Assembly (NCBI GenBank): GCA_002422165.1
Contig: DITQ01000010.1
Coordinates: 56,595-120,594 of the forward strand
Source: Candidatus Pacebacteria bacterium UBA6180
GTDB taxonomy: Bacteria > Patescibacteriota > Microgenomatia > UBA1400 > PJMF01
Length of the DNA stretch: 64,000 nt
Direction of reading: 5' to 3'
Made by a program: the position numbers and the translations under genes
The notes under the pieces: model-generated
The model's input: the letters and a program-made list of their open reading frames with translations, nothing else
What the model was told of the DNA's origin: nothing
Databases searched by the model: none
Shown: positions 1 to 64,000 of the stretch, piece after piece
How the letters are laid out: each line of letters opens with the position of its first letter
How positions within the stretch are numbered: position 1 is the stretch's first letter

Positions 1-274
1 TCATTGACCAGGATAACTAAGAAGCTGTTGTTGCTGCTACTACCAGTGACGATCAGTTCTTCTTCTGCAGTGAAAAAATCTTCTTCTGGATTATTGATCA
101 CTAATTGTGAACTTTCTACCACCGCTGATTGAGTACTTTGTGGATTGTTGATCAATTGATCAGTAAGATTGTTCTGGCCAATCTTGGCGCGCTCCGAATT
201 TTGGTAAATACCAAAAGTAATCATGAGACCAAGAGTGATGCCGACAAAAACTGCTAAAAGGATTTCTTTACGCA
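1..274 (-). CDS. Hypothetical secreted or membrane-anchored protein; start codon in window (RC of 272-274), 3' end beyond window start
   Basis: Manual minus-strand translation from ATG at 274 gives MRKEILLAVFVGITLGLMITFGIYQNSERAK... with no stop before position 1. It has an N-terminal hydrophobic segment. It is absent from the ORF track because it lacks an in-window stop. Confidence 0.4.
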
Positions 275-328
275 TATTTAAGCTAAGAGAGAGTATCTTA
301 GGGCAATTATACACAAAAGTCAAAGATT

Positions 329-494
329 TTTAGCTGAATATCTAGATTACAGTCATACTCAACTAAAAACTTAGCTTCATTTTAACTAACAATCTTTTTT
401 TCGTTCGACGAAGTCGACGTCAACTTGCTATTTTATTTTGTTACCCCTTTTGCCCGCCGACTTCGACGGACTGTAATCTAGATATTCAGCTATT
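329..494. repeat. MITE-like or cruciform element: 24-bp perfect inverted repeats (331-354 and 469-492) with nested inner IRs (about 405-419 and 455-470)
   Basis: tagctgaatatctagattacagtc at 331-354 is the exact reverse complement of gactgtaatctagatattcagcta at 469-492. Inside, cgacgaagtcg and cgacttcg arms also pair. The element lies in the divergent intergenic region between the minus gene starting at 274 and the plus gene starting at 541. Confidence 0.6.
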
Positions 495-540
495 TAATTA
501 ACTTCGAAATTTTACAAGTTTATGTTACACTCTGAAGCAT

Positions 541-1197
541 ATGCAAATCACTTATCACGGTCATTCTTGTTTCAAGCTCAAGGGCGAATTGGGGAGTGTG
601 GTGCTTGATCCTTTTGACGAAAAAGTGATGGGTTTTCCACTCGCCAAACTTAGTGCTGAGTTGGTGACCATCTCTCACAATCATGACGATCATAACGCTA
701 AGGATAAGGTCAAAGGCACTTCCAAGCGCGAGAAGCCTTTTATCATTGATTTTCCCGGTGAATATGAAGTTGGTGGGATTTCTGTTTTTGGTACCAAGAC
801 TTTTCATGATCAAGTTGGGGGCGCCGAGAAGGGCAACAACATTGTTTTTAAGATTTTAATTGATGGCTTGTCTGTTTGTCATTTGGGTGACTTGGCTCAC
901 CAGCTTGATGAGAAGCAGTTAGACTCCATCGGCATGGTAGATGTCTTGTTTTTACCTGTTGGAGGGCCTTTTTCCCTGATGAACGAAGAAGCAATTAAAG
1001 TTGCCAACGCCATCAGTCCCAGTATCCTGATTCCTATGCACTACAGTGACAGTGCCTATCCAAGTGACACCAGGGTTAAGCCGCTCGAGCAGTTTTTACA
1101 GAGTTTCGGCGTGACCTTAGAACCAGAAGACAAATTAATCGTCGAAAAAGATCGCTTGCCAGAAGAAATGCAATTAGTAGTGCTGCGCCGCAGCTAA
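541..1197 (+). CDS. Metallo-beta-lactamase-fold metal-dependent hydrolase (UPF0173-like)
   Basis: The N-terminal MQITYHGHSCFKL and HNHDDH motifs are typical of small MBL-fold hydrolases. Length is 218 aa. Confidence 0.6.
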   Translation: MQITYHGHSCFKLKGELGSVVLDPFDEKVMGFPLAKLSAELVTISHNHDDHNAKDKVKGTSKREKPFIIDFPGEYEVGGISVFGTKTFHDQVGGAEKGNNIVFKILIDGLSVCHLGDLAHQLDEKQLDSIGMVDVLFLPVGGPFSLMNEEAIKVANAISPSILIPMHYSDSAYPSDTRVKPLEQFLQSFGVTLEPEDKLIVEKDRLPEEMQLVVLRRS

Positions 1198-1210
1198 GGC
1201 TAAAATCAAA

Positions 1211-2530
1211 ATGTCCAACGATCCCAAAATTCCTCCTCACGATCTCGATGCTGAGCGCAGTGTTTTGGCGGCGATTTTGATCGACAAAGACGCTATGATC
1301 AAGGCGTCCGAAATCCTCAAGCCAGAATCCTTCTACAGTCGTGCTCACCAAGTGATTTTTTCTGCCATGATCGAGCTTTACGACAAGCGCATGACTATCG
1401 ATGTCATCACCCTTAAAGATCAGTTGACCAAAGACAAAAACATTCGCACTGCTGGCGGAGTATCTGGCATTAGTCAGTTGTCCAATTTGCTGTCGACTGC
1501 GGCCAACGTTGAAAATTACGCTAACATGGTCAAGGAGAAGTATGTCAAACGCGAGCTAATCGCTTTGTCCAATGAGGTTGGCACCTTAGCTTTCGATGAG
1601 AGCAAGGAAGTCAACGAAATTCTCGACAGTGCTGAGCAGCAAGTGCTCGCCATCTCTCAAACTCATGCTCGCCGTGACTTTTTACCGATTAAGCAGACCT
1701 TAGTGGAGAGTTTTGATCGTTTGGACGAGCTGCAAAAGAGTGGGGGGCAATTGCGTGGTTTACCGACTGGTTTCTCTGATCTTGACAGAATGTTGGCTGG
1801 TTTGCAGAAGTCCAACCTAATCATTCTTGCCGCCCGGCCAGGCACTGGTAAAACTGCCTTTGCTGTCAACATCGCTCAATACGCTTCAATCGTAGCCAAG
1901 AAAAAAATTGGTATTTTCTCTTTGGAAATGAGTCGCGAAGAATTAGTGGATCGTCTGTTAGTGGGTCAAGCCGACATTGATGCTTGGAAGCTCAAAACTG
2001 GCCGCCTCTCACAAGAAGATTTTCTCAAGATCTCTGATGCGATGGGTGTTTTGGCAGAAAGCAAACTTTTTATCGACGATACTCCAGGTTTAAGCATCTA
2101 CGAAATGCGCACCAAAGCGCGCCGTCTAATGATGGAGCAAGATATCGATTTGTTAATCGTCGACTATTTACAGCTAGCTCATGGTCAGAATCGTGAGAAT
2201 CGCGTCCAGGAAGTTGGTGAAATTTCCCAGGGTCTCAAAAACATTGCTCGTGAGCTCAAAATTCCAGTTTTAGCTTTGGCACAGTTGTCGCGTGCGGTCG
2301 AGCAACGTGGTGAGAAAGCACCACAGCTTTCGGATCTTCGCGAATCAGGTTCGATTGAACAGGATGCTGACGTGGTGATGTTTTTGTATCGTAAAGATGA
2401 TGATCTACGCGAATCAGTGACCCTCCGCATCGCTAAGCACCGCAACGGTGGGCTGGGGGACATCGAACTTTACTTCAAGGGTGATCGCGTCAAATTCTTT
2501 GGCATGGAAAGTCGCAGTCATAATCAGTAA
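1211..2530 (+). CDS. dnaB: Replicative DNA helicase DnaB
   Basis: It has the N-terminal ERSVLAAILID motif and Walker A ARPGTGKTAF. Other DnaB-family signatures are DLLIVDYLQL, LAQLSRAVEQR and RESGSIEQDADVV. Confidence 0.9.
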   Translation: MSNDPKIPPHDLDAERSVLAAILIDKDAMIKASEILKPESFYSRAHQVIFSAMIELYDKRMTIDVITLKDQLTKDKNIRTAGGVSGISQLSNLLSTAANVENYANMVKEKYVKRELIALSNEVGTLAFDESKEVNEILDSAEQQVLAISQTHARRDFLPIKQTLVESFDRLDELQKSGGQLRGLPTGFSDLDRMLAGLQKSNLIILAARPGTGKTAFAVNIAQYASIVAKKKIGIFSLEMSREELVDRLLVGQADIDAWKLKTGRLSQEDFLKISDAMGVLAESKLFIDDTPGLSIYEMRTKARRLMMEQDIDLLIVDYLQLAHGQNRENRVQEVGEISQGLKNIARELKIPVLALAQLSRAVEQRGEKAPQLSDLRESGSIEQDADVVMFLYRKDDDLRESVTLRIAKHRNGGLGDIELYFKGDRVKFFGMESRSHNQ

Positions 2531-2554
2531 AGCAGAAACTCAAAAGCACGCACT

Positions 2555-2788
2555 TCAAGCGTTGCCAATGCCGAATAACAAGTAAATCAAACCTCCAGAC
2601 AAGAGCAAAAACATGGTGAAAAAACCCAAGTTGGCTTTGAGCTTATTGCTCTGTAGATTATTACTTTGGTTGTCTACGCTAACAATGATGACGAGGGCAA
2701 TCACTAGCCAAATACCACCTCTTACTACCACTGACCAAATGCTGTCAACGGCGAAGGATTTGATGACTAGATCACGAATAGCATCCAT
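2555..2788 (-). CDS. Small two-TM membrane protein (hypothetical)
   Basis: The 77-aa product has two hydrophobic helices. The overlapping plus-strand ORF 2613-2843 looks less protein-like. Confidence 0.3.
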   Translation of the reverse strand: MDAIRDLVIKSFAVDSIWSVVVRGGIWLVIALVIIVSVDNQSNNLQSNKLKANLGFFTMFLLLSGGLIYLLFGIGNA

Positions 2789-2858
2789 AGTTTACCAATA
2801 TCATGACGGATTTTTGAAGCGTCGACAAGTAGCTTTAGCATGATAAAATATTTGCCTT

Positions 2859-3638
2859 ATGAGCACGGCTATTTTTAATCCAATAGATATGATGGTGATA
2901 GCTGATTTTGATGGCACTTTTACCAAGAAGGAAGTGCTTGGTAAAAAAACCTCATCGCTTATGACAGTTCTTGTCAACGAGAAGTATTTGGGTAAGCAAG
3001 GTACTAGGGATTGTCAGGCTCTTTTTGAACACTATTACCCAATTGAAATTGATCCTCATTTGCCTCAGCCAGAAAAAGCCATTTTGATGCACGAGTGGTG
3101 GTATAAAACCTTTGAAGTTTTGAAAAAATCCGGTTTGACCAGAGAGATGTTGCTAGAAGTATGTGATTCGCCTCTTTTGGCCTGGCGCGATGGTTTATTG
3201 GATTTTTTGAGATTATTAGAGCAGCAAAAAATTCCCTTAATTATTTTTTCGGCCGGTGGTTTTGGGCAATTGGCTATTGAATATTTGCTGTCTAAAATTG
3301 GCCTATTTGGTCCCAATGTTCAAGTAATGAGCAATCGTCTTGTTTTTGATGATCAGGGGAAATTTGTGGAGATTGTCGAACCAATCATTCACATCGCCAA
3401 TAAAACTAGCGAGGTTTTGATCAGAAATGGTTTGCTGCCCATCAAGCCGGAGCGCCGCCAGTGCTTGTTGATCGGCGACACCCTCGAAGATGACCAGATG
3501 GTTCAGGGTTTAGATTTTGAACTGATACATAAAGTAGCTTTCGCTGGTCACAATGATGCTCATTTCGAAGAGCGCTTCGATTTGGTTTTGGGAAAAGACG
3601 CCGGTTACGAGCAGATTAGTGCTTTAATTAGTTCGTGA
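2859..3638 (+). CDS. HAD-superfamily hydrolase (5'-nucleotidase-like)
   Basis: The N-terminal DFDGT motif is HAD motif I, with a later GD motif. Length is 259 aa. Confidence 0.5.
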   Translation: MSTAIFNPIDMMVIADFDGTFTKKEVLGKKTSSLMTVLVNEKYLGKQGTRDCQALFEHYYPIEIDPHLPQPEKAILMHEWWYKTFEVLKKSGLTREMLLEVCDSPLLAWRDGLLDFLRLLEQQKIPLIIFSAGGFGQLAIEYLLSKIGLFGPNVQVMSNRLVFDDQGKFVEIVEPIIHIANKTSEVLIRNGLLPIKPERRQCLLIGDTLEDDQMVQGLDFELIHKVAFAGHNDAHFEERFDLVLGKDAGYEQISALISS

Positions 3639-3728
3639 GCTAGTTTAGACAATATGCAGGATTAGACTTGCAGCGAAAATAGGGTAGAATATAGCTCGTC
3701 CGCAAACTCAATATTTGATTAGTTTTTA

Positions 3729-3812
3729 GCCGAGATGGCGGAATTGGTAGACGCGTAGGTCTCAAAAACCTATGAAGGCAACTTCATGAGGGTTCGATTC
3801 CCTCTCTCGGCA
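3729..3812 (+). tRNA. tRNA-Leu (anticodon CAA), long variable arm
   Basis: gccgaga...tctcggc forms the acceptor stem. A GG-containing D-loop is present. The anticodon loop ctCAAaa reads CAA. A long variable arm and a GGTTCGATTCC T-arm follow. CCA is not encoded. Confidence 0.85.
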
Positions 3813-3868
3813 CCGCCAAGTTTGCGAAGCAAACCTGGCTAGTCCTCGAAGAGGGCGCGATACGGTTT

Positions 3869-4663
3869 ATGCTACCCATCATTCTCGACCTGCCATTTTT
3901 CCGTCTCAAATCTCTCGCTCTTTTGGCTTTTTTAGCAGCTTTTTTTTCAGCTTTCATCTTTTGGCGCAAAGGCAGAGAGGAGCACTATGATACTTTGGAA
4001 ATTTTTGATGCTTTTCTTGCCTCTGGAATTTTTGCTTTTATCGTTGGCCGTTTGGCTTTTGTGGCTTTTCATTTTAGTCAATTTAGCGGCAACTTTTGGC
4101 AGGTTTTCAATGTTTTTGAAAAATCTGGCAATGAACCAATGGTTGCTCTCGCTGCCGCCACTTGGTTTATTTATCGGCGTGCTATCAAAAATAAATGGGA
4201 TGCTTTTGAAATTTTGGATTTTTACGTGACGGCCATCAGTTTAGGAATGGCTTTTATTTATTTTGGCTTTTTTCTCGACGGCAGTTACGGCGGTACTTTT
4301 ACCAAGTTGCCTTGGGGAGTGATTTCTGTGGGAACTTTTGAAAAGACTCATCCAGCTCAACTTTATTCTCTTGCTTATTATTTGTTTGCTTACTTCTATC
4401 TTAGCAAGATGGAGTATCGCTATCGTACCCTTGAATGGTATCGCAGTGGTAAAAAGACTGCTCAATCTGGTTTTTTATTTAGCACTTTTTTGATTTTAAC
4501 TGGTTTTTTTCACATGTTGACTCAGGGCACCCGTTTGCCTAGCTTTTTTGTGAACGGTCTAACTCTCGACTATTTTATTTACTTGGCTTTATTGCTGTTT
4601 GGCGCAGTCTTGCTTTTCAAGCGTTCTGGACGCACTTTTATTAAATTTTCTAGAAAATCATGA
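3869..4663 (+). CDS. lgt: Prolipoprotein diacylglyceryl transferase
   Basis: The polytopic membrane protein carries the Lgt-like signature HPAQLYSLAYY (compare HPTQLYE) and G-rich loops. Length is 264 aa. Confidence 0.65.
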   Translation: MLPIILDLPFFRLKSLALLAFLAAFFSAFIFWRKGREEHYDTLEIFDAFLASGIFAFIVGRLAFVAFHFSQFSGNFWQVFNVFEKSGNEPMVALAAATWFIYRRAIKNKWDAFEILDFYVTAISLGMAFIYFGFFLDGSYGGTFTKLPWGVISVGTFEKTHPAQLYSLAYYLFAYFYLSKMEYRYRTLEWYRSGKKTAQSGFLFSTFLILTGFFHMLTQGTRLPSFFVNGLTLDYFIYLALLLFGAVLLFKRSGRTFIKFSRKS

Positions 4664-5514
4664 CAGCGCAAATTATTTATGAAGATCGCGATTTACTAGT
4701 TTTAAATAAAGCCAGCTTCGTCGTGGTCAATCGCGCTACTACGGTTCAGGTTTCCACTTTGCAAGATTGGTTTGTCAATCGCTTCGGCGAAGAATTTTTT
4801 ACTGAGGAGTTTTGGCAAGCGGAAACTGGCTGGCAAGAGTTGATTCCTGCCGATTTCGACTCAAGCTTTGGCCAGCCATTACAAATCTGGCAGGAGCGCT
4901 TGGGGGTAGTTCATCGTCTAGACAAAGATACTAGCGGCGTGTTGGTGATGGCCAAAAATCCCGGTGCGCTGCTGCACTTGTTAGCGCAGTTCAAAAAGCG
5001 CCAGACCAAAAAAACCTACTTAGCTCTAGTGCATGGCAAATTGGCAGAAAAGAGTGGTCAAATAATCGCGCCTTTGGCCAGAAATCCCCACAATCGTCTC
5101 AAGTTTGCTATTAGCGATGGTGGTCGACCAGCTGTCACTAATTACATAGTCAAACAAGAATTTAGTCAGCTGCGGGAAGATTTTTTGCTAGAATTGTCCG
5201 ACCAGCACCACCTGCGTACCAAGAAAATCAAAGAGCTGTATCAAGCAGGTTTTTCCCTGCTTGAGTTGTCACCTGAAACTGGTCGCACTCACCAAATTCG
5301 TGTTCATATGTTGGCAGCTGGTCATCCACTAGTAGCGGATCAGCTCTACGTTGGTAAGAAACGTGCTCAAGTGGACACGCTTTGGTGTCAGCGTCAGTTT
5401 TTGCACGCTAGTGTGCTTGAGCTGACTCACCCTCGAAGTGGTGAGCGCCTAAAACTTGAAGCGCCTCTGGCGACTGATCTAGAAGCCTGTTTGCAAGAGC
5501 TGATTCAAGCTTGA
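4660..5514 (+). CDS. RluA-family 23S rRNA pseudouridine synthase (RluD-like)
   Basis: The catalytic motif HRLDKDTSGVLVMAKN is present, and the C-terminal HQIRVHM motif is typical of the RluA family. Confidence 0.85.
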   Translation: MTAQIIYEDRDLLVLNKASFVVVNRATTVQVSTLQDWFVNRFGEEFFTEEFWQAETGWQELIPADFDSSFGQPLQIWQERLGVVHRLDKDTSGVLVMAKNPGALLHLLAQFKKRQTKKTYLALVHGKLAEKSGQIIAPLARNPHNRLKFAISDGGRPAVTNYIVKQEFSQLREDFLLELSDQHHLRTKKIKELYQAGFSLLELSPETGRTHQIRVHMLAAGHPLVADQLYVGKKRAQVDTLWCQRQFLHASVLELTHPRSGERLKLEAPLATDLEACLQELIQA

Positions 5515-5533
5515 TTTTTGACTTGTCCTACGC

Positions 5534-5539
5534 TATAAT
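5534..5539 (+). promoter_or_regulatory. Candidate -10 box (TATAAT) for the phosphoribosyltransferase operon
   Basis: A perfect TATAAT sits about 260 nt upstream of the 5801 start. The upstream TTGACT is only 10 nt away, so the -35 assignment is doubtful. Confidence 0.35.
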
Positions 5540-5670
5540 CAAGTTACATTAAAAACAGTAATTAAGAGTGCGAAAAGACGTTTAGTTTTTCGTATTCCCA
5601 AGTAACAAACTCGACCGAGAGATCGAGGGGACACCAAGTGAATAAGAAAAAGTGGGCGTCTTTTTTTATT

Positions 5671-5775
5671 TTTTCGGACCCTCCTTTTTTGAGAAACAAA
5701 AAAGGAGCAGGTACGAAAAATGCAAAGCGAATTTCGGACCCTTTGGTCACGAAAGACGCAACGGGTTTTCGGAAA
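5671..5775 (+). repeat. Tandem ~32-bp imperfect-palindrome repeats (locus A): GGTACGAAAaATGCAAaGCGAATTTCGGACCC x2, plus a partial half-site and a 10-bp-stem hairpin at 5683-5708
   Basis: Unit 1 (5710-5741) differs at only 2 of 32 positions from the reverse complement of the unit at 59184-59215. Unit 2 (5744-5775) is a degenerate copy. The half-site ttttcggaccc lies at 5671-5682. Each unit has half-sites GGTaCGAAA and TTTCGgACC around a 13-nt spacer. Confidence 0.75.
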
Positions 5776-5800
5776 GTATTAGACGAAAAAAAGGAAAACT

Positions 5801-6397
5801 ATGACCTTTCAGACAGACAGCTTCACAGGCGACGACGCCAAATACATCACGCCTAGCTGGGATCAGCTGGATAGCTTGACTTTGCACGTGGCCAAGCAAA
5901 TCAAAGCGGCCCAGTTGCATTTCGACCTAGTGGTCGCTTTAGCCAAGGGTGCCTGGCCGATGAGTCGTTCGCTGGTTGATTATTCAGGTATCAAAGAACT
6001 GGCTAGCTTGGGAGTCAAATTTTATAAGGGCATTAACAAACGCCTAGACAAGCCAGAAATTTATCAAGAATTGCCTACTTCGGTTCAGGGCAAAAGAGTA
6101 CTGGTCTTCGACGATGTCGCCGATAGCGGTGAATCACTGGCTTTTACCCTCGATTATTTGCGTCAAGCTGGAGCTAAGGACATCAAAACTGCCACTTTGT
6201 TTTTTAAACCTTGGTCGGTTTTGACCCCAGATTTTTATGGTGAGACAACTGAAGCCTGGATTATTTTTCCTTTCGAAAAGCGTGAAATGATCGAATTATT
6301 GACCAAAAACTGGCGAGAGCAGGGTAGAAGCAAAGAAGAAATTTTAGCCAGATATCAGCAGTTAGGTTTTATGGAGGTTTACGACAGTGTCTGTTGA
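5801..6397 (+). CDS. Phosphoribosyltransferase (purine/xanthine PRTase-like)
   Basis: The PRPP-binding motif VLVFDDVADSGESL is present. Length is 198 aa. Confidence 0.7.
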   Translation: MTFQTDSFTGDDAKYITPSWDQLDSLTLHVAKQIKAAQLHFDLVVALAKGAWPMSRSLVDYSGIKELASLGVKFYKGINKRLDKPEIYQELPTSVQGKRVLVFDDVADSGESLAFTLDYLRQAGAKDIKTATLFFKPWSVLTPDFYGETTEAWIIFPFEKREMIELLTKNWREQGRSKEEILARYQQLGFMEVYDSVC

Positions 6398-7292
6398 ACT
6401 TTTTAATGCAAGCAGAATTCAAGTCGAGCAGCAAGCTCGTATTCAACGCCGCGAAACCCTGCGAGATATTCTCAGAGAAATTTCTTTGCTCATTGTTAAC
6501 ACAGGTAATGATGCTAAGGCTCTAGCAGCTCTTCAACTTGCACAGGCACTTGTAGATCCAGAGCTATCTGTGATAAATGGTAATGTTTTGCAACTTCCTT
6601 CAAAGAAAGATGAGCCAGCAACAGTGCGCGCTGAGGATGTGGCCAGATACAAGGCAGAAACTGCTCGACATGAATATATAGAGGAATATTTTCCAGAACT
6701 AAAAATTTTGCTTACTGCTGTTCAAATTGCTTTACGTAATGATAATGATCAGCTTTTACAGCAACTTATGATCAGTATCACCAATCTTTTGCATGGCAAA
6801 GTGTTTGTGGGAAAAGATGTCAACGCTTTTGTTAATGGAGTGCAGCACCACAAGTTGGAGCGTCGTTATGGTGTAATTTTACCTGAATTCGCTTATGAGG
6901 AACTGCGACGAGATCTATATGAAACCTATGTTTTTCCCGAAAATGGAGTGATAAAAGTTACCTGGGAAATTGCTTCTGTTTACATTAATGGTAAAACTAG
7001 GGGGGCTGTTGATTGGGTGGAGGTCGTTTCCTTACCACTTGATAGAGAATTGGTAGATCATTATTTAGCCAAAGCAGTCCAGGACGGAAAAGTTCTAAGC
7101 TCAAACACTCATATTGCGGCCTTTGAAATGCTTTGCGAACATACGGAACGAATGCTAAGCATCGCCTTGGTATCCAAAGAAATGCTTCAGCAGGGTTATA
7201 CAATTGCTCACTTTCGCCAGTCTCCCAAGCCAGAGTTGCTCGCTGCTGCCAAAAAATCTATTAAAACCAATGTGTCGGTTTACGTGCAATAA
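6387..7292 (+). CDS. Hypothetical protein, translationally coupled to the upstream PRTase (GTG start overlapping by 11 nt)
   Basis: The 301-aa product has no motif I recognise. It is a same-strand overlap. Confidence 0.45.
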   Translation: MSVELFNASRIQVEQQARIQRRETLRDILREISLLIVNTGNDAKALAALQLAQALVDPELSVINGNVLQLPSKKDEPATVRAEDVARYKAETARHEYIEEYFPELKILLTAVQIALRNDNDQLLQQLMISITNLLHGKVFVGKDVNAFVNGVQHHKLERRYGVILPEFAYEELRRDLYETYVFPENGVIKVTWEIASVYINGKTRGAVDWVEVVSLPLDRELVDHYLAKAVQDGKVLSSNTHIAAFEMLCEHTERMLSIALVSKEMLQQGYTIAHFRQSPKPELLAAAKKSIKTNVSVYVQ

Positions 7293-7493
7293 TTTCCATA
7301 GTTTAGTCCCTTGATTTTTGGCCCAAGCCCTTTACAATCAATTCTATGTTTAAAGCTGCTTTTCATTTTCAGCTCTCTTACGCCACTCTCTAATTGTTTT
7401 CTAGTTTTTTGCGGAGCGATTTTTTAGTCGCTGCTTTTCTTTTTTTCTTGCACACTATTTATTATTTTTGAACTCATAGAAAGAACATTTTTT

Positions 7494-8141
7494 ATGCAAC
7501 CTACACAATCTTTTGCCAAAAGCTCGCGCGCTCACAAGCTCGACTTGCTTTTGGCCATCTACATCACCTGCGTGGTGGCGGCCGAGCTGATGGGGGCCAA
7601 AACCTTTCCTTTTTTGTGGCTCAATGCTTCGGTGGCGATTTTTACTTTGCCGATTACCTTCATCATCAACGACGTGGTGACTGAGGTGGAAGGGCGGGCG
7701 AGAGCGCTTAATTTCATGCGCAGCACTTTCGTGATCCTGCTGCTTCTAGCGGCTTTCAATGTTCTGGCGCTCAGTTTGCCACCAAGCACTAGAGCCGCCG
7801 CCTTCGAGCCGGCCTACCAAGAGATTTTTGGCAAATCACTACGTATTACTCTGGCTAGCTTGGCTGCTTTTTTCGTGGCTGAGCGTTTGGATATTTTGAT
7901 TTTCAGTCAAATTCGTGCCAAACTTAAAAACAGCGGCTTGTGGTTGCGTAGTAATGCCTCCAATATCATCAGTATGTTTTTTGACACAGTGATCTTTATG
8001 TTCCTGGCTTTTTTCGAGCCTGGCCACGCTGCTTTTGTCTGGTCGCTGGTTCTGCCATACTGGGGACTGAAGTGTCTCTTCTCGATGGTCGAGACGCCGG
8101 TGACCTATTTGGCAGTGCGCTGGCTAAAAAATACTAAATAA
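7494..8141 (+). CDS. VUT/YhhQ-family membrane protein (putative queuosine-precursor transporter)
   Basis: The polytopic protein carries a PITFIINDVVTEV motif resembling the YhhQ/DUF165 signature. Confidence 0.5.
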   Translation: MQPTQSFAKSSRAHKLDLLLAIYITCVVAAELMGAKTFPFLWLNASVAIFTLPITFIINDVVTEVEGRARALNFMRSTFVILLLLAAFNVLALSLPPSTRAAAFEPAYQEIFGKSLRITLASLAAFFVAERLDILIFSQIRAKLKNSGLWLRSNASNIISMFFDTVIFMFLAFFEPGHAAFVWSLVLPYWGLKCLFSMVETPVTYLAVRWLKNTK

Positions 8142-8165
8142 CTTATATTAACCCTAAAGGAAAAA

Positions 8166-9509
8166 ATGCAAAAAAACACCAAAACTCAAATTAAAAACCA
8201 AGATCCCATTTTCGACCTAGTCCGGCAAGAAGAGCAGCGCCAACTAGAAATGATTGGCCTGATTCCTTCGGAAAACCAGAGCTCGGAGGCGGTCCGCAGT
8301 GTCTTGTCGTCCTGTCTGTCCAGCAAGTATGCTGAAGGTTATCCCAAGCGCCGCTACTACGAGGGCAATCAAGTCATCGATCAGATCGAAATTCTGGCTC
8401 AAGAGCGAATCAAAAAACTTTTTGATGTAGAGCACGTCAACGTTCAGCCTTATTCTGGTTCGCCCGCTAATTCGGCGGTTGAATTCGCTGTCCTGGAAGC
8501 TGGCGACACCATGATGGGTTTGGCGCTCTCAAGCGGCGGTCACCTAACTCACGGTCATCCCAAGGTGACTTTTTCGGGGCGTTACTTCAACTCGGTTCAG
8601 TATGGTTTGGACAAAAATGCTCGTATCGATTACAAGGCAGTTCGCCAGTTAGCTCTCAAGCACAAGCCTAAATTGATTGTGGCAGGCACGACTGCTTACC
8701 CTTTCGCCTTGGACTTCGCCAAATTTGCGGCCATCGCTGATGAGGTTGGTGCCTATTTGCTGGCTGACATTTCTCACATCACGGGTCTTGTGGCAGCTGG
8801 CGAGCACCAGAGTCCAGTGCCTTACGCTCACGTGGTCATGTCGACCACTCATAAAACTTTCCGTGGGCCGCGTGGAGCGATGATCATGGTCACCAAGCGT
8901 GGTTTGAAGAAAGATCCTGATTTAGCCAATAAGATTGATCAGGCCGTCTTTCCAGCCTTGCAAGGTGGACCGCACAACGAAACGACTGCCGCCATCGCCA
9001 TTGCTGCTGGCGAGGCCCTGCGACCAGAGTTTAAAAAATACGCCAAGCAAATTCGCCGCAACGCCACAGCTTTGGCAGTCGCTTTGCAGAAGGAAGGCCT
9101 AAAACTAGTTGGCGATGGCACTGATAACCATCTCTTGCTGGTTGACTTGACACCTTTTGGCGAAGGTTTTGGCACGCAAGTCGCTTTTGCCATGGATGTG
9201 GCTGGCATCTACGCTAACCGCAACACCATTCCCAATGAGCCTTGCTCACCCTTCTATCCCTCTGGCCTGCGCATCGGCACGCCGCTAGTCACCACCAGAG
9301 GTATGAAAGAGCGAGAGATGACAAAAATTGCTCAATGGATCGCTGGGGTAGTGGACCATATAAAAACCGAACAATTGCCTGCCGACAAAGCACTGCGCCG
9401 CAGCTTTTTGCAGGAATTCAAGAAACGGGTGGTCAAAGATAAGACACTTTTAAAAATTCGTGAGGAAGTAAATGAGATGGCTTTGCAATTTCCGTTATTT
9501 AGTTGGTAA
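8166..9509 (+). CDS. glyA: Serine hydroxymethyltransferase
   Basis: Canonical SHMT motifs are present: LIPSENQSS, KYAEGYPKRRYY, GGHLTHGH and the PLP lysine in TTHKTFRGPRG. Confidence 0.92.
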   Translation: MQKNTKTQIKNQDPIFDLVRQEEQRQLEMIGLIPSENQSSEAVRSVLSSCLSSKYAEGYPKRRYYEGNQVIDQIEILAQERIKKLFDVEHVNVQPYSGSPANSAVEFAVLEAGDTMMGLALSSGGHLTHGHPKVTFSGRYFNSVQYGLDKNARIDYKAVRQLALKHKPKLIVAGTTAYPFALDFAKFAAIADEVGAYLLADISHITGLVAAGEHQSPVPYAHVVMSTTHKTFRGPRGAMIMVTKRGLKKDPDLANKIDQAVFPALQGGPHNETTAAIAIAAGEALRPEFKKYAKQIRRNATALAVALQKEGLKLVGDGTDNHLLLVDLTPFGEGFGTQVAFAMDVAGIYANRNTIPNEPCSPFYPSGLRIGTPLVTTRGMKEREMTKIAQWIAGVVDHIKTEQLPADKALRRSFLQEFKKRVVKDKTLLKIREEVNEMALQFPLFSW

Positions 9510-9525
9510 GGGTAAAATAGACTTC

Positions 9526-10560
9526 ATGACCCTGATTTTTAACGGCGAGCAGCTAGCCAAGCAAAAAGCCCTCAAGCTCAAGCAGAAGGTGCTGTCTTAC
9601 CACGCTAAGGGGATTTATCCCAAGGTGGCCGCCATCTTTTTTCGTGAAGATGCTGCCAGCGCGCTTTATACCACCCTTAAAAAGCAAACCGCCGAAGAGC
9701 TGGGCATTGCCTACCAGGCAAAAGCTTTTTCTTTTACTGACTCCGTGGAAGAAATTCAAGCCTACATTGAAGAACTAAACGCTGACCCAAGCATCACCGG
9801 CATCATCATCCAGAAGCCCTGGACACGAAAATGGCTTGAGGTGGTGCCAGGTGGAGATTTTGCTAAATGGTGGAGCAGTTTGGTCTCGCACATCGCTACC
9901 AGGGAGTCGCACGGTGTCAACAAAGACGTCGACGGTCTGGCGCCAGCCACTTTGGCCGCGATCAAAGCCGGCACTTGGATGCAGCAGAGCATGGTTTTGC
10001 CTGCGACTGCTCGAGCGGTTTTGTCGATTCTCAAAGATTACCGTGCCAAAGTTGATCCTAACTTTTCTTATCTGACCGAAAAAGTGTTGATTATCGGCCA
10101 GTCAGATTTGCTGGGACGACCCTTATATTGGCACATCAAAAACCTAATGCAAAAGGGGGCGAGTGTGCCGGTTGCTTTCGGGGAAGCTTGCCAAATTGCG
10201 GTGGAGGAAGCGCAGACTAGCGATAAAAAGTGCGAAGTCAAATTGGTTGGTAAACAGGGATTAGGAGAGCTCATCGAACAAAAAAAGTCACTAAGAGATT
10301 TTCGCGTCATCATCAGCGCCACCGGTCAGAAAAATTTGCTTCACGGCGATCTCGTCGCTGCTCACAGTATTTTAATCGATGTGGGTGAACCGCAGGGCGA
10401 TATCGACTTTCCTAGTTGTCTCAACAAAGCTGACTTCATCACTCCTGTACCAGGTGGAGTAGGGCCGATGACGGTGATTTCCTTGATGGCCAATGCAGTG
10501 GATTTGCTGAAGAATAGTCTGCTAGAATTAAAAAAGCAAACGGAAGGATCAAATGATTAA
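9526..10560 (+). CDS. folD: Bifunctional methylene-THF dehydrogenase/cyclohydrolase FolD (with an internal insertion)
   Basis: The C-terminal TPVPGGVGPMTV motif matches FolD. The ORF track starts at 9472, but the first ATG matching the FolD N-terminus is at 9526. It is longer than a typical FolD. Confidence 0.7.
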   Translation: MTLIFNGEQLAKQKALKLKQKVLSYHAKGIYPKVAAIFFREDAASALYTTLKKQTAEELGIAYQAKAFSFTDSVEEIQAYIEELNADPSITGIIIQKPWTRKWLEVVPGGDFAKWWSSLVSHIATRESHGVNKDVDGLAPATLAAIKAGTWMQQSMVLPATARAVLSILKDYRAKVDPNFSYLTEKVLIIGQSDLLGRPLYWHIKNLMQKGASVPVAFGEACQIAVEEAQTSDKKCEVKLVGKQGLGELIEQKKSLRDFRVIISATGQKNLLHGDLVAAHSILIDVGEPQGDIDFPSCLNKADFITPVPGGVGPMTVISLMANAVDLLKNSLLELKKQTEGSND

Positions 10561-11089
10561 ACCGAATGAACCTCAAACTGTTTTAAGTGCCATTGCTGAT
10601 TCAAAATTAGAAAAAATTGGTTTCACTGCTGTTCCAGGCATGCATGAAATTGACAATTCCAGATTAGAGCGTATCGCCAGATATTTAGAAGCGGTGGCCG
10701 TAGTAGCTAGTAATCCTACGATTAAAGCTGCAACTCTCAAAGTAATTGATGAACAAATAGATTTAATTCAGCAAAGAGATCTTACAGATCTATATGAAAT
10801 TATGAATTTAATTAGAAGAATAATTGCAAATTTTACTAATGAGCCAGCTTTAAAACTAGCTCTCGAATACGCATCTTCAGACAGATCTCAAGACTTAATC
10901 GCTAGAGAAGGGCAGGGTTTGGGCATATATTTAAAAGACGAGCGATTGTTAGACGCAGCGCTTTCAGCTTTAGAATTAGCCAAAGAAAAATACGCTCAAG
11001 AGCATGGTGGTAGAGCTTACCAGACATCTGAGCAGTTGGAAGCCTTAGCTGAGGCAAAAACACGTTCTGCAAAAGCCAAAATTCAATAA
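10553..11089 (+). CDS. Hypothetical alpha-helical protein
   Basis: The 178-aa product overlaps the folD stop by 8 nt. No motif I recognise is present. Confidence 0.4.
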   Translation: MIKPNEPQTVLSAIADSKLEKIGFTAVPGMHEIDNSRLERIARYLEAVAVVASNPTIKAATLKVIDEQIDLIQQRDLTDLYEIMNLIRRIIANFTNEPALKLALEYASSDRSQDLIAREGQGLGIYLKDERLLDAALSALELAKEKYAQEHGGRAYQTSEQLEALAEAKTRSAKAKIQ

Positions 11090-11092
11090 ATA

Positions 11093-11596
11093 ATGCCTCT
11101 AGATAATACTCAAGAACTTTTTTACCGCGTCGATGATGACGATCAAGTTTTAGGCTCCGTGACTAGGGGAGAGGCGCACCAAAATTCTGACATCAAGCAT
11201 CGCAGTATTTTCATCTTGGTTTTTAATGAGGCGGGAGAGCTGTTGCTGCAAAAACGCAACGAGAATAAAGACACCTTCCCTGGCTTTTGGACTTTGTCCG
11301 CCAGTGGCCACGTCAATTATGGCCAGACTTACGATGAAGCCGCCAAGCGCGAACTTAAGGAAGAATTAGGTTTAGAAATCGACTTAACCACCCAGAAGAA
11401 AATTTATCTTCCAGAAGAACGAGAATTTTGCTTTATTTATAAGGCTTTTTTGCCAAATGAGCGCGCAATTAATTTCGACCGAACGGAAATTAGTGAAGTG
11501 CAGTTTGTGAAAACTCGCAAGCTTGAAGCTTTTGCGCAAGGGCATTCGATGACTCCTTCGTCAAAAAGAGTGTTGCAGGCTATGGATTTATCCTGA
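11093..11596 (+). CDS. NUDIX hydrolase
   Basis: The Nudix box is present as GHVNYGQTYDEAAKRELKEELGL (GX5EX7REUXEEXGU). Confidence 0.8.
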   Translation: MPLDNTQELFYRVDDDDQVLGSVTRGEAHQNSDIKHRSIFILVFNEAGELLLQKRNENKDTFPGFWTLSASGHVNYGQTYDEAAKRELKEELGLEIDLTTQKKIYLPEEREFCFIYKAFLPNERAINFDRTEISEVQFVKTRKLEAFAQGHSMTPSSKRVLQAMDLS

Positions 11597-11722
11597 CTTT
11601 GTGTTACAATTCCCTCTATTACAAACTTGTGTGCTCTAGAGCTTTGGTCCTGATCTAGCCCTAAGCACCGTTTTTTGCTTTTAGCCAAAAAAGCCAAGCA
11701 AAAATAAACAAAGGACAAACAT

Positions 11723-12673
11723 ATGACAGAAGTCAAAAAGACAGCCAAAAAAGCTCCAGTCAAAAAAGTTGCCAAAGCTGCTAAGCCAGAGGCTAAAGCC
11801 GCTCCTAAAAAAGCAGTCGCTAAGAAGGCCTCCGCTCCTAAAAAGGTTGTTGCCAAAGAGCCAGCCGTTAAAGTTAAAGCAGCAGAAGAAGTCAAAGCTT
11901 CAGTTGCCCCAGAAACTACCATTGAAGCCCCTGCAGCAGTCGAAGCAGCCAAAGCCGCTGCTCCAGTCAAACCAGCCACCACTAATACCGCCGAAATTAA
12001 CCTTCAGGAAATGTTGGAACTTGGTTGTCACTTTGGCCACCAGGCCAGCAAGTGGCATCCGAAGATGGCCGAATACATCTATGCTCAAAAAGACGGTATT
12101 CATCTTTTCGATTTGCCCAAGGTCGGTGAGCTTTTAGAAGCAGCCAAAGCTTACGTCTACAACCTCGCCAAAGAGGGCAAAACCCTAGTTTTACTGGGTA
12201 CCAAGAAGCAAGCTCGCGACGTGGTCAAAGAGGCCGCTATGGACGCTTCTTGCTTTTACATCAACGCTCGCTGGATGGGGGGTCTACTGACCAACTGGCC
12301 TCAAGTCAGCAAATCCATCAAGCGCATGGAAGAGATTCGTGAAGGTCTGGCGACTGACAAATATAAGGGTTACACCAAATACGAGCGTGTCCAGCTAGAA
12401 AAAGAACAAATCAAACTCGAACGCTTTTTTGGCGGACTCAGGGGTTTAAAAGGCAAGCCAGACTGTATTTTCATCGTTGATCCTAAGAAGGAACATATCG
12501 TCGTCGCTGAAGCCAACAACGTCAATGTGCCGGTGATTGCCTTGACTGATTCAGACAGTGATCCACGCCCAGTGCAATTTGTCTTGCCCGGGAACGATGA
12601 CGCCGTCAAAAGTATCAAGTACTTCGTCGATCACATCGCCGCCGCTTACAAAGCTGGTCGTGCCGCCAAGTGA
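11723..12673 (+). CDS. rpsB: 30S ribosomal protein S2 with a ~95-aa Lys/Ala/Pro-rich N-terminal extension
   Basis: The S2 core begins LELGCHFGHQASKWHPKMAEYIY. The N-terminal AKKAPVKKVAKAAKPEAKAAPKK repeats are histone-H1-like. Confidence 0.88.
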   Translation: MTEVKKTAKKAPVKKVAKAAKPEAKAAPKKAVAKKASAPKKVVAKEPAVKVKAAEEVKASVAPETTIEAPAAVEAAKAAAPVKPATTNTAEINLQEMLELGCHFGHQASKWHPKMAEYIYAQKDGIHLFDLPKVGELLEAAKAYVYNLAKEGKTLVLLGTKKQARDVVKEAAMDASCFYINARWMGGLLTNWPQVSKSIKRMEEIREGLATDKYKGYTKYERVQLEKEQIKLERFFGGLRGLKGKPDCIFIVDPKKEHIVVAEANNVNVPVIALTDSDSDPRPVQFVLPGNDDAVKSIKYFVDHIAAAYKAGRAAK

Positions 12674-12692
12674 ACTGACAGAAAGTAAACTA

Positions 12693-13151
12693 ATGAACAT
12701 TTCCATGGATCAAATCAAAAAACTCCGCGAACTAACTGGTGCTCGCATCTTGGATTGCCAGAAAGCGCTGCAGGAAGCCGCTGGCGATCTGGACAAGGCC
12801 GTGGCCATTGTTGAAGCTAAAGGTTTAGCGAGAGCAGAGAAGAACCAAGATCGTGAGACCAAGGTTGGTTATATCGCCACCTATACTCACAACACTGGCA
12901 TGGTCGCAGCCATGGTCGAGATGCTTTGTGAGACTGATTTTGTCGCCCAAAACGAAGAATTTCGTCAGATGACTCGCGACATCGCCATGCAGGTAGCCGC
13001 CATGGGCGCTGAGAACGTCGAGGATTTACTGCAGCAAGACAGCATCAAAGACCCCGAGAAAACTGTCGAGCTAGTGATCAAGACTCTCTCTGGTAAAATC
13101 GGCGAGAAAATGATCTTGAGCAGATTCGAGCGTTTCGCCATCGCTGCTTAA
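12693..13151 (+). CDS. tsf: Elongation factor Ts, unusually short (153 aa)
   Basis: The N-terminal UBA-like motif LRELTGARILDCQKAL and the following TDFVAQNEEF match EF-Ts. The ORF track start 12558 overlaps rpsB, whereas the ATG at 12693 follows the rpsB stop. Confidence 0.8.
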   Translation: MNISMDQIKKLRELTGARILDCQKALQEAAGDLDKAVAIVEAKGLARAEKNQDRETKVGYIATYTHNTGMVAAMVEMLCETDFVAQNEEFRQMTRDIAMQVAAMGAENVEDLLQQDSIKDPEKTVELVIKTLSGKIGEKMILSRFERFAIAA

Positions 13152-13170
13152 GTTAAAATGAAATTTAGAG

Positions 13171-13202
13171 AAGCCTGCTTGCTCGCAAGCAGGCTTTTTT
13201 GT
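13171..13202 (+). terminator. Rho-independent terminator after tsf
   Basis: The stem aagcctgcttg / caagcaggctt (11 bp perfect) with loop ctcg is followed by TTTTTT. Confidence 0.8.
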
Positions 13203-13233
13203 AAGATTAAGCCGCGCTATCAAAGCAAAAAAC

Positions 13234-14082
13234 ATGCTCAAAGATTATTCTGCCGTCGCCAAAACTGCCAAAGTCAAAAAAGAGACAATTCTTAAGCAGG
13301 GTTTGACCTGGAAAATTGCTTTGTTTCTGTTATTTTCGGTCGTAGTTATTGTAGTAATTTTGCTAGGGCTGGGTGAATTTCGCAAGCTTTTCTCACTGCG
13401 TGACAACCAGCGCATTCTGTTGGTGCACAACCACCAGCCAGTGGCAGTCTTGTCTTTTCGCGTAGCTGAGAATCAGCTCCTGATTAGCGACTTGCGCACT
13501 ACCGAGTTTGATTTGAAAATGGAGAATTGGGAGAGCGATGAGCTAGTGGCGACTGAGGCATCGAGCAACCTAATTTATAGTTTTATTTTGGGCACAGTTC
13601 TTGATCAAGTTGATGATTATCAATTTGAGGATTTTAGCAAAACCAATCTGTTGAATTTTTTCAAGGCAAAGCGGTCTCACTATTTATTTCTCCAAAATCC
13701 AGACCTCTTAATCAGAGAACAGCGTTTTAGCGGGAGTTTACCTGCTTTGCGCGAGAGTGATTTTGCTTGCCCGATCGCCTTAATTAACACTACGACTGAA
13801 AGCGGCTTGGCTACGACGATGGCCATGGTTTTGCAGCAGAGTTCTTTTTCGATTGTCAAGAAAGACAGCACCAAGGATAATCTTACTCAAAGTAAAATCG
13901 TCTATGATCCGCAAGTGCCAGCATGTAAGTCAGTTTTAGCGAAGCTGCAGAAATTTTTACCAGGTAGTTTTTTGGAGGCTGACGAGACAATCGAAGCAAC
14001 CCATCGCAGTAGCGTGGCGGTTTATATTGGTCAAGATTTGGCGAAACTACACGTCTTTTTTGTTGATCTTTTCCATCGCTAA
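13234..14082 (+). CDS. Membrane-anchored protein with a LytR_C-like C-terminal domain
   Basis: An N-terminal TM helix is present. The C-terminal CPIALINTTTESGLATTMAMVLQQSSFSIV...IVYDP resembles the LytR C-terminal domain. Confidence 0.4.
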   Translation: MLKDYSAVAKTAKVKKETILKQGLTWKIALFLLFSVVVIVVILLGLGEFRKLFSLRDNQRILLVHNHQPVAVLSFRVAENQLLISDLRTTEFDLKMENWESDELVATEASSNLIYSFILGTVLDQVDDYQFEDFSKTNLLNFFKAKRSHYLFLQNPDLLIREQRFSGSLPALRESDFACPIALINTTTESGLATTMAMVLQQSSFSIVKKDSTKDNLTQSKIVYDPQVPACKSVLAKLQKFLPGSFLEADETIEATHRSSVAVYIGQDLAKLHVFFVDLFHR

Positions 14083-14784
14083 CTCGAGTTCGTCTTCGTC
14101 ATTTTCTTCACCTGTGACTTCAAAAGGAATATCCTCTTCTAGGATGAAATCATTGGGGAGAACCAAGTTGCCTTGTGATTTGCTGGGAAATGAAATTAAT
14201 TGTGAATTTTTCTTGGAGCGAAAGGTTTCTTTGATTTGCACTAAACACTGTTTTTCGTTAACCTTATAGACAACACAGCGATATTCGTTGCCATTGCCAA
14301 TCAGTTTGCTCAAGCGAAAAGAAATGTCCTCAGGTAAAGCACCAATGTGTTTGCCATGTTCATCAACGATGCTGATGTAGCGATTTTTTAGTTGCAGTTT
14401 GCAAACTTGGCCAATTTTGACTTTCTTGATTTGTTCTCGACCAGTAAGGCGATGTAAAGCGACAATCTTGCTTTTTCCTGGTTCTTCGATGAAGTCATTG
14501 TTTTTGTCAAAAATAATGTCAGGACTAACTTCATTATTTTTAAGTTTACTCAAGTGTTTATTAGCGATAATGTTGGAACTATCGATCTCCAAAACCTGCC
14601 TAAAAGTTTTTTTGGCCAAGCCAAGTTGTTCGGTTTTAAGCAGCGCCAATCCAAGGCGATTCATCGCTTCCAGATCACGGCTATTTTGTTCTAGGATTTC
14701 TTGGTTGAGGGCAATGGCTTTTTGCCAGTCGGCATTTCTGGCGGCATTAATGGCTTCTTGTCGAAGGAGCATTTGGCTTTGCAT
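14047..14784 (-). CDS. TPR-repeat protein with an uncharacterised C-terminal domain
   Basis: The N-terminal 80 aa show a TPR-like pattern (WQKAIALNQEILEQN..AMNRLGLALL..AKKTFRQVLEID). Its 3' end converges on and overlaps the upstream plus-strand gene by 36 nt. Confidence 0.5.
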   Translation of the reverse strand: MQSQMLLRQEAINAARNADWQKAIALNQEILEQNSRDLEAMNRLGLALLKTEQLGLAKKTFRQVLEIDSSNIIANKHLSKLKNNEVSPDIIFDKNNDFIEEPGKSKIVALHRLTGREQIKKVKIGQVCKLQLKNRYISIVDEHGKHIGALPEDISFRLSKLIGNGNEYRCVVYKVNEKQCLVQIKETFRSKKNSQLISFPSKSQGNLVLPNDFILEEDIPFEVTGEENDEDELELAMEKINKKDV

Positions 14785-14952
14785 GAGTAGAACCTTCCTT
14801 TAAAATTCTCCGAGATGTTACAGGTCTCACTTGTAAAAGTCAATAGTCCTCTCAAATGTCATCAGAAAAGACTAAAACATGCTAAAATCTATACTTAACT
14901 AGCCAATTGTCTTGTTTAGCAGGAAGTCTAATACCCAAAGAGAAAATTTATT

Positions 14953-15513
14953 ATGTCTGGTCACAGTAAATGGAACAACATCAAAAATCGTAAGGGCGCC
15001 CAGGACAAGCTCAAAAGCAAAGTCTTTAGTCAGCTGTCTCGCCTGATTAGGGCGGCTGCTCGTCAAGGCAATTCTGGCGATCCCAAGAGCAACCCGAGCT
15101 TGCGTCTGATTCTCGATAAAGCACGCTTAGCCAACATGCCCAAGGATAAAGTTCAAAAAGCCATCGATGTCGGCTTGGGTAAAAATGACGGTAAACAGAT
15201 TCAAGAGATAGTTTATGAAGCTTTTGGTCCTGGTGGTACAGGAATGATGATCGTCGCTCTCGCTGACAACGTCAACCGCAGCAGCTCAGAAATTCGTTTC
15301 ATTCTAAGCAAATTTGGCGCCTCCCTCGGTTCTCCTGGTTCAGCCAAGTACATGTTTAGTCGCAATGACGAAGGCGAATTTGTTGCTACTATGAAACTTG
15401 AGTTGAGTGGGGAAGATCAGTCAAAAATGCTTGAATTAATGGACAGTTTGCGGGAGAACGAAGATGTGGAGGATGTTTTTGTTGCTTGCGACCTCCTCGA
15501 TTCGTTAGATTAA
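14953..15513 (+). CDS. YebC/PmpR-family transcriptional regulator (short form)
   Basis: The N-terminal MSGHSKWNNIKNRKGAQD is the YebC/TACO1 signature. At 186 aa it is shorter than typical. Confidence 0.7.
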   Translation: MSGHSKWNNIKNRKGAQDKLKSKVFSQLSRLIRAAARQGNSGDPKSNPSLRLILDKARLANMPKDKVQKAIDVGLGKNDGKQIQEIVYEAFGPGGTGMMIVALADNVNRSSSEIRFILSKFGASLGSPGSAKYMFSRNDEGEFVATMKLELSGEDQSKMLELMDSLRENEDVEDVFVACDLLDSLD

Positions 15514-15529
15514 TTAGGATTATTTAAAT

Positions 15530-16297
15530 ATGCGTCGTCGAGAAAAATTTGTCATTGTTTCTGTTTTGCTCAGCGCTGGACTTTTGGCTACCCAATATAT
15601 TCCACTTGATTGGCGCTATTTGAGTATTCTAGTCTTGTTTTTGCTATCATATTTGAGTTCAGTTTGGGCCTTGTCAGACGATTTGCAGGCTCACGAGTGG
15701 TTAACCATTGTTCCTTTTCCGGCTCTGTACGCGAGCGCAGTAGCCTTGTTTTATTTTTTATTACCAGAGATTTTTTGGTCGAGATTGATTGTCATTTTGG
15801 TTTTTGGTGTCGGTATGTATGGCTTGTTTTTGACTTCTAACATTTTTTCAGTTGCCAAAGGTCGCACGATTCAGTTACTTTATGCAGCTCATGCAGTTGG
15901 TTTGTTTTTTACCATGTTGACCTCGCTTTTGTTTAGCAATGTCATTTTTTCGCTGCGCCTGCCTTTTTACTACAATGCTTTGCTTCTTTTTGCCAGTCAT
16001 TTTCCACTGGTTCTGATGTCTCTCTGGTCAATTGAATTGCGCCAGAAAATTAGTCGCGAACTTACCCTTTATTCTCTGGTTTTTAGTTTAATTTTGGCTG
16101 AGTTGGGAATTTTATTTTCTTTCTTGCCTTTGCAAATTTGGAGTCAGGCTCTTTTTGTCATGTCTTTTTTGTATTTAGGTCTTTCTATCCTTCAAAATCT
16201 CTTCAAAGGTAGGTTATTTCGCAATACCATCAATGAATACAATTTAGTTGCTTTCTTAATGTTGTTTTTGTTTATCATTTTGTTTCCTTCTAAATAA
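15530..16297 (+). CDS. Polytopic membrane protein (hypothetical)
   Basis: The product is 255 aa with at least seven hydrophobic helices. Confidence 0.45.
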   Translation: MRRREKFVIVSVLLSAGLLATQYIPLDWRYLSILVLFLLSYLSSVWALSDDLQAHEWLTIVPFPALYASAVALFYFLLPEIFWSRLIVILVFGVGMYGLFLTSNIFSVAKGRTIQLLYAAHAVGLFFTMLTSLLFSNVIFSLRLPFYYNALLLFASHFPLVLMSLWSIELRQKISRELTLYSLVFSLILAELGILFSFLPLQIWSQALFVMSFLYLGLSILQNLFKGRLFRNTINEYNLVAFLMLFLFIILFPSK

Positions 16298-16326
16298 AAA
16301 AGATTGATACATCAATCTTTTTTATT
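16297..16326 (+). terminator. Rho-independent terminator
   Basis: The stem agattga(t) / (a)tcaatct with a 3-nt loop is flanked by an A-run and TTTTTT. Confidence 0.7.
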
Positions 16327-17362
16327 GATTATTCCTCAAGCAGGGTAGAGTGATTGGGGTTTTGCAGGCGTCAGTTAGACCTAATGAGAAGAGTTGGTTG
16401 GAAAATAATCAGATTTTCCGACGCCTTTTCGATTTAAAAAGGCTTAAAAAGCAAAAAGCAGTCGGAAATAAATTTTTTTTAAATAAATTAAACTAGGGAA
16501 GAGGTCTGGAAAATTTTGGCATACCCATGTAAACAGGGTAGAGTGATATAGTTTGATACAGTCGTGAAAATTGTGGAAAACTCAAAAGTTATAGGACTTT
16601 GTAGCCTGGAGTGACCTAGTTTGAGCTATAAAACTTAGATAACTTGCTGCAAAAGTATGCGGTAATAAATTCGTCTTGATTTCCCAGATCAGGGCGAATA
16701 AGTTAATCTCGATATCTGCCAGATGAGCTTGGGCCTCTATTCTGAATAGTTTAAGTGTTCAAAATATCCTGATAAGTCAATAAAAAACCCGAATAGACTT
16801 ATCCAGGGAGGGGTCAAAGGTAGGAGCTTATGTCTGAAGCAAGAAAGTCGCTAAGGGGTGCAGGCGCGGAGAGTGTAAAGCGCTCTTAAAAGAATAAGCA
16901 AGAAATTATTTTCTAACACTTCTGCCCCAGCAGTAGGGGGTCAGTTTTTTTGAAATTAGGCTAGATAGATTATGTCGCACAATATAACTTTTGCGACATA
17001 AACAACTAATTAAGCCGAGAGGGTTCTTTTTATTTGTTTACCTTTTGTTTTCATTTCTTCGCACCAACTCGATGTTTACAGCTGTTTTATGGCTAGTTCT
17101 CCTCTGGGACTGCTCGCCTTCGCTGTCAGATCGTAATTAGTCAGTTTGACTCCTAACTGCCTATCTAGATGATCTGCCCCAGATGTGCCCAGGCTAAGAA
17201 TCTCTGTCTCGTGGAGCAGCCATTAGACAAATAAACTGATATATCAAGGTATTTACCTCTAGTGAGCCGTTTAGCGGCCCAAAATCGGCTTTTTATGGCG
17301 GAGGCTTGCCTTGGTATCGGCTGAAATGAGTGAATCGCTCATGTTACAATCGTTTTTGGCAA

Positions 17363-17947
17363 ATGACAGAGCTTTTTCTAAGCAAACCAGCACTTCGTTA
17401 TAAAAACAGCTTCTTGGAAGCAGTGCGGGAGGTGCAGGCTGAGCGAGCCAGCAATCCTTTCAGCGCCACGATGGCGGAAAACCACTTAGACATCGACCAG
17501 CTACGAGACGACTTTCTTTTCGAAGGGTTTTTGGAAAAAATGGAGCGCGAGTCGCTAGCCACGACCACTGATGAAAATGGCTATGTGCCAAACACAACTT
17601 TGTGGTTGATTGGGCGAGCGGCTGACGACACTGAGGTTTTCATCGGCCGCGTCAACATTCGTCACTACCTAACTGAGAAATTACGCAATACTTTTGGACA
17701 TTCGGGGTTTTTAATTCGACCGACAGAACGTGATAAAGGCTACGGGCGATCGCTGCTTCAGTTAGCGTTGTTCAAAGCTAAAGAGATTGTTACTGATGCG
17801 GAAAAATTTGACCACAAAGTTCTAATCACTTGCAGAGCCAACAACGCCATTTCTCAAAAAATTATCATAGGCGCTGGCGGCATCTTTGAACGGAGCGTCA
17901 TTTTGCCAAGCGGCGAGAGCGAGCTGCTCCACTGGGTACCACTTTAA
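17363..17947 (+). CDS. GNAT-family N-acetyltransferase
   Basis: The Q/RxxGxG/A-like acetyl-CoA motif RDKGYGRSLL is present. The ORF track starts at 17330, and the first plausible ATG is at 17363 (MTELFL...). Confidence 0.55.
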   Translation: MTELFLSKPALRYKNSFLEAVREVQAERASNPFSATMAENHLDIDQLRDDFLFEGFLEKMERESLATTTDENGYVPNTTLWLIGRAADDTEVFIGRVNIRHYLTEKLRNTFGHSGFLIRPTERDKGYGRSLLQLALFKAKEIVTDAEKFDHKVLITCRANNAISQKIIIGAGGIFERSVILPSGESELLHWVPL

Positions 17948-18224
17948 CGAGTTCTCCCCTCTCTGGAATCTCGAGGGCCTTTTTGGTGTGAATGCTATAT
18001 TGTGAAAAGCAGCTGCAACAGCATTCTCTATGGCAAAAAAGACTGATTCATAGCGAGAAATGTCATATAGATCAAATTAGCAGAATTTAGACTCGTCTGC
18101 CAAAGACTGATAATAATTCCTAAAAAATGAAAAGAAAAAACCTTACCAATTGATAAATTGATTGAAACGCTGCTGCCGCTAGTGCATTAAGCTTAAATTT
18201 ATTGTAGATTGAAGTCAGTAACAA

Positions 18225-19172
18225 ATGCAATCACCAAAACACAACAGAACTAACCCTGATCTCGCCTTGATCGACTTTTTGGAATCCCTTGAAGTCGAAA
18301 AAAACCTGAGCCGATTAACTATTCGTAACTACGGTCACTATTTGCGCCGTTTTAACGAGTGGTTTAAGGATCAGGGCTACAAAGATCTCAAAGAATTGGA
18401 CCGAGAAATTCTGCGCAAATACCGGATTTTTCTTGCTCGCTACAGTGACGAAATGTCAAGAACCCTATCAAAAAAGACACAAAGCTATCATGTGATCGCC
18501 TTGCGTTCTTGGTTTAAGTGGCTGACCAAAAATGACCAAGAAGTCATGCATCCGGAAAAAATTGACTTGCCTAAAGGTGAATCAACCCACATGCAGTTTG
18601 TCAACGTCGAAGAAATTGAGCGCCTGCTGTCGCAGCCAGAGCTTTCAAGTAAGGAAGGTCTTCGTGATAAGGCTATTTTGGAACTACTCTTCTCTACTGG
18701 TTTGCGGGTTAGCGAATTGGTGGGCCTCAACCGCGACCAGATTGACCTAGGCCGGCGCGAATTTGGTGTGATCGGCAAGGGTCGCCGGCCACGAGTAGTT
18801 TTTCTAAGCGAGCGAGCAGCTACCTGGCTGCAGCGCTATCTGGTTTCCAGAGAGGATAATTGGCGACCAATTTTCGTTCGTCACTCTGGTAAAAAACCTG
18901 ATCCTCTGATGGATGGCGATGAGATGCGCTTGACCACTCGCAGTATTCAGCGTCTAGTCGACCATTATGCTCGGCAGGCGCGCCTGACAGTCAAATTGAG
19001 TCCGCACGGCATCCGTCATAGTTTCGCCACGGATTTGCTAATCAATGGTGCAGGCTTGCGCGATGTCCAGGAGATGCTTGGGCACAAAAACATTGCCACG
19101 ACGCAGATTTACACCCATGTTACTCAGCCACAGCTTAAGAAGGTCTACGATGAAACCCACTCGAAGATGTAG
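18225..19172 (+). CDS. xerD: Tyrosine recombinase XerC/XerD family
   Basis: An N-terminal core-binding domain is present. The C-terminal HGIRHSFATDLL...LGHKNIATTQIYTHV carries the R-H-R-Y catalytic signature. Confidence 0.8.
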   Translation: MQSPKHNRTNPDLALIDFLESLEVEKNLSRLTIRNYGHYLRRFNEWFKDQGYKDLKELDREILRKYRIFLARYSDEMSRTLSKKTQSYHVIALRSWFKWLTKNDQEVMHPEKIDLPKGESTHMQFVNVEEIERLLSQPELSSKEGLRDKAILELLFSTGLRVSELVGLNRDQIDLGRREFGVIGKGRRPRVVFLSERAATWLQRYLVSREDNWRPIFVRHSGKKPDPLMDGDEMRLTTRSIQRLVDHYARQARLTVKLSPHGIRHSFATDLLINGAGLRDVQEMLGHKNIATTQIYTHVTQPQLKKVYDETHSKM

Positions 19173-19249
19173 GCTTAGTTTATAGAAGTGGCGCATTGAA
19201 AACCAAGTCTAGTGATGTTAAAATTCCCCTTGTCTTAAAATCACAAATC

Positions 19250-19323
19250 GGGCCGGTAGCTCAGTTGGCTAGAGCGCTTCTATGGCATAGAAGAGGTCAG
19301 GGGTTCAAGTCCCCTTCGGTCCA
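19250..19323 (+). tRNA. tRNA-Ala (anticodon GGC)
   Basis: The acceptor stem gggccgg / tcggtcc includes a G3:U70 pair. The anticodon loop atGGCat reads GGC. A GGTTCAAGTCC T-arm is present. CCA is not encoded. Confidence 0.85.
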
Positions 19324-19326
19324 CAC

Positions 19327-20196
19327 ATGAATAGACCATTATATCCTGCTTTTTCGCTTCTTTTGGCTACTTTCCTCTACAGCTTCTTTGGTGTCTTGAC
19401 TAGGATAATGGGCTTTGATTTGCCGATTTATTTCGCCAGTTTTACAAGAGATCTGGCGGGAGCGCTGATTTTGCTGCTACCTCTGGTGCTACTGGGCAAA
19501 TTGCAAAAAGTTGCTAAACAAGATTGGCCTTGGCTGATTTTACGCTCGGCTGGCGGAGTTTTTGGCTTCCTTGGTTCTTATTATGCTATGTATAATTTGC
19601 CGATTGGCACGGCTTATTTCATTTTCTATGGTGGCTCGACGATTTTTGGTTTCCTATCTGGAGCTTGGCTATTCAAGGAAAAAATTAGCTTCATCGAAGG
19701 CTTGTCGCTTTTGGTTTCGCTGCTTGGCTTGATCATGATTTATTCCATCGGTGGAGTGGGCGTTGGTTTATTGCCTTACGTGATTTGGGCTTTTGTAGGC
19801 GGCATGGGGGCAGCGGTCTGGAACACTTTTTCCAAGAAAATCTCAGGGATTTACAGTGCTACTCAGCTCAATGGTTTGGATTTTGCGATTTTTACAGTTA
19901 TGATGCTTGGTTTATCGCTTTTGGCTGGTGAAACTTGGGTGGCGCCTGCATGGAATCTAATTTGGCTAGCTAACTTACTCTTCGTCATCATGTTTGTGGT
20001 GACTGGTCAGTTGATGATTTATGGTTTTAAGTACCTCGATGCGCAGAAAGGCAGTCTGATTATGCTGCTAGAGGTAGTTTTTGGCGCACTGATTGGTTGG
20101 CTGTTTTATCAGGAAGCGCTTGGTATAGGAGCTCTCCTTGGTGGCTTACTGATTTTGCTTGGGGCGGTATTGCCGCAGGTAAGCAAAAAAGCTTAA
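19327..20196 (+). CDS. EamA/DMT-family transporter
   Basis: The 289-aa product has ten predicted TM helices in two repeated halves. The start lies 4 nt after the tRNA, and an alternative ATG exists at 19405. Confidence 0.55.
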
Positions 20197-22934
20197 GCTT
20201 TATCCCCTTCACCCTCGTCCATGGTTAAGGCCACAGCGACAACCTGATCACCATCGCTCATTTTCATCAGGATCACGCCTTGTGTGGGACGAGTCAGGGT
20301 GGGAATGGAAGCTTTGCTGATCGGCATTTTGATAGCTTTGCCGGTTTTGGTGCTGATGACGACTTCTTTATTTGCGTCAGTGACCATTTTGGCAGAGGCG
20401 ACTTTGCCAGTGCGCTTGGTGATTTCAGAAACTTTGACTCCGAGGCCAGATCGTTTCTGAAGTGGGTAGTTCTCTAGAGTAGTGCGCTTGCCCATGCCGT
20501 TTTCAGTGATAATGAGCAAGCTGTTTTCTTTGAGAACTTCTTTTTTGTCCTCAAAAACCTCGACGCCGACAACAGAATCGCCGCTATGTAGGGTAATGCC
20601 TTTGACACCCTTGGTGTCGCGTTGGCTGGATTTAACCTCTTCTTCGCTGAAGCGAATTGATTTACCATCGTGAGTGATGAGCATGATGTGGTCGTGACCC
20701 GTGGTGATCTTGCCCCAGACGAGCTCATCACCGTCGTTGAGGATGATGGCTACGATGCCGCTTTGGCGAATATTGCTGAAGAGTTTGAGGGCAGTTTTCT
20801 TGACTAGACCATTTTTGGTGGCCAGGGTGACAAATTTATCTTTGTCAGCTTCTTGATCGACGACCAGTATGGAGAGAACTTTCTCTTCGCCCTTGAGATT
20901 GAGAATGTTGACGATGGCGGTGCCTTTGGCTTGGCGGCTGGCGTCAGGGATCTCGTAGGCCTTCATTTCGAAGACACGGCCCTGATTGGTGAAGAGGAAG
21001 AGGTTGTCATGAGTGTTGCAGGTGACGATACACTTGAGGACATCCTCAGCTTTCATGTTGAGGCCTTTACTGCCTTTACCGCCGCGAGACTGCGAGCGGA
21101 AGGCGTCTGGACTGAGGCGCTTGATGTAGCCACTTTCAGTCAGTGTGATAACCGTCGATTCATCGGCGATTAAGTCTTCTTCGTTGAATTCACCAATTTT
21201 GCCTTTGATGACTTTGGTGCGGCGCTCGTCACCGTAAAGCTCGATCATTTCCTTGGTTTCTTCAGCAATCTTGGCCAGAATTTTGGCAGGATCATTGAGC
21301 AAGTGGATCAAGATGCCAATGGCAGCCTGAATGGCGGCATATTCTTCTTCAATTTTCTGGCGCTCGAGAGCGGCCAGACGCTTGAGTTGCATTTCCAGGA
21401 TGGCGGATGCCTGCAGGTCACTGAGGCCAAATTTTTTCATCAGGGCTTCATGAGCGGTGGGCGTGTCTTTGGAGGAACGGATAGTTTGGATGACTTCGTC
21501 GAGATTATTGAGGGCGATAATCAGGCCTTCGAGGATGTGGGCGCGGTCGCGAGCTTCCTTGAGCTCGTTTTGGCTGCGGCGGACGACTACTAGTTGGCGG
21601 TGAATGATGTATTCGCGTAGTACCTGGCGCAAAGTCATCAGAGAAGGAGTGCCTTCGCTGTTGAGAGCGACCATATTCATCGAGAAGCTGCTTTGCAGCT
21701 CCGAGTATTTGAAGAGCTTGTTAAGGACGACGTTTGGGCGAGCGTCTTTTTTGAGCTCGACGGTGATTTCCATGCCCTTGCGGTCAGAGTCGTCGCGCAG
21801 GTTGCGGATGCCGACGATTTTTTTGTCGCGGACCAGGTCGGCGATCTTCATTAGCAAGCGAGCTTTGTTGACCTGATAAGGTAACTCGGTGATCGAAATC
21901 GAGAAAGAGCCTTTCTTGTCTTCCTCGATGCTGGCTTTGCCACGGATGACGATGCGACCCCGGCCAGTACGGTAGGCCTCAGAAATCTCCTTTTGGTCAT
22001 AGATGATGCCGGCGGTGGGGAAATCTGGACCCTTGATGTGCTCCATCAGTTCTTCGTGAGTAATGTCGCTTTCGAATTTACCAGTTAGAGCACTTGGTGC
22101 AGCAGCTAAAATAGCGTTAATACACTCCGAATCAGAACTGAGTTTCTCCTCACCAATTTCAATGGTGCTTTCAGTGGTAGCTTTGCCCTTGGCCAGCATG
22201 GCGACGATAGCGTTGCTGACCTCAGTTAAATTGTGAGGGGGGATTTTGGTGGCCATACCCACAGCAATACCTTCTGAGCCCATCAACAGGAAATTGGGAA
22301 TACGAGTTGGCATGACAGTGGGCTCTTTGGTGGAGCCATCGAAGTTGTCGACAAAGTCGACGGTACCTTTATTAATATCGGCCAAAAGTTCTTGGGCGAT
22401 TTTGGCGCTGCGAGCTTCGGTGTAACGCATAGCCGCTGGGCTGTCGCCGTCAATCGAACCAAAGTTACCCTGCCCATCAATTAGTGGGTAACGCATGCTA
22501 AAGTCCTGCGCTAAACGCACTAGGGCCATATAAACGGCACTGTCACCGTGAGGGTGATATCTACCCAGGACATCACCGACGATACGCGCAGATTTCTTGT
22601 AAGGCGTGTTGTAGTGAATGCCCGATTTGAACATGGAATAAAGGATGCGGCGGTGTACTGGCTTGAGACCATCACGGACGTCAGGCAGAGCGCGCGAGAC
22701 AATGACGCTCATCGCGTAATCGAGGTAGGATTTTTCCATCTCGTTGACGATGGAAGTGTGTTTGAGTTTGCCATAAGCACTGTCCTCGATGGTGCCGATT
22801 TTAGAGGCGAGCTCTTCTTCATTAATTTCTTCGATTTCGCTGGTAATTTCGTGTTTAGTGGTCTCGTCGGCAGAGTCAGTCTCTTCGAGATTTTCAACGC
22901 TGATGTTTAATTCGTCTGCCTGTGCTTTTGACAT
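20193..22934 (-). CDS. gyrA: DNA gyrase subunit A
   Basis: The N-terminal [28 protein letters not shown] includes the catalytic Tyr region. Length is 913 aa, with C-terminal beta-pinwheel repeats. Confidence 0.95.
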
Positions 22935-23069
22935 ATTGTTTTACTTATTGATCTATTGTTTTATATATTGATTGTTTTTGATTATACTTGAGTAAATAGA
23001 TTGATGAGTCAATCAAATTATTTACTTAGCCCTTTTAGCAGTCAATTCTCTACTCTGCTAATTAGCTGC

Positions 23070-24023
23070 TCACTTGCTCGCTCCAAAAATTGCCTCGATC
23101 GGTGGAGCGATTTCTTTCTTGCGTGACAAACGCGCGCCGATATCTAACACTTGTTTGGTCACTTGACCGCCGAAGGCTTGCTCAGCCACAGCAGCACCAC
23201 TTTCGTCCAAAACCAAGAGTTTGCTATTGAGCTTGAGGATATCGGTAATGACCACGAAAATGTGTTCGACACCGAGGTCTTTTTTGACCTTAGCCATCGC
23301 TTCCAGTAAGCAGTCTTTTTTGTCGGCTAAGATGGTGTCTTGTTCGACTGTCTCCAGCTGATCGATCATGACTTTCGAACCAGCGAAATCAAAGATCTTG
23401 TAATCGTTTTTGACGATTTCTTCACAGCTTAGTTTGCTTACATCTGACTTAGCTTTGAAGATCTCCAAAGTGAAGGCGTCGACGTCGTCAATGTTTGCTA
23501 ACCCTGCTAGCCAAGCCGCTACATCGCGGTCCTTGGGGGTGCAGGTAGCGGACTTGAAACCAACGGTGTCGGATAAAATGGCCGCCAGCATCAGAGCTGC
23601 TAATTTGGAATCCGGGGTGAAGTTATTTTTTTGCATCATGTGGGCGATGATGGTGTTGACAGAGCCCCAAGGTTTGAAAGTTAGGAAGATTGGCTGGTTG
23701 AAGTTGAGGTTGGCTTTGTGGTGATCAACGATCTCGACAATCTGTTTTTCAGGCAGATCGATCAAGCGCTGATTCGCTTCGTTGTGGTCGACCAGAACGA
23801 CTTGGTCATCGGTTTGCAGTTGTGTGGCAGTGAGCACATTGGGAGCAGATAATTCAAATTTGTCTAAGAGAAACTTAGTCTCGTTGTTGACCTCTTCTGT
23901 GATAGCCGGAATAACGTCCTGGTAGCCGAAGCAATCAGCGCCCTGGTAAAGAGCAGCTAGCGACATGGCTGCAACTACAGAGTCAGTGTCTGGTTTGAGG
24001 TGTCCGATGACGTAAGTTTTCAT
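23070..24023 (-). CDS. ppaC: DHH-family manganese-dependent inorganic pyrophosphatase
   Basis: The N-terminal GHLKPDTDSVVAAM carries the DHH motif. The ~310-aa length and DHHA2-like C-terminus fit PpaC. Confidence 0.7.
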   Translation of the reverse strand: MKTYVIGHLKPDTDSVVAAMSLAALYQGADCFGYQDVIPAITEEVNNETKFLLDKFELSAPNVLTATQLQTDDQVVLVDHNEANQRLIDLPEKQIVEIVDHHKANLNFNQPIFLTFKPWGSVNTIIAHMMQKNNFTPDSKLAALMLAAILSDTVGFKSATCTPKDRDVAAWLAGLANIDDVDAFTLEIFKAKSDVSKLSCEEIVKNDYKIFDFAGSKVMIDQLETVEQDTILADKKDCLLEAMAKVKKDLGVEHIFVVITDILKLNSKLLVLDESGAAVAEQAFGGQVTKQVLDIGARLSRKKEIAPPIEAIFGASK

Positions 24024-24059
24024 ATGGTGCTCTCTACTCCTTTCTGTTTAGGTTTTAGT

Positions 24060-26195
<2,136 letters not shown>

Positions 26196-26212
26196 TTACT
26201 GTATTTTACAGG

Positions 26213-26863
26213 CTAGTTGCGTAGGCCTACCAGAGAAAAAAAGCATTTTTCTAGAGATAATTGCACGTTTTGGTTGTGTCGCAGCGCCTGGTAAGCTTCC
26301 AGGAAACTTTTTTGTGCTGGGGAATTGGCAAGCATGAGTCCTCCGATGAGGCTGAGGGCTTTGTTGCGATCTTTGTTTGCTTGCGCCAACTGGATCGCCT
26401 CGGTGTAGTTGTTTGGCCAGGAGAAGTTGTTTTCTACCCTAGTTTGACTCTGGGCAAGTGAGATCACTAAGCAGCGTGAAATAATGGTTTCCAAAATTTT
26501 CCAAAGTTCGTAGACTGGCAACAAAATCAAGGTGTGAGCTGGACTTTCCTCGAGGATTTTGAGGGCGGCATTTTGGGCCTCGGCACCTGCCGTTTCGAAG
26601 TTGAGCAAGACGAAGGCGCGTTGGCCTTGGCCTGAGAAGCTGCTGCTATAGGCAGCAGCAGTTTGCATCAGTCTAACTTCTTCGATGGGAAAGTTGGCGT
26701 AAGTTTCGTTAAAAAAAGTGATATTTTCTCTTGTAATGTTGATTTTGGTCGCGCTTAGGTAATCAAGAACATTTTGCTTGACCACTTCGATTTGATTTTC
26801 TGGCTCAAGTAAAGCATTTCCTTGATCTAACAGTAAAATTTGACTAGTATGAAAAACTGACAT
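26213..26863 (-). CDS. DNA polymerase III delta'-like clamp-loader subunit (degenerate, no Walker A)
   Basis: RAFVLLNFETAGAEAQNAALKILEESPAHTLILL resembles the NALLKTLEEPP sensor motif of HolB/DnaX. Confidence 0.45.
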   Translation of the reverse strand: MSVFHTSQILLLDQGNALLEPENQIEVVKQNVLDYLSATKINITRENITFFNETYANFPIEEVRLMQTAAAYSSSFSGQGQRAFVLLNFETAGAEAQNAALKILEESPAHTLILLPVYELWKILETIISRCLVISLAQSQTRVENNFSWPNNYTEAIQLAQANKDRNKALSLIGGLMLANSPAQKSFLEAYQALRHNQNVQLSLEKCFFSLVGLRN

Positions 26864-26950
26864 TGCATTAACCGATCTTGCTTCGTAAAAATCTACTTTG
26901 ATTCTTCAACTCAGATTGATTTTGTGCCATTATAAAGGCAGAGTTTAGAT

Positions 26951-28723
26951 ATGTTAACTGCCCAAACCGATTCTAGCGGAGCTGTGTATATCCCCACCAA
27001 TTCTTTTGTGGATGTTTTGTATCAAAAAGGCCAATTGACTCAGGCTCAGGTTGAATTGTTGCGCCAAGAACAATTGAGTGCTTCGGAAGATTATGAATCT
27101 TTAATCAAAAATCAAAATTTACTTAGTGCAGCAATTATCAATCAAGCCAAAGCTGAATATAACCATTTGGGCTACGTTGATTTGGCGGCGGTGGGAATTG
27201 ACTCAGAGGCGCTTGGTTTGCTTGATGAAGCAATTGCTAAGCGTTACAAAGTGTTGCCTTTTGCTCTAGATAAAGAGCAGGACTCGATCAAAATCGCCAT
27301 GCTTGATCCTTTGGATTTGACGACGATTGAGTTTTTGCGCCAAAAAACAGGTCATAATGTCGAGGCTTACTATGCTGACGCTGAAGCTTTGGAAAGGCTA
27401 ATAGTTGAGCGTTATTCTCAGAATTTGTCAACCGAAGTTGATGAGGCTCTGCGCACCACCAGTCAATTTCAGAACCAAGCGGCGCGAGGCGTGGCAGTTA
27501 ATAATTCTGGTCAAATTTTGCGCGATGCACCAATCAATCGCATTGTGGAGAATATTTTGGATTTCGCCATTAGTTCGCGAGCTTCTGACGTTCACATCGA
27601 ACCACAGGGAAATAGCGTCCGAGTGCGTTATCGCATCGATGGTATTTTGGTAGAGAAATTAATTTTACCGCGCAATGTCCATGATGCAGTGATTTCAAGA
27701 ATCAAAATTATGTCCAACTTGAAGATTGACGAAAAGCGTTTGCCTCAGGATGGACGCTTCGATTATGCATCTTCTGGCAAGGAGGTTGATTTACGTATTT
27801 CTACTCTGCCAACTGTACATGGAGAGAAAATCGTAATGCGTCTACTTGAAAAGAACACGGCCGTGCCTTCGCTACAGGATTTAGGATTGCGTGGACTAGC
27901 GCTACAGCGAGTTATGGACAGCATCAAGATTCCTCACGGCATTATTTTGATCACTGGTCCTACCGGTTCTGGTAAAACTACTACTCTCTACTCCATCCTA
28001 CACATGATTAATAATGTCGGAGTCAACATCATGACTATTGAGGATCCAGTTGAATACCAGATTCCTGGAGTTAGCCAGGTGCAGGTTAACCCTAAGGCAG
28101 GTTTAACTTTTGCTTCTGGTTTGCGGTCATTTTTGCGTCAAGATCCAGACATTATTATGGTGGGAGAAATTCGTGATAACGAAACTGCTGATCTGGCTTT
28201 GCAGGCTTCACTAACTGGTCATTTGGTGTTCTCCACCCTTCACACAAATAGTGCGGCTGGAGCGTTGCCTCGTCTACTCGACATGGAGGCTGAGCCATTT
28301 CTCTTATCATCATCGATGCTCTTGACTCTTGGTCAACGGGTGGTACGACGTATCAATCCTAACTATAAAGAAGAATACAAGCCAGATGAAACTGTGATTG
28401 CCAATATCAAGAAAGTTTTGGGACCACTTTTTGAAAATTTTTGCAAAGAAAACAATAAAGATCCAAACAACATCACTCTTTTTCGTCCGATGGCCAATCG
28501 GCCGCCTACGGAACCAGAATACAAGGGTCGGGTGGCTATTTTTGAGGTGATGGCGATAACACCACAAATTTCTCAACTTATCATGAAGCGTAGTTCTGAG
28601 CCAGAATTAGAGGGCGTGGCGCTTCAGCAAGGGATGATGCTGATGAAGCAAGATGGTTATCTCAAGGCTCTTGAGGGAGTAACGACGATTGAGGAAGTAA
28701 TTAGAGTGGCTGAGGTCAAATAA
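26951..28723 (+). CDS. pilB: Type IV pilus assembly ATPase PilB (GspE family)
   Basis: Walker A GPTGSGKTTTLYS, the Asp box and a His box are present. The N-terminal GSPII-like domain fits PilB. Confidence 0.9.
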   Translation: MLTAQTDSSGAVYIPTNSFVDVLYQKGQLTQAQVELLRQEQLSASEDYESLIKNQNLLSAAIINQAKAEYNHLGYVDLAAVGIDSEALGLLDEAIAKRYKVLPFALDKEQDSIKIAMLDPLDLTTIEFLRQKTGHNVEAYYADAEALERLIVERYSQNLSTEVDEALRTTSQFQNQAARGVAVNNSGQILRDAPINRIVENILDFAISSRASDVHIEPQGNSVRVRYRIDGILVEKLILPRNVHDAVISRIKIMSNLKIDEKRLPQDGRFDYASSGKEVDLRISTLPTVHGEKIVMRLLEKNTAVPSLQDLGLRGLALQRVMDSIKIPHGIILITGPTGSGKTTTLYSILHMINNVGVNIMTIEDPVEYQIPGVSQVQVNPKAGLTFASGLRSFLRQDPDIIMVGEIRDNETADLALQASLTGHLVFSTLHTNSAAGALPRLLDMEAEPFLLSSSMLLTLGQRVVRRINPNYKEEYKPDETVIANIKKVLGPLFENFCKENNKDPNNITLFRPMANRPPTEPEYKGRVAIFEVMAITPQISQLIMKRSSEPELEGVALQQGMMLMKQDGYLKALEGVTTIEEVIRVAEVK

Positions 28724-28735
28724 AGGGGTGAACAA

Positions 28736-29791
28736 ATGCAAATACAAGACTTACTTCAATTTATAATTGATAACAAAGGTTCTGATATTCATCTAGTAGC
28801 TGGGTCACCGCTGTCAGTGCGGGTCAATGGTGTTTTGAGTTTTCCAGCTGGACCACAACCGCTCAATAAAGAGCAGGTGCAAGCTCTGATTTTTGCTATT
28901 CTCACTCCAACTCAGCGCACTGCTTTGGAAGAAAAAAAAGAAATTGACTTGGCTTATCAGTTCGCTGATCGAGGTCGTTTTAGAATCAATGTTTATCGGC
29001 AAATGGAAAGCTATGCTGCAGCACTGCGTTTGATTCCTGATACGATTCTAAGCATTGATGATCTTGGTTTACCCAAAATTTTTCACAGTTTCGCCAACTA
29101 CAATCAAGGTCTAGTGCTTTTTACTGGGCCAACTGGCGAAGGCAAATCAACTTCGTTGGCAGCTATTATCGACGAAATCAATCAGACTGAGAGCCGCCAC
29201 ATTTTAACCATTGAAGATCCAGTTGAGTTTGTCTACAAATCCGCCAAAAGCGTAATTTCGCAGCGTGAGGTGGGTAAAGACACTCATGCTTGGCAGGCGG
29301 CCTTGCGCTCGGCCTTGCGTAGTGATCCAGACGTAGTGTTGGTTGGTGAAATGCGCGATTTCGAGACAATTTCTTTGACGATGACCTTAGCAGAGACTGG
29401 TCACTTGGTTTTTGCGACCTTACACACCAACACTTCCTCGCAGACCATCGATCGCATTGTTGATGTTTTTCCATCTCACCAGCAAGCACAAGTTCGCCAA
29501 CAACTTTCAACAGTACTTAACGCAGTGGTCTCGCAGCGCCTGGTTCCTAGAATCCATGGCGGGCGTGTGGCAGCGGTAGAGATTATGCTCAACACGCCCG
29601 CCATCGCTAACTTAATCCGTGAGAAAAAAGTTTTTCAGATCGATGGTGTTATTCAGACATCTTCTGGTTCTGGGATGATGCTTTTGGAGAGTCACCTGCT
29701 GGACTTAGTTAATCAAAAAATTATTAGCAAAGAAACTGCGCTCAAGAGAGCTTTTCGACCAAACGAGCTTATTAGATTGATGGGTGACTAA
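28736..29791 (+). CDS. pilT: Twitching-motility retraction ATPase PilT
   Basis: Walker A GPTGEGKSTSLAA is present. The 351-aa length and AIANLIREKK motif fit the PilT family. Confidence 0.9.
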   Translation: MQIQDLLQFIIDNKGSDIHLVAGSPLSVRVNGVLSFPAGPQPLNKEQVQALIFAILTPTQRTALEEKKEIDLAYQFADRGRFRINVYRQMESYAAALRLIPDTILSIDDLGLPKIFHSFANYNQGLVLFTGPTGEGKSTSLAAIIDEINQTESRHILTIEDPVEFVYKSAKSVISQREVGKDTHAWQAALRSALRSDPDVVLVGEMRDFETISLTMTLAETGHLVFATLHTNTSSQTIDRIVDVFPSHQQAQVRQQLSTVLNAVVSQRLVPRIHGGRVAAVEIMLNTPAIANLIREKKVFQIDGVIQTSSGSGMMLLESHLLDLVNQKIISKETALKRAFRPNELIRLMGD

Positions 29792-29815
29792 TTTTTGAAA
29801 ACTTGATTATTAGAT

Positions 29816-31018
29816 ATGCCAATTTTTAAATACGTAGTCAAAAATAAACAGGGAGAAACTGTTAGAGGTAAGGTGGAAGCATCTTCGCATGTCCAAGCAG
29901 TTTCTACTCTGATGGGTCGAGACTTGTTTGTGATCGACGTGGTTCCTTTGGGTCAGCAGGATGGATTTTTGACTGGACTCTTGCACAACAAAGTCAAATT
30001 TGAAGATTTGGTCAATTTTACTCGTCAATTAGCGACCATGATCAATGCTGGTTTGCCTTTGGCGACGTCGCTTTCGATTTTAGAGGAGCAAGGCAAATCG
30101 GAAATGGCCAAATTAACAGGCAATTTACTCAAGGATGTTGAAGGCGGACTCAGCTTTTCTGCTTCTTTGGATAAGTATAAGGATAGTTTTTCACGAATCT
30201 ACGTGCAGCTAGTGAAAGCTGGTGAGATAGGTGGTGTTTTGGACAACGTCTTGGATCGGTTGGCTGTGACCATGGAGAAAGAAAAAGATTTTCGTGCCAA
30301 AACTAGAGGAGCGATGGTTTATCCAGTTATCATTATCTTGGCGATGGTGGCGGTTGTGATTGTGATGATGGTAGCAGTTATTCCAAAATTGACGGAGATG
30401 TATCAGGATTTCGGGGCGGACCTGCCAATGGCAACTCAAGTGCTAATGAGTGTGTCTAATTTTTTTGTCAACTCTTGGTGGTTTTTGGCTTTGTTGACGG
30501 CTGGCTTGGTTTTTGCTTTGCGCTCTTTCAAGAAAACTCCTCGTGGTGAAAAAGCAATTGATGGTCTTTTTTTGCGTATGCCAATCATCGGAGTGCTTAA
30601 GCAAAAAATTGTTTTGACTGATTTCACTCGCACTCTCTCTCTTTTGCTAGGAGCAGGTGTTTCTCTTCTCGAGGCTTTAGACATCGTGGCTTCAGCAATT
30701 AGCAGCGCAGTTTACCGAGAACAGTTACAAGAGATTAATAAACAAGTTGAAAAGGGCGTTGCTCTTTCTGACGCCATTTCTAGTTATGAAAACTTCCCCC
30801 CCATCTTGCATCAGATGGTTGCTGTGGGTGAAGAAACGGGCAAGTTGGACGAAATTTTATCTAAAATTTCTGAATATTTCGAGAAAGAAAGTGAGTACGC
30901 TATCAAGAATTTAACTACTGCCATTGAGCCAATGATTATGATTTTACTTGGCATTGGGGTCGGATTTATCGTGATTGCGATCATTATGCCAATCTACAGC
31001 TTGACTAGTCAGTTTTAA
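29816..31018 (+). CDS. pilC: Type IV pilus platform protein PilC (GspF family)
   Basis: Two GspF repeats and three TM segments are present. Length is 400 aa. Confidence 0.88.
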   Translation: MPIFKYVVKNKQGETVRGKVEASSHVQAVSTLMGRDLFVIDVVPLGQQDGFLTGLLHNKVKFEDLVNFTRQLATMINAGLPLATSLSILEEQGKSEMAKLTGNLLKDVEGGLSFSASLDKYKDSFSRIYVQLVKAGEIGGVLDNVLDRLAVTMEKEKDFRAKTRGAMVYPVIIILAMVAVVIVMMVAVIPKLTEMYQDFGADLPMATQVLMSVSNFFVNSWWFLALLTAGLVFALRSFKKTPRGEKAIDGLFLRMPIIGVLKQKIVLTDFTRTLSLLLGAGVSLLEALDIVASAISSAVYREQLQEINKQVEKGVALSDAISSYENFPPILHQMVAVGEETGKLDEILSKISEYFEKESEYAIKNLTTAIEPMIMILLGIGVGFIVIAIIMPIYSLTSQF

Positions 31019-31034
31019 TTGCGCTAAACTATTT

Positions 31035-31682
31035 GTGAATAGGAATTCTATGCAAAAAATTAAATTTTTCCAAAAAATTAAAAATCAGGCTGCTTTCACC
31101 ATGATTGAGCTTTTGATCGTGATCGCGATTCTTGGTATTTTGGCAGTGGCTGTTTTGGCAGCTATCAATCCAATTGAACAGATCAACCGCGGTCGTGACA
31201 CTGGTTCTCGGTCTGATTCTGAGCAGTTGCTCAGTGCCATTGATCGCTTCTATGCTTACAAGGGTTACTACCCATGGTTGACTAATCCCAATGACACTTC
31301 AACTTTAGCCTGGCGCGGTGTGGCCGGAGATACAACAATCACTTTTAGTGATGGAGGCTCGATTTCAGCTTGGCCTGACAACACTTCTCCAGATCCTTGT
31401 TATGTTTTGGATAAGATTGCTAATGGAGATGGCAGCACTTGTGACGGCACCAACGAGGTTAAACGTAGCTTCGTCGATAAAATAACTAAATCTGATTACA
31501 ACCATCTCTATGTTTATTACAATGGTGACCCAGGGAGCAGTCTCTATGTCTGTTTCAAGCCACAGTCAGGAGCCATGAAGGAAGAAGCTTCGAGTCGCTG
31601 TAGTGCTGGATTGCCAGAAGATCTGCAGGGTGCAGTTAGCGAAATTTGTACTTCAGGCGCAGAATACATCTGTCTCCCATAA
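31035..31682 (+). CDS. Type IV pilin (prepilin N-methylation motif; candidate major pilin)
   Basis: A class III signal QAAF|TMIELLIVIAILGILA is present. Residue -1 is Ala rather than Gly. Length is 215 aa with a Cys pair near the C-terminus. Confidence 0.8.
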   Translation: MNRNSMQKIKFFQKIKNQAAFTMIELLIVIAILGILAVAVLAAINPIEQINRGRDTGSRSDSEQLLSAIDRFYAYKGYYPWLTNPNDTSTLAWRGVAGDTTITFSDGGSISAWPDNTSPDPCYVLDKIANGDGSTCDGTNEVKRSFVDKITKSDYNHLYVYYNGDPGSSLYVCFKPQSGAMKEEASSRCSAGLPEDLQGAVSEICTSGAEYICLP

Positions 31683-31688
31683 ATTCTG

Positions 31689-32489
31689 ATGCTATTTTTT
31701 GAATTAGCTTTGGTTTTTATTTGCTCCTACTTTTTGGCGATCCTAGCTAGCTTTTTTAATGTGGTTATTTTTCGTACAGCCAGAGAAGAGTCTTTTGTTG
31801 GGGGTCGTTCTAAATGTGAGCACTGTGGGAAGCAAATCAGTTGGCGAGACAATCTACCCATCTACTCTTTTATTATGCTTGCTGGTAGGTGTCGAAGCTG
31901 TCACAGTCAAATATCTAGGAGACATTTCATCAGCGAATTATTAGCTTTTGTTAGCGGCTGGTTTTTCTATTTTGGTTTATTGCATGCACAAGCTTTACAG
32001 GGTTTACCAATAGGGCAGCTGATTGTCTATTTTTTATGCTTTTTTGTGTTGGCTTTCATAGTTTGGGCAGATCTACAGTATTTTTTGGTTCCAGATTTTC
32101 TAGTAATTTTGCTGACAATTTTTACGGTGATTTTGCTCTTTTTGACTGAGAGTGCTTGGCAAACTGCGTTGTTAGCAGTAATTTTCTCTTGTGCTGTTTT
32201 TGCCATGATTTACTTGGTGGCGCGCAAATTTTTAGCCAAAGAAGCCCTGGGCTTAGGTGATTTGAAATTGATGGTCCCCTTGTCTTTGCTGCTTTCTTGG
32301 CCGCTAATTCTTGTCAATATTTTTTTAGCGTTCATTTTAGGTGGGATTTTTGCTATGATTGCTTTAGTTACAGGTCGTAAAAAATTTGGCCAAGCGTTGC
32401 CTTTTGCTCCTTTCCTTGTTTTGGCAGCGTTGATTAGCTTGTTTTATGGTAAGTTTTTGATCGACTGGTATTTAGGTTTTTTGTTATAA
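31689..32489 (+). CDS. pilD: Prepilin peptidase PilD (A24 family)
   Basis: The N-terminal zinc-binding CEHCGKQ...CRSC motif and polytopic membrane topology fit PilD. Confidence 0.8.
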   Translation: MLFFELALVFICSYFLAILASFFNVVIFRTAREESFVGGRSKCEHCGKQISWRDNLPIYSFIMLAGRCRSCHSQISRRHFISELLAFVSGWFFYFGLLHAQALQGLPIGQLIVYFLCFFVLAFIVWADLQYFLVPDFLVILLTIFTVILLFLTESAWQTALLAVIFSCAVFAMIYLVARKFLAKEALGLGDLKLMVPLSLLLSWPLILVNIFLAFILGGIFAMIALVTGRKKFGQALPFAPFLVLAALISLFYGKFLIDWYLGFLL

Positions 32490-32499
32490 AAATAAATTT

Positions 32500-33501
32500 A
32501 TGCGTATCATAAAGTTTTTTTTAGCAGCTCTCTTAGGCACGATTATTATTGGAGGATTGGTTATATTGGTTCTTCGCGAAGTAGTTTTGGTGGCGGGCGC
32601 ATCTTCCTTATCTGGAGACTATAAGAGCTTGCTAAATAAAAACTATAGCCAAGAGTGTATGCGCCAGCACGGTTATGTCCAAGATTATTTCACGCAAATT
32701 CGTTTCACTTCCAACAGAGAATATAAGACCGAGGTTGTCTGTGCTGATTTTACCTCCACGCCAATTGTTTTAGAAAGTAAAAAATTGCCGATATTGTTAT
32801 TCAAAACCTCAATTGGTTCTGGCTTTGTGATTGATGAGCGAAAGTTGCCTTCGACAATTAAATTGAGTTCTCTAGGTCGGAAGATTTTTGTCTATACAGA
32901 GAATGGTCAAATGCACAGCAACTACCTGCGACCAGCAGATTTAGATTATGAGCTGGGGCCAGTTAGTGTCTGTCAGGCCCACGATTACCAGTGTTGCGAT
33001 CTGGATGTTCAGAGTGGCGAAGGAGAACAACTAACCAGAGTTAACGATTGCCCAAAGAGTTGCTATACCAGCTGTTTGTTGAGGCCAGTAGTGTTGTCTT
33101 TCAATACTCGCCCCGCGCTTGATACAGAAACGCGCATTGTCGAAGTGCGCGCAAATGAATTGGTCACTTTTTCTTACGTAGTTGGTGATGGTAAAACTGA
33201 TGTTTTTGCTGGTCAAATTGCCAAAAATGAAGAGTTAAATTTACTAGAAAAAATGCAAGCTTTAATCGCAGGTCCCAAATCAAGTAAAGCTGGCGGTTTA
33301 TCTTTACCAGTTACAGTGACAATAGACTTTGGTGATGGAGAGATTTGGCAAAGCAATAAGTTACAAGACACCATTGATCATCAATACGCTTGTACTAGTC
33401 AAACTTGCGTTTTTCAGGTCAAATTAAGTGCAAGTGACAGCCGTGGAGTCTTGTCAGTTGGTAATGAATTGACTAGAATGATTATTAAGGTGGACAGGTA
33501 A
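32500..33501 (+). CDS. Cys-rich, membrane-anchored hypothetical protein inside the pilus operon
   Basis: An N-terminal TM helix is followed by about 12 Cys (VCQAHDYQCCDLDV, NDCPKSCYTSC). No homology I recognise. Confidence 0.45.
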   Translation: MRIIKFFLAALLGTIIIGGLVILVLREVVLVAGASSLSGDYKSLLNKNYSQECMRQHGYVQDYFTQIRFTSNREYKTEVVCADFTSTPIVLESKKLPILLFKTSIGSGFVIDERKLPSTIKLSSLGRKIFVYTENGQMHSNYLRPADLDYELGPVSVCQAHDYQCCDLDVQSGEGEQLTRVNDCPKSCYTSCLLRPVVLSFNTRPALDTETRIVEVRANELVTFSYVVGDGKTDVFAGQIAKNEELNLLEKMQALIAGPKSSKAGGLSLPVTVTIDFGDGEIWQSNKLQDTIDHQYACTSQTCVFQVKLSASDSRGVLSVGNELTRMIIKVDR

Positions 33502-33515
33502 CAGAATTCAAGATC

Positions 33516-33935
33516 ATGAAAAAAAACAAACAAAAAGGTTTTACTCTTCTAGAAATCCTTGTGGTTATTTCGATTATTGGCATTTTGGTGGCACTGGGAA
33601 CAGCGGCTTTTTCGACCACTCAGAAGAAAAGTCGCGATGCACGACGTAAATCTGACCTTAAGGCTGTCCAGAACGGTTTAGAACAATATCACGCCAAAGT
33701 TGGCTCCTACCCGACATCATCTGAAGAGGCAAATGACGAGACAATTTTCCCAGCTGGTCTGCCTGAAGACCCTAGAAATATTAGTCCAAATACCTACACA
33801 ATCAACTTTAATAGTGATTCTTTCTGCGTCTGTGCCCTTTTGGAAAATAGTGCGGGCAATGCTGCCAACCTGCCTTCTGGTTCTGCTTGTGAGTACGGCA
33901 GTGGCAACTATTATTGTCTGGGGAATCTGCAATGA
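33516..33935 (+). CDS. Minor pilin / pseudopilin
   Basis: KQKG|FTLLEILVVISIIGILVALG is a canonical prepilin cleavage/methylation motif. Confidence 0.8.
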   Translation: MKKNKQKGFTLLEILVVISIIGILVALGTAAFSTTQKKSRDARRKSDLKAVQNGLEQYHAKVGSYPTSSEEANDETIFPAGLPEDPRNISPNTYTINFNSDSFCVCALLENSAGNAANLPSGSACEYGSGNYYCLGNLQ

Positions 33936-34336
33936 ACAAAAAAAATCGTGGCTTCACGATGATTGAATTATTGGTGGTGGCGACGGTGATTATTTTATTA
34001 ACAGCGATAGGCTTAGTTTCCTTTAGTCAGACAGTGCGTAGTAGCCGCAATGCCAAGCGCAAAGCCGATTTGGAGACTGTTAGACAAGCCCTAGTGCTAT
34101 ACAAACAAGACCACACTTATTATTCTGACAATACTAGTTTGAACTTTGATAGCTTAGTTGGCGAACTACATGCGGCAGAATACCTAACAGAATCAACCAT
34201 AGTGGATCCTAAGAACACGATTCCTTACACCTATCAAGCGATTTGCTCGACAGTCAGTGGCCCGAATTGCATCAAGGTGACTTTGCGAGCGGTGCTAGAG
34301 CCAGATGAGCAAACCTATGACCTTATCGCTCTCTAA
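33932..34336 (+). CDS. Minor pilin / pseudopilin
   Basis: KNRG|FTMIELLVVATVIILL is a prepilin motif. ATGA overlaps the upstream stop. Confidence 0.8.
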   Translation: MNKKNRGFTMIELLVVATVIILLTAIGLVSFSQTVRSSRNAKRKADLETVRQALVLYKQDHTYYSDNTSLNFDSLVGELHAAEYLTESTIVDPKNTIPYTYQAICSTVSGPNCIKVTLRAVLEPDEQTYDLIAL

Positions 34337-34844
34337 GAGACAATCCAATGCAGCTTTCACTCTAATTGAGATGACAATCGCTGTTTCTGTGATGGTTATT
34401 TCCTTGTTAATTGGTTTAGCCAACTATTTACGTTTTCTAGACAAACAGCGTCTTTATCAGGCAGGGGCAAATGTAGAGATAATGCTTAAGGATGGTCGTT
34501 CCAAAGCGCAAAATGGATATTTAGGTAGTGAGGAGTTGGGTTATTGCACACAACTGGCGGGAGTAGAGATTAGTTCTGCGACCGATGTTAGCGGTCGAAT
34601 TTCAATTATTGGGCGCTTGAGTTGTGCTGACGATAGCTCTTTGATTTATGAAAGCTTCACTCTTGAGCAAGCGGAAGTTGCTATCGACCAGCACTTTCAG
34701 ATTATATTTTTACCTTCTCGGGGAGCTCGTTTGACCCTTGGTGGAGCTACGACCAGTAGTGGCGCTGCTGTGCTTAGTCAGCGTGATAGTGCAGTTATTT
34801 TTAATTTAGATCAGGGAGGAACGATTGATGTCAGTTATCAGTAG
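34305..34844 (+). CDS. Minor pilin / pseudopilin
   Basis: SNAA|FTLIEMTIAVSVMVISLL is a prepilin-like motif with Ala at -1. Confidence 0.65.
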   Translation: MSKPMTLSLSKRQSNAAFTLIEMTIAVSVMVISLLIGLANYLRFLDKQRLYQAGANVEIMLKDGRSKAQNGYLGSEELGYCTQLAGVEISSATDVSGRISIIGRLSCADDSSLIYESFTLEQAEVAIDQHFQIIFLPSRGARLTLGGATTSSGAAVLSQRDSAVIFNLDQGGTIDVSYQ

Positions 34845-35325
34845 AGCAGCTGTGGGAGAACCCATCGCTCACCGCGCGCAGCGCGGTTCTACTCTAGTAG
34901 AAATTTTAGTGGCGGTGACCATCATCTCTCTGGTGTTGACGGCGGTTTCAGCAATGATTTCCATGTCTGTTAAGCTAGCGGAAAGTAACGAAAAAAAACA
35001 ACTAGCATTGCAAAAAGCTGAAGAAGCAATGGAGTTTTTTCGCAAAGAACGAGTGATTTCTAGTTGGTATAGTTTTTCTACTCCTCTGACTGATGGGGCA
35101 ACTTATTGTGTAAGTAGTTTGCCAGAAGATGTTGCTAGTTTGTCAGCGAAGTTAGGTGGTTGTAGCAATAGCGACACGATGGAAGCTGCGCGATATAGCT
35201 TCCAGCGTCAGGCAGTTGTCAATTTTAACAGCGTCAATCGACTTAATATACAGATAGAGATGCTCTGGAATGATGGCTCTAAGGCAAAGAACTTAGTTTT
35301 AGAGCAGAGCTTTGAGAATTATTAG
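34825..35325 (+). CDS. Minor pilin / pseudopilin (PilV/FimT-like)
   Basis: AQRG|STLVEILVAVTIISLVL is a prepilin motif. Confidence 0.65.
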   Translation: MMSVISRAAVGEPIAHRAQRGSTLVEILVAVTIISLVLTAVSAMISMSVKLAESNEKKQLALQKAEEAMEFFRKERVISSWYSFSTPLTDGATYCVSSLPEDVASLSAKLGGCSNSDTMEAARYSFQRQAVVNFNSVNRLNIQIEMLWNDGSKAKNLVLEQSFENY

Positions 35326-35874
35326 TTAATTTCTTGTTACCACGCCACTACCAAAATCCAGACTACTCGTTCTTGGGTTGTTCTCTATTTCGTCAGAACC
35401 AACTTTTAAATTAAAGTTGACTTCAATGTATTTTTTTCCCTCTTCTGTCGGGTAACAAGTAAAGAGTAAGTTTTGAACATAATCTGTACTTAGACTGCTG
35501 CCTTCAGTCAAGTAATATTTGCCATTTGCAGATATAGAGGCGATGCGATCATCTTCTTCACGGATAATAGTTTCCAAATCATCGCTGCCGATAATAGATA
35601 TGTAGTCAAGTTGAGTTTCACTCTCGCAGGGTGAAGTGATTTCGTTTGCGTTGCGCAGCATGTCAATGATCTGACGAGTAGCGTTGCCACCGGACTCACG
35701 CAAGTTTTGACTGATACGGCTTTTGTATGCGGTGGCCAGGAAAGTGATAAAAAGGCTGCTGATGGCTAAAAGTAGCAAAGCTGTGACGCCAGTGGTGATA
35801 AGCAGCTCAAGTAAAGTAAAGGCGCGCTGAGAGATGGTGGAAAATAAAGTGGTTTTCGAAGCAGATCGAGACAT
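35326..35874 (-). CDS. Pseudopilin-like protein
   Basis: SQRA|FTLLELLITTGVTALLLLAISS is a prepilin-like motif with Ala at -1. It is the first gene of a divergent minus-strand block. Confidence 0.6.
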   Translation of the reverse strand: MSRSASKTTLFSTISQRAFTLLELLITTGVTALLLLAISSLFITFLATAYKSRISQNLRESGGNATRQIIDMLRNANEITSPCESETQLDYISIIGSDDLETIIREEDDRIASISANGKYYLTEGSSLSTDYVQNLLFTCYPTEEGKKYIEVNFNLKVGSDEIENNPRTSSLDFGSGVVTRN

Positions 35875-35935
35875 AGATAAATTCGTAGTTGATTTTTGCT
35901 ACATGCCCACTATTTTTTTGCAACTTTTTAATTGC

Positions 35936-37732
35936 CTACTGTGTGATTAACCGTGGATTGATTTCGCGCCAATTGCTAGTACTAGCCTTGAGTTTGACTG
36001 GCCAGTTGAATAGTAGATCGGAACGATAGATGAAATTTTCGATCGCTTGGTTGTTATTGAGAATGGGGCCAAGATTTCCATCATCAAATGTACGGTTGAG
36101 AGTGACGCCGCCCCAGCCAACGAAGGTGCCAGCCCCGATGAACTTGCGATCAGGAGGAACTTCGCCGATGTCGGTTTTGCTTTGCAGGATTAGGCTATCA
36201 TTGGCGATGAAAACACCTTCTAAATTGCTGTTCGCTATAGCAACCACAGGCACTGTAGGCGTATTAGGATCGAGCTCATAGCCGATATTTGGTGTAATCC
36301 AGATGTCACCGCTAGCGATGAAGGCCAGGAAGCCTCCGTTGGCAACGCTTGTGATTTTGCGATTAGTGTCTCCAGGATTGCTGTCATCGAAGGTCAAGCG
36401 GCCGTCGACAAAGACGACCAGCTGTTGGCCACTAGACAGAAAGAAACCTTGGCTTTCATCAATGCTGACATTGCCATTGATTTTGACATAGTTAACCTCA
36501 TCAGGTTGCCACCAGGGGGCAGAAGTAAAGTCACTGAGTAGAGGTTCCAGGTCTTCACCATTACCTATAGTGATAGCACTGTTTTCAGCTAGTCGGTAGA
36601 AATAGTCATAGGAAAGCGGTGCCAAATCAGTACGTAGAGCATAGGCATTACGGTTTTCAGGTCGAGATGTCAAATGAAGGTAAGAGTGATAGGCGCTACT
36701 GACGTTGCTGGTTTGAACGCGGCTTGGATCACTACTCGTGATAATCGTAAAGCCGCTGCTGAGAGGATTACTGCTGTTGCTGGGCAAGTTTAGGGCTGGT
36801 TGGCAGCCAGGATCGCCAGCACAAAAACTTTCGGGGATGGTGCTGGCGACTAAGTTGCTGGCAAAGAGATTGCCGCCGAAAACTTGAAACCAAGAAGTAT
36901 TGGAGAGACTGTATTCTCTTAGGTAAAAATTGACTCCTGCTAGTGGTGGATAAACGCCTGAGTAGCGACAGAGATAGGGGTCAGTGACACTGATTGGCGC
37001 AGGACAGGAACAAACGTAATTGGTTCCAACCTGATTGGTAAGATCTAGAGTAACGGTGTAACCAGTGCCCGTCATGACATTGGAGATGCTGTAGTTACTA
37101 GGATTAGCGAAGCTAAAGGTGGCATCCTGGGTGGTTTGGCTCGGGGCCGACGCACGCAGGGTAATGTTTGATAAGTTATTGATCGGGGAAGCGCTGGCCT
37201 GGGTGCAATAAGCGCCACTGAGGGCAGCAGAAAGGTCGGTTTGAATTGAGCCCTGTATGAGACTGACAGTTGGGGTAGGTGTAGGTGTAGGTGTGCCTGT
37301 CGGGGGAGGTGTGCCTGTCGGGGGAGGTGTGCTACCACCACTTCCATCATCTTGCGGAGGCTCACAGTTACAGAGGACGTCGGCTTCCTCGTATATGCAG
37401 TTGCCACCAACCTCCGAGCAGTCACTGCATCGAACTTCATTACAACAAACTCCAGAGACAGGGTAAAAATTATTTGGATCGCTTGGGTCAGTGCAAGCAC
37501 CGCTGTCAAAGCACTCATAAGTTGCACATTGAGCCGGAGCTGGAGGTGGATTACTTGGGCAATTCGCATCACTTGAATAATTTAAGGTATGGGAATAAAT
37601 AACCGTTTGGGTACCGCAGTAGCCGCTACATTCACCCCAGACGGTGTCGTTGCATGCTGCTAAAGCTTGATTATTTGTAGTTAATAAAATTAGAAATAAT
37701 ACGGTAGTAATTATGGTTGATTTTAATCGCAT
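35936..37732 (-). CDS. Large secreted protein: signal peptide, ~100-aa Cys-rich module, Pro/Thr linker, ~430-aa C-terminal domain (candidate pilus-associated adhesin)
   Basis: Signal peptide is MRLKSTIITTVLFLILLTTNNQALA. At least 16 Cys occur in the first 110 mature residues. The PPPTGTPPPTGTPTPTPTPT linker is encoded by tandem nucleotide repeats at 37257-37340. Confidence 0.6.
   Translation of the reverse strand: MRLKSTIITTVLFLILLTTNNQALAACNDTVWGECSGYCGTQTVIYSHTLNYSSDANCPSNPPPAPAQCATYECFDSGACTDPSDPNNFYPVSGVCCNEVRCSDCSEVGGNCIYEEADVLCNCEPPQDDGSGGSTPPPTGTPPPTGTPTPTPTPTVSLIQGSIQTDLSAALSGAYCTQASASPINNLSNITLRASAPSQTTQDATFSFANPSNYSISNVMTGTGYTVTLDLTNQVGTNYVCSCPAPISVTDPYLCRYSGVYPPLAGVNFYLREYSLSNTSWFQVFGGNLFASNLVASTIPESFCAGDPGCQPALNLPSNSSNPLSSGFTIITSSDPSRVQTSNVSSAYHSYLHLTSRPENRNAYALRTDLAPLSYDYFYRLAENSAITIGNGEDLEPLLSDFTSAPWWQPDEVNYVKINGNVSIDESQGFFLSSGQQLVVFVDGRLTFDDSNPGDTNRKITSVANGGFLAFIASGDIWITPNIGYELDPNTPTVPVVAIANSNLEGVFIANDSLILQSKTDIGEVPPDRKFIGAGTFVGWGGVTLNRTFDDGNLGPILNNNQAIENFIYRSDLLFNWPVKLKASTSNWREINPRLITQ
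37257..37340. repeat. Coding tandem repeats (6-bp ggtgta x3 and 21-bp cctgtcgggggaggtgtg-containing unit x2) encoding the PT linker
   Basis: gtaggtgtaggtgtaggtgtgcctgtcgggggaggtgtgcctgtcgggggaggtgtgct is visible directly in the sequence. Confidence 0.8.
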
Positions 37733-38307
37733 AGATCAGTAACAATAATTTTCTTCACATAGTTGGTTCTAGCTTGATCAAAATCTTCAGTGAGCTGGAC
37801 TAAGAGAAAATTTAGTTGATTGCTTTTTTCGACGAAGTCAGTGAAACTAATGATTTTTTCTCCAGGAACAAACAAGGTTGCTCCATCCTTGACTGGAATT
37901 CGCAGGTTCTTCAGAGAATAACTTTTGCCAGTGTTGAGATCGGTATATGTTTCTGGCACACAGTAAACGCTTTGGCTAGGAGATAACTTTAGATCAACAG
38001 GTTCAAACAAACTACTCTGGGTAAAAGCGATAGCAGCCCTAATATTTAAGGTTTGTGAAGTCTCATCGTAGAAGTTGAAATAACCCTTCATTAAGGAATG
38101 GTTATTTAAGCCATCAGTGTTGTTAGATTTGATAACTTTAGAGGGGTTGATGCCTTTAGAATCAAGCGCAGTTTTTTCCCACTGACCAGTGAATTGGTTA
38201 TAGAAATCGCCTTCTATTTTATTACTTTGCTTGTTTTGGTAAAGGTAGTAATAAATGGCAAAAAAAGCCAAGGAAACGAGTAGTAAAACCAACCATGTTT
38301 TTTTCAC
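37723..38307 (-). CDS. N-terminally anchored hypothetical protein
   Basis: An N-terminal TM helix is MKKTWLVLLLVSLAFFAIYYYL. Length is 194 aa, with an 8-nt overlap with the upstream gene. Confidence 0.45.
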   Translation of the reverse strand: MKKTWLVLLLVSLAFFAIYYYLYQNKQSNKIEGDFYNQFTGQWEKTALDSKGINPSKVIKSNNTDGLNNHSLMKGYFNFYDETSQTLNIRAAIAFTQSSLFEPVDLKLSPSQSVYCVPETYTDLNTGKSYSLKNLRIPVKDGATLFVPGEKIISFTDFVEKSNQLNFLLVQLTEDFDQARTNYVKKIIVTDLCD

Positions 38308-38351
38308 CTACTTAGTTTAGCACGATAGCGAAAGTTAAAGCAATTATATGA

Positions 38352-39974
38352 TTAGTTACCGGCTTCTAATACTAGCACTTTTGCTTCTAAAAGGGGTAAT
38401 TTATTGTTAACTTGGTTTCCAGTAATGACATTGTGAGTTTGACTTGATGGAGCTAGCCCCTCATAGTCAGTGGTTGGTTCTTTTCCGTCTGATTTGGGGT
38501 AGGATTGAGCAAATTCTGCTTTTTGATCCACTTCGTACATTACGTAGTACAATCTATTTATTTTGAGTGCTTTATAAAAATCGCTGATTTCCCTGATTTT
38601 TCCAAGGTTGGCAGCTTTGAAGTTGTCTCCATACAGATTAGGGGCTCCAGTTATCAATACTGTTGTAACTGAAAAGGGATCGCTTTCATTGATTACAAAT
38701 CCCATCAAGGTGCCAGCTACGCCAAAACCAGGAATATTTATTTCTCCAATCTCTTTTCCCAAAAAGAAAGTTGGAACCATGTTAACTTGTTTTCCGTATG
38801 CTTTATGTAAATATTCAGGATTAGTCAAGCCTTGAAGATTTGGGTCTGTTACCCACTGAGGATCAACTTTCTCTCCGGCCGGCCAAGGGAAATTGTCAAA
38901 ATTACCGAACATAATATTTTGCGAGCCTTCAATTCTAATCCACGATCCTTTATAGAAAACATGGGTGTACCCCTCGTTATCAACTACTCTTGGAAGAGTA
39001 TTGTCGATGGTTCGTTGTTCGGCGGAAGTGCCGTCGCTGACCGGCTTAAAATCTAGGGTAACAGGGTCGATATAAAATTTGTCACCATTTCTATCTGTAA
39101 AAATAATTGGGTTAGAACCTCTTCTCGCGTCCTTTTCTTTGTCCAGGGCAATGCTAAAGGTCTTGCGTTGTTCAAAGCTAAGAGAGCTGACATCAACGCT
39201 GCCTCCCTCCATAGCTTCATCTACCAATTTTTGGATTATTTCTGCTTCGCTTAGCACAACCACTTCAACTGTTGGAGAGGGTGGCTGAGTGGGAGCCTCC
39301 GCGGTCACAATCGGATCTTCCTGTGGTGGTGGCGGAGTCAAGCTGGGGTCAACTTCTCCTGGGAAGTTAGGAGCGCTTGCTTGGTTGGGATCAACATCAG
39401 CTTTGGGGGCAGAAAGTCCGCAGGCTAATTGCATCGCACCCAGAATTACAATTAAAGTTAAGCCTGCGTAAACGCCTTTAGGCATTGCGTAGAGTACTCT
39501 GTCAAATAATTCGGCAAAAGATGTAAATGGTTTTTTAAGTTCTTCCAGTAAATAACGTCGCATCAGAGCAGCTAATTCTGCCTCATTTTTTGGTGTGGAT
39601 TTTGATTCAACGGCAATGTTTTTGGCTTGTCGTTTGAGTTCTGCTACACGACTTCTAATTTGTTGCCAATTAGCTTGTAATGCTGCAGCAACTTCTATTG
39701 GCAAGTTCTTCTCGCTGATATCGAGAATTTGTTCATTTAATAAATAATTAAGTTGAAGAGCACGGGCGGTATCAATGGTTTGTTCTAAACCTTTTAGCTG
39801 TCTTTTCTTGGTTTTTCTAGCAAAAGCTTTTTTTCCAGACTCAAGAACTGAAGCTACTGTGGCCTGCTGAGGACTAAAGGGTTCGTGTTTATCTCTGTCG
39901 CCGCGAAGTTGTGAGCGAAAATTAATTTCTGCTCGCCTTTTCGAATCACTATTATGTAGTTCTTTTCTCCCCAT
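38352..39974 (-). CDS. Bitopic membrane protein with Pro-rich spacer and large extracytoplasmic domain (hypothetical)
   Basis: A ~190-aa cytoplasmic coiled-coil-like N-terminus is followed by a TM helix GLTLIVILGAMQLAC. A PPPPQEDPIVTAEAPTQPPSPT linker and a ~300-aa domain follow. Confidence 0.5.
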   Translation of the reverse strand: MGRKELHNSDSKRRAEINFRSQLRGDRDKHEPFSPQQATVASVLESGKKAFARKTKKRQLKGLEQTIDTARALQLNYLLNEQILDISEKNLPIEVAAALQANWQQIRSRVAELKRQAKNIAVESKSTPKNEAELAALMRRYLLEELKKPFTSFAELFDRVLYAMPKGVYAGLTLIVILGAMQLACGLSAPKADVDPNQASAPNFPGEVDPSLTPPPPQEDPIVTAEAPTQPPSPTVEVVVLSEAEIIQKLVDEAMEGGSVDVSSLSFEQRKTFSIALDKEKDARRGSNPIIFTDRNGDKFYIDPVTLDFKPVSDGTSAEQRTIDNTLPRVVDNEGYTHVFYKGSWIRIEGSQNIMFGNFDNFPWPAGEKVDPQWVTDPNLQGLTNPEYLHKAYGKQVNMVPTFFLGKEIGEINIPGFGVAGTLMGFVINESDPFSVTTVLITGAPNLYGDNFKAANLGKIREISDFYKALKINRLYYVMYEVDQKAEFAQSYPKSDGKEPTTDYEGLAPSSQTHNVITGNQVNNKLPLLEAKVLVLEAGN

Positions 39975-40083
39975 TTTTCCTCACTTTCACTTCTTCTTCA
40001 CGAAGAAACAAAATTGATATTTTTTGACTGCGGTTTGCTGCAACACCTGAGTGAACAGTTAAAGTTTGATTCTACCTTATGTC

Positions 40084-41184
40084 CTATAACTTTGTCAAAT
40101 CCTCTACTAGCTCTTTAATTTTTTCCTTCCCCACCTGTTGCATCACCAGGACGTGGGCGAACTCATCGGAGATAGCCAGTTGCCATTTTTCGCAAATTTG
40201 CTTTGGTGGTTTCTGGAAATAGACAATGTTGGAGTACGGATTGAGCCAACTTGGCCAGGCGATGTCCTGGAGGCGCTGATGTAGGTACTTGGCGTTGGCT
40301 AGGCAGGCGCGGGCTTCTCGAGCGAAGCCCTGCCTGCCCCTAGTCTGAATAGCGTACCAGAGGAATAAAGGGGTGTGGCCGTTGCGACAGCCAGCGATGG
40401 TGGTGTCCAGCGAGCCGATGTAGTCGACGGCGTTGCCGACGCGCTCCACCAGCGATTTTCGCGCCAGGACGATCCCCACAGGCATGTGGGTACCGATAAA
40501 TTTGTGGCCAGAAATAGCTAGACTGCCGATGCTCTGACGAAAATCTGCCTGAGGGGCGCCGCTTAGGAAGGGCAAAGTCATACCGAAGAGGGCGGCGTCG
40601 CAGTGTAGGTGGAAGCGCTTGATGCCTTGTCGCTTGAGGACTGCTTCAGCCAAGTCGATTCGGTCAATTGCTCCGCGCATGGTGGTGCCAAGGTTGAGAT
40701 TGAGGAGGACGGGTAAGTGGCGGCGAGCGGCAATTTGCTGTTCTAGATCAGTGTAGTCGATCTCGCCGTGGGCTTGGGACTTAACCATCACGGTAGGGAT
40801 GCGCAGCAGGCGAGCAATTTTCTGAATCGAATAATGAGTGTCAGCGGAGAAGTACAGGACGCCTTCTGGGTAGAGTTGGCGGCCGACAAAAATTCCGTAA
40901 GTGTTGCCCTCAGTGCCGCCTGAAGTCAAGTAACCCCAGAAGTCTTCCTTGGGCATTCGGTAAAGCCGGCCAAAAAAGCGTAACGCCTCCTGCTCAAACT
41001 TTTCAGAATTGATCCGCCAACTAGAGGGAACAAAAGGATCACCAAGATTTATGAGAGCATAATCGAGAAAATCATAGAGGGGACGAAAATTAGCACTGGT
41101 GTTGATTGGATAGCCGAGCATGGAAGCAGTTTTGGCATCCATGTCTTTTTTGAACGAAGTAAGCCGCTGGTTGACTTTATCCAT
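40084..41184 (-). CDS. hdc: PLP-dependent (group II) histidine-decarboxylase homolog
   Basis: WGYLTSGGTEGN, YFSADTHYSI, GEIDYTDL and the PLP-lysine motif SGHKFIG align closely with bacterial PLP-dependent HdcA (WGYVTNGGTEGN ... SGHKMIG). Length is 366 aa. Confidence 0.65.
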   Translation of the reverse strand: MDKVNQRLTSFKKDMDAKTASMLGYPINTSANFRPLYDFLDYALINLGDPFVPSSWRINSEKFEQEALRFFGRLYRMPKEDFWGYLTSGGTEGNTYGIFVGRQLYPEGVLYFSADTHYSIQKIARLLRIPTVMVKSQAHGEIDYTDLEQQIAARRHLPVLLNLNLGTTMRGAIDRIDLAEAVLKRQGIKRFHLHCDAALFGMTLPFLSGAPQADFRQSIGSLAISGHKFIGTHMPVGIVLARKSLVERVGNAVDYIGSLDTTIAGCRNGHTPLFLWYAIQTRGRQGFAREARACLANAKYLHQRLQDIAWPSWLNPYSNIVYFQKPPKQICEKWQLAISDEFAHVLVMQQVGKEKIKELVEDLTKL

Positions 41185-41297
41185 GTATCATCTATGTTTC
41201 TATCACAAATGATCTCAACTTATCAATCTTGCGCTTCCTTTCCCAAGCAGGTATAATCAAACTCTTCTAAAGTCAAATCTAAAGAAAAAGGACACCT

Positions 41298-41453
41298 ATG
41301 GGAGCATTACCCAAGAACAAAATTACTCGAGTCGAGCAAGGTAAGCGTCGCGCGGGCAATAAAGCCCAAGTCAAAAAAGACCCTAAAGTCACCGCTATCC
41401 CTCTACACAAGCAGGGTTTCGTGGCTAGCATGCGCAAAAGCCTGGGTTTATAG
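41298..41453 (+). CDS. rpmF: Small basic protein, possibly 50S ribosomal protein L32
   Basis: The 51-aa manual translation is MGALPKNKITRVEQGKRRAGNKAQVKKDPKVTAIPLHKQGFVASMRKSLGL. The N-terminus resembles L32 (MAVPKRKTSKSRR...). An RBS-like aaaggaca sits upstream. It is below the ORF-track length cutoff. Confidence 0.4.
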   Translation: MGALPKNKITRVEQGKRRAGNKAQVKKDPKVTAIPLHKQGFVASMRKSLGL

Positions 41454-41502
41454 GTTTCTTTTGCCTATTGAAAAAGCCGTCGCTCTCCCCTAGTCTACCT
41501 AT

Positions 41503-41964
41503 ATGTATTTTCTTGATGATGACGATCGAATCAAGGGTGAAGGGCGTCACCAGCGTCGTGCTTTCTTGATGCAGTTGCTTTTTGCTCACACTTTTGATGA
41601 AGTTGGAGATCAAGCTCTTAGTGAACTAGATGAGCAAGCTTTGCCAGAGGCAGAGAGTCAGCTTCTAGAGCAAATTTTGGCTGCTGCTCCAGACATTGAC
41701 ACTTTGATCGCTGCGCACGCGCCAGAACGCCCACTCTCAGAGATCAATCGGGTAGATTTATCGATTATGCGCTTGATTATTTTCGAGAGTCAGACCGAGA
41801 AAACCCCCAAGAAAGTTTTGGTCGACGAAGCCGTCGAGTTAGCTAAGGAATTTGGTAGTGATACTTCTGCCAAATTCGTCAATGGAGTTTTGGGCAAAAT
41901 TTTATTTACAGAGCTTGACCAGGCTGAGGTTAGCTCTTCAGACGAGAAAGAAAACCAATTATGA
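41503..41964 (+). CDS. nusB: Transcription antitermination factor NusB
   Basis: The C-terminal VDLSIMRLIIFE...KVLVDEAVELAKEFGSDTSAKFVNGVLGKI matches the NusB core. Confidence 0.7.
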   Translation: MYFLDDDDRIKGEGRHQRRAFLMQLLFAHTFDEVGDQALSELDEQALPEAESQLLEQILAAAPDIDTLIAAHAPERPLSEINRVDLSIMRLIIFESQTEKTPKKVLVDEAVELAKEFGSDTSAKFVNGVLGKILFTELDQAEVSSSDEKENQL

Positions 41965-42242
41965 GTTTCGCCAAAATTGACCCAGAAGTTTTTAATCGCC
42001 TTCGCCAAGTGTTGGTTGAGTTGACAGGTAATGACATCGAGGAAGTGGTGCCTGATTCTGATCTGGAAGAAGACCTTGGTCTCAATCTCGATATCGACAT
42101 GGCTAGAATCGTGTCCCGTCTTAACCAAGAATTTGACATCAATTTGCAAGAAAAATTAGTTTATCAAGAACTAACTGAGGAAACTGGTGCTAGTGTGGCA
42201 GAGTTAGCCAAATTAGTTTATGATGAATATGAATTAGGCTGA
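41961..42242 (+). CDS. Acyl-carrier-protein-like small acidic protein lacking the phosphopantetheine-attachment serine
   Basis: EEDLGLNLDIDMARIVSRLNQEF aligns with the ACP sequence [21 protein letters not shown], but the Asp-Ser-Leu serine is replaced. Its position immediately upstream of rnc matches the acpP-rnc arrangement. Confidence 0.45.
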   Translation: MSFAKIDPEVFNRLRQVLVELTGNDIEEVVPDSDLEEDLGLNLDIDMARIVSRLNQEFDINLQEKLVYQELTEETGASVAELAKLVYDEYELG

Positions 42243-42243
42243 T

Positions 42244-42909
42244 ATGACCCTGACTTTTCGCAACCCAGAACTCTTAGAGACTGCTCTTAGTCATCGCAGC
42301 TCGCTCAATGAAAAAAGCCAGTCAGGCACAACCTCGATGCAGTCCAATGAGCGCTTGGAATTTTTAGGTGATGCTGTCCTAGAGCTGGCAGCTACTCTTT
42401 ATCTTTACAATCACCAGCCTAACGAAAATGAAGGCAAGCTAACCGCTTATCGTAGTGCTCTGGTTCGCACTGAGACCTTGGCGGCTCTAGCTCGTGAGCT
42501 GGAGCTCAATAAGCAGATGTATCTGAGCAAAGGTGAGGAGCAAGGTGGTGGCCGCGACAACGACAGTTTGCTGGCTGACTTGATGGAGGCAGTCATAGGC
42601 GCTCTCTACCTCGATCAAGGCTTCGAAGCCGTCCAGGATTTTCTAGCCCAGCATTTGTTTCCCAAATTTGAAAATATTTTGCAAAATAAAAGTTACAAAG
42701 ATCAAAAAAGCTTGTTGCAAGAAGAAGTTCAAGCTCGCTCGCTTCCCACGCCAGTTTATCGTTTGGTCAAAGCTGTTGGCCCAGATCACGACAAAGAATT
42801 TACAATAGAAGTTCTGGTCAATGATCAAGTTTGGGGAGTCGGCACGGGTCACAGCAAGCAAATCGCTCAGCAGGCAGCAGCAGCTAAGGCATTGCAAAAG
42901 ATCGCTTGA
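42244..42909 (+). CDS. rnc: Ribonuclease III
   Basis: The RNase III signature ERLEFLGDAVLEL and a C-terminal dsRBD are present. Confidence 0.9.
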   Translation: MTLTFRNPELLETALSHRSSLNEKSQSGTTSMQSNERLEFLGDAVLELAATLYLYNHQPNENEGKLTAYRSALVRTETLAALARELELNKQMYLSKGEEQGGGRDNDSLLADLMEAVIGALYLDQGFEAVQDFLAQHLFPKFENILQNKSYKDQKSLLQEEVQARSLPTPVYRLVKAVGPDHDKEFTIEVLVNDQVWGVGTGHSKQIAQQAAAAKALQKIA

Positions 42910-42942
42910 GAAATTGGCGACTTCAAGGTAAAATTCATCTCT

Positions 42943-43353
42943 ATGCTAAAAATAAAACTTGCTAGATTCGGTAAAAAACACCAAGCCCACTATCGTATCG
43001 TGGTCAACGAAGCTCGTGACAAAAGAGATGGCAGTTACACTGCTCTACTCGGCCACTACAGCCCAGTTGTACCCAAGAAATTGGAAATCGACGTTGCCGC
43101 TTACGAAGCTTGGATAGTCAAGGGTGCTCAGCCAACTGAGACAGTCGCTGCTCTTTTCAGGCGTTTCAAGTCTGGCGATCCTTTCCCTGTCAAGAAGCCT
43201 GGTCTCTCCAAGAAAGCCAAAGCCAAGGCTGTAGCTGCTGCTAAGCAAGCTAGTGAGCCAGTTGTCGAGCCAGCCAAAGAAACTGTCGCAGAAGAAGCTG
43301 CTCCAATTGTCGAAACCGAAGTCGCCGAAGCTACTGAAAAAATTGCTGCTTAA
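42943..43353 (+). CDS. rpsP: 30S ribosomal protein S16 with Ala/Lys/Glu-rich C-terminal extension
   Basis: The N-terminal MLKIKLARFGKKHQAHYRIVV matches S16. The C-terminal ~55 aa are low complexity. Confidence 0.88.
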   Translation: MLKIKLARFGKKHQAHYRIVVNEARDKRDGSYTALLGHYSPVVPKKLEIDVAAYEAWIVKGAQPTETVAALFRRFKSGDPFPVKKPGLSKKAKAKAVAAAKQASEPVVEPAKETVAEEAAPIVETEVAEATEKIAA

Positions 43354-43365
43354 GTAAATTATTAT

Positions 43366-43623
43366 TTGCTTGTAAATCAAAATAACACTATGAAAAGCTT
43401 ACTTGAATTCATCTTACTTCGCATGGTCGAACACCCAGAAGATCTAAAGATTGATGAGGTTCAAGAAATGGGTCTGACTATTTACAAACTTAAGCTTCAT
43501 CCTGATGATGTTGGTCGCGTGATTGGTCGCTCTGGCAACGCCATTAAAGCTATTCGCAAACTCGCCAGTGTGCGTGCGGTAAAAGAACGCTTGCGCGTGA
43601 GAGTGGTTTTGCAGGAAGACTAA
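43366..43623 (+). CDS. KH-domain RNA-binding protein (YlqC/UPF0109 family)
   Basis: The VGRVIGRSGNAIKAIR GXXG KH motif is present. Synteny after rpsP is conserved. An alternative start exists at 43390. Confidence 0.75.
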   Translation: MLVNQNNTMKSLLEFILLRMVEHPEDLKIDEVQEMGLTIYKLKLHPDDVGRVIGRSGNAIKAIRKLASVRAVKERLRVRVVLQED

Positions 43624-44465
43624 AGCTCTTCTTCAGTTTCATTTATTCTACTCAGTTCATCAGCTGGTTCTACAGATGCATTTAGGCTTTGTTCTAACTC
43701 TTCAACGCTCAGGTTTCCAATTCCAAATAAATTGCCGCGGTCACCGCGGATAACCTGGTCTTGAAGCTGCAGATCTCCCGGGATTAGTTGGTTGATGTTA
43801 TCGAGAATTTTGCGCTCTGCCAAGGTAATGTCAGGTAAGGGATTGGTGATAGTGGTGCGAATGGATTGGGTGAAATAAAAACTGCGCAAGACCAGATCAG
43901 CCTGAGCAATAGCGTTGCGATCTTGCTCAATATTGCGATTAATTGAGATGCTGGTAATAGTGCTGATTGGAGTAACTTGTTCTATTAGACTCATAAACTC
44001 CTGAATGCGCCAAAGTGGACCACTGACGCTAAAATCTAAATCGAGAAAATCATAGCTTGTAGTGTTGCTGCTGCGGCGTACTTGAGTGGAATCAGTGGCA
44101 ATTTCACCAGGATTGAGGCTGAAGTTTTTGATCACCACCTCTGTGGTGTTGGCAACTTTGTTAAGATTATTGAGAATTTCTAAAAGTGGTTTGTGAGAAG
44201 GCAAAACTTTATTGATATCAGAAGCCTGGTTGAAATTGGGGTCGATGGCTAGCTGTTTGAGTTGTTCTGCCTTATTATAAAATTTGGCTAGCTCTAGTTC
44301 ACGCTCATTAAGTTTATTTAAGTCAGTCAAAATTGGAGTAATTTGTTGGATCACGCCAATTAATAAAACTAGTCCAGCGAGGATGAAAAAAAGTACTCCT
44401 AAGACTAATTCCTTACGAGTGTTCCAAAATAAGCGCCAGTTTACTTCGGTTTTATTTTCAATCAT
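43620..44465 (-). CDS. PilO-like type IV pilus assembly protein (bitopic)
   Basis: An N-terminal TM helix and a coiled-coil precede the periplasmic domain. It sits downstream of pilM and pilN on the same strand with overlapping ends. Confidence 0.45.
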   Translation of the reverse strand: MIENKTEVNWRLFWNTRKELVLGVLFFILAGLVLLIGVIQQITPILTDLNKLNERELELAKFYNKAEQLKQLAIDPNFNQASDINKVLPSHKPLLEILNNLNKVANTTEVVIKNFSLNPGEIATDSTQVRRSSNTTSYDFLDLDFSVSGPLWRIQEFMSLIEQVTPISTITSISINRNIEQDRNAIAQADLVLRSFYFTQSIRTTITNPLPDITLAERKILDNINQLIPGDLQLQDQVIRGDRGNLFGIGNLSVEELEQSLNASVEPADELSRINETEEEL

Positions 44466-45018
44466 TTTTTTTGAGTTCTAATTTGAGAGTCAGTTTATAG
44501 CTACCATTGTCTGCTCTAGACAAAGTATTTTTTTCGATGTCATGATATTGCCCTCGTAATTTTTCGCTATCTAGAATTTGGTTGACTTCTCTGAATTTGA
44601 AGATATTTTCGCTGCTTAATTGCAACACCAACCCACCCTGCTCTTCCTGGTAGCTCATGCCGACAATTTCAGCTTTTTCAGCAAAAGTTTCAGAGAAGTA
44701 GTTCATTGCAGCCTGCTTATCACTACGTTTTTGATAAATTTCACTGATGGCTCGAATTTTATTGACAAAAATTAAATAATTAAGCTCGACATTTTCTTGG
44801 GCGAGAATGCTTGCTCGATATTCCTTGATTTTGTTTTCGGTAGTATTAATGCGCAAATTATTAAACAATTTAAAACCAAAAACCCCAATCATGAGTAGGC
44901 AAGCTACTCCCAATACATAGCTGCTTAAGCGAAAAATGCGAACATCTTGCTCTTTTTGCTTGCTTTTTTGTTTAACACGGTTGGCTAAAAAATTGATGTT
45001 GATCATGAGTTTTGCCAT
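44458..45018 (-). CDS. pilN: PilN-like type IV pilus assembly protein
   Basis: The N-terminal ININFLANR resembles the PilN INLLP motif. A single TM helix is present. Length is 186 aa. Confidence 0.55.
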   Translation of the reverse strand: MAKLMININFLANRVKQKSKQKEQDVRIFRLSSYVLGVACLLMIGVFGFKLFNNLRINTTENKIKEYRASILAQENVELNYLIFVNKIRAISEIYQKRSDKQAAMNYFSETFAEKAEIVGMSYQEEQGGLVLQLSSENIFKFREVNQILDSEKLRGQYHDIEKNTLSRADNGSYKLTLKLELKKND

Positions 45019-45022
45019 TAAG

Positions 45023-46030
45023 CTAGAGCTGTCTAGTGATTAGGCCCATGCAAACGCTATAGCTAGCTTGATTGAGTTCTGGAACTTGGCCTTTGGCTTT
45101 GGCGAAAGGAGCTGCTATCAACACTTCCACTCCCAAATTTTGACTGATTTTTTCGACCAAACCCTTTAGTTGAGCTGGCCCACCAGCTAAAGCAATGCGC
45201 TTAATTTTTTGTTCAGGGTGATTTTGGTTAAAAAAGCGCATCGTTTTTTGCAAATCAATGATTAGGTTGTTAATAATTGGGTCAATGACTTGGTATAGCT
45301 TGCCTTCCATTTGATTGGGATCGAGACCATAGTTAATTTTGTATTCTTCTGCCTGTTTAAGGTCGAGATTGAAACTTTGGCTAATAGCAGCGTCAATTAG
45401 TGAGCTGCCAGTTTTAGAATTAAAAACGAACTCGAACATATTATTGGCAACCACAGCGATGTCGTTGCTACTGGAGCCCATTTGGACAATGATGGTCTCA
45501 GGATCATTGGCTTCTATATCTAGCGAGCGAATGACAGAAAAAATTTGGGTTTCAAGAAGGGTTGCTTCGATGCCAATGTTGAGAAAAACATTATTGATTT
45601 TTTCAACCAGGGATTTACGCGATCCAACTAGCAAAACTTTCATTGTTGCATTAACTGCTTTTTTATTGGGTTTTTCTAGAACTTGATACTGCAAGATAAG
45701 GTCATTTTTGGGGATGGGGATGGACTGTTCAGCTTGCCAGCCAATCGCTGAAGCCAGCTCAGCATCACTAAGGACAGGCACATCAATCACTTTACTAGTG
45801 ACTAGATATTCAGGCAAACTAAGTCTGACGTCGCTTTGATCGAGCTTGTAGTCGTGGAAAAGGTTGCTAATTAGCTCAGCGAACTGCAGTGCTTCTTGGT
45901 CGCTTTTGGGAGCGACTAATCCTAATTTATTTTTGATTTCTACAGCTTTATTAATCGCTTGACTTCTGCTGTCTTTAGCAACAACGATCTTAATCGTGTG
46001 GGTGCCGATGTCTAGGGCAGTTATTGACAT
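45023..46030 (-). CDS. pilM: Type IV pilus assembly protein PilM (actin-like ATPase fold)
   Basis: The N-terminal ITALDIGTHTIKIVV matches the PilM/FtsA-like phosphate-1 motif. Length is 335 aa. Confidence 0.7.
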   Translation of the reverse strand: MSITALDIGTHTIKIVVAKDSRSQAINKAVEIKNKLGLVAPKSDQEALQFAELISNLFHDYKLDQSDVRLSLPEYLVTSKVIDVPVLSDAELASAIGWQAEQSIPIPKNDLILQYQVLEKPNKKAVNATMKVLLVGSRKSLVEKINNVFLNIGIEATLLETQIFSVIRSLDIEANDPETIIVQMGSSSNDIAVVANNMFEFVFNSKTGSSLIDAAISQSFNLDLKQAEEYKINYGLDPNQMEGKLYQVIDPIINNLIIDLQKTMRFFNQNHPEQKIKRIALAGGPAQLKGLVEKISQNLGVEVLIAAPFAKAKGQVPELNQASYSVCMGLITRQL

Positions 46031-46040
46031 ATTTATAGTT

Positions 46041-46838
46041 TTATTTTGCTAAACTTCCTCCGCTAACTAGGGCAAAATCCATAAAAGCCGGGGCGGCAGG
46101 AATTGACCTTTTAACCTCGATGGCTTTGGAGCTAGAACCATCTGGCATCTGAGCCATCGACAAAATCGTGTATTGGGCGCTGGCTAGTAGGTTGCTGCTG
46201 CCACTCAAGTGAAGATCGGTGCCCTGGTCAAGTGGTAGGATGCGTAAAAAAGCTCCTTGGTTATTACTGCCGTCAATGCCGATGGTGTATTGAAATTGGT
46301 AAAGATCTTCTGTGGAGGCTGTTGCGCTAAGTAGGTTCTGGTCACTTTGGCTAGCACAGTTGCCAACCATATAATAATTAACATCCGTCGCGCCACCACT
46401 AAGGAAGTAATGACCAATTAGAAGGTTGGCCGCTCCCTGATCACAAGCACTTTGAGACCAGTGTAGAGTTAGATTGCCAGTTTGTGTGTCGCTAATGCGC
46501 ACTTCCAGCGCTGTTTTTTCTGGCACAAAACCAGTGAATTCATCAGCAGAGCTAATACTGACCTGGTTAAAGTTGGCATCTTCAAAGGAAAATTCAGCAG
46601 GCAATTGGATATTTTGATCGCTTTCGAATTGAAAAATGTTGCCGAGAGCTTGTTGGATTCCTGATTCGGCAGTACTAAAAACGCGAGCAGTGTCCTCTTG
46701 TGCGATATTACTTTGACTTTCTCTGATGGTGCGGTTGGCGATGGAAAGGCCAATCACCAAGATGATGGCTGAAATTAGTAGGACAATTACCCCAACTTGC
46801 CCATCTTGACTGGAACTAAAAGCAATGTGTTTCTGCAT
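46041..46838 (-). CDS. Membrane-anchored hypothetical protein at the head of the pilMNO cluster
   Basis: An N-terminal hydrophobic helix is VGVIVLLISAIILVIGLSIA. Length is 265 aa. It is pilus-associated by context only. Confidence 0.4.
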   Translation of the reverse strand: MQKHIAFSSSQDGQVGVIVLLISAIILVIGLSIANRTIRESQSNIAQEDTARVFSTAESGIQQALGNIFQFESDQNIQLPAEFSFEDANFNQVSISSADEFTGFVPEKTALEVRISDTQTGNLTLHWSQSACDQGAANLLIGHYFLSGGATDVNYYMVGNCASQSDQNLLSATASTEDLYQFQYTIGIDGSNNQGAFLRILPLDQGTDLHLSGSSNLLASAQYTILSMAQMPDGSSSKAIEVKRSIPAAPAFMDFALVSGGSLAK

Positions 46839-46881
46839 GCTAAATCATGATAGCAGAATTGCTTGTTTGTAAGCAAGTATA

Positions 46882-48936
46882 CTAATTAGTGGCAGCTTCA
46901 AGCGTGGCGTTCTGGATTTTTTCCAAGTATGGTCGCAAAAAAGATTGATAGTTTGGTTCTTGTTGCAGCAGAGTTGCAGCTTGGTGGATAATTTCAGTAT
47001 TGGTCCAAGAGGCAAAGCGTAAATTGTGCAGACCACTTTGGTTGTAGCCAAGTAAATTTCCTGCCCCACGATTTTCTAGATCAAGTTGGGCCAGTTTAAG
47101 CCCATTTTTTTCTTGGCAGAAATTTTGCAAACGCTTTTGATTTTCTGGATTTTTATCGATGTCAGTCGAGCTAAAAAGTAAGCAGTAACTAGTTTGGCCA
47201 CGCCGACCAACGCGACCTCGCAACTGGTGTAAACTCGATAAGCCGAAGCGTTCGGCCGATTGAATCAGCATAATGTCAGCATTTGGCAAATCAACTCCAA
47301 CTTCGATCATTGGAGTACTAATAAGGATTTGGATTTCCTGACTGTAAACTTGCTCTATAATGGCTGTTTGCTTTTTTTTGCTCAGCTTCGAATGTAAGAC
47401 ATCAATTTTGAATTGTTGGTTAGTTGGAATATTGAGGCGTTTATAAATTTTTTGAAGTTTTGTCTCAAGTAAGGATGAGGCTTCTTTGACGGCGGCGACA
47501 TTTTCTGTCGCTGCTGCTGTAGATGGATTGATAAAAGGACAAACAATTAAAGCCTGCTTAGTTCGTTGTTGATGGACTTTAGTTGAATTAGCTTTCGTGG
47601 AGTTGAGCAACTCCTTGACTAGCCATTCAATGGCTTTATCCTCTTTGTGTTTAGGTACCAGCCAAGTGGTGGCCATTTGTCGCTGGTTAGGCATTTCATC
47701 TAAGTGACTGAGGTCCAAATGACTGAAAATACTGAGCATCAAGCTTCTGGGAATGGGTGTTGCAGTCATGCTGAGCAGGTGTGTTCTAGTCTCCGCTTGA
47801 TCTAGATGTTCTTCTAGTTGGCGGTGTTTAACTCCAAAGCGTTGTTGTTCATCGTAAATCACCAAGCCTGGTTGAATCTGTTCTAGTTTGCCAAGCAGGC
47901 TATGAGTACCGACATAAAAAGTGGCCCGATCGCTTCGTGTGAATTTCTCACCAGCTTGGACGAGAGTGAGCTTGATGTCAGGTAGTAGGCTTTGTAATTT
48001 GTCGAAGTGTTGTTTGGCCAGAATTTTGGTGGGGGCAAGCAAGCAGACATTTTGACCTGCCTGAACGAGCAAGCTGGCTGGCAAAGCAGCGACAATAGTT
48101 TTGCCGCTGCCGACGTCGCCAACTAATAGTCGGTTCATTGGGGATTTTCGTTGTAGATCACTGATGATTTCCTGAACTGCTTTTTTCTGAGCAGTAGTGA
48201 GCGTAAAAGGTAGTTGTGGCAAATTGTGTTTATCAGCTTCCTGAAGTTGAAATTTGGCTCGTTTGCTTTGGTGAAGTTGTTTGTTGGCAGCGGATTTTTG
48301 CATCAGGAAAATGATTTCTTCTCTAGCTAAGCGTTCGCGTGCTTCGACAACTTCTTGAGTCGTATTTGGGAAATGCAGATTTTTGAAGAGTTGCTCGAGT
48401 TCGCCAGCCTGGTGCAGTTTACCGATGACTTCCGCGAGCAGGCGGCGGAGATTGCCTTGTTTGAGGTCGCCGAGTTTAGGGTAAATGGGCACCAGGCGGC
48501 CAGTGTGGATATTTTGCTCAGTAATTTTTTCGACCGTGGCCTGCATTAGTTGGCCGTCTTTGATTTTACCTGAGAAAAAATATTCTTGACCTACGAGAAG
48601 TTTATTTTTGAGAAATTTGTTATTAAACCACAGGCAGTTGATTTGATCGCTCGTGTCGACGATGGTGGCCCGACCAATCAATAAACGGCCTTTGCGGTAT
48701 TCTTGCCATTTAAGTAGTTTAGCCTGGCAGGTGATGAAGTTTTTCTCTCCTATTTCGCCGCTAGCGGCAGCTTGTTTGAGCTCGGCGATGTTTTTGGTCA
48801 AGGATCTATCCTCGTAGCGCAAGGGCAAAAATAATAAAAAATCGAGCAATTGCTCGATTTGGTATTCTGCAAGGGCAAAATTTAGATTGTCACCGATGCC
48901 TTTGATCGTCAGAACAGGATCTGCTAGTTGGTACAT
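46882..48936 (-). CDS. recG: ATP-dependent DNA helicase RecG
   Basis: Walker A is DVGSGKT. A DEQQRFG-like DEAH motif is present. An N-terminal wedge domain and TRG-like C-terminus complete the 684-aa protein. Confidence 0.88.
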   Translation of the reverse strand: MYQLADPVLTIKGIGDNLNFALAEYQIEQLLDFLLFLPLRYEDRSLTKNIAELKQAAASGEIGEKNFITCQAKLLKWQEYRKGRLLIGRATIVDTSDQINCLWFNNKFLKNKLLVGQEYFFSGKIKDGQLMQATVEKITEQNIHTGRLVPIYPKLGDLKQGNLRRLLAEVIGKLHQAGELEQLFKNLHFPNTTQEVVEARERLAREEIIFLMQKSAANKQLHQSKRAKFQLQEADKHNLPQLPFTLTTAQKKAVQEIISDLQRKSPMNRLLVGDVGSGKTIVAALPASLLVQAGQNVCLLAPTKILAKQHFDKLQSLLPDIKLTLVQAGEKFTRSDRATFYVGTHSLLGKLEQIQPGLVIYDEQQRFGVKHRQLEEHLDQAETRTHLLSMTATPIPRSLMLSIFSHLDLSHLDEMPNQRQMATTWLVPKHKEDKAIEWLVKELLNSTKANSTKVHQQRTKQALIVCPFINPSTAAATENVAAVKEASSLLETKLQKIYKRLNIPTNQQFKIDVLHSKLSKKKQTAIIEQVYSQEIQILISTPMIEVGVDLPNADIMLIQSAERFGLSSLHQLRGRVGRRGQTSYCLLFSSTDIDKNPENQKRLQNFCQEKNGLKLAQLDLENRGAGNLLGYNQSGLHNLRFASWTNTEIIHQAATLLQQEPNYQSFLRPYLEKIQNATLEAATN

Positions 48937-48949
48937 AACTAATTTAATT

Positions 48950-49059
48950 TAATAAGAGAAAAATAACAGTACAGCGCTGGCGGCGCTGCTCAAGATCAGA
49001 AAAGCAATTGCCGCGATTGCAAATCCTTTAATGAGAATGTCTTTTTGTTTTTTAGTCAT
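48950..49059 (-). CDS. Possible 36-aa small membrane protein overlapping the tyrS stop
   Basis: Manual translation gives MTKKQKDILIKGFAIAAIAFLILSSAASAVLLFFSY. It is below the ORF-track cutoff and speculative. Confidence 0.2.
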
Positions 49060-50245
49060 TTTTATGAGTAATTCTATACCAATCGCGTTTGCCCAACTTC
49101 ACTTGACTGTCCTCCGGCAAATCTAGCAACTGCTGGCGAGTGGTGATTTTTTCTAAGTTAGGTAGCAGTTTGACGGCGCCTTGCTCGAGGCGACGATTGA
49201 TTTCACTAGAACTAAGTGGTGGTTCTGCGGTGATCGTTTTGTCACTAATAATCAGGGTGCCGAACTCTGATGAGTCTGGAGCGGCATCACCCTGTACAGT
49301 ATCAGTAAAAAACTGCGCGGCTTCTACGGCAGCTACTTCATCATGTAGGTCTCTGGTTATAGTTAGGGCGAGCTTTTTCTTGAACTGCATGGGGTTTTGG
49401 CCAGCTCGCATAGCTCGCTCCATCTCTTCAATCTCAGTGAGCGAGATATCAGTTAGCAAGGTGAAATATTTAATAATTAGTTCATCTGCGACTCGCATTA
49501 GCTTGCCGTACATGTCGCGCGGCGCTTCAGTCAAGGCGACGTAGTTATTAAAAGACTTGCTCATCTTGCGCCCATCAGTGCCTTCGATGAGAGGGGTGCT
49601 AAGCACCCATTTCTCGTGCTGATTGTATTGCTGCTGGAGGTGGCGACCCATCAGCATGTTGAAAGTCTGGTCAGTGCCGCCAATTTCAAGATCGACGTCC
49701 ATAGCTACTGAATCATAACCCTGTAAAAGTGGGTAGATAATTTCGTGGCCATGAATCGGTAGTTTTTTAGCGAGGCGCTGCTCAAACATGTCGCGCTCGA
49801 GTAATTGCTGGACGGTAGTTTTAGCCATCAGTTTGACCATGTCGGCGTAAGTAAGCTTGTCTAGCCAGTCGCCGTTGTGGCGAATTTCGATCAAGTCGAA
49901 GTCAAGAATCTTACTCGCCTGCTTCTTCCAATCTTGAAAATTGGTTTCGATGGTGGCTTCATCCAACATCGGTCGACTCTCATCACGCCCGGTAGGATCG
50001 CCAATTTTGACCGTGCCGTTGCCGACTAGCAATATGACTTGGTGACCCAACTCAGCGAATTGCTGGAGTTTGCGTAGGGCTACGGCGTGTCCGAGGTGCA
50101 AAAAGGCACCTGTGGGGTCAATTCCTAGGAAGAGGCGAATTTGTCGTTCCGCCATGAGCGCCGCCAGAGTTTCTTTTTTAGGCAGAATTTCACTAACTCC
50201 TCTTTCGAGAACTGAAGAAATTGTTACTGAATCGGTATTTGGCAT
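49052..50245 (-). CDS. tyrS: Tyrosine--tRNA ligase
   Basis: The HIGH-class motif GIDPTGAFLHLGH and KMSKS are present. A C-terminal S4-like domain is present. Confidence 0.9.
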   Translation of the reverse strand: MPNTDSVTISSVLERGVSEILPKKETLAALMAERQIRLFLGIDPTGAFLHLGHAVALRKLQQFAELGHQVILLVGNGTVKIGDPTGRDESRPMLDEATIETNFQDWKKQASKILDFDLIEIRHNGDWLDKLTYADMVKLMAKTTVQQLLERDMFEQRLAKKLPIHGHEIIYPLLQGYDSVAMDVDLEIGGTDQTFNMLMGRHLQQQYNQHEKWVLSTPLIEGTDGRKMSKSFNNYVALTEAPRDMYGKLMRVADELIIKYFTLLTDISLTEIEEMERAMRAGQNPMQFKKKLALTITRDLHDEVAAVEAAQFFTDTVQGDAAPDSSEFGTLIISDKTITAEPPLSSSEINRRLEQGAVKLLPNLEKITTRQQLLDLPEDSQVKLGKRDWYRITHKND

Positions 50246-50301
50246 AAGGTGTAAATTCGCCTTATTCTAGCATTAACTCCAATATTTGGTAAAATGATTA
50301 T

Positions 50302-53031
50302 GTGTTTACTACTCTGAGGAAGAAAATACTTGGCTTGTTGCCTCGCAGGTGGCGTGTTTATTTCATGCGTAGTCGTCGTGTCGTTTCCACTGAAAGCAAA
50401 AAACTATTGAAGGTCAAGCGCCTGCGCTTATTGGCCATCGGCTTTTTGGGCCTAGTGATCTTGGGCATGATTGGTTTCCTGATCATGTTTGCCTGGTATT
50501 CCAGAGAATTACCTAAGCCTGGTGAAGTGGTGAGGCGAGAAGGTTTTAGCAGCAAAATTTATGATCGTGATGGGCAACTGCTTTACGACTTGTTTGAAGA
50601 AGAGCGTCGCAACCCAATCAAATTGGCCGACGTGCCAGTAGACCTTAGAAACGCCACAGTGGCGATCGAGGACCGCGACTTCTACAAGCACAAAGGTTTT
50701 GATTTCATGACCATCGTGCGCATTCCTTATAACCTACTTTTTCGTCAGCGAGTGGTCGGTGGCTCTACTCTGACTCAGCAATTGGTCAAAAATGTCCTCC
50801 TTACCAACGAAAAAACTATCACTCGCAAATTCAAAGAGTTCGTCATTTCCGTGCAGATTGAGCGTAAGTTTAGCAAAGATGAAATTTTGGAAATGTATCT
50901 CAATGAGGCTCCTTATGGTGGTAATGGTTGGGGGGTCGGTACAGCGGTCGAAATTTACTTCAACAAGCCACTGACAGAATTGACCTTGCTAGAATCAGCT
51001 TTCTTAGCTGGTTTACCTCAAAGGCCTAGCGTCTATTCACCATATTCTGGAATTTTAGATGACGATGGGAAACCCTACTGGCAATTGCGCACTCGCGCTG
51101 TGTTGGCGGCGATGAAGGATAATGACTACATTACTGAAGCAGCTTACCAGGACGCCCTCTCGTCCATAGAAAACCTCAAGTTTGAGCGGGCTGTTTCCCA
51201 GATCAAAGCTCCGCACTTTGTTTTTTACGTCCGCTCCAAACTCGAAGAATTATTTGGTAGTGAACTAGTCAGTCGTGGTGGTTTGAGAGTAACCACTTCA
51301 CTTGACTGGAAGTTACAGGAAAAGACCCAGATGGTAGTGATGGAAGAAGTGGAGACAGTTACTAAATACAACATAAGCAATGGCGCTGCCCTGGCCATGA
51401 ATCCACGCAGTGGTGAGATTTTGGCGATGGTTGGCAGTAAAGATTATTTCGACTCTGAAATTGGCGGTCAATACAATGTAGCAGTCGACGCTTTGCGTCA
51501 GCCTGGTTCGGCGATCAAGCCGATCACTTACCTGGGGATGATTCAGCAGGGTTATAACCCAGCTTCGATGTTGATGGATGTGCAGACCACCTTCAACCGC
51601 AACGATCGTGAGCAACCCTACACCCCCAGAAACTACGACGGTGTTTTTCGCGGCCCAGTTAACCTGCGCGAATCGCTTGGCAGCTCACTCAACATTCCTG
51701 CGGTCAAATCTTTGGCGATTATTGGTCTAGATCACTTTCTCAACTTAGCCTACAGCATGGGTCTAGAAACTTTGCAGCCAACCAAGGAAAATTTGCAGCG
51801 TTTCGGTTTGGCGGTGACTTTGGGAGGTGCAGAGGTAAAAATGATTGATTTAGTGACAGCTTACAGCTCTTTTGCCAATGGTGGAATTAAGGTTGAGCCA
51901 GTTTCTATCCTGCGCGTCGAAGATTCAGATGGCAAATTGCTCTACGAGCATCGTCCAGTCGAGGGTCCGCGAATTATTGACGAAGGTGAAACTTTCATCA
52001 TCAACGATATTTTGTCTGATAACAACGCTCGTCTGCTGGCCTTTGGTGCTAATTCTCTACTCAACACTGGCAAACCTATCGCAGTTAAGACTGGTACAAC
52101 CAACAGCATGAAAGACAACTGGACGATTGGCTGGAGTCAAGAAGTGATCGTTGGCACTTGGGTGGGTAATAATGACGGCACAGCCATGAGCTACGTGGCC
52201 TCTGGTATTACTGGTGCCTCCCCAATTTGGCGACGGATTATTTTTGCAGCGCTCGATCTTGGTTATCAAGCTCCAGAATGGAAAATGCCAGATAATGTGG
52301 AGCGAGTTGAGCTGGATGCTTTGTCTGGTTTTCGTAGTCACGATAATTTCCCAAGTCGCTGGGACTTTGTTATCAAGGGTACCCTCAGTAATGAACTTGA
52401 CCCGATCCATCGATTACTGCGTGTTTGCAAGGGCGAGGAGCATAAGCTAGCTACGGAAGCCAAGATTTCCGCCGGCGACTCGGTCGAAAAGGAATTTATT
52501 ACCTTGCGCGAAGATGATCCTTTCAGTGAAGATGGTCGCAATCGCTGGCAGGAAGGCATCGATGCTTGGCTTAGTTCACAAACCGATTCACGCTACGGCA
52601 ACCCCACCGAGTATTGCGGTGAAGAGTCAGACGTCAGCGTTAGTTTGAATCGTCCCAAAAACGAAGAAAACTTCGATGGTGAAAAAATTGCTTATCAAAT
52701 CAAGGCAGGTAGTGATGATGGTATCGCCAAGATTGAACTGTACGTCAAGAAAGAAGGTGGTGATTACAAGCTCGAAAAAACCTTTGACAACGAACGCGAA
52801 GTCGCTGCAGAAATCGAACTCAAGCGTGGCAAGTACGAACTCTACGCTAAGGCTTATTCACGCGGCGGCAAAACAAAAGAAAGCTCCAAGGTCAAAATCG
52901 GCACTGGTGGGATGGCCTGGGATTTCAAAGAGCCAACTCCAACCCCTTCACCTACCCCAACTCCCACAGTTATTCCAACTCTTAGTGTAACTGTGAGCCC
53001 GACCGTTTCCCCCACTCCAAAAGACGATTAG
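50302..53031 (+). CDS. Class A penicillin-binding protein (PBP1A, glycosyltransferase + transpeptidase) with Pro/Thr-rich C-terminal tail
   Basis: GT51 motifs are EDRDFYKHKGFD and GGSTLTQQLVKN. Transpeptidase motifs are SAIKP (SxxK), SLNIP (SxN) and KTGTT. The tail is EPTPTPSPTPTPTVIPTLSVTVSPTVSPTP. Confidence 0.9.
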   Translation: MFTTLRKKILGLLPRRWRVYFMRSRRVVSTESKKLLKVKRLRLLAIGFLGLVILGMIGFLIMFAWYSRELPKPGEVVRREGFSSKIYDRDGQLLYDLFEEERRNPIKLADVPVDLRNATVAIEDRDFYKHKGFDFMTIVRIPYNLLFRQRVVGGSTLTQQLVKNVLLTNEKTITRKFKEFVISVQIERKFSKDEILEMYLNEAPYGGNGWGVGTAVEIYFNKPLTELTLLESAFLAGLPQRPSVYSPYSGILDDDGKPYWQLRTRAVLAAMKDNDYITEAAYQDALSSIENLKFERAVSQIKAPHFVFYVRSKLEELFGSELVSRGGLRVTTSLDWKLQEKTQMVVMEEVETVTKYNISNGAALAMNPRSGEILAMVGSKDYFDSEIGGQYNVAVDALRQPGSAIKPITYLGMIQQGYNPASMLMDVQTTFNRNDREQPYTPRNYDGVFRGPVNLRESLGSSLNIPAVKSLAIIGLDHFLNLAYSMGLETLQPTKENLQRFGLAVTLGGAEVKMIDLVTAYSSFANGGIKVEPVSILRVEDSDGKLLYEHRPVEGPRIIDEGETFIINDILSDNNARLLAFGANSLLNTGKPIAVKTGTTNSMKDNWTIGWSQEVIVGTWVGNNDGTAMSYVASGITGASPIWRRIIFAALDLGYQAPEWKMPDNVERVELDALSGFRSHDNFPSRWDFVIKGTLSNELDPIHRLLRVCKGEEHKLATEAKISAGDSVEKEFITLREDDPFSEDGRNRWQEGIDAWLSSQTDSRYGNPTEYCGEESDVSVSLNRPKNEENFDGEKIAYQIKAGSDDGIAKIELYVKKEGGDYKLEKTFDNEREVAAEIELKRGKYELYAKAYSRGGKTKESSKVKIGTGGMAWDFKEPTPTPSPTPTPTVIPTLSVTVSPTVSPTPKDD

Positions 53032-53035
53032 TTTC

Positions 53036-54274
53036 CTAAATTAGCAAATAAAACAATGCTGTCAAGCCCAAGCCTGAAAACTGGGTTAGCAGATAGTGAT
53101 CCAGGCTGGCGATGGCCAGAAGTATAAGGGTTTTTTGGTAAAAGCGCTCAATCTTGACTTGTCTGATTAGGAAAAACAAAATTATTAACAACAGTAAACC
53201 TCCCTCACTTAAGATTAAAAATAGCAAATTGTGAACTGGTTGAACGAAGCGCACGATTTCCTGATTGATGGCAGCGCCAGCGTATTTTTCGACTTGAATA
53301 GTGAAATTATTGATGCCCACTCCAAAAAGTGGGTTAGCTTCAAACATAGCGAAGGCAGCCTGGTTGAGGGCGTTGCGGCGGTTAACCGAATTTGTGTCTA
53401 GTTTGCCGTATACGCTTCCACTTAGTAGGTAGGGCAAGAAAAGCAGAAAAAAATAATAAGTGATAAACAAAATAGCTTTTTTGGCCTTGATGCGATCGAG
53501 CAACAAATAGAGCCCAAATAAGCCAAGGGTAAGCAAGGCTGAGAAAGACTGGGTCAGGAAAATAATTAGCAAAGCGTTCGCCAGCAAGAGGACTTGCGCT
53601 TTAATGGAGCCTTTGCTCTTGTTGATGAGTAAAATCGACAAAATAGTGATCAGTCCAGCCAAAACATTGGGATGAGCGAGAGTACCATAGGGCAAAATGC
53701 GTTCGCCGAAGGCAAATTGCGCCCGACTGATGTTGGCCAGATCGCGCAGATTAGTCTCGCCCAGGAATTGGTAAGCCAAAAGCGACTGCTGAAAGACGAA
53801 TTGATAAACCGCCAAGAGACTCTGAAAAATGACCACTGCCAAGAGCGAACTGAGGATAAACTTCTCTGCCCTCTTGGTTTTGAAAAGTGGGTTGGATCTA
53901 ACCACGCTAAAAAATAAGAAAACTTCCAGCAAATGGATCAAGTGGGTAAAAGCAGCCAAGGCAGAAGTGCTGAAAAGCTGCCGCAGCAGTAGCAGTATGA
54001 CCAATAGGCAAAAAAAAGTGTTGAGCTTGATCTTTTTGAGCTGGTGCAAGTTCAGAAGTAGAAAAGGAAGCAGAAAAATTTCCGCTAGGTAGAATTTGGG
54101 AATTAGATAATCTATTAGTAAGCCGTGGACGTAGGCGCCATCGAGCGAGATCTTGTAAAACAAATTGAGACTAAAAGTAAAAATGATGAAAAAAAGCAAA
54201 AACAAGTGCAATAAGTCAAGATTGCTTTGAACAAAAGATTTAAATTTCCCCCACCAGTTTAGCTTTGAATTCAT
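53036..54274 (-). CDS. O-antigen-ligase-family-like polytopic membrane protein
   Basis: About 10-12 TM helices surround a central loop. Length is 412 aa. This is a weak, topology-based call. Confidence 0.35.
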   Translation of the reverse strand: MNSKLNWWGKFKSFVQSNLDLLHLFLLFFIIFTFSLNLFYKISLDGAYVHGLLIDYLIPKFYLAEIFLLPFLLLNLHQLKKIKLNTFFCLLVILLLLRQLFSTSALAAFTHLIHLLEVFLFFSVVRSNPLFKTKRAEKFILSSLLAVVIFQSLLAVYQFVFQQSLLAYQFLGETNLRDLANISRAQFAFGERILPYGTLAHPNVLAGLITILSILLINKSKGSIKAQVLLLANALLIIFLTQSFSALLTLGLFGLYLLLDRIKAKKAILFITYYFFLLFLPYLLSGSVYGKLDTNSVNRRNALNQAAFAMFEANPLFGVGINNFTIQVEKYAGAAINQEIVRFVQPVHNLLFLILSEGGLLLLIILFFLIRQVKIERFYQKTLILLAIASLDHYLLTQFSGLGLTALFYLLI

Positions 54275-56246
54275 CTTGGCCTACCTTGACAAGCTTCTGC
54301 CTAATGGGCTCGACTGCTTCATTGCTGATATTATCCTTTTTGTCCTGAAAAATAAAGCTAAAACTGTAGTTGTTTTGGTAAATGTCCAACAACTCGACTT
54401 GCTTGATGCGCTCGTCAACCGATTTGAAGCGAGCTATTAGTTCGCCCACTGCGATGCCGTCAGGTAAAGTAAAAGTCATTTCTTCGCTGATGGCAGCGGT
54501 TTTGATGAGCTTCTGGTAGCGAGGGTAGCGCTTGGCTACTTGCAGCAAGGCTTGCCAATTGAGTTCTAGAGCGGTGGACTTGTTTTTTAGCAACTGCAGC
54601 GAGCCAATGTTAGTTTTAGTTTTACCGTATTTAACGATCAAATCGGCCTCTTGTCTGGCAAGCGGCGAGCTGATGTCTTTTTTAATTTTCTCCTGTGTCA
54701 GCAGCTCGCCGCCATTAGCAAAAACGAACAGGCGCGCCAAGAGGTTTTCTAGAGCGCCCTTGACTTGGCGGTAAGGCTTGGTAGAAAGCATGGTCAACAT
54801 TAATGGCTGCTCTGGCAGATCTCCTAGTTGAGGGTGGTAAACACAAGCCAATTCGAAAATAGACATGTCTTTGCGACTTGGGTTGGTGGCGACAATTTCC
54901 AGAAGCGACGGGATGAGGCTGCGCCGCAAGTAGGTGTTTTCTTCTTTGAGCGGGTTGGCAAGCTTGAGGTGCTGGTCAAGGGTGAAGCCAGCCTCCAGCG
55001 CTTGGCTCGCGCTTACTAGTGAATAGCTGTAAATTTCCTGCCAGCCTAAGTTGGCCAGGAAATGTTTAACTAAATTTTCGAAATGATAATTGGTGCTTGG
55101 ATCGGTTTGAAGGGCTAATTCTCCAGGCATGAGGCGGCTAGGCAGATTGTGATAACCATAGATGCGAGCGAGCTCCTCGACCACGTCGGCAGGAATTTCG
55201 ATGTCCGGTCGGAAAGTCGGCGGAGTGACGACAATGTAGCTAGGCTCAATTTTTACCAGACAGCTGAGGTCAGTCAAAATTTCTTTGATTTCCCCATCAC
55301 TTAGTTTAACCCCAAGGTAATTTTCGACTGTTTGCTTAGTAACTTTGACCGGTTTAGGTTTGATCTGACCAGGGAAATAATCATAGAGTGCTGAAGCAAC
55401 TTTGGCGCCACAGAGTTTCTCAAGCAGGGCGACGCCGCGCTGCAAAACCTCCAAAGCTAGGTGCGGATCGACGTTTTTTTCGTTGAGCTGGGCGGCGACT
55501 GTGCGAATGGCGTGCCCCATCGAAGCTTGGCGAACTTTTTTGGCATCGAGCGACTCGATCCAAAACAACACTGATTTGGTGTTAGTGTCGACGCCAGTGT
55601 TGAGCGTACCCTTGATCGCGGGTAAGTCGATAATTTCGCCGCTGACCGACTCGAAAACGATTTCTCCGCCCAGAGTCTCATGTTCCACCTCGTCGAGGGT
55701 GACGAATTTTTTACCTTTGCGTGCTTCGGTAATGATAATTTTGCCACCGAAGCTCATAACTTTGTCATAGTCAAATACGTGACAAGGGTGGCCAAGTTCG
55801 TGTGTGATGTAGTTACTGATGTCAATCAAAGCATCGTGGACGTTGACCTCGATGGCTCGCAGGCGTTCTTGCATGACTGTAGGACTTGGGCGTAGGGTCA
55901 AATCAGTCAGCACTACGCCCAAAACGCGGCGCACGGCGTCAGTTTGATAGACGATTTCTGGCAGTGGCAGGTTTTTGCTAGGATGCTGTTTGATTTCTGC
56001 CAGCTCGAGTGGCTTGAGCTTGGCGGCGATGCCGGCACGCTTGAGGATGGTGGCTGCTTCGCGAGCGATGCCTCGAACCGACATACTGTCGACGCGGTTA
56101 GTGGTGACTTCGATGTCGTAGACTTCGTCGTTATAAATCCGCTCCACCGACGGCCCACTCAGTGACAGATACTTCTGCAGGTCTTTTTTGCTGGCTTTAG
56201 TCTGGAGATGTTCACGCAGCCACTGGTCAGGAATGAGGATGTTCAT
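54240..56246 (-). CDS. pheT: Phenylalanine--tRNA ligase beta subunit (short form)
   Basis: The N-terminal MNILIPDQWLREH resembles the PheT MKFSELWLREW. B3/4 and B5 regions are present. It overlaps pheS-side and downstream neighbours as in an operon. Confidence 0.8.
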   Translation of the reverse strand: MNILIPDQWLREHLQTKASKKDLQKYLSLSGPSVERIYNDEVYDIEVTTNRVDSMSVRGIAREAATILKRAGIAAKLKPLELAEIKQHPSKNLPLPEIVYQTDAVRRVLGVVLTDLTLRPSPTVMQERLRAIEVNVHDALIDISNYITHELGHPCHVFDYDKVMSFGGKIIITEARKGKKFVTLDEVEHETLGGEIVFESVSGEIIDLPAIKGTLNTGVDTNTKSVLFWIESLDAKKVRQASMGHAIRTVAAQLNEKNVDPHLALEVLQRGVALLEKLCGAKVASALYDYFPGQIKPKPVKVTKQTVENYLGVKLSDGEIKEILTDLSCLVKIEPSYIVVTPPTFRPDIEIPADVVEELARIYGYHNLPSRLMPGELALQTDPSTNYHFENLVKHFLANLGWQEIYSYSLVSASQALEAGFTLDQHLKLANPLKEENTYLRRSLIPSLLEIVATNPSRKDMSIFELACVYHPQLGDLPEQPLMLTMLSTKPYRQVKGALENLLARLFVFANGGELLTQEKIKKDISSPLARQEADLIVKYGKTKTNIGSLQLLKNKSTALELNWQALLQVAKRYPRYQKLIKTAAISEEMTFTLPDGIAVGELIARFKSVDERIKQVELLDIYQNNYSFSFIFQDKKDNISNEAVEPIRQKLVKVGQDEFKAKLVGEI

Positions 56247-56266
56247 AAGTTTTAGTTTTTCGTTGT

Positions 56267-57316
56267 CTAAAATTGCTCCAAAAATTCTAAATTACCGCTG
56301 TAAAACAAGCGAATGTCATCGATGTTTAGACCTTCCTTGAGGGTGTAGGTGCGTTCGACTCCCCAACCGAAGGCGAAACCGGTGTAAATCTCTGGGTCAA
56401 TGCCACCAGCCTTGAGGACATTGGGGTGGACCATGCCGGCACCGCCAACTTCGTGCCAGCCAGATTTACAAAAACGACAATTTTCTTTGCCGCGCGAACC
56501 AGTGCCGCGGCAAATGTGGCAACTGAAGTCAACTTCGAAAGAAGGTTCGGTAAATTTGAAGTGAAAGGGGCGGATGCGGCTTTTGGTGCCTTTGCCATAA
56601 AACTGCTCGGCGAAATAATCGAGCGTACCCTTGAGGTGCTGGATATTGATGCCCTGATCGACCACCAAACCTTCGAACTGGTGAAACATCTGGGTGTGGG
56701 TGGCGTCGCTTTGGCGACGGTAAGTGCGAGCGATGTTGATCATGCGAATGGGCGGTTTGGACTTGAGGCGCTCCATCTCACGCACCTGTCCATTGGAGGT
56801 GTGGGTGGTGAGGACGACTTTGCCCATTTTCTGGTCAGCGGGAGTGTCGACGAAGAAAGTCTCCCACTCGTCGCGTGCGGGGTGGTTTTTAGGCATATTG
56901 AGGGCTTCGAAGACGTAATAATCGAAGTCAACTTCTGGATATCTGACTCGATTGAAGCCAATTTTTTCGAAAATCTGACTAATTTCTTCGATGGCTTGGG
57001 AAATTGGGTGTAGGTGACCTACTTTTTGCCGTTCTCCAGGCAGGCTGAGATCGAGATTGCTTCCTTGGCTTTTACCCTGCTGCTGCAGATTTTGCAGGTA
57101 GCTCTCGATTTTACCCTTAAGTGAATTGAGTTCTTGACCAAAAACTTTTTTTTGATCGTTAGATAAGTTTTTGATTTCAGCTCCAAGCTGTTTGAACAAG
57201 CCGTTTTTACCCAGATACTTGATGCGCAGGTCCTCTACTTGCGCTGGTTTTTCAGCGACAAGTTTTTGCCAGAGGGCTTGGCAAAGTTGGACTGGGTCGG
57301 CTTGAGTCATGATCAT
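56267..57316 (-). CDS. pheS: Phenylalanine--tRNA ligase alpha subunit
   Basis: Class II motifs FNRVRYPEVDFDYYVFEALNMPKNHPARDEWETFF and GFAFGWGVER are present. Confidence 0.9.
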   Translation of the reverse strand: MIMTQADPVQLCQALWQKLVAEKPAQVEDLRIKYLGKNGLFKQLGAEIKNLSNDQKKVFGQELNSLKGKIESYLQNLQQQGKSQGSNLDLSLPGERQKVGHLHPISQAIEEISQIFEKIGFNRVRYPEVDFDYYVFEALNMPKNHPARDEWETFFVDTPADQKMGKVVLTTHTSNGQVREMERLKSKPPIRMINIARTYRRQSDATHTQMFHQFEGLVVDQGINIQHLKGTLDYFAEQFYGKGTKSRIRPFHFKFTEPSFEVDFSCHICRGTGSRGKENCRFCKSGWHEVGGAGMVHPNVLKAGGIDPEIYTGFAFGWGVERTYTLKEGLNIDDIRLFYSGNLEFLEQF

Positions 57317-57553
57317 TTTATATTCTAAAAATTTACCTTTAGTTTTAAAACACAGTTTCGTTCTTTAATTCAGTCCATTGAAGGCGCTGAGCTGCAGTGT
57401 AAACGAATTGCAATGCTCTTAGACAGCGCCTTCATTGAGTAAGAAGAAGATTGTTGATTTCAATGAAGCAAGCATTTTCGTCGCACGTGACTGGATTAAA
57501 GAACGAAACTGTGTTTGTATTATAACGCTAGATCTTAGCCAGGCCAAGCTCTT
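57317..57553 (-). promoter_or_regulatory. pheST promoter (TTGGCC-N17-TATAAT, minus strand) plus structured leader with nested or alternative hairpins and an 18-codon leader ORF
   Basis: The minus-sense sequence reads ...agagcTTGGCCtggctaagatctagcgtTATAATacaaacacag.... The 22-bp outer arms at 57348-57369 and 57495-57516 pair exactly. Inner hairpins tgaaggcgctg/cagcgccttca and cttcattga/tcaatgaag are mutually exclusive. The leader ORF at 57419-57475 encodes MLASLKSTIFFLLNEGAV. Confidence 0.5.
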
Positions 57554-57710
57554 TTAGGTAAGCTAACAAGTATAATTCTGGAGAATTTGATTGAAACTGA
57601 GGGTGTTTTTGCATAATTTGTCCTAAACTCTTAGCCTTGGAGGCTAAGACCTGATAGGCTTTGGAAGCCGAATTTTTTTCTGAGTCGACAAAATGCGTGT
57701 TGTCTGGCAT
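57528..57710 (-). CDS. Hypothetical 60-aa ORF between the rplT terminator and the pheST promoter (possibly spurious)
   Basis: No recognisable motif is present. Its 3' end overlaps the predicted pheST -35 region. Confidence 0.2.
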   Translation of the reverse strand: MPDNTHFVDSEKNSASKAYQVLASKAKSLGQIMQKHPQFQSNSPELYLLAYLKELGLAKI

Positions 57711-57785
57711 TTTTCGCTTCCTTTCTTTTTATTTAGAGTTTTCGCTTTCCGCCTCAGATGTTTTTTGAAACAAGGCCTATTAACG

Positions 57786-57820
57786 AAAAACCCCGCTTGG
57801 TGAAGCGGGGTTTTGGTTTT
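57786..57820. terminator. Bidirectional rho-independent terminator downstream of rplT
   Basis: The 8-bp GC-rich stem ccccgctt / aagcgggg with loop ggtg has an A-run on one side and a T-run on the other. Confidence 0.8.
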
Positions 57821-57935
57821 ACTTTAACTAATTTATGTACCAATTACCCCACTCTTCCCTTCATCAAGAAGCTTTGAAAAGAAATAATGGTGTGTTGGCG
57901 ACAAGCTTTGAACATTGAATTTATTATTTATACAC

Positions 57936-58289
57936 TTATTTTTGGGTTTTGGCAACAATTTCCTTAAAAGTGTCAAAATCTTTGACGGCGATCTCAGAAA
58001 GCATCTTGCGGTTGAGTTCAATCTTGGCAGTTTTGAGAGCCTTGATAAATCTGGAATAGTTGAGACTCTCACCAATTGATTTGACAGCGGCGGTGATGCG
58101 GACGATCCACAAGCGACGAATATCTCTTTTGCGCAATTTGCGACCAATGTAGGCGTATTGGCCAGCGTGAAGCAGGGCTTCATGAGCGCGTTTGTAGAGG
58201 CGGTTATTGGTGCCACGAAAACCCTTGGTGAGTTTCAGGACTTTTTTGTGGCGTTTGTGACGAACAACGCTAGTTTTGGTTCTGGACAT
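57936..58289 (-). CDS. rplT: 50S ribosomal protein L20
   Basis: MSRTKTSVVRHKRHKKVLKLTKGFRG is the canonical L20 N-terminus. Confidence 0.93.
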   Translation of the reverse strand: MSRTKTSVVRHKRHKKVLKLTKGFRGTNNRLYKRAHEALLHAGQYAYIGRKLRKRDIRRLWIVRITAAVKSIGESLNYSRFIKALKTAKIELNRKMLSEIAVKDFDTFKEIVAKTQK

Positions 58290-58315
58290 AATCTAATCTT
58301 TCTAGTTGATGCAAC

Positions 58316-58519
58316 TTAGGCGAGACCAAGCATTTTCTTGATCTTCAGGGCAAATCTGCCGGTGACTTCGACTGGAATGCGGTAATTTCTAATGGCTTTT
58401 TTGCTTTTGTTCTTGCGCAAGTGGCGGCGGTTTTGGATGCGACGCATGACCTTACCGGTGGCTGTCAAATGAAAACGTCTAGCGACGCCTTTTCTGGTTT
58501 TTACTTTGATTTTTTTCAT
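58316..58519 (-). CDS. rpmI: 50S ribosomal protein L35
   Basis: MKKIKVKTRKGVARRFHLTATGKV is the L35 signature. Confidence 0.9.
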   Translation of the reverse strand: MKKIKVKTRKGVARRFHLTATGKVMRRIQNRRHLRKNKSKKAIRNYRIPVEVTGRFALKIKKMLGLA

Positions 58520-58527
58520 AGTTTTCC

Positions 58528-59157
58528 CTATTTTTTCTTGCCAATTGGGTCGATTTGTGCTTGTAGCTTCTTGCCAAGCAGTTTTGGCTCGATGCCTACT
58601 TTGCCCAAATCTTCATTTTCTTTAAAAATCCTGTTAATGACCTCGAAGCCGAGATCTTTGCGGACAATTTGACGACCCTTGAAGGTTAATGTCAATTTGA
58701 CCTTGTTGCCCTTTTCCAAAAAGTCTCTAACCTTACGGTTGCGAGCTTCGAAATCTGCTTCGCCCATGAAGGGGGTGAAGCGCAGCTCCTTGAGTTCCAG
58801 AGTCTTGGACTTTTTGCGCGTATCAGCCGTCTTTTTCTTGAGCTGATACTTGTATTTTGAAAGTTCAATAATCTTAACGACCGGCGGGTTAGCCTTCTCA
58901 GTGACTAAGACCAGGTCACTTTCTAACTCCATGGCTTTGGCCAGGGCCTCGTTGGAAGACATCTCTCCCAAGGATTCCCCAGACTCGCTTAGAACATACA
59001 CTTTGGGAAAACGAACCTGATGATTCGCCTTCACATATATTTGTTCGCTTCTATTTTTGTTGTATTTTTTTCTAATCACAAAAGATCGTTTATTATATAC
59101 CAATTGTTTAAAAATCTCGACGAGAGGAATTATAACCGATGAAGGCTGTTGTAGCAA
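58528..59157 (-). CDS. infC: Translation initiation factor IF-3 (true start uncertain, possibly a non-AUG start downstream of 59157)
   Basis: The C-terminal VKEIKFRPF-like ELRFTPFMGEADFEARNRKVRDFLEKGNKVKLTLTFKGRQI matches the IF3 C-domain. Synteny is infC-rpmI-rplT. Confidence 0.8.
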   Translation of the reverse strand: MLQQPSSVIIPLVEIFKQLVYNKRSFVIRKKYNKNRSEQIYVKANHQVRFPKVYVLSESGESLGEMSSNEALAKAMELESDLVLVTEKANPPVVKIIELSKYKYQLKKKTADTRKKSKTLELKELRFTPFMGEADFEARNRKVRDFLEKGNKVKLTLTFKGRQIVRKDLGFEVINRIFKENEDLGKVGIEPKLLGKKLQAQIDPIGKKK

Positions 59158-59183
59158 TTAGAGCTTGCGTTGCAAAAAGCGTG

Positions 59184-59290
59184 AGGGTCCGAAATTCGCG
59201 TTGCATCTTTCGTACCAAAAGGTCCGAAATTCGCGTTGCATCTTTCGTACCAGCTGCTTTTTGCCTTGCAAAAAGACAGGGTCCGAAATA
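59184..59290 (+). repeat. Tandem ~32-bp imperfect-palindrome repeats (locus B): GGGTCCGAAATTCGCGTTGCATCTTTCGTACC x2 plus partial third copy
   Basis: Near-identical units lie at 59184-59215 and 59220-59250. A partial gggtccgaaat sits at 59278-59288. The reverse complement matches locus A (5710-5741) at 30 of 32 positions. Confidence 0.8.
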
Positions 59291-59311
59291 TAATCACCAG
59301 TTGTTGTGAGT

Positions 59312-59386
59312 CGAGCTTGTAGCTCAGTTGGTTAGAGCGCTTCGTTGACATCGAAGAGGTCAGAGGTTCGAGTCCTCTCAAGCTCA
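59312..59386 (+). tRNA. tRNA-Val (anticodon GAC)
   Basis: The acceptor stem gagcttg / caagctc is perfect. The D-arm is tagctcagttggttagagc. The anticodon loop ttGACat reads GAC. A GGTTCGAGTCC T-arm is present. Confidence 0.85.
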
Positions 59387-59421
59387 CGATTTTTCAAACC
59401 AGTAATATAAAAAATAATAAA

Positions 59422-59646
59422 ATGACAGAGCAAAATATCGTAGGTTCACCACATCGATTAACTTCAGAGGAAGAGGCTGTTTGCGCATCTCGGGTATATG
59501 ACCAAGAATATTTAAATAAAATTGCTATTTTAGCCAATGAAAGAGGTATACCTGCAAATGTAATAGCAAGGGTTGTTTTATCAATGAAGCGAAACGCTTC
59601 AACTCCACATCGCTGGAGAGACTCGAGTTCTATGAAGGGAGTTTAA
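59422..59646 (+). CDS. Small hypothetical protein (74 aa)
   Basis: It lies immediately 3' of tRNA-Val. No motif I recognise is present. Confidence 0.3.
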   Translation: MTEQNIVGSPHRLTSEEEAVCASRVYDQEYLNKIAILANERGIPANVIARVVLSMKRNASTPHRWRDSSSMKGV

Positions 59647-59734
59647 ACTAATTTCTTTGGCAATTTTCACCCCATGGGAAACTCAATGGTTTTCAGCTCC
59701 AACTATATCAAATTATATCCAAATATGGTATAAT

Positions 59735-59743
59735 ATAGGCTGT
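59735..59743 (+). promoter_or_regulatory. Extended -10 promoter (TGgTATAAT) about 130 nt upstream of the GC-rich membrane-protein gene; strong RBS AAGGAGG at 59864-59870
   Basis: tggtataat is visible. aaggagg lies 6 nt before the ATG at 59876. Confidence 0.45.
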
Positions 59744-59875
59744 TCTTTCGAAACTGTGGCGATCGCTGCCACTTGGTTTGCGTGAGCAAATCTTCGGAGG
59801 AACGATCTTTAATAAAAATCATCATCCAGGCTCGCGGAGCTTGGAGGTGATTAGACAAACGCATAAGGAGGCGTT

Positions 59876-60637
59876 ATGAGCGGAAAGAGGTTTTTCATTG
59901 GGCTGAGTGCAATTGTAATCTCGCTCGCCCTGGGAGGCATCATGACCTCCCTCACCCGTGATCCGCGGTGGATTGAAATTCCACTGTGGCTCTACGGCGC
60001 CACCCTAGCACTGCTAGTGGTCTGGGGTCTTTACAGGCTATACCAGACAAAGGGGCCGGGGGTGGTGATTTTTGGAGGGATGGGAGTAGGCAGCATCGTT
60101 GCTTGCCTGCTACTGTCATACTTAGGGGGAATGTTCACGAGGTGGGGTTCCACGGTCAACGTGGCCAGCTCCCTTGGTGGATACCAAGGCAGCTGGTGGG
60201 AGTACATCGGTACTCCTGGCTTCATCTACTTGGGATTCCTGGCCGCCGCCTTTGTCACCATCTGGGTGACGGGGGCAAGCCGTTGGCTCCCAACCCTAAT
60301 TTTGGCTGGCGCCAGCTTTGCAGGCGCCCTCTATCTAGGTCAGGTAGAGGTGTTTTGGAAGGCGGCCGCTGGCGGCGCAATTAGCGTCGTCATCGGAACA
60401 GCCCTCGACCTAGGGCTGGTGAAGAAACCCTCCGCCAGCAGCGGCTTGACAGCCGTTGCTTTCGGTGCCATTGCCCACTCGATCATTTATCTGGTCGTGG
60501 GGGCGTTGCTCGCTCAGATTACTCTGAGCGTGGGGTTCTTCAATCCGTCTGCTGGGCAGACGGTCATCGCCGGCTTCCTCGCCGGTGCTGGTGTAACCAG
60601 CATGGTGAGGAACTACATTTTTTTGAGGGGGGTTTAA
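59876..60637 (+). CDS. Gly/Ala-rich polytopic membrane protein encoded by a markedly GC-richer segment (hypothetical, likely horizontally acquired)
   Basis: The 253-aa product has about seven TM helices and GxxxG-rich stretches. By eye its nucleotide composition is much more GC-rich than flanking genes. Confidence 0.55.
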   Translation: MSGKRFFIGLSAIVISLALGGIMTSLTRDPRWIEIPLWLYGATLALLVVWGLYRLYQTKGPGVVIFGGMGVGSIVACLLLSYLGGMFTRWGSTVNVASSLGGYQGSWWEYIGTPGFIYLGFLAAAFVTIWVTGASRWLPTLILAGASFAGALYLGQVEVFWKAAAGGAISVVIGTALDLGLVKKPSASSGLTAVAFGAIAHSIIYLVVGALLAQITLSVGFFNPSAGQTVIAGFLAGAGVTSMVRNYIFLRGV

Positions 60638-60653
60638 ATGCGTTTGTCGAAAA

Positions 60654-60700
60654 AGAGGTCTTGTGGAAGCGAAAGCGACCACAAGACCTCTTGATCTATT
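60654..60700 (+). terminator. Terminator-like hairpin after the GC-rich gene
   Basis: A 13-bp perfect stem agaggtcttgtgg / ccacaagacctct with a 12-nt loop is followed by a T-rich tract. Confidence 0.5.
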
Positions 60701-60836
60701 TATTTGACTGTGATTTTGTTCTAGTTAGCTGACAGCTTAAGCCAATTAACAAGCTTAAACTGACTATTTACTCTAAGGGTTGTTTTTTGTTAGACTGGTG
60801 GATGGCAGCTTTTTTGTTTTTAGGAACCCTCTCACC

Positions 60837-62387
60837 ATGCAGATCATGAGGCTGATTAGGAGAGTTTTTGCTCCTGTCCACAGGCTTACCACCAGCGAAC
60901 TACTTGCCAATTTCAAGCAATCTAACTTTTTGAAGCGTTTGCTTGGCATGGCAAAAGTCGGCGATCGCCGCTCTGCTTTAGTGCGGGCCAAAGCAGTTTA
61001 CCAGCAGCTCATCGGTGACAAGCATCACCAAGGTCAGCTAAATTCTCTTGAAGTCGAAAACATTTTTCTCACTCAAACTGGAGTACTGGTTTTTTACCAT
61101 GTCGTCCAAGGACAGCAAATTCAAATTTGGACGATGCTTTTCGAAACTGCTTCGCCACGCCATTTCCTGTGGCGCAAACCGCGTTTGATTACGGAGTTCA
61201 GAGATGAGGGGGACGAGTGGCGTTTCATCTCGCTGCAGCAAACTGACTCGAACTTTGAAGCCTTCTGGCACTCCAAACTTTTGGGTCAACTGCTCAAGGT
61301 TTATCCCAGATACCGCTTTCAGCGGCAAATCGAACTCAAAAACCCTATTCCTCTACTGATGAAGCCGCATCACTACAACCCGATGATAAGTCCGCACCTC
61401 AGAAATTCTTGGGAGGCGCTTTCGACTTTCAACCCAGCGGCTTTTTACGCTGCTGATCAAGTACATTTACTTTACCGTGCGCAAGGTTTTGACTATGTTT
61501 CGCAAATTGGTTACGCGACTAGCAGCGATGGCCTCACTGTTACCAAGCGTTTTACAGAGCCTATTTATCGACCGACAGCTGCATTTGAGGGAGCGAGTTT
61601 GCCACCTGGTGATCCAGCTGGCCAATTTGCTTCTGGTGGCGGCAGTGGTGGGATTGAAGACCCGCGTGCGACTGTTATCGATGATCGCGTTTACATGACC
61701 TACGTCGCTTATGACGGTTGGAGTCCGCCGCGAGTGGCCTTGACCTCGATTGCCTTGACTGATTTTCTGAATCACAATTTCCTCTGGGAGAAGCCGGTTT
61801 TAATTTCGCCTCCAGGCATAGTCGATAAGAGTGCCGTAATTTTTCCGGAGAAGATCAATGGCAAATACGTCATCATGCATCGAGTTTTCCCAGATATCTT
61901 AATTGACTATGTCGATTCTTTGGATTTCGATGGTAATACTTTTCTAACTGGTCAACACAAAATTTCTCCGCGCTCTCGTGATTTTTGGGACAGTCGCAAA
62001 GTTGGTGCTGGCGCACCACCCCTCAAAACCCCAGCCGGCTGGCTACTCATTTACCAGGGAGTGGATGACAAAGACGCTAGTGAATACAAGGTTGGAGCGA
62101 TGCTATTAGATCTAAATGACCCTGCCAAAGTCTTGGCTAGATCCGCTGAGCCGATTCTTCTACCCAGAGAAAAATATGAGAATAATGGTTTTAAGGCAGG
62201 CGTAGTTTACCCCTGTGGCGCCCTGATCAAAGACGACACTTTGTTCGTCTATTATGGCGGAGCTGACTCTTACGTCTGTGTCGCTACTGCTGTGCTAAAC
62301 AAATTTCTCGAAGCTTTACAAAAAACTGGCAACACCAATTTAAACTCAGTCTTATTGGCTGTAGAACAGGAAGATCCTCATGAGTAA
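60837..62387 (+). CDS. GH130-family glycoside phosphorylase/hydrolase with ~190-aa uncharacterised N-terminal region
   Basis: The C-terminal ~320 aa carry GH130 hallmarks: GIEDPRATVIDDRVYMTYVAYDG, VVYPCGALIKDDTLFVYYGGAD, WDSRKVGAG. The ORF track begins at a TTG at 60780, and the first ATG is at 60837. Confidence 0.7.
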   Translation: MQIMRLIRRVFAPVHRLTTSELLANFKQSNFLKRLLGMAKVGDRRSALVRAKAVYQQLIGDKHHQGQLNSLEVENIFLTQTGVLVFYHVVQGQQIQIWTMLFETASPRHFLWRKPRLITEFRDEGDEWRFISLQQTDSNFEAFWHSKLLGQLLKVYPRYRFQRQIELKNPIPLLMKPHHYNPMISPHLRNSWEALSTFNPAAFYAADQVHLLYRAQGFDYVSQIGYATSSDGLTVTKRFTEPIYRPTAAFEGASLPPGDPAGQFASGGGSGGIEDPRATVIDDRVYMTYVAYDGWSPPRVALTSIALTDFLNHNFLWEKPVLISPPGIVDKSAVIFPEKINGKYVIMHRVFPDILIDYVDSLDFDGNTFLTGQHKISPRSRDFWDSRKVGAGAPPLKTPAGWLLIYQGVDDKDASEYKVGAMLLDLNDPAKVLARSAEPILLPREKYENNGFKAGVVYPCGALIKDDTLFVYYGGADSYVCVATAVLNKFLEALQKTGNTNLNSVLLAVEQEDPHE

Positions 62388-64000
62388 AATTCTTGCCCGT
62401 CGCTGCGACCGCAACCCCTTGCTGATTCCCGACGAGCAATTGCTTTGGCAGGCCCGGGCAGTCTTTAACGCTTGTCCAGTTGACCTTGGTGAGAAAATTG
62501 GCTTACTGTATCGAGCAGAATCAGAAGAACAGGAGTTTGAAGGTCGATCTTACCGCGTTTCGACTATTGGTTACGCTGAGAGCAATGACAGGAACGAGAT
62601 TTCTGGAATCAGGCAATTCATCTCGCCTTCAGAAAGTTTTGATAAATTTGGCTGTGAAGATCCGCGAGTTACCAAAATAGACGATCAATACTTGATTTTT
62701 TATACAGCGCTCTCTGATTTTCCACCCTCGGCTGATTCCATCAAAGTTGGCTTAGCCATAAGTCCTGATCTAAAAACCGTTGCCGCTAAACACCTAGTTA
62801 CCCCCTTCAACGCCAAAGCAATGGTGCTTTTTCCAGAGAAAATCAATGGTCAATACGTGGCGATTTTGACCGTCAACACGGATCGCCCACCTTCCAGCAT
62901 TGCTCTGGTGCGCTTCGATCGTTTGGAGCAAATTTGGGATCAGCAGTTTTGGTGTGACTGGTACGCTACTTATGAGGAGAAAACTTTGCCTATTCAGCGC
63001 TTAAATACCGATCACGTCGAAGTTGGTGCGGTGCCTGTTAAAACCAGTGCGGGTTGGATTATGGTTTATGCTCACATACAGCACTACCAAAATTCAGAGC
63101 AGCGCATTTTTGGGATCGAAGCAGTTCTGCTTGATTTGGACGATCCGAGTCGCATAATTGGTCGCACCACTGAGCCATTTTTGCAGCCAGAGCTAGAGTA
63201 CGAAAGAAAAGGTGTGATTCCCAATGTCATCTTTCCTTCTGGGGCAATTATTAGGCAGGATGAGCTGCGCATTTATTACGGAGCGGCAGACACGGTGGTG
63301 GCGATGGCGCGCTTGAAGCTAGATGCACTACTGAGCTACTTACAGCAGAATGTTCATTTGGTAGCACCCAAACTGATCAGGTTCAGGGGAAACCCCATCC
63401 TGACACCCATTGAACAAGTCAACTGGCGTGCTCAGGCTGTTTTTAATTCTGCCGCAGTTTATGCCAATGATAAATTTCATTTGCTTTATCGCGCCATGTC
63501 ACCAGACAACACCTCGACAATTGGCTACGCCAGCAGTCGAGATGGTTTCAACTTCGATGAGCAGAGTTTGGAGCCAGTTTACATTCCGCGGATGAGTTTT
63601 GAGCAAAAAACCAGAGTAAATGATTTTTCTGGCTGCGAAGATCCAAGACTGACGCTTTTTGAAGACAGGTTTTATATGTTTTATACTGCTTACGATGGTA
63701 TTCGCCCACCTCAGGTGGCTCTGACTAGCATCGCAGTTGCTGATTTTGCTAGGCAGGAATGGCTGTGGAGCGAGCCGATCTTGATTTCTGATCCGACCAC
63801 TGATAACAAAAATGCTTGCTTGTTCCCCAGGAAAATCAAGGATAAGTTTGTCATTTTACACCGCGTTCTTGGTCAAGACATCGCCATAGATCTTGTGGAC
63901 GATTTAGAGTTTAAGCAAGGTTCTTGGTTGGAGAAGGAGGGTTTGATTTCTGCGCGTGCTGGTCACTGGGACAGCGCCAAGATTGGCATCGCTGGTCCAC
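62380..64000 (+). CDS. Tandem double GH130-domain protein (3' end beyond window); ATGA-type overlap with upstream GH130 gene
   Basis: Manual translation from ATG at 62380 gives at least 540 codons without a stop. Domain 1 has GCEDPRVTKIDDQYLIFYTA and IFPSGAIIRQDELRIYYGAAD. Domain 2 begins at about 63360 with GCEDPRLTLFEDRFYMFYTAYDG. It is absent from the ORF track because it has no in-window stop. Confidence 0.7.
   Translation, partial: MSKILARRCDRNPLLIPDEQLLWQARAVFNACPVDLGEKIGLLYRAESEEQEFEGRSYRVSTIGYAESNDRNEISGIRQFISPSESFDKFGCEDPRVTKIDDQYLIFYTALSDFPPSADSIKVGLAISPDLKTVAAKHLVTPFNAKAMVLFPEKINGQYVAILTVNTDRPPSSIALVRFDRLEQIWDQQFWCDWYATYEEKTLPIQRLNTDHVEVGAVPVKTSAGWIMVYAHIQHYQNSEQRIFGIEAVLLDLDDPSRIIGRTTEPFLQPELEYERKGVIPNVIFPSGAIIRQDELRIYYGAADTVVAMARLKLDALLSYLQQNVHLVAPKLIRFRGNPILTPIEQVNWRAQAVFNSAAVYANDKFHLLYRAMSPDNTSTIGYASSRDGFNFDEQSLEPVYIPRMSFEQKTRVNDFSGCEDPRLTLFEDRFYMFYTAYDGIRPPQVALTSIAVADFARQEWLWSEPILISDPTTDNKNACLFPRKIKDKFVILHRVLGQDIAIDLVDDLEFKQGSWLEKEGLISARAGHWDSAKIGIAGP

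Follow-up and report, generated by a model that had tools for sequence, protein, structure and literature searches.

The Correia (NEMIS) repeats of Neisseria are AT-rich, non-coding elements of about 105–155 bp with terminal inverted repeats of ∼24 bp that lie near the starts of genes (PMC2229807). Their transcripts form long hairpins, which have been proposed to be RNase III substrates affecting neighboring mRNAs (PMC2229807). Correia repeats have conserved termini and a TA duplication, and they occur as hundreds of similar copies. The RPE, REP/REPIN and ERIC/YPAL repeats are palindromic, hairpin-forming selfish sequences, often of reduced genomes, that recur at orthologous sites of related species, degenerate over time and do not always have TA ends (PMC2229807), RPE being the Rickettsia palindromic elements. 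Each is recognized by sequence that is conserved over the whole element, including the arms. RPE also insert within genes, whereas REPINs occur in large numbers and are associated with a RAYT gene. No family among these repeats is known to have a perfect stem of free sequence surrounding a covarying core.

Three other systems bear comparison. Invertons, such as the fimS type and those of Bacteroides, are segments flanked by inverted repeats that lie upstream of genes and are found in both orientations at one locus. They carry a promoter, have a dedicated recombinase and are heterogeneous within populations. The attC site of integrons is a recombination substrate defined by a folded single strand, with a sequence that is highly variable between copies. 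Its outer R′/R″ boxes are conserved and its center is variable, and attC sites occur in cassette arrays next to the integrase. Lastly, the T-shaped terminal hairpins of parvoviruses and AAV have a long perfect stem that closes two small hairpins, i.e. a three-way junction. Their arms are kept perfect by hairpin-templated synthesis, with the inner part in flip or flop orientation, and they serve as the telomeres of linear single-stranded DNA genomes and contain Rep binding sites.

The DNA analyzed here, termed the window, is a stretch of 64 kb that has such a palindromic element (e1) close to its left end, at positions 331–492. An earlier note on this DNA had described a perfect 24-bp inverted repeat far beyond chance, a second repeat nested inside it, an element filling most of a divergent intergenic space, and a long-stem structure should it be transcribed. 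All four descriptions hold up. The arms at 331–354 (TAGCTGAATATCTAGATTACAGTC) and 469–492 are reverse complementary at 24 of 24 nucleotides, with 114 nt between them. Allowing up to three mismatches the arm has no further occurrence in the window, and it is not found in any of 100 dinucleotide shuffles. We calculate that chance would produce a perfect inverted repeat of 24 nt within 400 nt only ∼1e-7 times per 64 kb. The nested repeat lies at 403–419/455–471 (17 nt, 82%). The gap in which e1 is placed extends from 276 to 540, between a leftward Glucodextran_B-like gene with its start codon at 275 and a rightward MBL-fold gene (541–1197) that is followed by dnaB. Both strands of e1 fold far more stably than shuffled sequences, with z = −7.7 for the plus strand and −10.4 for the minus strand.

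The arms of e1 form a closing stem, P1, around a conserved core of 114 nt (355–468). The pyrimidine-rich, or Y, strand of the core is the plus strand according to alignments A4/A5 and the covariance model R1 described below, which scores e1 at 143.9 bits. Within the core, a purine-pyrimidine dinucleotide AC (357–358) at the base of helix P2 at the junction pairs with GT at 403–404 in the family alignment. The inner hairpin P3, which is the nested repeat, has its 5′ strand at 406–419 and its 3′ strand at 455–468, with a loop at 420–454.

An inverted-repeat scan of the whole window found a single other long pair, 57348–57375/57489–57516, with 113 nt between the arms and located upstream of pheS. 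This second element (e2, 57348–57516) is paired at 27 of 28 arm positions and scores 149.4 bits with R1, the Y strand of its core being the minus strand. It lies between the orf60 stop codon, where there is a TATAAT box, and pheS, in the gene order infC-rpmI-rplT-orf60-e2-pheS-pheT. The earlier note had mentioned the element in the pheST leader as a similar architecture of unrelated sequence. However, the reverse complement of e2 is collinear with 331–492 with a core identity of about 59%, and the two share inner arm ends CAGTC...GACTG and conserved blocks such as GCTTCATT..AACAATCTT. The inner hairpin of e2, 57376–57389/57424–57437, occupies the equivalent position and has undergone four to five compensatory changes with retention of an A-A mismatch. 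One covariance model scores the two elements at 144–149 bits. e2 is thus a diverged copy of e1 on the opposite strand.

Protein homologs assign the window to the Patescibacteria (CPR), close to the Woese-/Pacebacteria. A third copy is present in a relative of the window organism (L005), between glyA and folD, with a perfect stem of 22 bp. Pattern scans and the covariance model together give about 25 family members, so that the further copies the earlier note had suggested looking for do exist. An exact-pattern scan of one genome per species gave 14 loci, 11 of which are true members, in Microgenomates, a Parcubacteria MAG with four copies, Pacebacteria, the TM6 genome CP011212 and others. A different pattern run on metagenome contigs gave 11 members, one of them duplicating the TM6 copy of the genome scan. 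Conservation within the blocks of the two patterns is imposed by the patterns themselves, and the member counts are not independent because several members are orthologous. R1 was built from 23 members, recovers all of these at 125–170 bits, and added two copies that had escaped the patterns (L007:2419–2584 and L038/L039). R1 also picked up a 21-bp palindrome in L004, which is a terminator-like hairpin following a tRNA.

The elements are ∼155–175 bp long and AT-rich (GC 0.26–0.40). Copy number is low, with two in 74 kb here and at least four in one MAG. The cores of copies within one genome are only 56–76% identical, so there has been no recent burst; the TM6 copy and a Pacebacteria copy have a higher core identity of 86%. 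No conserved open reading frame was found in the element on either strand and the indels are not multiples of three, and we therefore rejected a small protein or type I toxin. A known RNA family was likewise rejected, given that a search of 4227 Rfam models gave no match in the window at gathering score and nothing consistent at E ≤ 1–10 on either strand, nor anything consistent at E ≤ 1 on either strand of seven other members. Carriage by phage or plasmid was also considered, and there was no family match in viral contigs, phage records or plasmids. Our search of the literature on palindromic elements and RNA motifs of CPR and TM6 bacteria found no description of this family. The family is therefore uncatalogued, and is so far seen only in genomes of the Patescibacteria (CPR) and Dependentiae (TM6).

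In size, long terminal inverted repeats, AT-richness, lack of coding capacity and proximity to gene starts the elements are like Correia repeats, but their termini are variable, there is no duplication, the copies are few and only 56–76% identical, and there is a conserved internal three-way junction. Nor do they have the many similar copies and conserved REP sequence of the REP/REPIN repeats; they are few and divergent, with unconserved arms.

Each member has a core of ∼113 nt closed by an outer stem P1 of 20–30 bp, and core and stem together make a Y-shaped three-way junction with the two hairpins P2 and P3. P1 is Watson–Crick paired at 540 of 586 positions (92%); it is perfect in seven copies and has a single mismatch in another seven. 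Its sequence changes from copy to copy with pairing kept, mean identity being 46% in the arms compared with 67% in the core, and the proximal arm motif ACTTTAAAnnCAGTC recurs in many copies. P3 has the form GAAGnnGCTG/CAGCnnCTTC, its tip being variable. The helix of P2 is irregular, and at its base a purine-pyrimidine dinucleotide pairs with a second one 46 nt away. This junction pair is Watson–Crick in all 24 sequences, in the combinations GT/AC, GC/GC, AT/AT and AC/GT.

The base pairs of the family are supported by compensatory changes beyond controls. In alignment A5, 86.3% of cells pair compared with 72.6% in shuffles (none of 500 reaching the observed value), and the covariation score is 0.395 as against 0.166 in shuffles. 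Slid controls were 37–45% paired. Double changes are seen in all 25 P1 pairs and in 34 of 49 pairs overall, and in the ortholog L038 the sequence of P3 has been wholly replaced (AAAAGCACTG/CAGTGCTTTT) with pairing kept. We examined several known structures as possible identities. The covarying dinucleotides were rejected as crossover sites of a serine recombinase, because the half-sites on either side of them are not inverted repeats of one another. The likeness of the P3 region to the 3′ end of 16S rRNA (GGTGAAGTCG ... ATCAnCTCCTT) is probably coincidence, the GGAG/CTCC part being replaced in about a third of members. By their consensus features, a hairpin-ribozyme-like loop, a hammerhead and a k-turn do not fit the conserved positions of the family, and neither do a retron non-coding RNA, there being no reverse transcriptase nearby, or an integron attC. 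Compared with attC the arrangement is the reverse, with a conserved core and variable ends, and the members have no such boxes or arrays. The parvovirus and AAV hairpins provide an analogy only, with no relation in sequence to be expected; the element is chromosomal and interstitial.

In 21 of 23 members the purine-rich strand (minus for e1, plus for e2) is the one that folds better. Tandem G-A pairs occur in P2 and P3 of this strand, as does a near-invariant G-U pair (23 of 24), and one P2 pair alternates between G-C and G-U. These features suggest that there is one functional single strand. The numbers of G-U and A-C pairs do not distinguish the strands significantly, however, with 22 versus 14 in P2 and P3 together, and 24 versus 20 in P1. 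In an ungapped count of the arms the P1 mismatches comprise 6 G-T, 11 A-C and 29 others, so G-T is not enriched over A-C. An almost purely Watson–Crick stem with turnover of sequence looks more like a constraint at the level of DNA than a typical RNA helix.

These data bear on the main rival to an insertion element, which is a structured RNA that is processed and under purifying selection. According to this explanation the copies are paralogs of a non-coding RNA gene, the three-way-junction core, probably of the purine-rich strand, is functional (for example as a protein-binding scaffold), and the long perfect P1 is an RNase III-type processing stem that frees it from any transcript running across it. 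It would account for the strong covariation in all three helices and the invariable pairing of the junction dinucleotides, for the greater stability and the G-U and tandem G-A pairs of the purine-rich strand, and for core conservation of 86% across phyla. The compensatory changes that keep the fold at orthologous loci point the same way, and the 20–30 bp of P1 would suit a two-turn double-stranded RNA substrate. Like the small RNAs and riboswitches of Rfam the element has a covarying multi-helix fold of similar size, but it has no Rfam match. The non-significant strand test and the purity of the Watson–Crick pairing in P1, which is unusual in an RNA stem, argue against an RNA gene, and so does the dispensability implied by its clean absence or decay in close relatives (below). 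The arrangement of the neighboring genes is relevant to both sides.

Every copy lies between genes and directly adjoins start or stop codons. Orientation relative to the neighbors is about 50:50, with ∼9 copies co-directional on one strand and ∼9 on the other; 4–6 of the remaining copies are in divergent gaps and one is in a convergent gap. The neighboring genes are functionally unrelated (obg, rluB-like, pheS, folD and MBL). For ∼10 of the 24 copies there is a start codon, for instance that of obg or the rluB-like gene, 0–11 nt beyond the end of the 3′ arm on the purine-rich strand, which favors the RNA gene. On the other side of the element the nearest start codon is 16–48 nt away. There is no fixed orientation upstream of related genes, as there would be for a cis-regulatory leader or riboswitch; it flips at pheS. 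Random orientation that flips between orthologs counts against the RNA gene too, although if one strand is functional, as hinted above, it is no counter-argument for a gene that is independent of its neighbors.

A consensus scan places a promoter-like site on the minus strand just upstream of e1 at 509–536 (TTCAGA, 16 nt, TAAAAT). Judging from its position, transcription from this site would run through e1 toward the leftward gene and give the purine-rich strand, as an RNA gene might require. The leftward gene has a promoter-like site of its own by consensus scan, downstream of e1 on the minus strand at 295–323 (TTGACT, 17 nt, TAAGAT), and TGTGTATAAT at 306–315, which overlaps it, is conserved in orthologous regions. 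On the plus strand TGTTACACT at 523–531, outside e1, is likely to be the extended −10 element of the MBL-fold gene; it is conserved in the orthologous intergenic regions with or without the element. On the pheS strand e2 is closely preceded by the ancestral TATAAT box, and another box, TAGAAT, lies between e2 and pheS. Both elements are therefore probably transcribed toward the next gene in opposite core orientation, the boxes preceding the purine-rich strand at e1 and the pyrimidine-rich strand at e2. Examination by eye and by consensus scans gave no convincing match to a sigma-70-type promoter inside core or arms, and the elements have no terminator-like tails. The lack of a consistent promoter or terminator speaks against an RNA gene, and the box at e2 precedes what would be its wrong strand. 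On balance we regard the processed RNA as possible, if doubtful.

Comparison of orthologous sites shows that the whole unit, arms and core together, is present or cleanly absent at one intergenic site among relatives. The glyA–folD gap is 186 nt with the element in L005, and a clean 12–16 nt in the window and in the more distant L006. Similarly, e2 is cleanly absent in L042 (PheS 88% identical), L043 (85%) and L044/L045 (84%), where the empty orf60–pheS gap measures 20–29 nt and is made up of the stop codon, then a GTTATAATA box and a short leader. Nothing in these empty sites corresponds to the arms of e2, which therefore belong to the inserted unit. For the same reason an origin of the e2 arms as inverted copies of host flank is unsupported; there are weak hints of such an origin only for e3 (5 nt) and for e1 (similarity to L037). 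Insertion into a pre-existing palindrome was rejected, since the empty glyA–folD and orf60–pheS sites are palindrome-free. The window-wide inverted-repeat scan found no reservoir of long empty palindromes in the window.

In some lineages copies decay or vanish, and in others they keep the fold by compensatory change. Upstream of the MBL gene, L038/L039 (83% MBL identity) have an intact element whose arms are entirely different and whose P3 is compensated throughout, and L005 (81%) has a decayed one. L036 (92%) retains only 14 nt of the core and L004 (89%) only a 5′ remnant, L037 (90%) has no remnant, and in the P0004 group (86%) the gap is only 119 nt. This pattern of intact, decayed and lost copies indicates that e1 is ancestral at the site upstream of MBL and has been repeatedly lost. 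The closest relatives, of 86–92% MBL identity, are without the element at this site and have kept both promoters.

The latter observation affects the proposal in the earlier note of a cruciform-forming operator, which would be a palindrome particular to this locus and serve the divergent promoters of the leftward gene and the MBL/dnaB operon. e1 does sit between divergent promoter-like sites, and its sequence does not vary among four assemblies of one species (the window and L001–L003). But those relatives keep both promoters with no element, and the ∼25 members are found at unrelated loci and in different phyla. As a device of this one locus the operator is refuted.

The core is in opposite orientation at the pheS locus in two related genomes. 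In L030 (PheS 87% identical to the window) there is an element upstream of pheS for which the pheS-proximal arm is homologous to that of e2, yet its core matches that of e2 at 87 positions when reverse-complemented versus 42 when aligned directly. In agreement, the R1 hits in L030 and the window are on opposite strands relative to pheS. Among the compared loci the closest to L030 is the empty one of L042 (PheS 91%). The L030 contig starts exactly at the junction of arm and core. Either there has been an inversion in place between the arms, or the element was re-inserted in the opposite sense.

The flipped core with an unchanged arm, together with a contig that breaks just where they meet, raises the possibility of an inverton, with the arms as recombination sites. 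A recombinase would alter how the adjacent gene is expressed by flipping the 113-nt core, and the arms would stay identical through repeated crossing-over. Perfect inverted repeats around a short segment at promoters or start codons, the two orientations at one locus and the 50:50 orientation in the family are all like invertons, and the concerted evolution of the arms with no G-U signature (below) would be explained. However, independent assemblies of three to four samples have a single orientation, both for e1 (the window and L001–L003) and for e2 (the window, L040 and L041), and orientation is kept in five ortholog pairs (e1/L038, L021/L031, L012/L029, L009/L033 and L007/L017); the heterogeneity of invertons within populations was thus not found within the species. 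No convincing outward promoter is found in the core, and no recombinase gene was noted beside any copy, the neighbors having been viewed unsystematically. In addition, the arm sequences vary by copy, so that one site-specific enzyme would read only the inner ∼15 bp. Housekeeping or essential genes such as pheS, obg, folD and the dnaB operon are also poor candidates for phase variation. An inverton thus seems quite improbable.

The arms themselves evolve in concert. The ortholog pairs L021/L031, L012/L029, L009/L033 and e1/L038 have many differences in the arms, each of which is mirrored on both arms. In one ortholog pair the arms differ by a 1-nt indel that is matched on both. Given the mirrored indel and the lack of G-U excess, copying from arm to arm would be a simpler explanation than independent compensatory mutations. 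Such copying could proceed by template switching in a hairpin or by recombination between the arms, which could also invert the core.

The earlier note had raised the idea of a MITE, and for this we used the general criteria for bacterial MITEs in PMC2229807. Part of the idea stands. The elements are small, AT-rich, non-coding, intergenic and multi-copy, with long terminal inverted repeats and both filled and empty sites. The remainder, i.e. duplication and conserved termini, does not. Direct repeats flanking the arms are no more frequent than in a cross-paired control and there are none in 16 of 24 copies, and TA is present at both ends in none of the 24. The earlier note had held that a unique sequence with no relatives and no flanking duplication would speak against a mobile element; relatives exist, though with no target-site duplication beyond chance, whether adjacent or displaced. 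Displaced direct repeats occur only at L009/L033 (12–13 nt) and L015, so we rejected a target-site duplication displaced by a 3′ tail as a general feature. Even copies that share a genome have unrelated outer termini, and such paralogs are no more than 56–76% identical; no related transposase was seen and there is no match in viral, phage or plasmid collections. The classical form of the idea, an insertion-sequence deletion derivative mobilized by a DDE transposase that attaches to the terminal inverted repeats and leaves a fixed target-site duplication, is very improbable. The element, although repeated, insertable and palindromic, is no classical MITE, and the MITE mechanism is wrong for it.

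Our preferred reading, to which we give a probability of about one half, is that 331–492 represents a single member of an old family of palindromic insertion elements that are non-coding, low in copy number and defined by their structure instead of their ends. The folded form would be the unit that is recognized and maintained, perhaps as a cruciform or as single-stranded DNA while the chromosome is replicated or repaired; read-through from neighboring promoters would give it as a hairpin RNA. Recombination between the arms or template switching may keep them perfectly complementary and flip the core, and this would explain the mirrored substitutions, the mirrored indel and the lack of G-U excess. 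Slippage promoted by the hairpin could remove the element cleanly. In either orientation, the two-turn perfect duplex may be an RNase III-type substrate that uncouples the flanking transcripts, as for the Correia elements of Neisseria, which fits the second promoter-like box between element and downstream gene. Transposition of the element is putative; we found no mobilizing enzyme, recent near-identical copies or target-site duplication. Gain of an element could also occur by homologous recombination of the flanks after uptake of DNA.

The conservation across phyla and the maintenance of structure in situ (e1 versus L038) fit an RNA or DNA that is useful to the host and under purifying selection at least as well as selfish DNA. 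A more novel, self-correcting element of CPR and TM6 bacteria, also defined by structure, may be envisaged. Its core would be a processed RNA or the recognition module of an unknown enzyme, recombination would keep the arms complementary and make the core reversible, and the whole would be a portable cassette, for inversion or for processing, at housekeeping promoters that is exchanged across phyla. We consider that combination unlikely as it stands. The element is best filed among the bacterial palindromic intergenic repeats, with a real chance that it is something more novel.

Genomes of CPR and TM6 bacteria are tiny and leave very little space between genes, and the persistence of a folded repeat of 160 bp across phyla needs explaining. 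The elements occupy the promoters of essential genes (pheS, obg, the dnaB operon and folD) and break assemblies, and they could mislead the prediction of promoters or operons. R1 and alignments A4/A5 provide a direct handle for annotating them. If the core is an RNA, it would be a new conserved class in lineages with almost no known non-coding RNAs. If it is folded DNA, it would be a natural case of concerted evolution and palindrome inversion, and may point to a structure-specific mobilization system.

Among the members of the element family there is only one convincing flanking duplication. This is a direct repeat of 12-13 nt, TTCTAGTGTAAAA, found at a locus of another genome (L009:4245-4480) and at its ortholog L033. 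It lies directly before the element and occurs again 26 nt past it, and it constitutes a promoter -10 region.

Two further loci from other genomes involve tRNA genes. At L010:5745-5830 a family member directly adjoins a tRNA gene, with the element arm stopping a few nucleotides from the tRNA. At L004:1700-1941 a perfect 21-bp palindrome (1762-1805) comes after the tRNA gene, and the 3' end of the tRNA is duplicated (GATTCCCCTTCGGTCCA), the second copy lying ~120 nt beyond the palindrome. The arrangement suggests an insertion at or within the tRNA gene, from either an integrated element or a rearrangement related to an intron.

The pyrimidine-rich strand of the inner-hairpin region, both in the window (406-419/455-468) and in the family consensus, reads GGTGAAGTCG ... 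ATCAGCTCCTTCA. The 3' end of 16S rRNA is GGTGAAGTCGTAACAAGG ... GATCACCTCCTTA, and the two are similar. Because of this resemblance the opposite strand carries a long Shine-Dalgarno-like sequence, AAGGAGCTGAT. The similarity is probably coincidental, since the GGAG of this region is substituted in about one third of the family members.

In the window, the folD ORF as called mechanically (9472-10560) runs into glyA. Comparison with two relatives, one with a family copy between glyA and folD (L005) and one with that site empty (L006), indicates that the true start of folD is the ATG at 9527, which would make the glyA-folD spacer of the window 16 nt. For pheS the listed ORF start is 57316 (ATGATCATG...), and alignment with orthologs indicates the second ATG, at 57310, as the true start of the gene. 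On the minus strand, at 57528-57710, lies a conserved 60-aa ORF that every relative likewise has between rplT and pheS. A 127-aa ORF on the same strand (57833-58216), which has no Pfam match, occupies the position that corresponds to rplT (L20) in related loci, and a bidirectional terminator-like hairpin is located at 57787-57814. A perfect AT-rich palindrome of 16 bp with a 2-nt spacer (16293-16326) sits at the very end of the gene at 15530-16297; it is terminator-like and has no relation to the element family.

One contig bearing a typical family member, CAZIBP010000006.1, is labeled 'uncultured Pseudomonadales', yet is highly AT-rich. It may be a mis-binned contig of CPR or TM6 origin.

Follow-up and report, generated by a model that had tools for sequence, protein, structure and literature searches.

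The window analysed here is a 64-kb stretch (64,000 nucleotides) of contig DITQ01000010.1 from Candidatus Pacebacteria bacterium UBA6180. It encodes type IV pilus genes and DUF5656/DUF5660 proteins, and it carries the same short palindromic repeat at two loci. Locus A lies upstream of a phosphoribosyltransferase (PRTase) gene, and locus B lies between infC (encoding IF3) and a divergent tRNA-Val gene. The initial annotation described a 32-bp unit at locus A matching the reverse complement of a locus B unit at 30 of 32 positions, with half-sites GGTaCGAAA and TTTCGgACC, a 13-nt spacer, and a single mismatch. All of these features were confirmed, although the locus B unit, given as 59184-59215, was one base off. 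The unit at 5710-5741 (plus strand), GGTACGAAAAATGCAAAGCGAATTTCGGACCC, has two mismatches to 59185-59216 (minus strand) and three to 59220-59251 (minus strand), and chance matches to this 32-mer in 100 dinucleotide-preserving shuffles numbered 0.00. Over a longer span, 5672-5775 (plus strand) is colinear with the reverse complement of 59184-59288, with one arm of 49 nt at 90% identity and another of 31 nt at 77%. Within the window, exact copies of the right half-site (R, GGTCCGAAA) or its complement are confined to the two loci. The description of two to three tandem copies per locus held for the tandem arrangement, and the count calls for qualification. At locus A a single R-13-L unit is intact (L being the left half-site, TTTCGTACC), a second unit (5745-5775) is degenerate with indels, and an additional half-site lies at 5672-5680. 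Locus B has two units of identical sequence, a further half-site at 59280-59288, and a module at 59165-59185 that is truncated. Coordinates are collected in Table 1.

Table 1. Features of the two repeat arrays and their neighbors in the window.
Feature	Position	Strand	Basis
Locus B, truncated 5'-most module: -35-like TTGCAA (59170-59175) and spacer, without left arm	59165-59185	+	Sequence reading; weak nhmmer match, model positions 24-53, at 59165-59196
Locus B, R half-site 1, GGTCCGAAA	59186-59194	+	Exact match
Locus B, 13-nt linker TTCGCGTTGCATC; first 6 nt occupy the slot of TATAAT in the terminal unit	59195-59207	+	Linker 12-15 nt in other genomes
Locus B, short hairpin unit: L (TTTCGTACC), tetraloop AAAA, R (GGTCCGAAA)	59208-59229	+	Whole-array DNA fold pairs L1 with R2 across AAAA
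Locus B, second 13-nt linker, identical to the first	59230-59242	+	Direct repeat family D12, 35-nt period, 100% identity
Locus B, long hairpin module: L 59243-59251; inner hairpin 59252-59279; putative -35 TTGCAA 59266-59271; R 59280-59288	59243-59288	+	nhmmer 70.1 bits, E 4.7e-20
Predicted -10 hexamer TATAAT of tRNA-Val promoter (TTGCAA-17-TATAAT)	59289-59294	+	Promoter scan 10/12; GGGTCCGAAATATAAT ends the array in all related loci
tRNA-Val(GAC), predicted to be served by the locus B array; starts 18 nt after -10	59313-59387	+	tRNA 11-20 nt past TATAAT in relatives
Predicted infC promoter TTGCTA-17-TATAAT, separate from the array and not dependent on it	59129-59157	-	Promoter scan; kept in relatives with and without the element
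infC	58528-59079	-	Gene call, GTG start
Locus A, long hairpin module, reversed: R 5680-5672, inner hairpin 5709-5681, L 5718-5710	5672-5718	-	nhmmer 49.3 bits, E 1.5e-13
Locus A, 13-nt linker (minus strand TTCGCTTTGCATT)	5719-5731	-	Sequence reading
Locus A, short hairpin unit: R GGTCCGAAA (5740-5732), loop AAAG, degenerate L TTTCGTGACC (5754-5745)	5732-5754	-	Sequence reading
Locus A, 5'-terminal part of the inverted array: degenerate linker (CCCGTTGCGTC), degenerate R half-site (TTTCCGAAAA)	5755-5775	-	Sequence reading

The 32-bp palindrome is an out-of-phase reading of this repeat. Each natural unit consists of a 13-nt linker and then an imperfect hairpin (TTTCGTACC-loop-GGTCCGAAA), and the palindrome is the junction between consecutive units (R-linker-L). 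Arrays hold one to six units: the L arm comes first, always after G(C/T)ATC, the R arm comes last, and the array terminates in GGGTCCGAAA-TATAAT, a sequence that closes all five arrays not cut by a contig end among relatives found by genome scan (see below). The loop is either 3 to 4 nt long (AAAA, GCTT, ACAT, AGAC, or GAC between L and the next R) or an inner A/T-tract hairpin centered on the self-complementary hexamer TTGCAA, the putative -35 box. In the six genome-scan relatives the usual repeat is 59 to 60 nt long and reads GCATC TTTCGTACC AGCTGCTTTTTG-loop-CAAAAAGACAG GGTCCGAAA TTCGCTTT. The 35-nt period of the window is the short form, which lacks the inner hairpin; short units like those of locus B were also seen in L006, L015/16/18, L027, L029, and L043/44 (L numbers designate the stretches of DNA compared). 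Across loci, the R-to-L linker measures 12, 13, 14, or 15 nt and the L-to-R distance 3 to 4, 28 to 34, or 48 nt. When folded as DNA, the long L-loop-R module yielded -12.4 and -15.2 kcal/mol on the two strands (z = -5.0 and -6.4), versus -3.6 and -6.8 kcal/mol (z = -0.8 and -3.0) for the R-13-L unit, and the fold of the entire locus B array selected L-loop-R pairings over R-13-L. Since arrays start with L and end with R and the array fold uses the same pairing, L-loop-R is the natural phase; on its own, the R-13-L unit folds weakly. All 20 distinct modules compared share one architecture, consisting of a 5-bp stem, a mismatch, 3 bp, a 2-nt bulge, and the inner stem.

The consensus recurs in other genomes. 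In a scan of 185,579 species genomes with the pattern GGTCCGAAA-N13-TTTCGTACC, 11 stretches matched. Six were true loci (L003, L004, L006, L007, L012, and L013), in which the "spacer" sequence also matched; the other five were isolated hits in G+C-rich genomes with unrelated spacers, such as chance would produce. A metagenome scan with AAAAAG-N3-GGGTCCGAAATATAAT returned 16 further loci, several on contigs of 0.72 to 0.84 Mb. This second pattern demanded TATAAT, so the set is biased toward promoter-mode copies, and only the six genome-scan loci are unbiased in this respect. In total, about 25 loci, 85 to 100% identical, were found, all from related small-genome CPR Microgenomates. A phage or mobile origin was rejected, as neither pattern matched any viral contig. 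Copy number appears low: the window's contig holds three loci in ~70 kb, and exact promoter-pattern matches numbered one to three on each of four contigs of 0.72 to 0.84 Mb, a partial census made with the exact pattern rather than a degenerate model. The third copy on the window's contig (L032, 1165-1262) lies just past the window end, between the gap stop codon and the trigger factor ATG, 8 nt from the latter. One copy is nested (L017, 6655-6752), and unit number differs between L043 and L044, L012 and L019, and L015/16 and L020. Public host labels for these sequences conflict ("TM6" for CP011212, "Parcubacteria" or "Parcubacteria group," and "Pseudomonadales"). CP011212, which carries L012, belongs to Microgenomatia, order UBA1400, family PJMF01 (PMC7143001). 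The PRTase and IF3 proteins of the window have "Candidatus Woesebacteria" homologues at 59 to 65% identity, and the window IF3 shares 80% identity with the IF3 encoded on the 751-kb contig that carries L020. On these grounds cross-phylum transfer was rejected, and the sequences point to a family that, in the material examined, is restricted to CPR Microgenomates.

The position of the array end relative to adjacent genes suggests a promoter. At locus B, TTGCAA-17-TATAAT (59266-59294) matches the sigma-70 consensus at 10 of 12 positions. A tRNA gene begins 11 to 20 nt past TATAAT in the window and in L003, L006, L007, L012/19, L015/16/18/20, L021/22, L024, L025, and L043. These genes comprise a Thr-Tyr-Thr cluster (L003, L015, L016/18, L020, and L024), tRNA-Arg (L012/L019), tRNA-Gln (L021 and L022), tRNA-Leu (L006, L007, and L025), and tRNA-Val (window and L043). 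Elsewhere a start codon lies 7 to 9 nt past TATAAT, namely that of yebC (L023/28), an epimerase gene (L027), an unknown open reading frame (L013 and L014/26), or the trigger factor gene (L032); the exception in spacing is a GlyRS-like gene 12 nt past TATAAT in L029. The initial annotation had reserved a generic repeat for the case of dozens of randomly oriented copies; instead, ~22 of 25 loci aim at an adjacent tRNA gene or start codon. Such regular placement is our strongest reason for reading TATAAT as a genuine -10 box. We infer with fair confidence that the terminal unit acts as a sigma-70 promoter, its -35 box lying in the hairpin loop and its -10 box abutting the right arm. Consensus matches and positional regularity together predict transcription starts, and the 7- to 9-nt spacing to start codons would be expected to yield leaderless mRNAs. 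In upstream units, the slot corresponding to the -10 box is mostly TTCGCN, without A at position 2, and such units may be slippage duplicates with crippled -10 boxes. In L027 the slot reads TATACT, which makes tandem promoters possible there. The two other tRNA genes of the window, tRNA-Leu at 3729 and tRNA-Ala at 19250, have ordinary promoters and lack the element. Separately, a sub-threshold 6S-like RNA was seen upstream of the tRNA-Thr cluster in relatives.

Other identities for the element were considered. A terminator scan called no intrinsic terminator in either array on either strand, and the sequence 3' of the hairpin is TATAAT or TTCGC; a terminator for the upstream gene was rejected, as the hairpin lacks a U-tract and half of the arrays separate divergent genes. 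A bidirectional promoter centered on the palindromic TTGCAA was rejected, the gap to any -10-like hexamer on the reverse strand being 23 nt. An Rfam scan of the window at gathering thresholds matched tRNAs only, and a scan of 5450-5850 with E up to 10 gave only chance-level matches of at most 20 bits, in agreement with the earlier remark that the element could not be assigned to a known riboswitch class. A CRISPR-like array was dismissed because the "spacers" are identical 13-mers. The PurR PurBox (Bacillus, CCGAAC-like), the CtsR box, ECF-sigma -35/-10 elements, parS, dif, and attC were also considered and set aside, as they differ from the element in sequence and its spacing is variable.

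The initial annotation took infC as the downstream gene at locus B. Its infC start, 59157, is the start of the maximal open reading frame, and the gene is called from a GTG at 59079. Both loci do present the unit in the same orientation relative to the named gene, as literally stated, but the locus B units lie upstream of the predicted infC promoter and not in the infC 5'UTR. In every informative locus the element aims at the gene on its other side, and at locus B the array thus belongs to tRNA-Val rather than infC. The divergent infC/tRNA-Val pair is kept in all relatives examined, as are the infC promoter and leader, with the element present or absent. Among these relatives, the spacer carries the element only in L043/L044 (IF3 86% identical). 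It is missing from L038-L042 (IF3 80%) and L046/L047 (67%), in which tRNA-Val has an ordinary TTGATA-17-TATAAT promoter and a 44- to 70-nt leader. Likewise, yebC has the element in L023/L028 and none in the window. Presence and absence vary locus by locus, so that no infC/PRTase regulon is defined. The cassette has thus come and gone at single loci, and it behaves as a portable promoter. Comparison of filled and empty sites by eye (PRTase, window versus L033/L037; tRNA-Val, window/L043 versus L038) revealed no clear target-site duplication, the boundaries being blurred by A/T runs and by the replaced old promoter; no transposase was found either.

At locus A the array is inverted relative to the PRTase gene. 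Read on the minus strand from 5775 to 5672, it runs degenerate R, linker, degenerate L, AAAG, R, linker, L, inner hairpin, and R, and it sits between the T-run of a leader and the PRTase ribosome-binding site. Its -35 box has decayed to TCTCAA, and its -10 slot is AAATAA, derived from the T-run of the neighboring leader. The inner stem (CTCCTTTTTTG/CAAAAAAGGAG) is fully paired despite ~5 changes from consensus. The block 5677-5766 is missing from the otherwise colinear L033/L034 (PRTase protein 87% identical), and four of five orthologous PRTase loci lack the element (L033, L034, L035, and L037); the fifth, L036, has one module in the same place and orientation as locus A. We regard locus A as a copy that would lack a working promoter, or would at most be a weak antisense promoter, and that is passively transcribed within the PRTase 5'UTR. 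Reversed copies in co-directional intergenic DNA were seen at locus A, in L036, and in L017 (7508-7565, between a stop codon and the xth start). Two of these three (locus A and L017) have lost the -35 box but keep pairing, which suggests that the hairpin may have a promoter-independent role, for example in RNA. Immediately upstream, positions 5547-5668 form a separate, conserved, structured, attenuator-like leader of the PRTase gene. This leader is probably the real regulator of that gene.

We asked how strongly the module is constrained. Between orthologous loci, the 57-nt module is 85 to 100% identical, compared to 92 to 100% for the tRNA genes, 62 to 92% for the short leader, and 45 to 60% for DNA beyond the tRNA. 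In an alignment of 18 distinct modules, 94% of the cells of the proposed 19-pair hairpin are standard pairs, versus 35 to 58% in slid controls. Stem positions covary: pair 19-48 is AU in eight modules, GC in eight, and CG in one, and pair 32-40 is GC in 17 and CG in one, although the covariation rests on few positions and the number of independent events is small. An outer-stem G-C is replaced by A-T (TTTCATACC/GGTCTGAAA) in L043/L044, the trigger factor copy, and the second L017 copy, so that two stem sequence types coexist in the window's own genome. In contrast to these pairs, outer-stem position 6 is a T.C mismatch, unpaired in 18 of 18 modules and never repaired; in L036 it is flipped to C.T. 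Covarying stems together with a fixed mismatch argue against a dimeric factor reading the duplex, and we favor maintained pairing, with the mismatch region being recognized in a sequence-specific manner. The covariation could also have arisen without selection, through whole-module gene conversion or quasipalindrome template switching, and template switching would explain the perfectly palindromic inner stems of the most diverged copies.

Taking these observations together, the earlier finding of a shared repeat was real, whereas most of its interpretation fails, so that the initial annotation is partly supported. The explanation that we think probable is a portable sigma-70 promoter cassette, low in copy number and with its hairpin maintained, housed in a lineage-specific repeat. 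In this model, the last unit followed by TATAAT would form the promoter TTGCAA-17-TATAAT, which would fire 5 to 14 nt before a tRNA gene or, yielding a leaderless mRNA, precisely at a start codon. Locus B (59165-59294, plus strand) would be the promoter array of tRNA-Val, with infC merely on its far side, and locus A (5672-5775) an inverted copy that has lost its promoter, lying between the attenuator-like leader RNA and the PRTase start codon. Arrays would grow and shrink by slippage. Arm pairing and the fixed mismatch would be kept because the hairpin is recognized or extruded, and the hairpin might also serve as a handle for copying the cassette. Regarding what maintains the hairpin, we lean toward a role at the DNA level, either as a hairpin or cruciform or through a hairpin-binding protein, because about half of the arrays occupy spacers between divergent genes, which no transcript would be expected to cover.

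A more specific version of the DNA-level role, which we put forward only tentatively, is that transcription is gated by structure. Here the ~46-bp imperfect palindrome over the -35 box and spacer would need to be capable of extrusion into a DNA hairpin or cruciform, or else a dedicated protein would bind this form and read the invariant T.C/A.G mismatch and 2-nt bulge. Transcription of tRNA and translation genes would thereby be coupled to supercoiling or to that factor, and the same hairpin would be the handle for copying.

The main alternative to a DNA-level role is a REP-like element acting in RNA, its hairpins serving in transcripts as 3'-end stabilizers, processing sites, or insulators, for the upstream gene or in 5'UTRs, with the promoter secondary. 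The imperfect palindrome, conserved mismatch, and tandem arrangement resemble those of BIMEs, and many arrays start within ~30 nt of a co-directional upstream stop codon (L004, L012/19, L021/22, L029, and gap-tig in L032). The reversed copies that keep pairing after -35 loss also lie in transcribed spacers. The initial annotation had offered a REP-like transcribed hairpin family as one of two options, and in view of these structural traits it was right in spirit. However, the family is not a high-copy transcribed repeat in random orientation, and it carries a predicted promoter. Orientation is instead strongly biased to the downstream gene, TATAAT abuts the hairpin, and the copies are few; no U-tract follows the hairpin on either strand. 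The arrays between divergent genes (locus B, L006/7/25, L013, and L023) should be untranscribed there. Wobble counts (G.U versus A.C) favored neither strand, in a loosened search that admitted too many spurious sites to inform on strand. We consider this account unlikely.

Less likely still is neutral debris, in which only the terminal promoter would be functional, upstream units and palindromy would be by-products of slippage and template switching, and locus A would be a decaying remnant without a role. In upstream units the -10 boxes are indeed crippled (TTCGCT and similar), and these units decay toward the array 5' end, near-identical strains differ in unit number, and the inner stems of the most diverged copies are as palindromic as template switching would make them. 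Nevertheless, the left arm GCATC-TTTCGTACC (approximately -63 to -50 of the terminal module), which the scan pattern left unconstrained, is invariant in all loci, the T.C mismatch and 2-nt bulge are never "corrected," and the module is as well conserved as the adjacent tRNA gene.

Equally improbable is the operator regulon of the initial annotation, in which a dimeric transcription factor on GGTaCGAAA-N13-TTTCGgACC would co-regulate PRTase, infC, and possibly tRNA/translation genes: the half-sites are invariant across genomes, asymmetry included, an R half-site falls in the promoter spacer at approximately -21 to -13, where a repressor would act, the multiple upstream sites resemble auxiliary operators, and the downstream genes are mostly translation-related, but half-site spacing varies in either phase, which excludes a rigid dimer operator, half-site centers in the terminal module are ~37 bp apart and thus on opposite helix faces, symmetric positions covary with two sequence types in one genome, and the site is missing from most PRTase orthologues and from infC loci that keep their promoter.

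CPR/Patescibacteria have tiny genomes with few regulators and are mostly uncultured, and to our knowledge almost nothing is known of how they control transcription of stable RNA and translation genes. Our literature searches on promoters or tRNA in Dependentiae, and on riboswitches, CPR, and PRTase, returned nothing relevant. A single cassette conserved at nearly the level of tRNA offers a concrete promoter model for these bacteria. It is reused before tRNAs, trigger factor, glyS-like, and yebC genes, several of which would have leaderless mRNAs. It could also mark highly expressed genes and serve as a candidate part for heterologous expression. Covarying stems with an unrepaired mismatch upstream of a predicted transcription start are an unusual combination. 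If the DNA hairpin is indeed recognized, the cassette would be a natural case of structure-dependent promoter control or promoter mobility; if transcription is gated by structure, regulator-poor CPR cells would tie tRNA and translation gene transcription to supercoiling or a dedicated factor. For annotation, a false infC/PRTase regulon lead is removed and a separate PRTase leader RNA is indicated.

The cassette matches no Rfam family, terminator, or operator definition, and we compared it to known systems that share some of its features. The Fis/UP-element regions of Escherichia coli stable-RNA promoters likewise have repeated conserved sites and A/T tracts upstream of a tRNA-promoter -35 box, but Fis sites are degenerate and are not hairpin-forming promoter copies, as the units of the cassette would be. 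Correia elements (CREE/NEMIS) of Neisseria are high-copy MITEs of 100 to 155 bp that create outward promoters, with 26-bp terminal inverted repeats, a TA duplication, and single insertions. Like them, the cassette is a small non-coding repeat whose inverted-repeat arms would give the adjacent gene -35 and -10 boxes, which forms hairpins when transcribed, and which is present or absent at orthologous loci. In contrast, its units are tandem, its putative -35 box lies in the hairpin loop, and no target duplication is visible. REPs of enterobacteria and pseudomonads (cf. PMC8049555) occur in hundreds per genome, mostly 3' of genes, and are transcribed, promoterless, and dependent on a RAYT transposase. 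The cassette shares with REP/BIME (REPIN) elements the 20- to 40-nt imperfect palindromes, a conserved unpaired position, tandem arrangement, and alternating linkers of two sizes. It differs in being low-copy, oriented, and terminated by a -10 box; tens to hundreds of unoriented copies per genome were not seen in our partial census.

The remaining comparison is to putative mobile promoters (PMPs), described in a survey of regions upstream of coding sequences and defined as segments of at least 50 nt with at least 80% identity upstream of genes whose coding sequences and upstream neighbors are non-homologous (Matus-Garcia et al. 2012, PMC3488235). The 57-nt module of the cassette retains its 85 to 100% identity before unrelated genes (tRNA-Thr, Arg, Gln, Leu, and Val; yebC, glyS-like, epimerase, tig, and an unknown open reading frame), and the cassette thus falls within this operational definition, its promoter activity itself being predicted. 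As with PMPs, a promoter segment precedes non-homologous genes, flanking genes cannot be aligned, families are small, and presence varies between close relatives. The PMP survey is older than the genomes examined here. Unlike PMPs, the cassette has a defined hairpin with covarying stems, a fixed mismatch, and tandem arrays, and it is concentrated at tRNA genes and predicted leaderless mRNAs and kept across genera of CPR Microgenomates.

At the phosphoribosyltransferase (PRTase) locus, a strong promoter is followed by a conserved structured leader that ends 3' in a T-run and then by a Gpt/HGPRT-like PRTase gene. We found the leader at all orthologous loci, including that of a Woesebacteria-like lineage whose PRTase is 59% identical. 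In the leader alignment, 99.5% of cells were paired and compensatory changes were seen in 9 of 32 pairs; none of 500 shuffles reached these values, and G.U pairs assigned the leader to the + strand. At one related locus (L035), the PRTase ATG comes just 20 nt after the T-run; expression of the gene must therefore depend on read-through. On these grounds the leader is a candidate attenuator or riboswitch, with purine, PRPP, or PyrR-like autoregulation as possible modes. No match to the leader was found among Rfam families, and a literature search on riboswitches, CPR, and PRTases turned up nothing relevant to it.

Features at the window and related loci (window positions unless a locus is named)
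Feature	Position	Strand	Remarks
Strong promoter ahead of PRTase leader	5511-5539	+	
Structured leader of PRTase gene	5547-5668	+	conserved pairing, ~105-120 nt
Third cassette copy of the same genome	L032 1165-1262		window-equivalent 66055-66152, outside the window; upstream of trigger factor
Reverse-oriented module nested within a forward module's loop	L017 6655-6752	-	
Conserved ~155-nt block	L003 3506-3660	+	directly 5' of tRNA-Thr-Tyr-Thr promoter cassette
Perfect 24-nt inverted repeat	331-354 / 469-492		arms 114 nt apart
48-nt inverted repeat, 79%	57328-57375 / 57489-57536		arms 113 nt apart; between pheS and rplT side

A third copy of the predicted promoter cassette (an imperfect hairpin followed by TATAAT) lies on the same contig beyond the window end (L032). 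Its start directly follows the stop codon of gap, and it belongs to the variant type, in which outer-stem G-C is changed to A-T (TTTCATACY/GGTCTGAAA); its inner palindrome is perfect. Here, the trigger factor ATG follows TATAAT by 8 nt. At several protein genes placed behind a cassette (L032 and the related loci L013, L014, L023, and L027), the start codon lies 7 to 9 nt past the predicted -10 element, and by this spacing their mRNAs would be leaderless. The window's yebC (14953) is without a cassette and has a conventional leader. These arrangements suggest that this lineage tolerates leaderless translation.

In the nested arrangement at the related locus L017, the nested and the host module both belong to the variant type; the outer module has an inner stem of different sequence (CTGAATTT/AAATTCAG). 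The region folds at -20.9 kcal/mol (z, -5.5). This architecture hints at loop insertion or palindrome growth.

Downstream of tRNA-Val, the gene served by the cassette array at locus B in the window, some relatives carry a repeat of the tRNA 3' end that is absent in others. In L039 and L042, the final 15 to 20 nt of the gene (…TTCTCTCAAGCTCAC) recur ~150 to 200 nt 3' of it, which looks like the att duplication that an element would leave on integrating into the 3' end of the tRNA gene.

Public taxonomy for several related records is conflicting ("candidate division TM6," "Pseudomonadales," and "Parcubacteria group" for L012 [CP011212.1], L003, and L004/L006); the literature and protein similarity place these records with Microgenomates.

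The conserved block beside the tRNA-Thr cluster in L003 has homologues in L015, L016/L018, L020, and L024. Compared with 6S RNA, it scored 21.7 bits (E = 0.02), below the gathering score of 46.4, and may represent a divergent CPR 6S RNA.

Follow-up and report, generated by a model that had tools for sequence, protein, structure and literature searches.

A conserved non-coding locus beside the Xer-family recombinase gene of Pacebacteria-type bacteria: a possible recombination locus

The 64-kb window, i.e., the whole stretch of DNA that was analysed, contains a gap of 1065 nt at positions 16298-17362 without any open reading frame (ORF) of 60 codons or more, which confirms the gap of about 1 kb described in an earlier note on this DNA. 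It spans from the stop codon of a DUF5656 gene (16297) to the ATG of a GNAT-like gene (17363); if the longer GTG-start ORF is taken, the ORF-free stretch covers 16298-17329 (1032 nt). As claimed in the same note, no other internal stretch of the window without an ORF of at least 60 aa is as long, the runner-up measuring 403 nt. The left neighbour (15530..16297, + strand) encodes a DUF5656-family membrane protein (Pfam PF18900, weak match), for which 694 homologues were found, all of them from Patescibacteria/Pacebacteria-type sources. On the right side, the GNAT-like gene (17363..17947, + strand, Pfam) is followed by the gene of a Xer-family tyrosine recombinase (18225..19172, + strand), in which Pfam recognises Phage_integrase and a SAM-like N-terminal domain. 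The Xer protein has a length of 315 aa and reaches NCBIfam scores of 250 bits for XerC, 249 bits for XerD and 208 bits for XerA, all under the cut-offs and closest to the cut-off on the XerA model (208 vs 220 bits). Judging from these profiles, the recombinase of the window is a generic Xer protein that scores equally as XerC and XerD.

The comparison with related genomes, which had been proposed as a check, revealed that the relatives share the conserved blocks of the gap, their order and their strand; in blastn and nhmmer searches the block order was identical in every related locus extending far enough. In the gap lies this genome's representative of a single-copy non-coding locus, about 0.8-0.9 kb in length, which is conserved across Pacebacteria-type bacteria of the candidate phyla radiation (CPR, Patescibacteria). 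Copies of the element were identified at 65 loci from genomes and, via the central hairpin, at no fewer than 120 loci from metagenomes; the motif counts given below refer to 185 loci. In every locus, YebC, DUF5656, the element and a Xer-family recombinase follow one another in constant order and strand, and this synteny is kept even where DUF5656 identity is only about 30%. DUF5656 lies upstream of the element in 132/132 loci where it is visible, and xer lies on the + strand downstream of the central palindrome, named here D, in 133/133 loci, at a distance of 1.2 kb in the window and 0.5-2.2 kb across loci. The genes inserted to the left of the element (after DUF5656) or to its right (before xer) differ by clade, and the element itself is never lost: the GNAT-like gene is such a variable insert outside the element, present in some clades only. 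In other clades, the element starts 57-113 nt past the DUF5656 stop codon. That the element keeps its syntenic position over deep divergence, in about 185 loci, speaks against the scar of an integration or excision event, which had been one of the first suggestions. The suspected link to the adjacent recombinase deserves attention, but it would suit a resident recombination site better than a scar. No viral contig carries the core of D, and a search of phage DNA gave no match. Full-text literature searches returned no paper on the element, on DUF5656, on ncRNAs of the CPR or on dif in Patescibacteria; the locus is thus previously undescribed in the literature searched and has no matching Rfam 15 family.

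The gap is non-coding and conserved, and the earlier idea of a functional feature is supported by the same blocks in relatives. A decayed pseudogene, also considered before, is not supported, as substitutions in the element do not favour any of the three codon phases in 12 pairs of close relatives, whereas the DUF5656 control is strongly periodic with phase ratios such as 69:21:1. The same comparison bears on the idea that the locus encodes one or more small proteins of less than 60 aa or a decayed gene, to which we give hardly any credence. It is true that the T-rich stretch after D opens hydrophobic frames of 40-80 codons in many loci and that a GAGAGG-like motif precedes these frames. However, the open frames vary among relatives in frame, length and sequence, the indels in the element are not multiples of three, and no conserved small ORF with a shared frame was found in the element among relatives. 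Small ORFs and a pseudogene were ruled out by the periodicity test.

The conserved blocks are arranged from left to right as GGGNAGAG repeats, TGATATAGTTTGATA (m1), TGTGGAWAAC (m2), TTATAGGAC (m3), AAAAAACCCGAAT (m6) and finally ATGTCGCACAA|TATAAC|TTTTGCGACAT (D), and several short motifs occur two to four times in the element. The left boundary of the gap is formed by a terminator-like hairpin on the palindrome GATTGATACATCAATC with A and T runs beside it (16293..16326, + strand). The earlier note had seen a terminator at this position, and indeed two 16-nt arms at 16293-16308 and 16311-16326 show 100% complementarity; near relatives keep the hairpin with compensating changes (AAGATTGAT..ATCAATCTT vs AGGATTGAT..ATCAATCCT), and in distant clades the palindrome GATTGATACATCAATC is found right of the element. 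The sequence TTGATNNATCAA has a single occurrence in the 64-kb window. The direct repeat noticed previously could be extended to 17 nt with 94% identity (16338-16354 and 16531-16547). Its first member, AAGCAGGGTAGAGTGAT, belongs to the direct-repeat family D3 and contains the first of three GGGNAGAG copies (16338..16354, + strand, match at 16343). The second copy, CTAGGGAAGAGGT (16493..16505, + strand, match at 16496), reads ACAGGGAAGAGC in near relatives, and the third copy (16536-16543) is fused to m1 TGATATAGTTTGATA (16544-16558) in a near-invariant unit (16531..16558, + strand). Between the first two copies lies a lineage-specific spacer (16355..16490) with the inverted repeat I1 (16415-16468), which does not align among near relatives and is unconserved beyond close relatives. 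The ggcgtc/gacgcc pair pointed out earlier is present at 16367-16372 and 16420-16425, but it falls inside this non-aligning stretch.

The fused unit is represented by GATATAGTTTGAT on the + strand in 133/185 loci and on the - strand in 2. To the right of this unit, CGTGAAAA is followed by m2 TGTGGAAAAC (16572-16581; whole block 16563..16583, + strand), which fits the DnaA-box reverse complement TGTGNAWAA and is the sole DnaA-box-like site of the gap; TGTGGAWAA occurs on the + strand in 159/185 loci and on the - strand in 4. Block m3 TTATAGGAC (16589..16597, + strand) is found on the + strand in 100/185 loci and as the reverse complement TCCTATAA in 24 loci, upstream of m1 in all 4 of those examined. 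A second m1-like copy, GAGTGACCTAGTTTGA, together with the block AAACTTAG..TGCAAAAGTATGC..AATAAAT (16609..16671, + strand, repeat family D4), is conserved in the near and mid clades, with a small predicted hairpin TTGCA/TGCAA. The small conserved hairpin CTCTATTCTGAATAG (16735..16749, + strand) is an RNAalifold stem with wobble-type one-sided changes and forms a local hairpin in locus L053 as well. Block m6 AAAAAACCCGAAT (16782-16794), with GATAAGTCAAT upstream and GGGAGGGG downstream (16771..16813, + strand), is represented by AACCCGAA on the + strand in 134/185 loci and on the - strand in 6; an AACCC/GGGTT pairing is predicted and invariant in the near clade, and the consensus scan scores a terminator-like site on the - strand in the m6 region. 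A terminator-like hairpin followed by a T run, CTTCTGCCCCAGCAGTAGGGGGTCAGTTTTTTT (16919..16950, + strand), precedes D by 20-50 nt; most lineages have a hairpin here, its sequence varying among them, and only 13% of the loci pass strict terminator rules.

The central palindrome D is an imperfect 28-bp palindrome at 16972..16999, whose arms extend to 16969-17003. It corresponds to the tatgtcgca...tgcgacata hairpin of the earlier note (arms 16970-16982 and 16989-17001), which turned out to be the most conserved part of the locus, with 20 invariant columns in 65 loci. A search with an exact 24-nt pattern of D matched at least 120 further stretches of metagenome DNA, once in each, and under either of the readings discussed below, DNA site or RNA, this core is a sharp single-copy marker with which the region can be found and oriented in metagenome bins. 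D is followed by a T-rich, poorly conserved stretch (17004..17229, + strand), which starts with a purine-rich GAGAGGG motif and in which neither a conserved ORF nor codon periodicity was found; the AT skew over 16950-17249 is -0.146. The right end of the element consists of an imperfectly copied TTGATATATCAA palindrome with GGTATTTACCTCTAG on its right (17236..17262, + strand), conserved in the near and mid clades, and of block E2 GAGCCGTTTAGCGGCCCAAAATCGGCTTTTT (17264..17294, + strand), a weak terminator-like hairpin that marks the right boundary. In distant clades, the TTGATATATCAA palindrome flanks E2, and the 18-nt E2 core GCCCAAAATCGGCTTTTT is reversed, as seen from reverse-strand blastn and nhmmer matches at equal distance from D.

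Cores of dif type measure about 28-31 bp, with inverted arms of about 11 bp on either side of a centre of 6-8 (up to 11) bp. D has such a layout, namely two 11-bp inverted arms, symmetric at 10/11 positions, around an asymmetric 6-bp centre; it counts against this assignment that only 8 pairs are perfect and that 2/3 inner A:T matches have to be added to read D as 11-6-11. We propose D as a candidate Xer core site and suggest, with a probability of roughly 40% for this interpretation as a whole, that the locus functions as DNA and provides the neighbouring Xer-family recombinase with its recombination locus. The proposal starts from the conservation, the synteny, the non-coding nature, the palindrome layout and the motif polarity, all of which were observed. 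The recombinase would bind and recombine at D, the G-rich motifs would steer a translocase, possibly FtsK, or another DNA-tracking protein to the site, and the remaining conserved blocks would be binding sites of accessory proteins. The inversion of E2 and TTATAGGAC between clades fits DNA sites more readily than an RNA. What counts against a recombination locus is that about 450 bp on the left and about 300 bp on the right are conserved, which goes beyond a simple core site.

The three top-strand copies of GGGNAGAG in the gap lie 430-630 bp left of the core and resemble the FtsK-orienting sequence GGGNAGGG (KOPS). In the relatives, the degenerate motif GGGNAGRG outside the element points to the core from both sides: within 4 kb, 64 matches on the top and 6 on the bottom strand were counted left of D, and 10 and 102, respectively, right of it. 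Within the + strand xer gene there are 6 top-strand and 47 bottom-strand matches, within the + strand yebC gene on the left 22 and 2, and since these ratios are opposite, the polarity tracks the side of D and not the gene strand. However, 46 of the 47 bottom-strand matches inside xer fall in the first 60 codons. In the window, 2 top-strand matches and no bottom-strand match lie left of D outside the gap, in addition to the three copies in the gap, and 1 top-strand and 5 bottom-strand matches lie right of D, all five apparently in - strand ORFs or intergenic; the polarity is confined to about 4 kb and partly consists of tight clusters. Because of the clustering in xer and because the polarity is not sustained in the window, the signal may reflect local clusters and not a genome-wide skew. 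An unbiased search for polar 8-mers is not independent evidence, as conserved words of the flanking genes dominate it.

A sign change of the GC skew at D was not found in the 64-kb window, where the skew is positive and the cumulative skew rises on both sides; across D in 50 loci, the skew drops from +0.094 to +0.047 and is still positive. The distance of the locus from the ends of the record is 4-14% in five near-complete genomes. Both the constant sign and this position count against a recombination locus, and D is not filed as a canonical dif because there is no terminus or GC-skew switch there. The distance from the record ends would suit a replication locus (oriC, or a site of the datA/DARS kind at which DnaA is titrated or reactivated), as would the DnaA-box-like TGTGGAWAA in 159/185 loci and the AT-rich and T-rich stretches of the element. 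Such a function is nevertheless highly improbable, as there is only one DnaA box per element, the window has no dnaA signature and no minimum of the cumulative GC skew at the locus, the flanking genes cross the site in one direction, and the G-rich motifs converge on it, where an origin would show divergence. The GC skew, the number of DnaA boxes and the direction of the genes led us to reject both oriC and a canonical terminus. A parS site was likewise rejected because the GTGAAAA/GTGGAAAA copies are direct repeats and not the parS palindrome.

As the main alternative, the element could be a gene for a new large structured ncRNA of about 750-800 nt on the + strand, beginning at about 16490-16531 and ending with the E2 hairpin at 17294, which we consider possible but doubtful. 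In such an RNA, the blocks would remain single-stranded or make tertiary contacts, D would fold into a long hairpin whose 12-nt loop is conserved, and the variable stretches would form lineage-specific hairpins; by analogy to OLE with OapA, the RNA might serve a conserved protein partner as a scaffold in trans. Somewhat more doubtful still is the specific form of a large ncRNA class present only in CPR bacteria of the Pacebacteria/Microgenomates type with genomes of about 1 Mb, bearing a hairpin of the size of a Xer core and serving as a partner or mimic for the recombinase or the DUF5656 protein. An RNA would account for about 800 nt conserved without coding signal, for near-invariant blocks in fixed order and strand with spacers of variable length, and for the terminator-like hairpins at both ends in the window. 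The known RNAs proposed as occupants of the gap (tmRNA, RNase P, SRP and 6S) were not recognised by Rfam, with the gathering thresholds applied to the window and to 13 relatives, or, in the case of tmRNA, by ARAGORN. With Rfam 15, only tRNAs were obtained at the gathering thresholds and only noise inside the gap at E<=10, which counts against an RNA. By eye, TGTGGAAAACUC and AAAAAACCCGAAU loosely recall CR-I and CR-V of RNase P, but RNase P was rejected because they cannot form the P4 helix.

The gap may thus still hold one or two structured ncRNAs, as suggested earlier. Read as RNA, D is a hairpin with a 12-nt loop, and both the pairing and the covariation of its stem are above all 500 shuffles, with wobble-type variation: the stem pair 31-56 is UA in 39, UG in 19, CG in 5 and other in 2 loci, and the 19 U.G cells as opposed to at most 2 C.A cells fit a + strand RNA hairpin, which weighs against a recombination site. 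For the flanks of D, pairing is better within a locus than with partners taken from another one (p = 0.002), and the + strand gives the better pairing in 105 loci vs 50. In the near clade, one-sided changes in predicted stems are mostly G.U-compatible on the + strand. In-register pairing of m1 with m2 (5' side) is seen in 83% of the cells, despite a spacer of 18-63 nt. The + strand of the window folds with an MFE of -232 kcal/mol (z = -2.7) and the - strand with z = 0.05, which again counts against a recombination locus; in 12 homologues, however, both strands show z values of about -2 to -3. Beyond D, the four other tested helices (P-E1, E2, P0 and m1:m2) pair in register at 67-83% but only equal the column shuffles, which counts for a DNA-level recombination locus. 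RNAalifold yields few pairs with 0-1 compensatory changes, a mutual-information scan of 133 sequences gave no strong helices, and in a segment-level map of base-pair probabilities from 44 loci the D hairpin alone is consistent. Furthermore, G.U vs A.C mismatches in short stems follow the base composition, E2 and m3 are inverted in some clades, strict terminators lie at the expected positions in 10-13% of the loci only, with weak enrichment in the scan, and an RNA leaves the GGGNAGRG polarity into the flanking genes unexplained. Two pairings were considered separately and rejected, GGGTAGAG with CTCTATTCTG because CTCTATTCTG makes its own local hairpin, and a kissing contact of TTATAGGAC with the D loop, whose A/U variant is unmatched by changes in TTATAGGAC.

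The hairpin with the T run just upstream of D and the palindromes at both boundaries, which are of the type bound by dimeric regulators, would also fit a composite regulatory region made up of the 3' end and terminator of DUF5656, promoters, operator palindromes (TTGATAYATCAA, D) and a long xer leader. The leader would control xer, or the GNAT-like gene and xer, via termination and antitermination, and the palindromes would serve a DNA-binding regulator; since the pyrimidine strand of the hairpin (CUCUC) complements the repeated GGGNAGAG, alternative pairings are possible, and one clade has a perfect -10-like CCTATAAT about 20 nt upstream of m1. We regard such a region as improbable, as the conservation of the blocks is far above that of usual promoter and operator sites, clade-specific genes are inserted beside the element without its loss, and in the window a terminator-like hairpin parts the element from the downstream gene.

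The tiny, dense genomes of CPR/Patescibacteria keep about 0.8 kb of non-coding DNA with near-invariant blocks, and since these blocks are near-invariant while a neighbouring protein falls to about 30% identity, a basic cellular function is implied. If the locus belongs to the recombinase, it would provide the first dif-type site for these organisms and a candidate FtsK-orienting motif, with a site untied to the GC-skew terminus that bears on chromosome segregation; if it encodes an RNA, a rare new class of large ncRNA would be added.

Among the known large RNAs, OLE, GOLLD and ROOL resemble the element in having 600-800 nt with many near-invariant nucleotides. OLE RNA works with the neighbouring membrane protein OapA and adjoins the gene of this polytopic membrane protein (oapA), and the element similarly adjoins the gene of the DUF5656 membrane protein. 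However, these RNAs have many covarying helices, whereas here covariation beyond column composition is found in the D hairpin only, and the element lacks a match to the Rfam models. With regard to the motifs that orient FtsK-type translocases, KOPS of E. coli (GGGNAGGG) and SRS of B. subtilis (GAGAAGGG) are G-rich 8-mers, as is GGGNAGAG here. As with KOPS and SRS, on either side more than 90% of the motifs share one strand, and they converge on the site; in contrast to these motifs and the dif activity zone, the polarity in the window covers only about 4 kb, partly as clusters, without a GC-skew flip.

In Xer systems with a single recombinase, the gene is linked to the dif site, and dif sites have an 11-6-11 structure (PMC5357621). 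Plasmid sites such as cer and psi, which are independent of FtsK and of chromosomal position, resemble the locus in combining a Xer core with a few hundred bp of flanking DNA bound by accessory proteins (PMC5357621). In cer and psi, however, PepA, ArgR and ArcA bind to accessory regions that flank the core on one side over about 180 bp, whereas the conserved DNA lies on both sides here. The archaeal XerA/dif system likewise consists of one recombinase and a 28-bp 11-6-11 site; XerA acts without FtsK, and the archaeal dif is reported to lie in the terminus region and the location of xerA to be highly variable (PMC5357621). The polar motifs described in that review are 4-mers (ASPS) as opposed to the G-rich 8-mers found here. 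D is linked to the xer gene as difSL is to xerS in streptococci and lactococci and difH to xerH in Helicobacter and Campylobacter, where one xer gene is likewise linked to an imperfect palindrome of about 28-31 bp (PMC5357621). Like D, these sites are single-copy, and the inner arm ends are A- and T-rich in both cases (GAAAA..TTTTC in the known sites, CACAA..TTTTG in D). They differ in that difSL and difH lie directly beside the gene, whereas D is 0.5-2.2 kb away from xer, within about 800 bp of conserved non-coding sequence and away from a GC-skew switch, and in that XerS and XerH have about 355 aa, while the Xer protein of the window, with 315 aa, has the length of XerC, XerD and XerA.

The stretch from the stop codon of the DUF5656 gene to the ATG of a GNAT-like gene (16298-17362) contains no ORF of at least 60 codons in any frame and is the largest internal ORF-free stretch within the window, which agrees with the earlier note's description of about 1 kb of non-coding DNA. 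It is preceded on the + strand by YebC (14953-15513) and the DUF5656-family membrane-protein gene (15530-16297), whose homologues come from Patescibacteria/Pacebacteria metagenome bins. On its other side lie, also on the + strand, the GNAT-like gene (17363-17947), an Xer-family recombinase gene (xer, 18225-19172), tRNA-Ala(GGC) directly 3' of xer (19250-19324) and an EamA gene (19327-20196), and then gyrA on the - strand (20193-22934). Only some clades carry the GNAT-like gene as an insert between the non-coding element and xer: it is seen in the window, L002, L016-L022 and a handful of metagenome loci, and most other loci lack it. A tRNA downstream of the element was also detected in 11 of 13 relatives by the Rfam scan.

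A total of 80 loci was retrieved via the DUF5656 protein from one-genome-per-species contigs. One of them, CP011212.1 (L009), is titled 'candidate division TM6 bacterium', a label that looks wrong given its DUF5656, 78% identical to that of the window, and its near-clade copy of the element. In most relatives, DUF5656 is followed by 1.0-2.6 kb without an ORF of at least 80 aa and then usually by an Xer gene of ~311 aa. The comparison of this intergenic region among relatives, as previously proposed, showed by blastn, with the gap as query, that block content, order and strand are shared by essentially all 80 loci; by nhmmer, no locus offering more than ~600 nt of downstream sequence lacked the element. 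It is kept even where another gene separates it from DUF5656 (L024, L026, L029, L048, L058, L067). A 24-nt pattern taken from the central hairpin and scanned against viral contigs and metagenomes matched no viral contig and at least 120 further metagenome stretches, once in each. The order YebC, DUF5656, element, Xer was present in all metagenome loci wherever the genes are visible and persists down to ~30% DUF5656 identity. The gap is a real, functional and deeply conserved non-coding locus, of which no description was found in Rfam or the searchable literature.

Substitutions in the element, counted for 12 close-relative pairs, are spread evenly over the three phases (e.g. 28:29:40), as opposed to the strongly biased DUF5656 control (e.g. 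69:21:1 or 2:71:12), which argues against the decayed pseudogene considered earlier. Open frames in the T-rich part vary in frame and sequence among relatives, and indels in the element are frequent and not multiples of three; a coding reading was rejected because of the even phase spread, the unshared frames and these indels. Rfam 15 (window and 13 relatives) and ARAGORN detected no known RNA, so that tmRNA, RNase P, SRP and 6S, once named as plausible occupants, were not recovered. An origin or canonical terminus was likewise rejected, since GC skew keeps its positive sign over all 64 kb and shows neither a minimum nor a maximum at the gap, the gap holds one DnaA-box-like site, and genes cross the region on the + strand; a DnaA signature was not found in the window. 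Coding explanations, an origin-related locus and a composite regulatory region are regarded as minor alternatives.

The locus begins with a terminator-like hairpin on the palindrome GATTGATACATCAATC (16293-16326), with perfect 16-nt arms, which corresponds to the clean terminator reported at the start of the gap. It is followed by three copies of the motif GGGNAGAG (16343, 16496, 16536), and the direct repeat noted in this part is in fact 17 nt long (16338 and 16531). The short conserved blocks m1 (TGATATAGTTTGATA, 16544-16558), m2 (TGTGGAAAAC, 16572-16581) and m3 (TTATAGGAC, 16589-16597) precede a second m1-like copy with a block ..TGCAAAAGTATGC..AATAAAT (16609-16671), a small hairpin (16735-16749), block m6 (AAAAAACCCGAAT, 16782-16794), a variable stretch of ~130 nt, a hairpin with a subsequent T run (16919-16950) and the central palindrome D (16969-17003). 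Right of D are a T-rich stretch, an imperfect TTGATATATCAA palindrome (17236-17248) and block E2 (GCCCAAAATCGGCTTTTT, 17277-17294). Across loci, m1, m2 and m6 are hardly ever found on the - strand, and CCAGGC/GCCTGG pairs are enriched about tenfold inside the element. Both inverted repeats of the earlier note exist: the arms of tatgtcgca...tgcgacata lie at 16970-16982 and 16989-17001, but the ggcgtc/gacgcc pair sits in sequence not shared with relatives.

Several blocks differ in orientation or position among clades. The window's clade and its sister clade have the 18-nt E2 on the + strand, and most other clades carry its reverse complement AAAAAGCCGWTTTTGRGC at an unchanged distance from D (~260-300 nt to the right in relatives); E2 appears to be a small module inverted during evolution. 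One clade (L053, L060, L062, L081 and ~20 metagenome loci) lacks TTATAGGAC downstream of m2; the reverse complement of this block, (G)TCCTATAA(T), stands instead ~20 nt upstream of m1, where it forms a perfect -10-like hexamer. The palindrome GATTGATRYATCAATC (16301-16318), the stem of the DUF5656 terminator, occurs once in the 64-kb window; distant clades have it at the other end of the element, 60-100 nt right of E2. It would seem to mark a boundary of the locus and not to be a generic terminator. Elsewhere in the window, the octamer AGCCTGGT has 8 copies in 41918-53364 (1.6 expected), 7 of them on the + strand (43196-53357) and apparently within ORFs of both orientations, and AGCCTGG occurs 13 times on the + and 4 times on the - strand of the whole window. 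The same word, with its complement, is enriched about tenfold inside the element in relatives, and one possibility is that the excess reflects a strand-polar motif.

That the gap encodes a new large + strand ncRNA is the second-ranked explanation, regarded as possible rather than likely. Pairing and covariation of the D stem exceed all 500 shuffles (outer pair U-A 39, U.G 19, C-G 5, other 2), but RNAalifold yielded few pairs and a mutual-information scan of 133 non-redundant sequences no strong helices. The native pairing of the flanks of D is slightly better than pairing with partners taken from other loci (p = 0.002), with the + strand superior in 105 loci versus 50, and one-sided changes in the stems predicted for the near clade are mostly wobble-compatible on the + strand, whereas mismatch types in short stems track base composition. 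The + strand of the window folds at -232 kcal/mol (z = -2.7; - strand z = 0.05), yet 12 homologues reach z values of about -2 to -3 on both strands. m1 and the sequence just 5' of m2 pair in register in 83% of cells at a spacing of 18-63 nt. In L049 (~5881-5930), m1 is directly followed by its own perfect reverse complement (ATGATATAGTTTGAT gcagt ATATCAAACTATATCAT), a hint that m1 usually has a pairing partner. For the tested helices P-E1, E2, outer P0 and m1:m2, in-register pairing is far above slid partner columns, but none exceeds column shuffles, indicating conserved complementarity rather than covariation. Also against an RNA, only 10-13% of loci have strict terminators where they would be expected, and E2 and m3 are reverse-oriented in some clades.

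Ranked first, tentatively and with a probability of roughly 0.4, is a DNA-level Xer recombination locus, which would comprise a core resembling dif, G-rich motifs that converge on it and additional candidate protein-binding blocks. In 133/133 loci, xer follows D on the same strand; the recombinase of the window gets equal scores on the XerC and XerD models and is nearest its cut-off on the XerA model. Over ~160 non-redundant loci, GGGNAGRG occurs 64 times on the top and 6 times on the bottom strand left of D (-4000 to -800), and 10 and 102 times, respectively, to the right (+1100 to +4000). As the + strand genes xer, right of D (6 top, 47 bottom), and yebC, left of D (22 top, 2 bottom), show opposite bias, the polarity appears to depend on the side of D, whichever strand is coding; of the 47 bottom-strand copies in xer, however, 46 fall within the first 60 codons, and conserved words of flanking genes dominate an unbiased 8-mer ranking. 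The polarity is only thinly represented within the window, with 2 top and 0 bottom copies left of D outside the gap, 3 top copies in the gap, and 1 top and 5 bottom copies to the right, these 5 apparently all in - strand ORFs or intergenic. GC skew does not flip at D and, across 50 loci, only falls, from +0.094 to +0.047 (38/50 loci, p = 1.6e-5), and the locus is located 4-14% from the record ends in five near-complete genomes.

Because the test for a terminus was negative, the locus is not classified as a canonical dif. Linkage of site and recombinase gene has been described as a potential hallmark of systems with a single recombinase, XerS/difSL and XerH/difH (PMC5357621). The repeated motif GGGNAGAG resembles the FtsK-orienting polar sequences (KOPS, GGGNAGGG), and the 28 bp of D (16972-16999), readable as ATGTCGCACAA, TATAAC and TTTTGCGACAT with arms symmetric at 10/11 positions, have the 11-6-11 layout in common with dif-type sites.

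Follow-up and report, generated by a model that had tools for sequence, protein, structure and literature searches.

Within the 64,000-nt stretch of Candidatus Pacebacteria bacterium UBA6180 DNA analyzed here (the window), an open reading frame on the minus strand (35936..37732) encodes a protein of 598 aa, hereafter called the target. It is convergent with a block of type IV pilus genes on the plus strand (26951..35325), ordered PilB, PilT, PilC, pilin215, PilD, p333, pilin139, pilin140, pilin179 and pilin166. Downstream of the target, and on the same strand, lies pilin182 (35326..35874), encoding a minor pilin with the prepilin motif ..RA/FTLLE and a GspJ/XcpW/EpsJ-like fold; structural modeling suggests that it is GspJ/XcpW-like, and J-like rather than K-like. 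The pilus-locus context proposed in the initial annotation is confirmed: the region 26951-35874 contains PilB, PilT, PilC and PilD as well as six genes with prepilin motifs, and PilM lies at 45023-46030. Glu5 is present in every prepilin read (pilin215 is outside this set). A PilK/GspK-like acceptor pilin was not identified in the locus, and comparison of the pilin182 and p333 profiles with PDB sequences returned only matches to the N-terminal helix or noise. The Rfam search of the window returned only three tRNAs.

Upstream of the target, on the same strand, are p194 (37723..38307), encoding a 194-aa protein with an N-terminal membrane anchor and no Pfam family match, and p540 (38352..39974), encoding a variable protein of 540 aa with an internal hydrophobic segment, which is the first gene of the putative operon. 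The ATG start of the target overlaps the stop of p194 by 10 nt; this overlap (ATGCGAwTAA) is conserved, and by this arrangement p194 and the target are predicted to be translationally coupled. A promoter-like site upstream of p540 (40098-40069) is a consensus match only; the promoter and terminator scan showed no excess over chance.

The same organization recurs in related genomes. The gene order of the type IV pilus block is the same in L002-L014, and in the related loci the target group is convergent on pilins, PilD and PilC. A pilin182 homolog directly follows the target in 12 of 12 related loci, and 10 of these 12 close loci have p194 directly before it; L002 and L009, the two exceptions, contain no sequence upstream of the target. 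A p194 homolog was not detected in L010. Conservation of p540 is weak (L003, L005, L011, and L012), and large genes occupy its position in L017-L019. L017 is a locus of this kind as well, and its target relative has 30% identity. In L018 and L019, which are remote loci, the target relative and its two upstream neighbors, among them a gene of p194-like size and architecture, lie away from pilin genes. The series p194, target and GspJ-like minor pilin is a conserved sub-operon inside a complete pilus locus.

The public annotation of the contig splits the target ORF. Full-length orthologs (about 50, with 571-609 aa) and a start context that is kept in 10 of 12 loci show the 598-aa reading to be correct. 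An overlapping out-of-frame ORF (37072-37572), a gene in the public record, was rejected as an artefact, as it is not open in the orthologs (40-169 aa).

The protein consists of a signal peptide, an N-terminal module with 14 Cys, a Pro/Thr/Gly linker and a C-terminal part of 441 aa, in this order. The signal peptide (aa 1-26, 37655..37732, minus strand), read directly from the sequence as MRLKSTIITTVLFLILLTTNNQALA followed by AC, comprises MRLK, a hydrophobic core and QALA/AC, with residues 2-19 forming a helix in the structure model, and is most likely of the Sec/SPase I type. Its end, LAAC, fits the lipobox [LVI][ASTVI][GAS]C and the Cys is kept in 47 of 49 orthologs, but the residues that precede it in these orthologs are mostly off-lipobox (ATDC, KADC, FAEC, EATC, and others); with only part of the orthologs fitting the lipobox, we did not adopt a lipoprotein reading. 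A prepilin motif was not found, nor did the sequence examined contain a C-terminal transmembrane segment, a sortase motif or another known anchoring signal. With its signal peptide and a total of 20 Cys, the target is a secreted, Cys-rich protein, as had been proposed.

Fourteen of the Cys lie in the variable N-terminal module (aa 27-125, 37358..37654, minus strand), which is modeled as a β-hairpin (pLDDT 57-81); the remaining six, located C-terminally, are conserved in 48-49 of the 49 orthologs. The linker (aa 126-157, 37262..37357, minus strand) is predicted to be disordered, with pLDDT < 50 for residues 126-154, which agrees with the earlier view of the Pro/Thr stretch as a spacer separating folded modules. 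It is followed on the same strand by a CnaB/SdrD-like β-sandwich domain (aa 158-297, 36842..37261) with the conserved residues Cys176, Cys241, Cys243, and Cys255, and by a connecting region of low confidence (aa 298-369, 36626..36841; pLDDT < 50 at residues 299-327 and 342-366) with the conserved Cys304 and Cys310. In the C-terminal half, a triangular β-solenoid with a flanking helix (aa 370-560, 36053..36625, minus strand) is modeled with an ice-binding-protein (DUF3494)/ComZ-like fold, the fold class of the ice-binding proteins and the Thermus tip pilin ComZ, the former scoring above ComZ. A C-terminal tail (aa 561-598, 35939..36052, minus strand; ..FIYRxDLLxNWPxKLKASxSNWREvdPqLIxQ) completes the protein. 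The model contains neither a pilin domain nor a hydrophobic alpha-1 helix.

With Foldseek, no PDB structure matched at E < 1e-3. Nothing usable was obtained with Pfam and NCBIfam for the target, with Pfam for the 49 orthologs (E ≤ 1), or with the family profile against PDB sequences (E ≤ 10); an NCBIfam S-layer match (E 0.033, 11.5 bits versus a cut-off of 1400) was discarded as low-complexity noise. As there is no Pfam model and the gene is mis-called in public records, the target family is currently invisible in genome surveys.

We scored the mean pairwise identity of the target and its orthologs over seven protein regions. Identity is lowest in the signal peptide (28%) and second-lowest in the N-terminal Cys-rich module (31%), and reaches 50% in the connecting region, 68% in the solenoid and its highest value, 80%, in the C-terminal tail. 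The tail includes an invariant Pro, its final 16 residues (583-598) have pLDDT < 50, and 43 of 49 orthologs share the same terminal residue position; throughout the superfamily, the motif YRPD..N.P..K....W[RQ]E is found at the extreme C-terminus. The initial annotation placed the C-terminal domain at the distal end, with the spacer setting its reach. The conservation is the opposite of what this arrangement implies, with a conserved C-terminus and a variable Cys-rich N-terminus, and points to the C-terminus as the end that would face the machinery and to the Cys-rich N-terminus as a variable head.

At the DNA level, the linker contains two exact tandem repeats on the minus strand. Tandem Repeats Finder identified a period of 18 bp (37289..37332, 2.4 copies, 100% match), a duplication that encodes TPPPTG TPPPTG TP, and a period of 6 bp (ACACCT, 37275..37294, 3.3 copies, 100% match) that encodes TPTPTPT. 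Both arrays together are 60 nt, encoding TPPPTG-TPPPTG-TPTPTPTPT, and the repeat tract within 37250-37350 is flanked by GGAAGTGGTGGTAGC and ACTGTCAGTCTCATA. Of the three copies of ggtgta and the duplicated 21-bp unit described initially, the tandem repeats are real, but the duplicated unit is 18 bp (six codons), as the accompanying translation PPPTGT x2 implies. We then resampled the codons synonymously, keeping the encoded peptide and drawing on the codon usage of the target gene itself (20,000 draws). None of the 20,000 draws contained the exact run of 26 nt at offset 18, and the 18-bp duplication therefore reflects a recent event at the DNA level, beyond the effect of a repetitive peptide; the 6-bp run was reached in 2.1% of the draws. 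In the linker, 7 of 9 Thr residues are encoded by ACA, versus 7 of 45 in the rest of the gene.

All 49 orthologs contain a linker of 22-55 aa (median 32 aa, sd 6; P + T fraction of the linker 0.57), and 4 of 13 orthologs have their own, differing linker DNA duplications. The linker thus evolves by local duplication, which is generally the way in which Pro/Thr linkers evolve. Independent duplications of 27, 24, and 21 bp are present in L003, L006, and L014, respectively, and none in the others; in 9 of 13 orthologs the linker has no DNA repeat scoring > 50, and no Tandem Repeats Finder array above this score occurs elsewhere in these genes. The earlier proposal that the linker can expand or contract by slippage holds in part: it does change by local tandem duplication, as seen in comparisons between species. 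In the nearest relative (L016, 64% identity overall) the linker is unrelated to that of the target, and a sequence closer than ~64% identity was not found in the collections searched. A pattern of the two flanks separated by a variable gap N{42,72} had 0 matches in metagenome contigs, related-locus scans of genome and metagenome collections yielded nothing closer than about 60% identity, and a search for closer contigs through the more conserved neighboring pilin returned only 56-71% identical orthologs. The pilin-found contigs that cover the linker region (L016 and L032) have unrelated linkers.

Known contingency loci need many more units for high mutation rates, and the arrays of the target (18 bp x 2.4 and 6 bp x 3.3) do not form the long homogeneous repeat tract that characterizes such loci. 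On/off switching is impossible, since all repeat units are multiples of three. A device for phase or length variation, as envisaged initially, is thus unsupported, as is programmed length variation of the linker. That the repeats are a slippage-prone device altering spacer length within populations, thereby tuning the reach of an adhesin, is in our view very improbable: the repeats are exact, in frame and recent, ortholog linkers differ in length and other lineages have separate duplications, which favors such a device, but the copy numbers are low, most orthologs have no linker repeat above the score threshold, the length range is modest, and ± 6 residues add little reach to a disordered tether of ~30 aa. 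The 18-bp and 6-bp repeats would rather be the trace that replication slippage or duplication has recently left in a low-complexity linker with loose length constraints, and are a by-product of linker evolution rather than a switching device. The Pro/Thr linkers of modular secreted proteins (cellulase CBM linkers; PF04886) are likewise low-complexity, disordered and located between folded modules, and both they and the target linker vary in length and sequence among orthologs and are built by short DNA duplications. There is no essential difference, and this is the ordinary category for the repeats; one ortholog weakly matches the PF04886 PT repeat (E 0.0057). By themselves the repeats carry little weight, being a normal mark of an evolving Pro/Thr linker. 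The target protein, unannotated and widespread in ultrasmall CPR/Patescibacteria, matters more than its repeats.

Host recognition and attachment by CPR bacteria are largely unknown, with type IV pili as the main candidates (PMC11623550). An adhesin or partner-binding role, as in the candidate host- or partner-binding adhesin of the initial annotation, is the best reading of the target. With moderate confidence, we propose that it is a non-pilin, candidate pilus-tip adhesin on a flexible tether. The target would be a Sec-exported accessory protein of the Patescibacteria (CPR) type IV pilus, whose conserved solenoid and terminal tail may dock on the minor-pilin priming complex. The tail could act as a docking peptide, and may donate a β-strand to a minor pilin in the way that PilC/PilY1 does to PilK. 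The protein would then be transported outward at the pilus tip, where the hypervariable, disulfide-rich N-terminal head, carried by the flexible Pro/Thr tether of ~30 residues, may bind the surface of a partner cell or another ligand. The conserved order of p194, target and pilin182 and the 10-nt overlap speak for this proposal. Points against it are that no PilK/GspK-like acceptor pilin was identified in the locus and that the prepilins read all have Glu5, that the target relatives of L018 and L019 lie away from pilin genes, and that the tail, as a putative β-strand, contains an invariant Pro.

Several features of this proposal are shared with PilC/PilY1, whose hallmarks are a signal for SPase I, variation at the N-terminus, conservation at the C-terminus and a terminal tail that lacks order when modeled by itself (bioRxiv 10.64898/2026.09.18.752573). 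Both proteins are non-pilins that have an ordinary signal peptide and whose genes lie next to those of minor pilins (for the target, the GspJ-like pilin in 12/12 loci); both combine a variable N-terminus with a conserved C-terminus (for the target, 31% versus 68-80% mean pairwise identity), and in both the short terminal tail is highly conserved and disordered in the monomer model. J-class pilins cradle the terminal strand of PilC/PilY1 (PMC13533445). However, PilC/PilY1 has a C-terminal β-propeller (PF05567/IPR008707), in place of which the target has the β-sandwich and β-solenoid, and the two are related neither in sequence nor by Pfam. PilC/PilY1 belongs to the type IVa pili of diderms, whereas the target is from a CPR bacterium; monoderm T4aP are thought to lack PilC/PilY1 and to use modular pilins instead (bioRxiv 10.64898/2026.09.18.752573).

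The solenoid provides a second parallel. [quoted passage not shown] Cyanobacterial PilX, one of the PilX/HpsA-type pilins, contains a solenoid of the same kind and is proposed to serve as a tip plug instead of PilY1 (bioRxiv 10.64898/2026.02.12.705559). A triangular β-solenoid of the ice-binding-protein fold class is common to these proteins and the target. In ComZ and PilX, both of them pilins, the pilin fold carries the solenoid as an insertion in cis. The target, in contrast, lacks a pilin fold, has a cleavable signal peptide of the Sec type, and additionally possesses the Cys-rich head, the Pro/Thr tether and the β-sandwich. With DUF3494 ice-binding proteins (IBP-1 fold) the target has the fold alone in common, with no PF11999 match, and neither its multidomain architecture nor its location in a pilus locus would lead one to expect ice binding. 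PilX1 and PilX2 of the Saccharibacteria (Nanosynbacter lyticus TM7x) are proposed host-binding tip adhesins (PMC11623550), and are, like the target, large CPR pilus-locus proteins with accessory domains and without a predicted PilD-type signal. They are described as pilin-like lollipops with a β-jelly-type or β-propeller C-terminal domain, whereas the target has a solenoid and no pilin fold; homology between them and the target was not detected.

Other functions were weighed against the same evidence. The target could be a surface adhesin or attachment protein off the pilus, Sec-exported and attached by its conserved C-terminal module to wall, S-layer or membrane, possibly by way of p194 with its membrane anchor, while the head points outward on the Pro/Thr tether; co-regulation with the pilus would then arise since both serve attachment. 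The anchor of p194 and its predicted coupling to the target fit this arrangement, as does the persistence in L018 and L019, away from pilins, of the triad of a large membrane protein, an anchored protein of ~190 aa and the target, and CnaB/SdrD-like sandwiches are typical stalk domains in wall-anchored adhesins. We nevertheless consider it unlikely, given that the target has no known anchoring signal, is encoded directly beside a J-class minor pilin without exception in the 12 close loci and has a solenoid like that of the tip pilin ComZ. This last likeness could also indicate a DNA receptor of a competence or DNA-scavenging pilus, in which the solenoid catches extracellular DNA rather than a host surface. 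This is improbable, as ice-binding proteins outscore ComZ, the DNA-binding lysines of ComZ could not be mapped on the target, no com genes were found among the window ORFs scanned, and a hypervariable, tethered Cys-rich head is hard to square with DNA as a generic ligand. Least plausible, and in our judgment extremely so, is a secreted enzyme or toxin whose β-helix degrades the polysaccharide or wall of a host cell: the C-terminal half is rich in invariant Asp, Glu, and Arg, and β-solenoids are common among glycan lyases and hydrolases, as the ComZ authors note (PMC6561018), but structurally the target is matched best by ComZ and by ice-binding proteins, which are non-enzymatic, rather than by helices of the pectate-lyase type, and there is no enzymatic match in Pfam or NCBIfam.

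A pilus-tip role for the target would combine PilY1-like logic with a ComZ-like solenoid in a non-pilin of CPR pilus loci, a new module for tip presentation. More tentatively, and with doubt prevailing, the CPR/Patescibacteria may have taken a "third way," in which a Sec-secreted non-pilin provides in trans the solenoid and terminal strand (in cis in ComZ and cyanobacterial PilX) and docks in a PilC/PilY1-like manner with a different fold, the hypervariable, disulfide-knotted head on its Pro/Thr tether setting the host specificity of the episymbiont. If this is true, the family, with > 1000 clusters at 50% identity, would constitute a major and as yet unannotated repertoire for host recognition in CPR bacteria, and the variable heads would offer a concrete set for tests of host specificity. 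The superfamily comprises 1037 clusters at 50% identity, and the conserved module lies at the C-terminus of the members inspected, preceded by N-terminal parts that vary in length and content. Pfam found almost no N-terminal domains in seven long members (one Big_2, one weak CBM_4_9, and one DUF7305), and prepilin motifs were limited to chance matches in 2 of 167 members. Among these 167, the N-terminal part is Cys-rich in 119, has Pro/Thr segments in 98 and a hydrophobic N-terminus in 141.

The gene at 35936–37732 on the minus strand encodes a protein of 598 aa. Its N-terminus reads as a signal peptide (MRLK, a hydrophobic core and QALA|AC) and is followed by a module with 14 Cys in residues 27–125 and a linker spanning residues 126–157 (PQDDGSGGSTPPPTGTPPPTGTPTPTPTPTVS), in agreement with the secreted, Cys-rich protein described in the initial annotation. 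Six Cys are present in the C-terminal 441 aa, each kept in 48–49 of 49 orthologs. In the public record of the source contig, the gene is split into an out-of-frame ORF of 165 aa that overlies the Cys-rich and linker region (37072–37572, minus strand) and a product of 379 aa that begins at Met220 (35936–37075, minus strand). Sequence comparison shows that the 598-aa reading is the correct one and the public gene call is wrong, because approximately 50 orthologs (571–609 aa) can be aligned with the protein from Met1, the start context ATGCGAwTAA is recurrent in 10 of 12 loci, and orthologs do not maintain the other reading frame. Considered as a gene in its own right, the 165-aa frame was rejected, as it is open for only 40–169 aa in orthologs and is not conserved. 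The ATG lies within the final codons of p194, the gene upstream (ATGCGATTAA, 37723–37732), and the resulting 10-nt overlap at the p194 stop, conserved in 10 of the 12 related loci, implies that the two genes would be translationally coupled. Due to such public mis-calls, the N-terminal halves of this family are under-represented in protein databases. A similar mis-call was observed at a second contig, L016.

The gene is located in a pilus locus, as had been proposed. On the plus strand, pilB (26951–28723) is followed by genes for PilT, PilC, a 215-aa pilin and PilD, by p333 (32500–33501), encoding a conserved Cys-rich membrane protein of 333 aa, and by four prepilin-motif genes, the last of which ends at 35325; PilM is encoded at 45023–46030. 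Convergent on this block are the minus-strand genes p540 (38352–39974), p194 (37723–38307), the 598-aa gene and pilin182 (35326–35874), encoding a GspJ-like minor pilin. The G+C content of the window is 44.8%. In each of the 12 related loci whose sequence is long enough, a pilin182 ortholog directly follows the gene; a p194 ortholog precedes it in 10 of these, and the convergent pilin/PilD/PilC block is also present. A relative of approximately 30% identity (P0061, contig L017) is found in a similar pilus locus, and two other distant relatives retain both upstream genes but have no adjacent pilins. A HEPN/nucleotidyltransferase pair lies beside the homolog in L017 (10845–11524), and two genes matching Pfam T4SS_pilin lie upstream of the homolog in L019 (2026–4928).

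An AlphaFold2 model based on an alignment of 49 sequences (mean pLDDT 71.8, pTM 0.52) agrees with a spacer between two structured parts. After a signal helix, an N-terminal module rich in β-hairpins (pLDDT 57–81) is separated by a disordered linker (residues 126–154, pLDDT <50) from a β-sandwich (158–297, pLDDT about 80), a poorly modelled region (299–366), a confident helix-plus-β-solenoid (370–560, pLDDT about 90) and a low-confidence tail (583–598). A Foldseek search with the model returned no significant match, and sequence profiles of the close family gave no matches in PDB and Pfam. Distant homologs match Pfam DUF7305 (P0066: 30.3 bits, cut-off 27), in a region taken to be the equivalent of the solenoid.

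Mean pairwise identity is 28% for the signal peptide, 31% for the Cys-rich head, 42% for the linker, 55% for the β-sandwich, 50% for the connecting region, 68% for the solenoid and 80% for the last 38 residues, with an identical end residue in 43 of 49 orthologs. Searched against 1.84 billion representatives, the family profile retrieved 1037 clusters at E ≤ 1e-3 and 219 at E ≤ 1e-30; among the matches listed, the conserved module is C-terminal in nearly all full-length proteins (about 500–1600 aa). Of 167 full-length members, 141 have a hydrophobic N-terminus, 119 an N-terminal part with >5% Cys and 98 at least one Pro/Thr-rich segment; a prepilin-like pattern occurs in only two, which we read as chance. 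The motif YRPD..N.P..[LM]K....W[RQ]E is found across the superfamily, a few residues at most from the C-terminus. The family is unannotated, large and CPR-specific.

Reading the protein as an adhesin on a spacer within a pilus locus is reasonable, and its features match the logic of PilC/PilY1: an ordinary signal peptide without a pilin fold, a gene embedded among core minor pilins, a variable N-terminus with a conserved C-terminus, and a conserved terminal tail modelled as disordered in the monomer. The last ~10–12 residues of PilC/PilY1 add a β-strand to PilK (PMC13533445; bioRxiv 10.64898/2026.09.18.752573, both 2026) and are cradled by PilJ (PMC13533445), and in models of PilC by itself this tail is disordered (bioRxiv 10.64898/2026.09.18.752573). 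In contrast to the β-propeller of PilC/PilY1, the conserved domain here is of the ComZ/PilX solenoid class. ComZ, the solenoid of which has an ice-binding protein as closest structural relative, binds a neighbouring pilin and was proposed to cap the pilus (PMC6561018); a solenoid of this kind is present in all cyanobacterial PilX proteins, proposed to plug the tip in the place of PilY1 (2026 preprint, bioRxiv 10.64898/2026.02.12.705559). Based on this combination, we propose by analogy that the protein is a candidate non-pilin pilus-tip protein, in which the solenoid and tail would dock onto the minor-pilin complex and a flexible Pro/Thr tether would present the hypervariable, disulfide-rich head. 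As in ComZ, the solenoid precedes the terminal segment, which suggests that the protein may form a trans counterpart of the cis arrangement of ComZ. Alternatively, the protein could be an adhesin held by the cell wall or S-layer, a DNA receptor or an enzyme. As a pilus-tip protein, it may represent a new variant of tip presentation.

No PilK-like acceptor pilin was identified. The p333 protein, which might be the missing GspK/PilK-like subunit, is conserved at 51–62% identity, lacks a prepilin motif, has a transmembrane helix at its N-terminus and gave no Pfam match or PDB sequence match; in each related locus reaching that far, its gene is flanked by pilD and the pilin genes. In pilin182, the residue preceding the prepilin cleavage site (position -1) is Ala in place of Gly in 11 of 13 orthologs (..QKA|FTLLE), and the C-terminus carries a strongly conserved LDFxSGxxTRN motif.

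At the DNA level, Tandem Repeats Finder (TRF) identified a 6-bp unit (x3.3, 37275–37294) and an 18-bp unit (x2.4, 37289–37332) in the linker, both 100% identical. Both repeats described in the initial annotation are thus present, but the duplicated unit of 21 bp is a miscount, since PPPTGT is encoded by 18 bp. When synonymous codons were redrawn at the frequencies found in this gene, without altering the peptide, none of 20,000 resamplings attained the 26-nt exact run seen at offset 18, and 2.1% attained the 6-bp run. The Thr codon ACA accounts for 7 of 9 Thr codons in the linker versus 7 of 45 in the rest of the gene. The repeat is therefore a real, recent DNA duplication. Over the 21 kb compared around the gene (from 25936 onward), the window and its source contig (k141_1531375, ENA ERZ27315062, 161,661 bp) have the same sequence. 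The contig name suggests an assembly k of 141, and as the repeat tract is 60 nt, assembly collapse is unlikely.

A P/T/G/D-rich segment between the last Cys of the N-terminal module and the invariant Gly161 is present in all 49 aligned orthologs, with a length of 22–55 aa (median 32, sd 6); the N- and C-terminal parts vary comparably (sd about 5). Between species, the length of the spacer does vary. Tandem arrays with a TRF score >50 were detected in the linker of 4 of 13 orthologs, each with different units: 18 bp in the window, 27 bp x2.4 in L003, 24 bp x2 in L006, and 21 bp x2.4 plus 6 bp x7.5 in L014. Outside the linker, the 13 genes contain no arrays above this score. Among relatives for which the N-terminal region is available, the nearest is L016 (64% identity overall), and its linker is unrelated; searches of the protein database, JGI metagenomes and the genome collection yielded no strain closer than about 64% identity. 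The differing duplications and the unrelated L016 linker argue that the linker evolves repeatedly by local duplication, probably on a species-level time scale. Programmed variation of its length by slippage, the alternative put forward initially, is unsupported: judged by what is generally known of contingency loci, the repeats do not resemble one, having few copies and units all divisible by three. We regard them as ordinary linker evolution.

Thr-rich linkers such as this one are plausible as putative O-glycosylation sites. A Wzy_C/O-antigen-ligase family protein (PF04932), a family that also includes pilin O-oligosaccharyltransferases, is encoded at 53036–54274 (minus strand). Elsewhere in the window, TRF reported a 27-bp repeat (x2.0, 81% match) at 11925–11978. 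An exact 35-bp tandem duplication (GGTCCGAAATTCGCGTTGCATCTTTCGTACCAAAA, x1.9) is located at 59186–59252 (plus strand), approximately 60 nt upstream of tRNA-Val(GAC) (59313–59387), with a further partial copy of the unit (GGTCCGAAAT) nearer to the tRNA gene.
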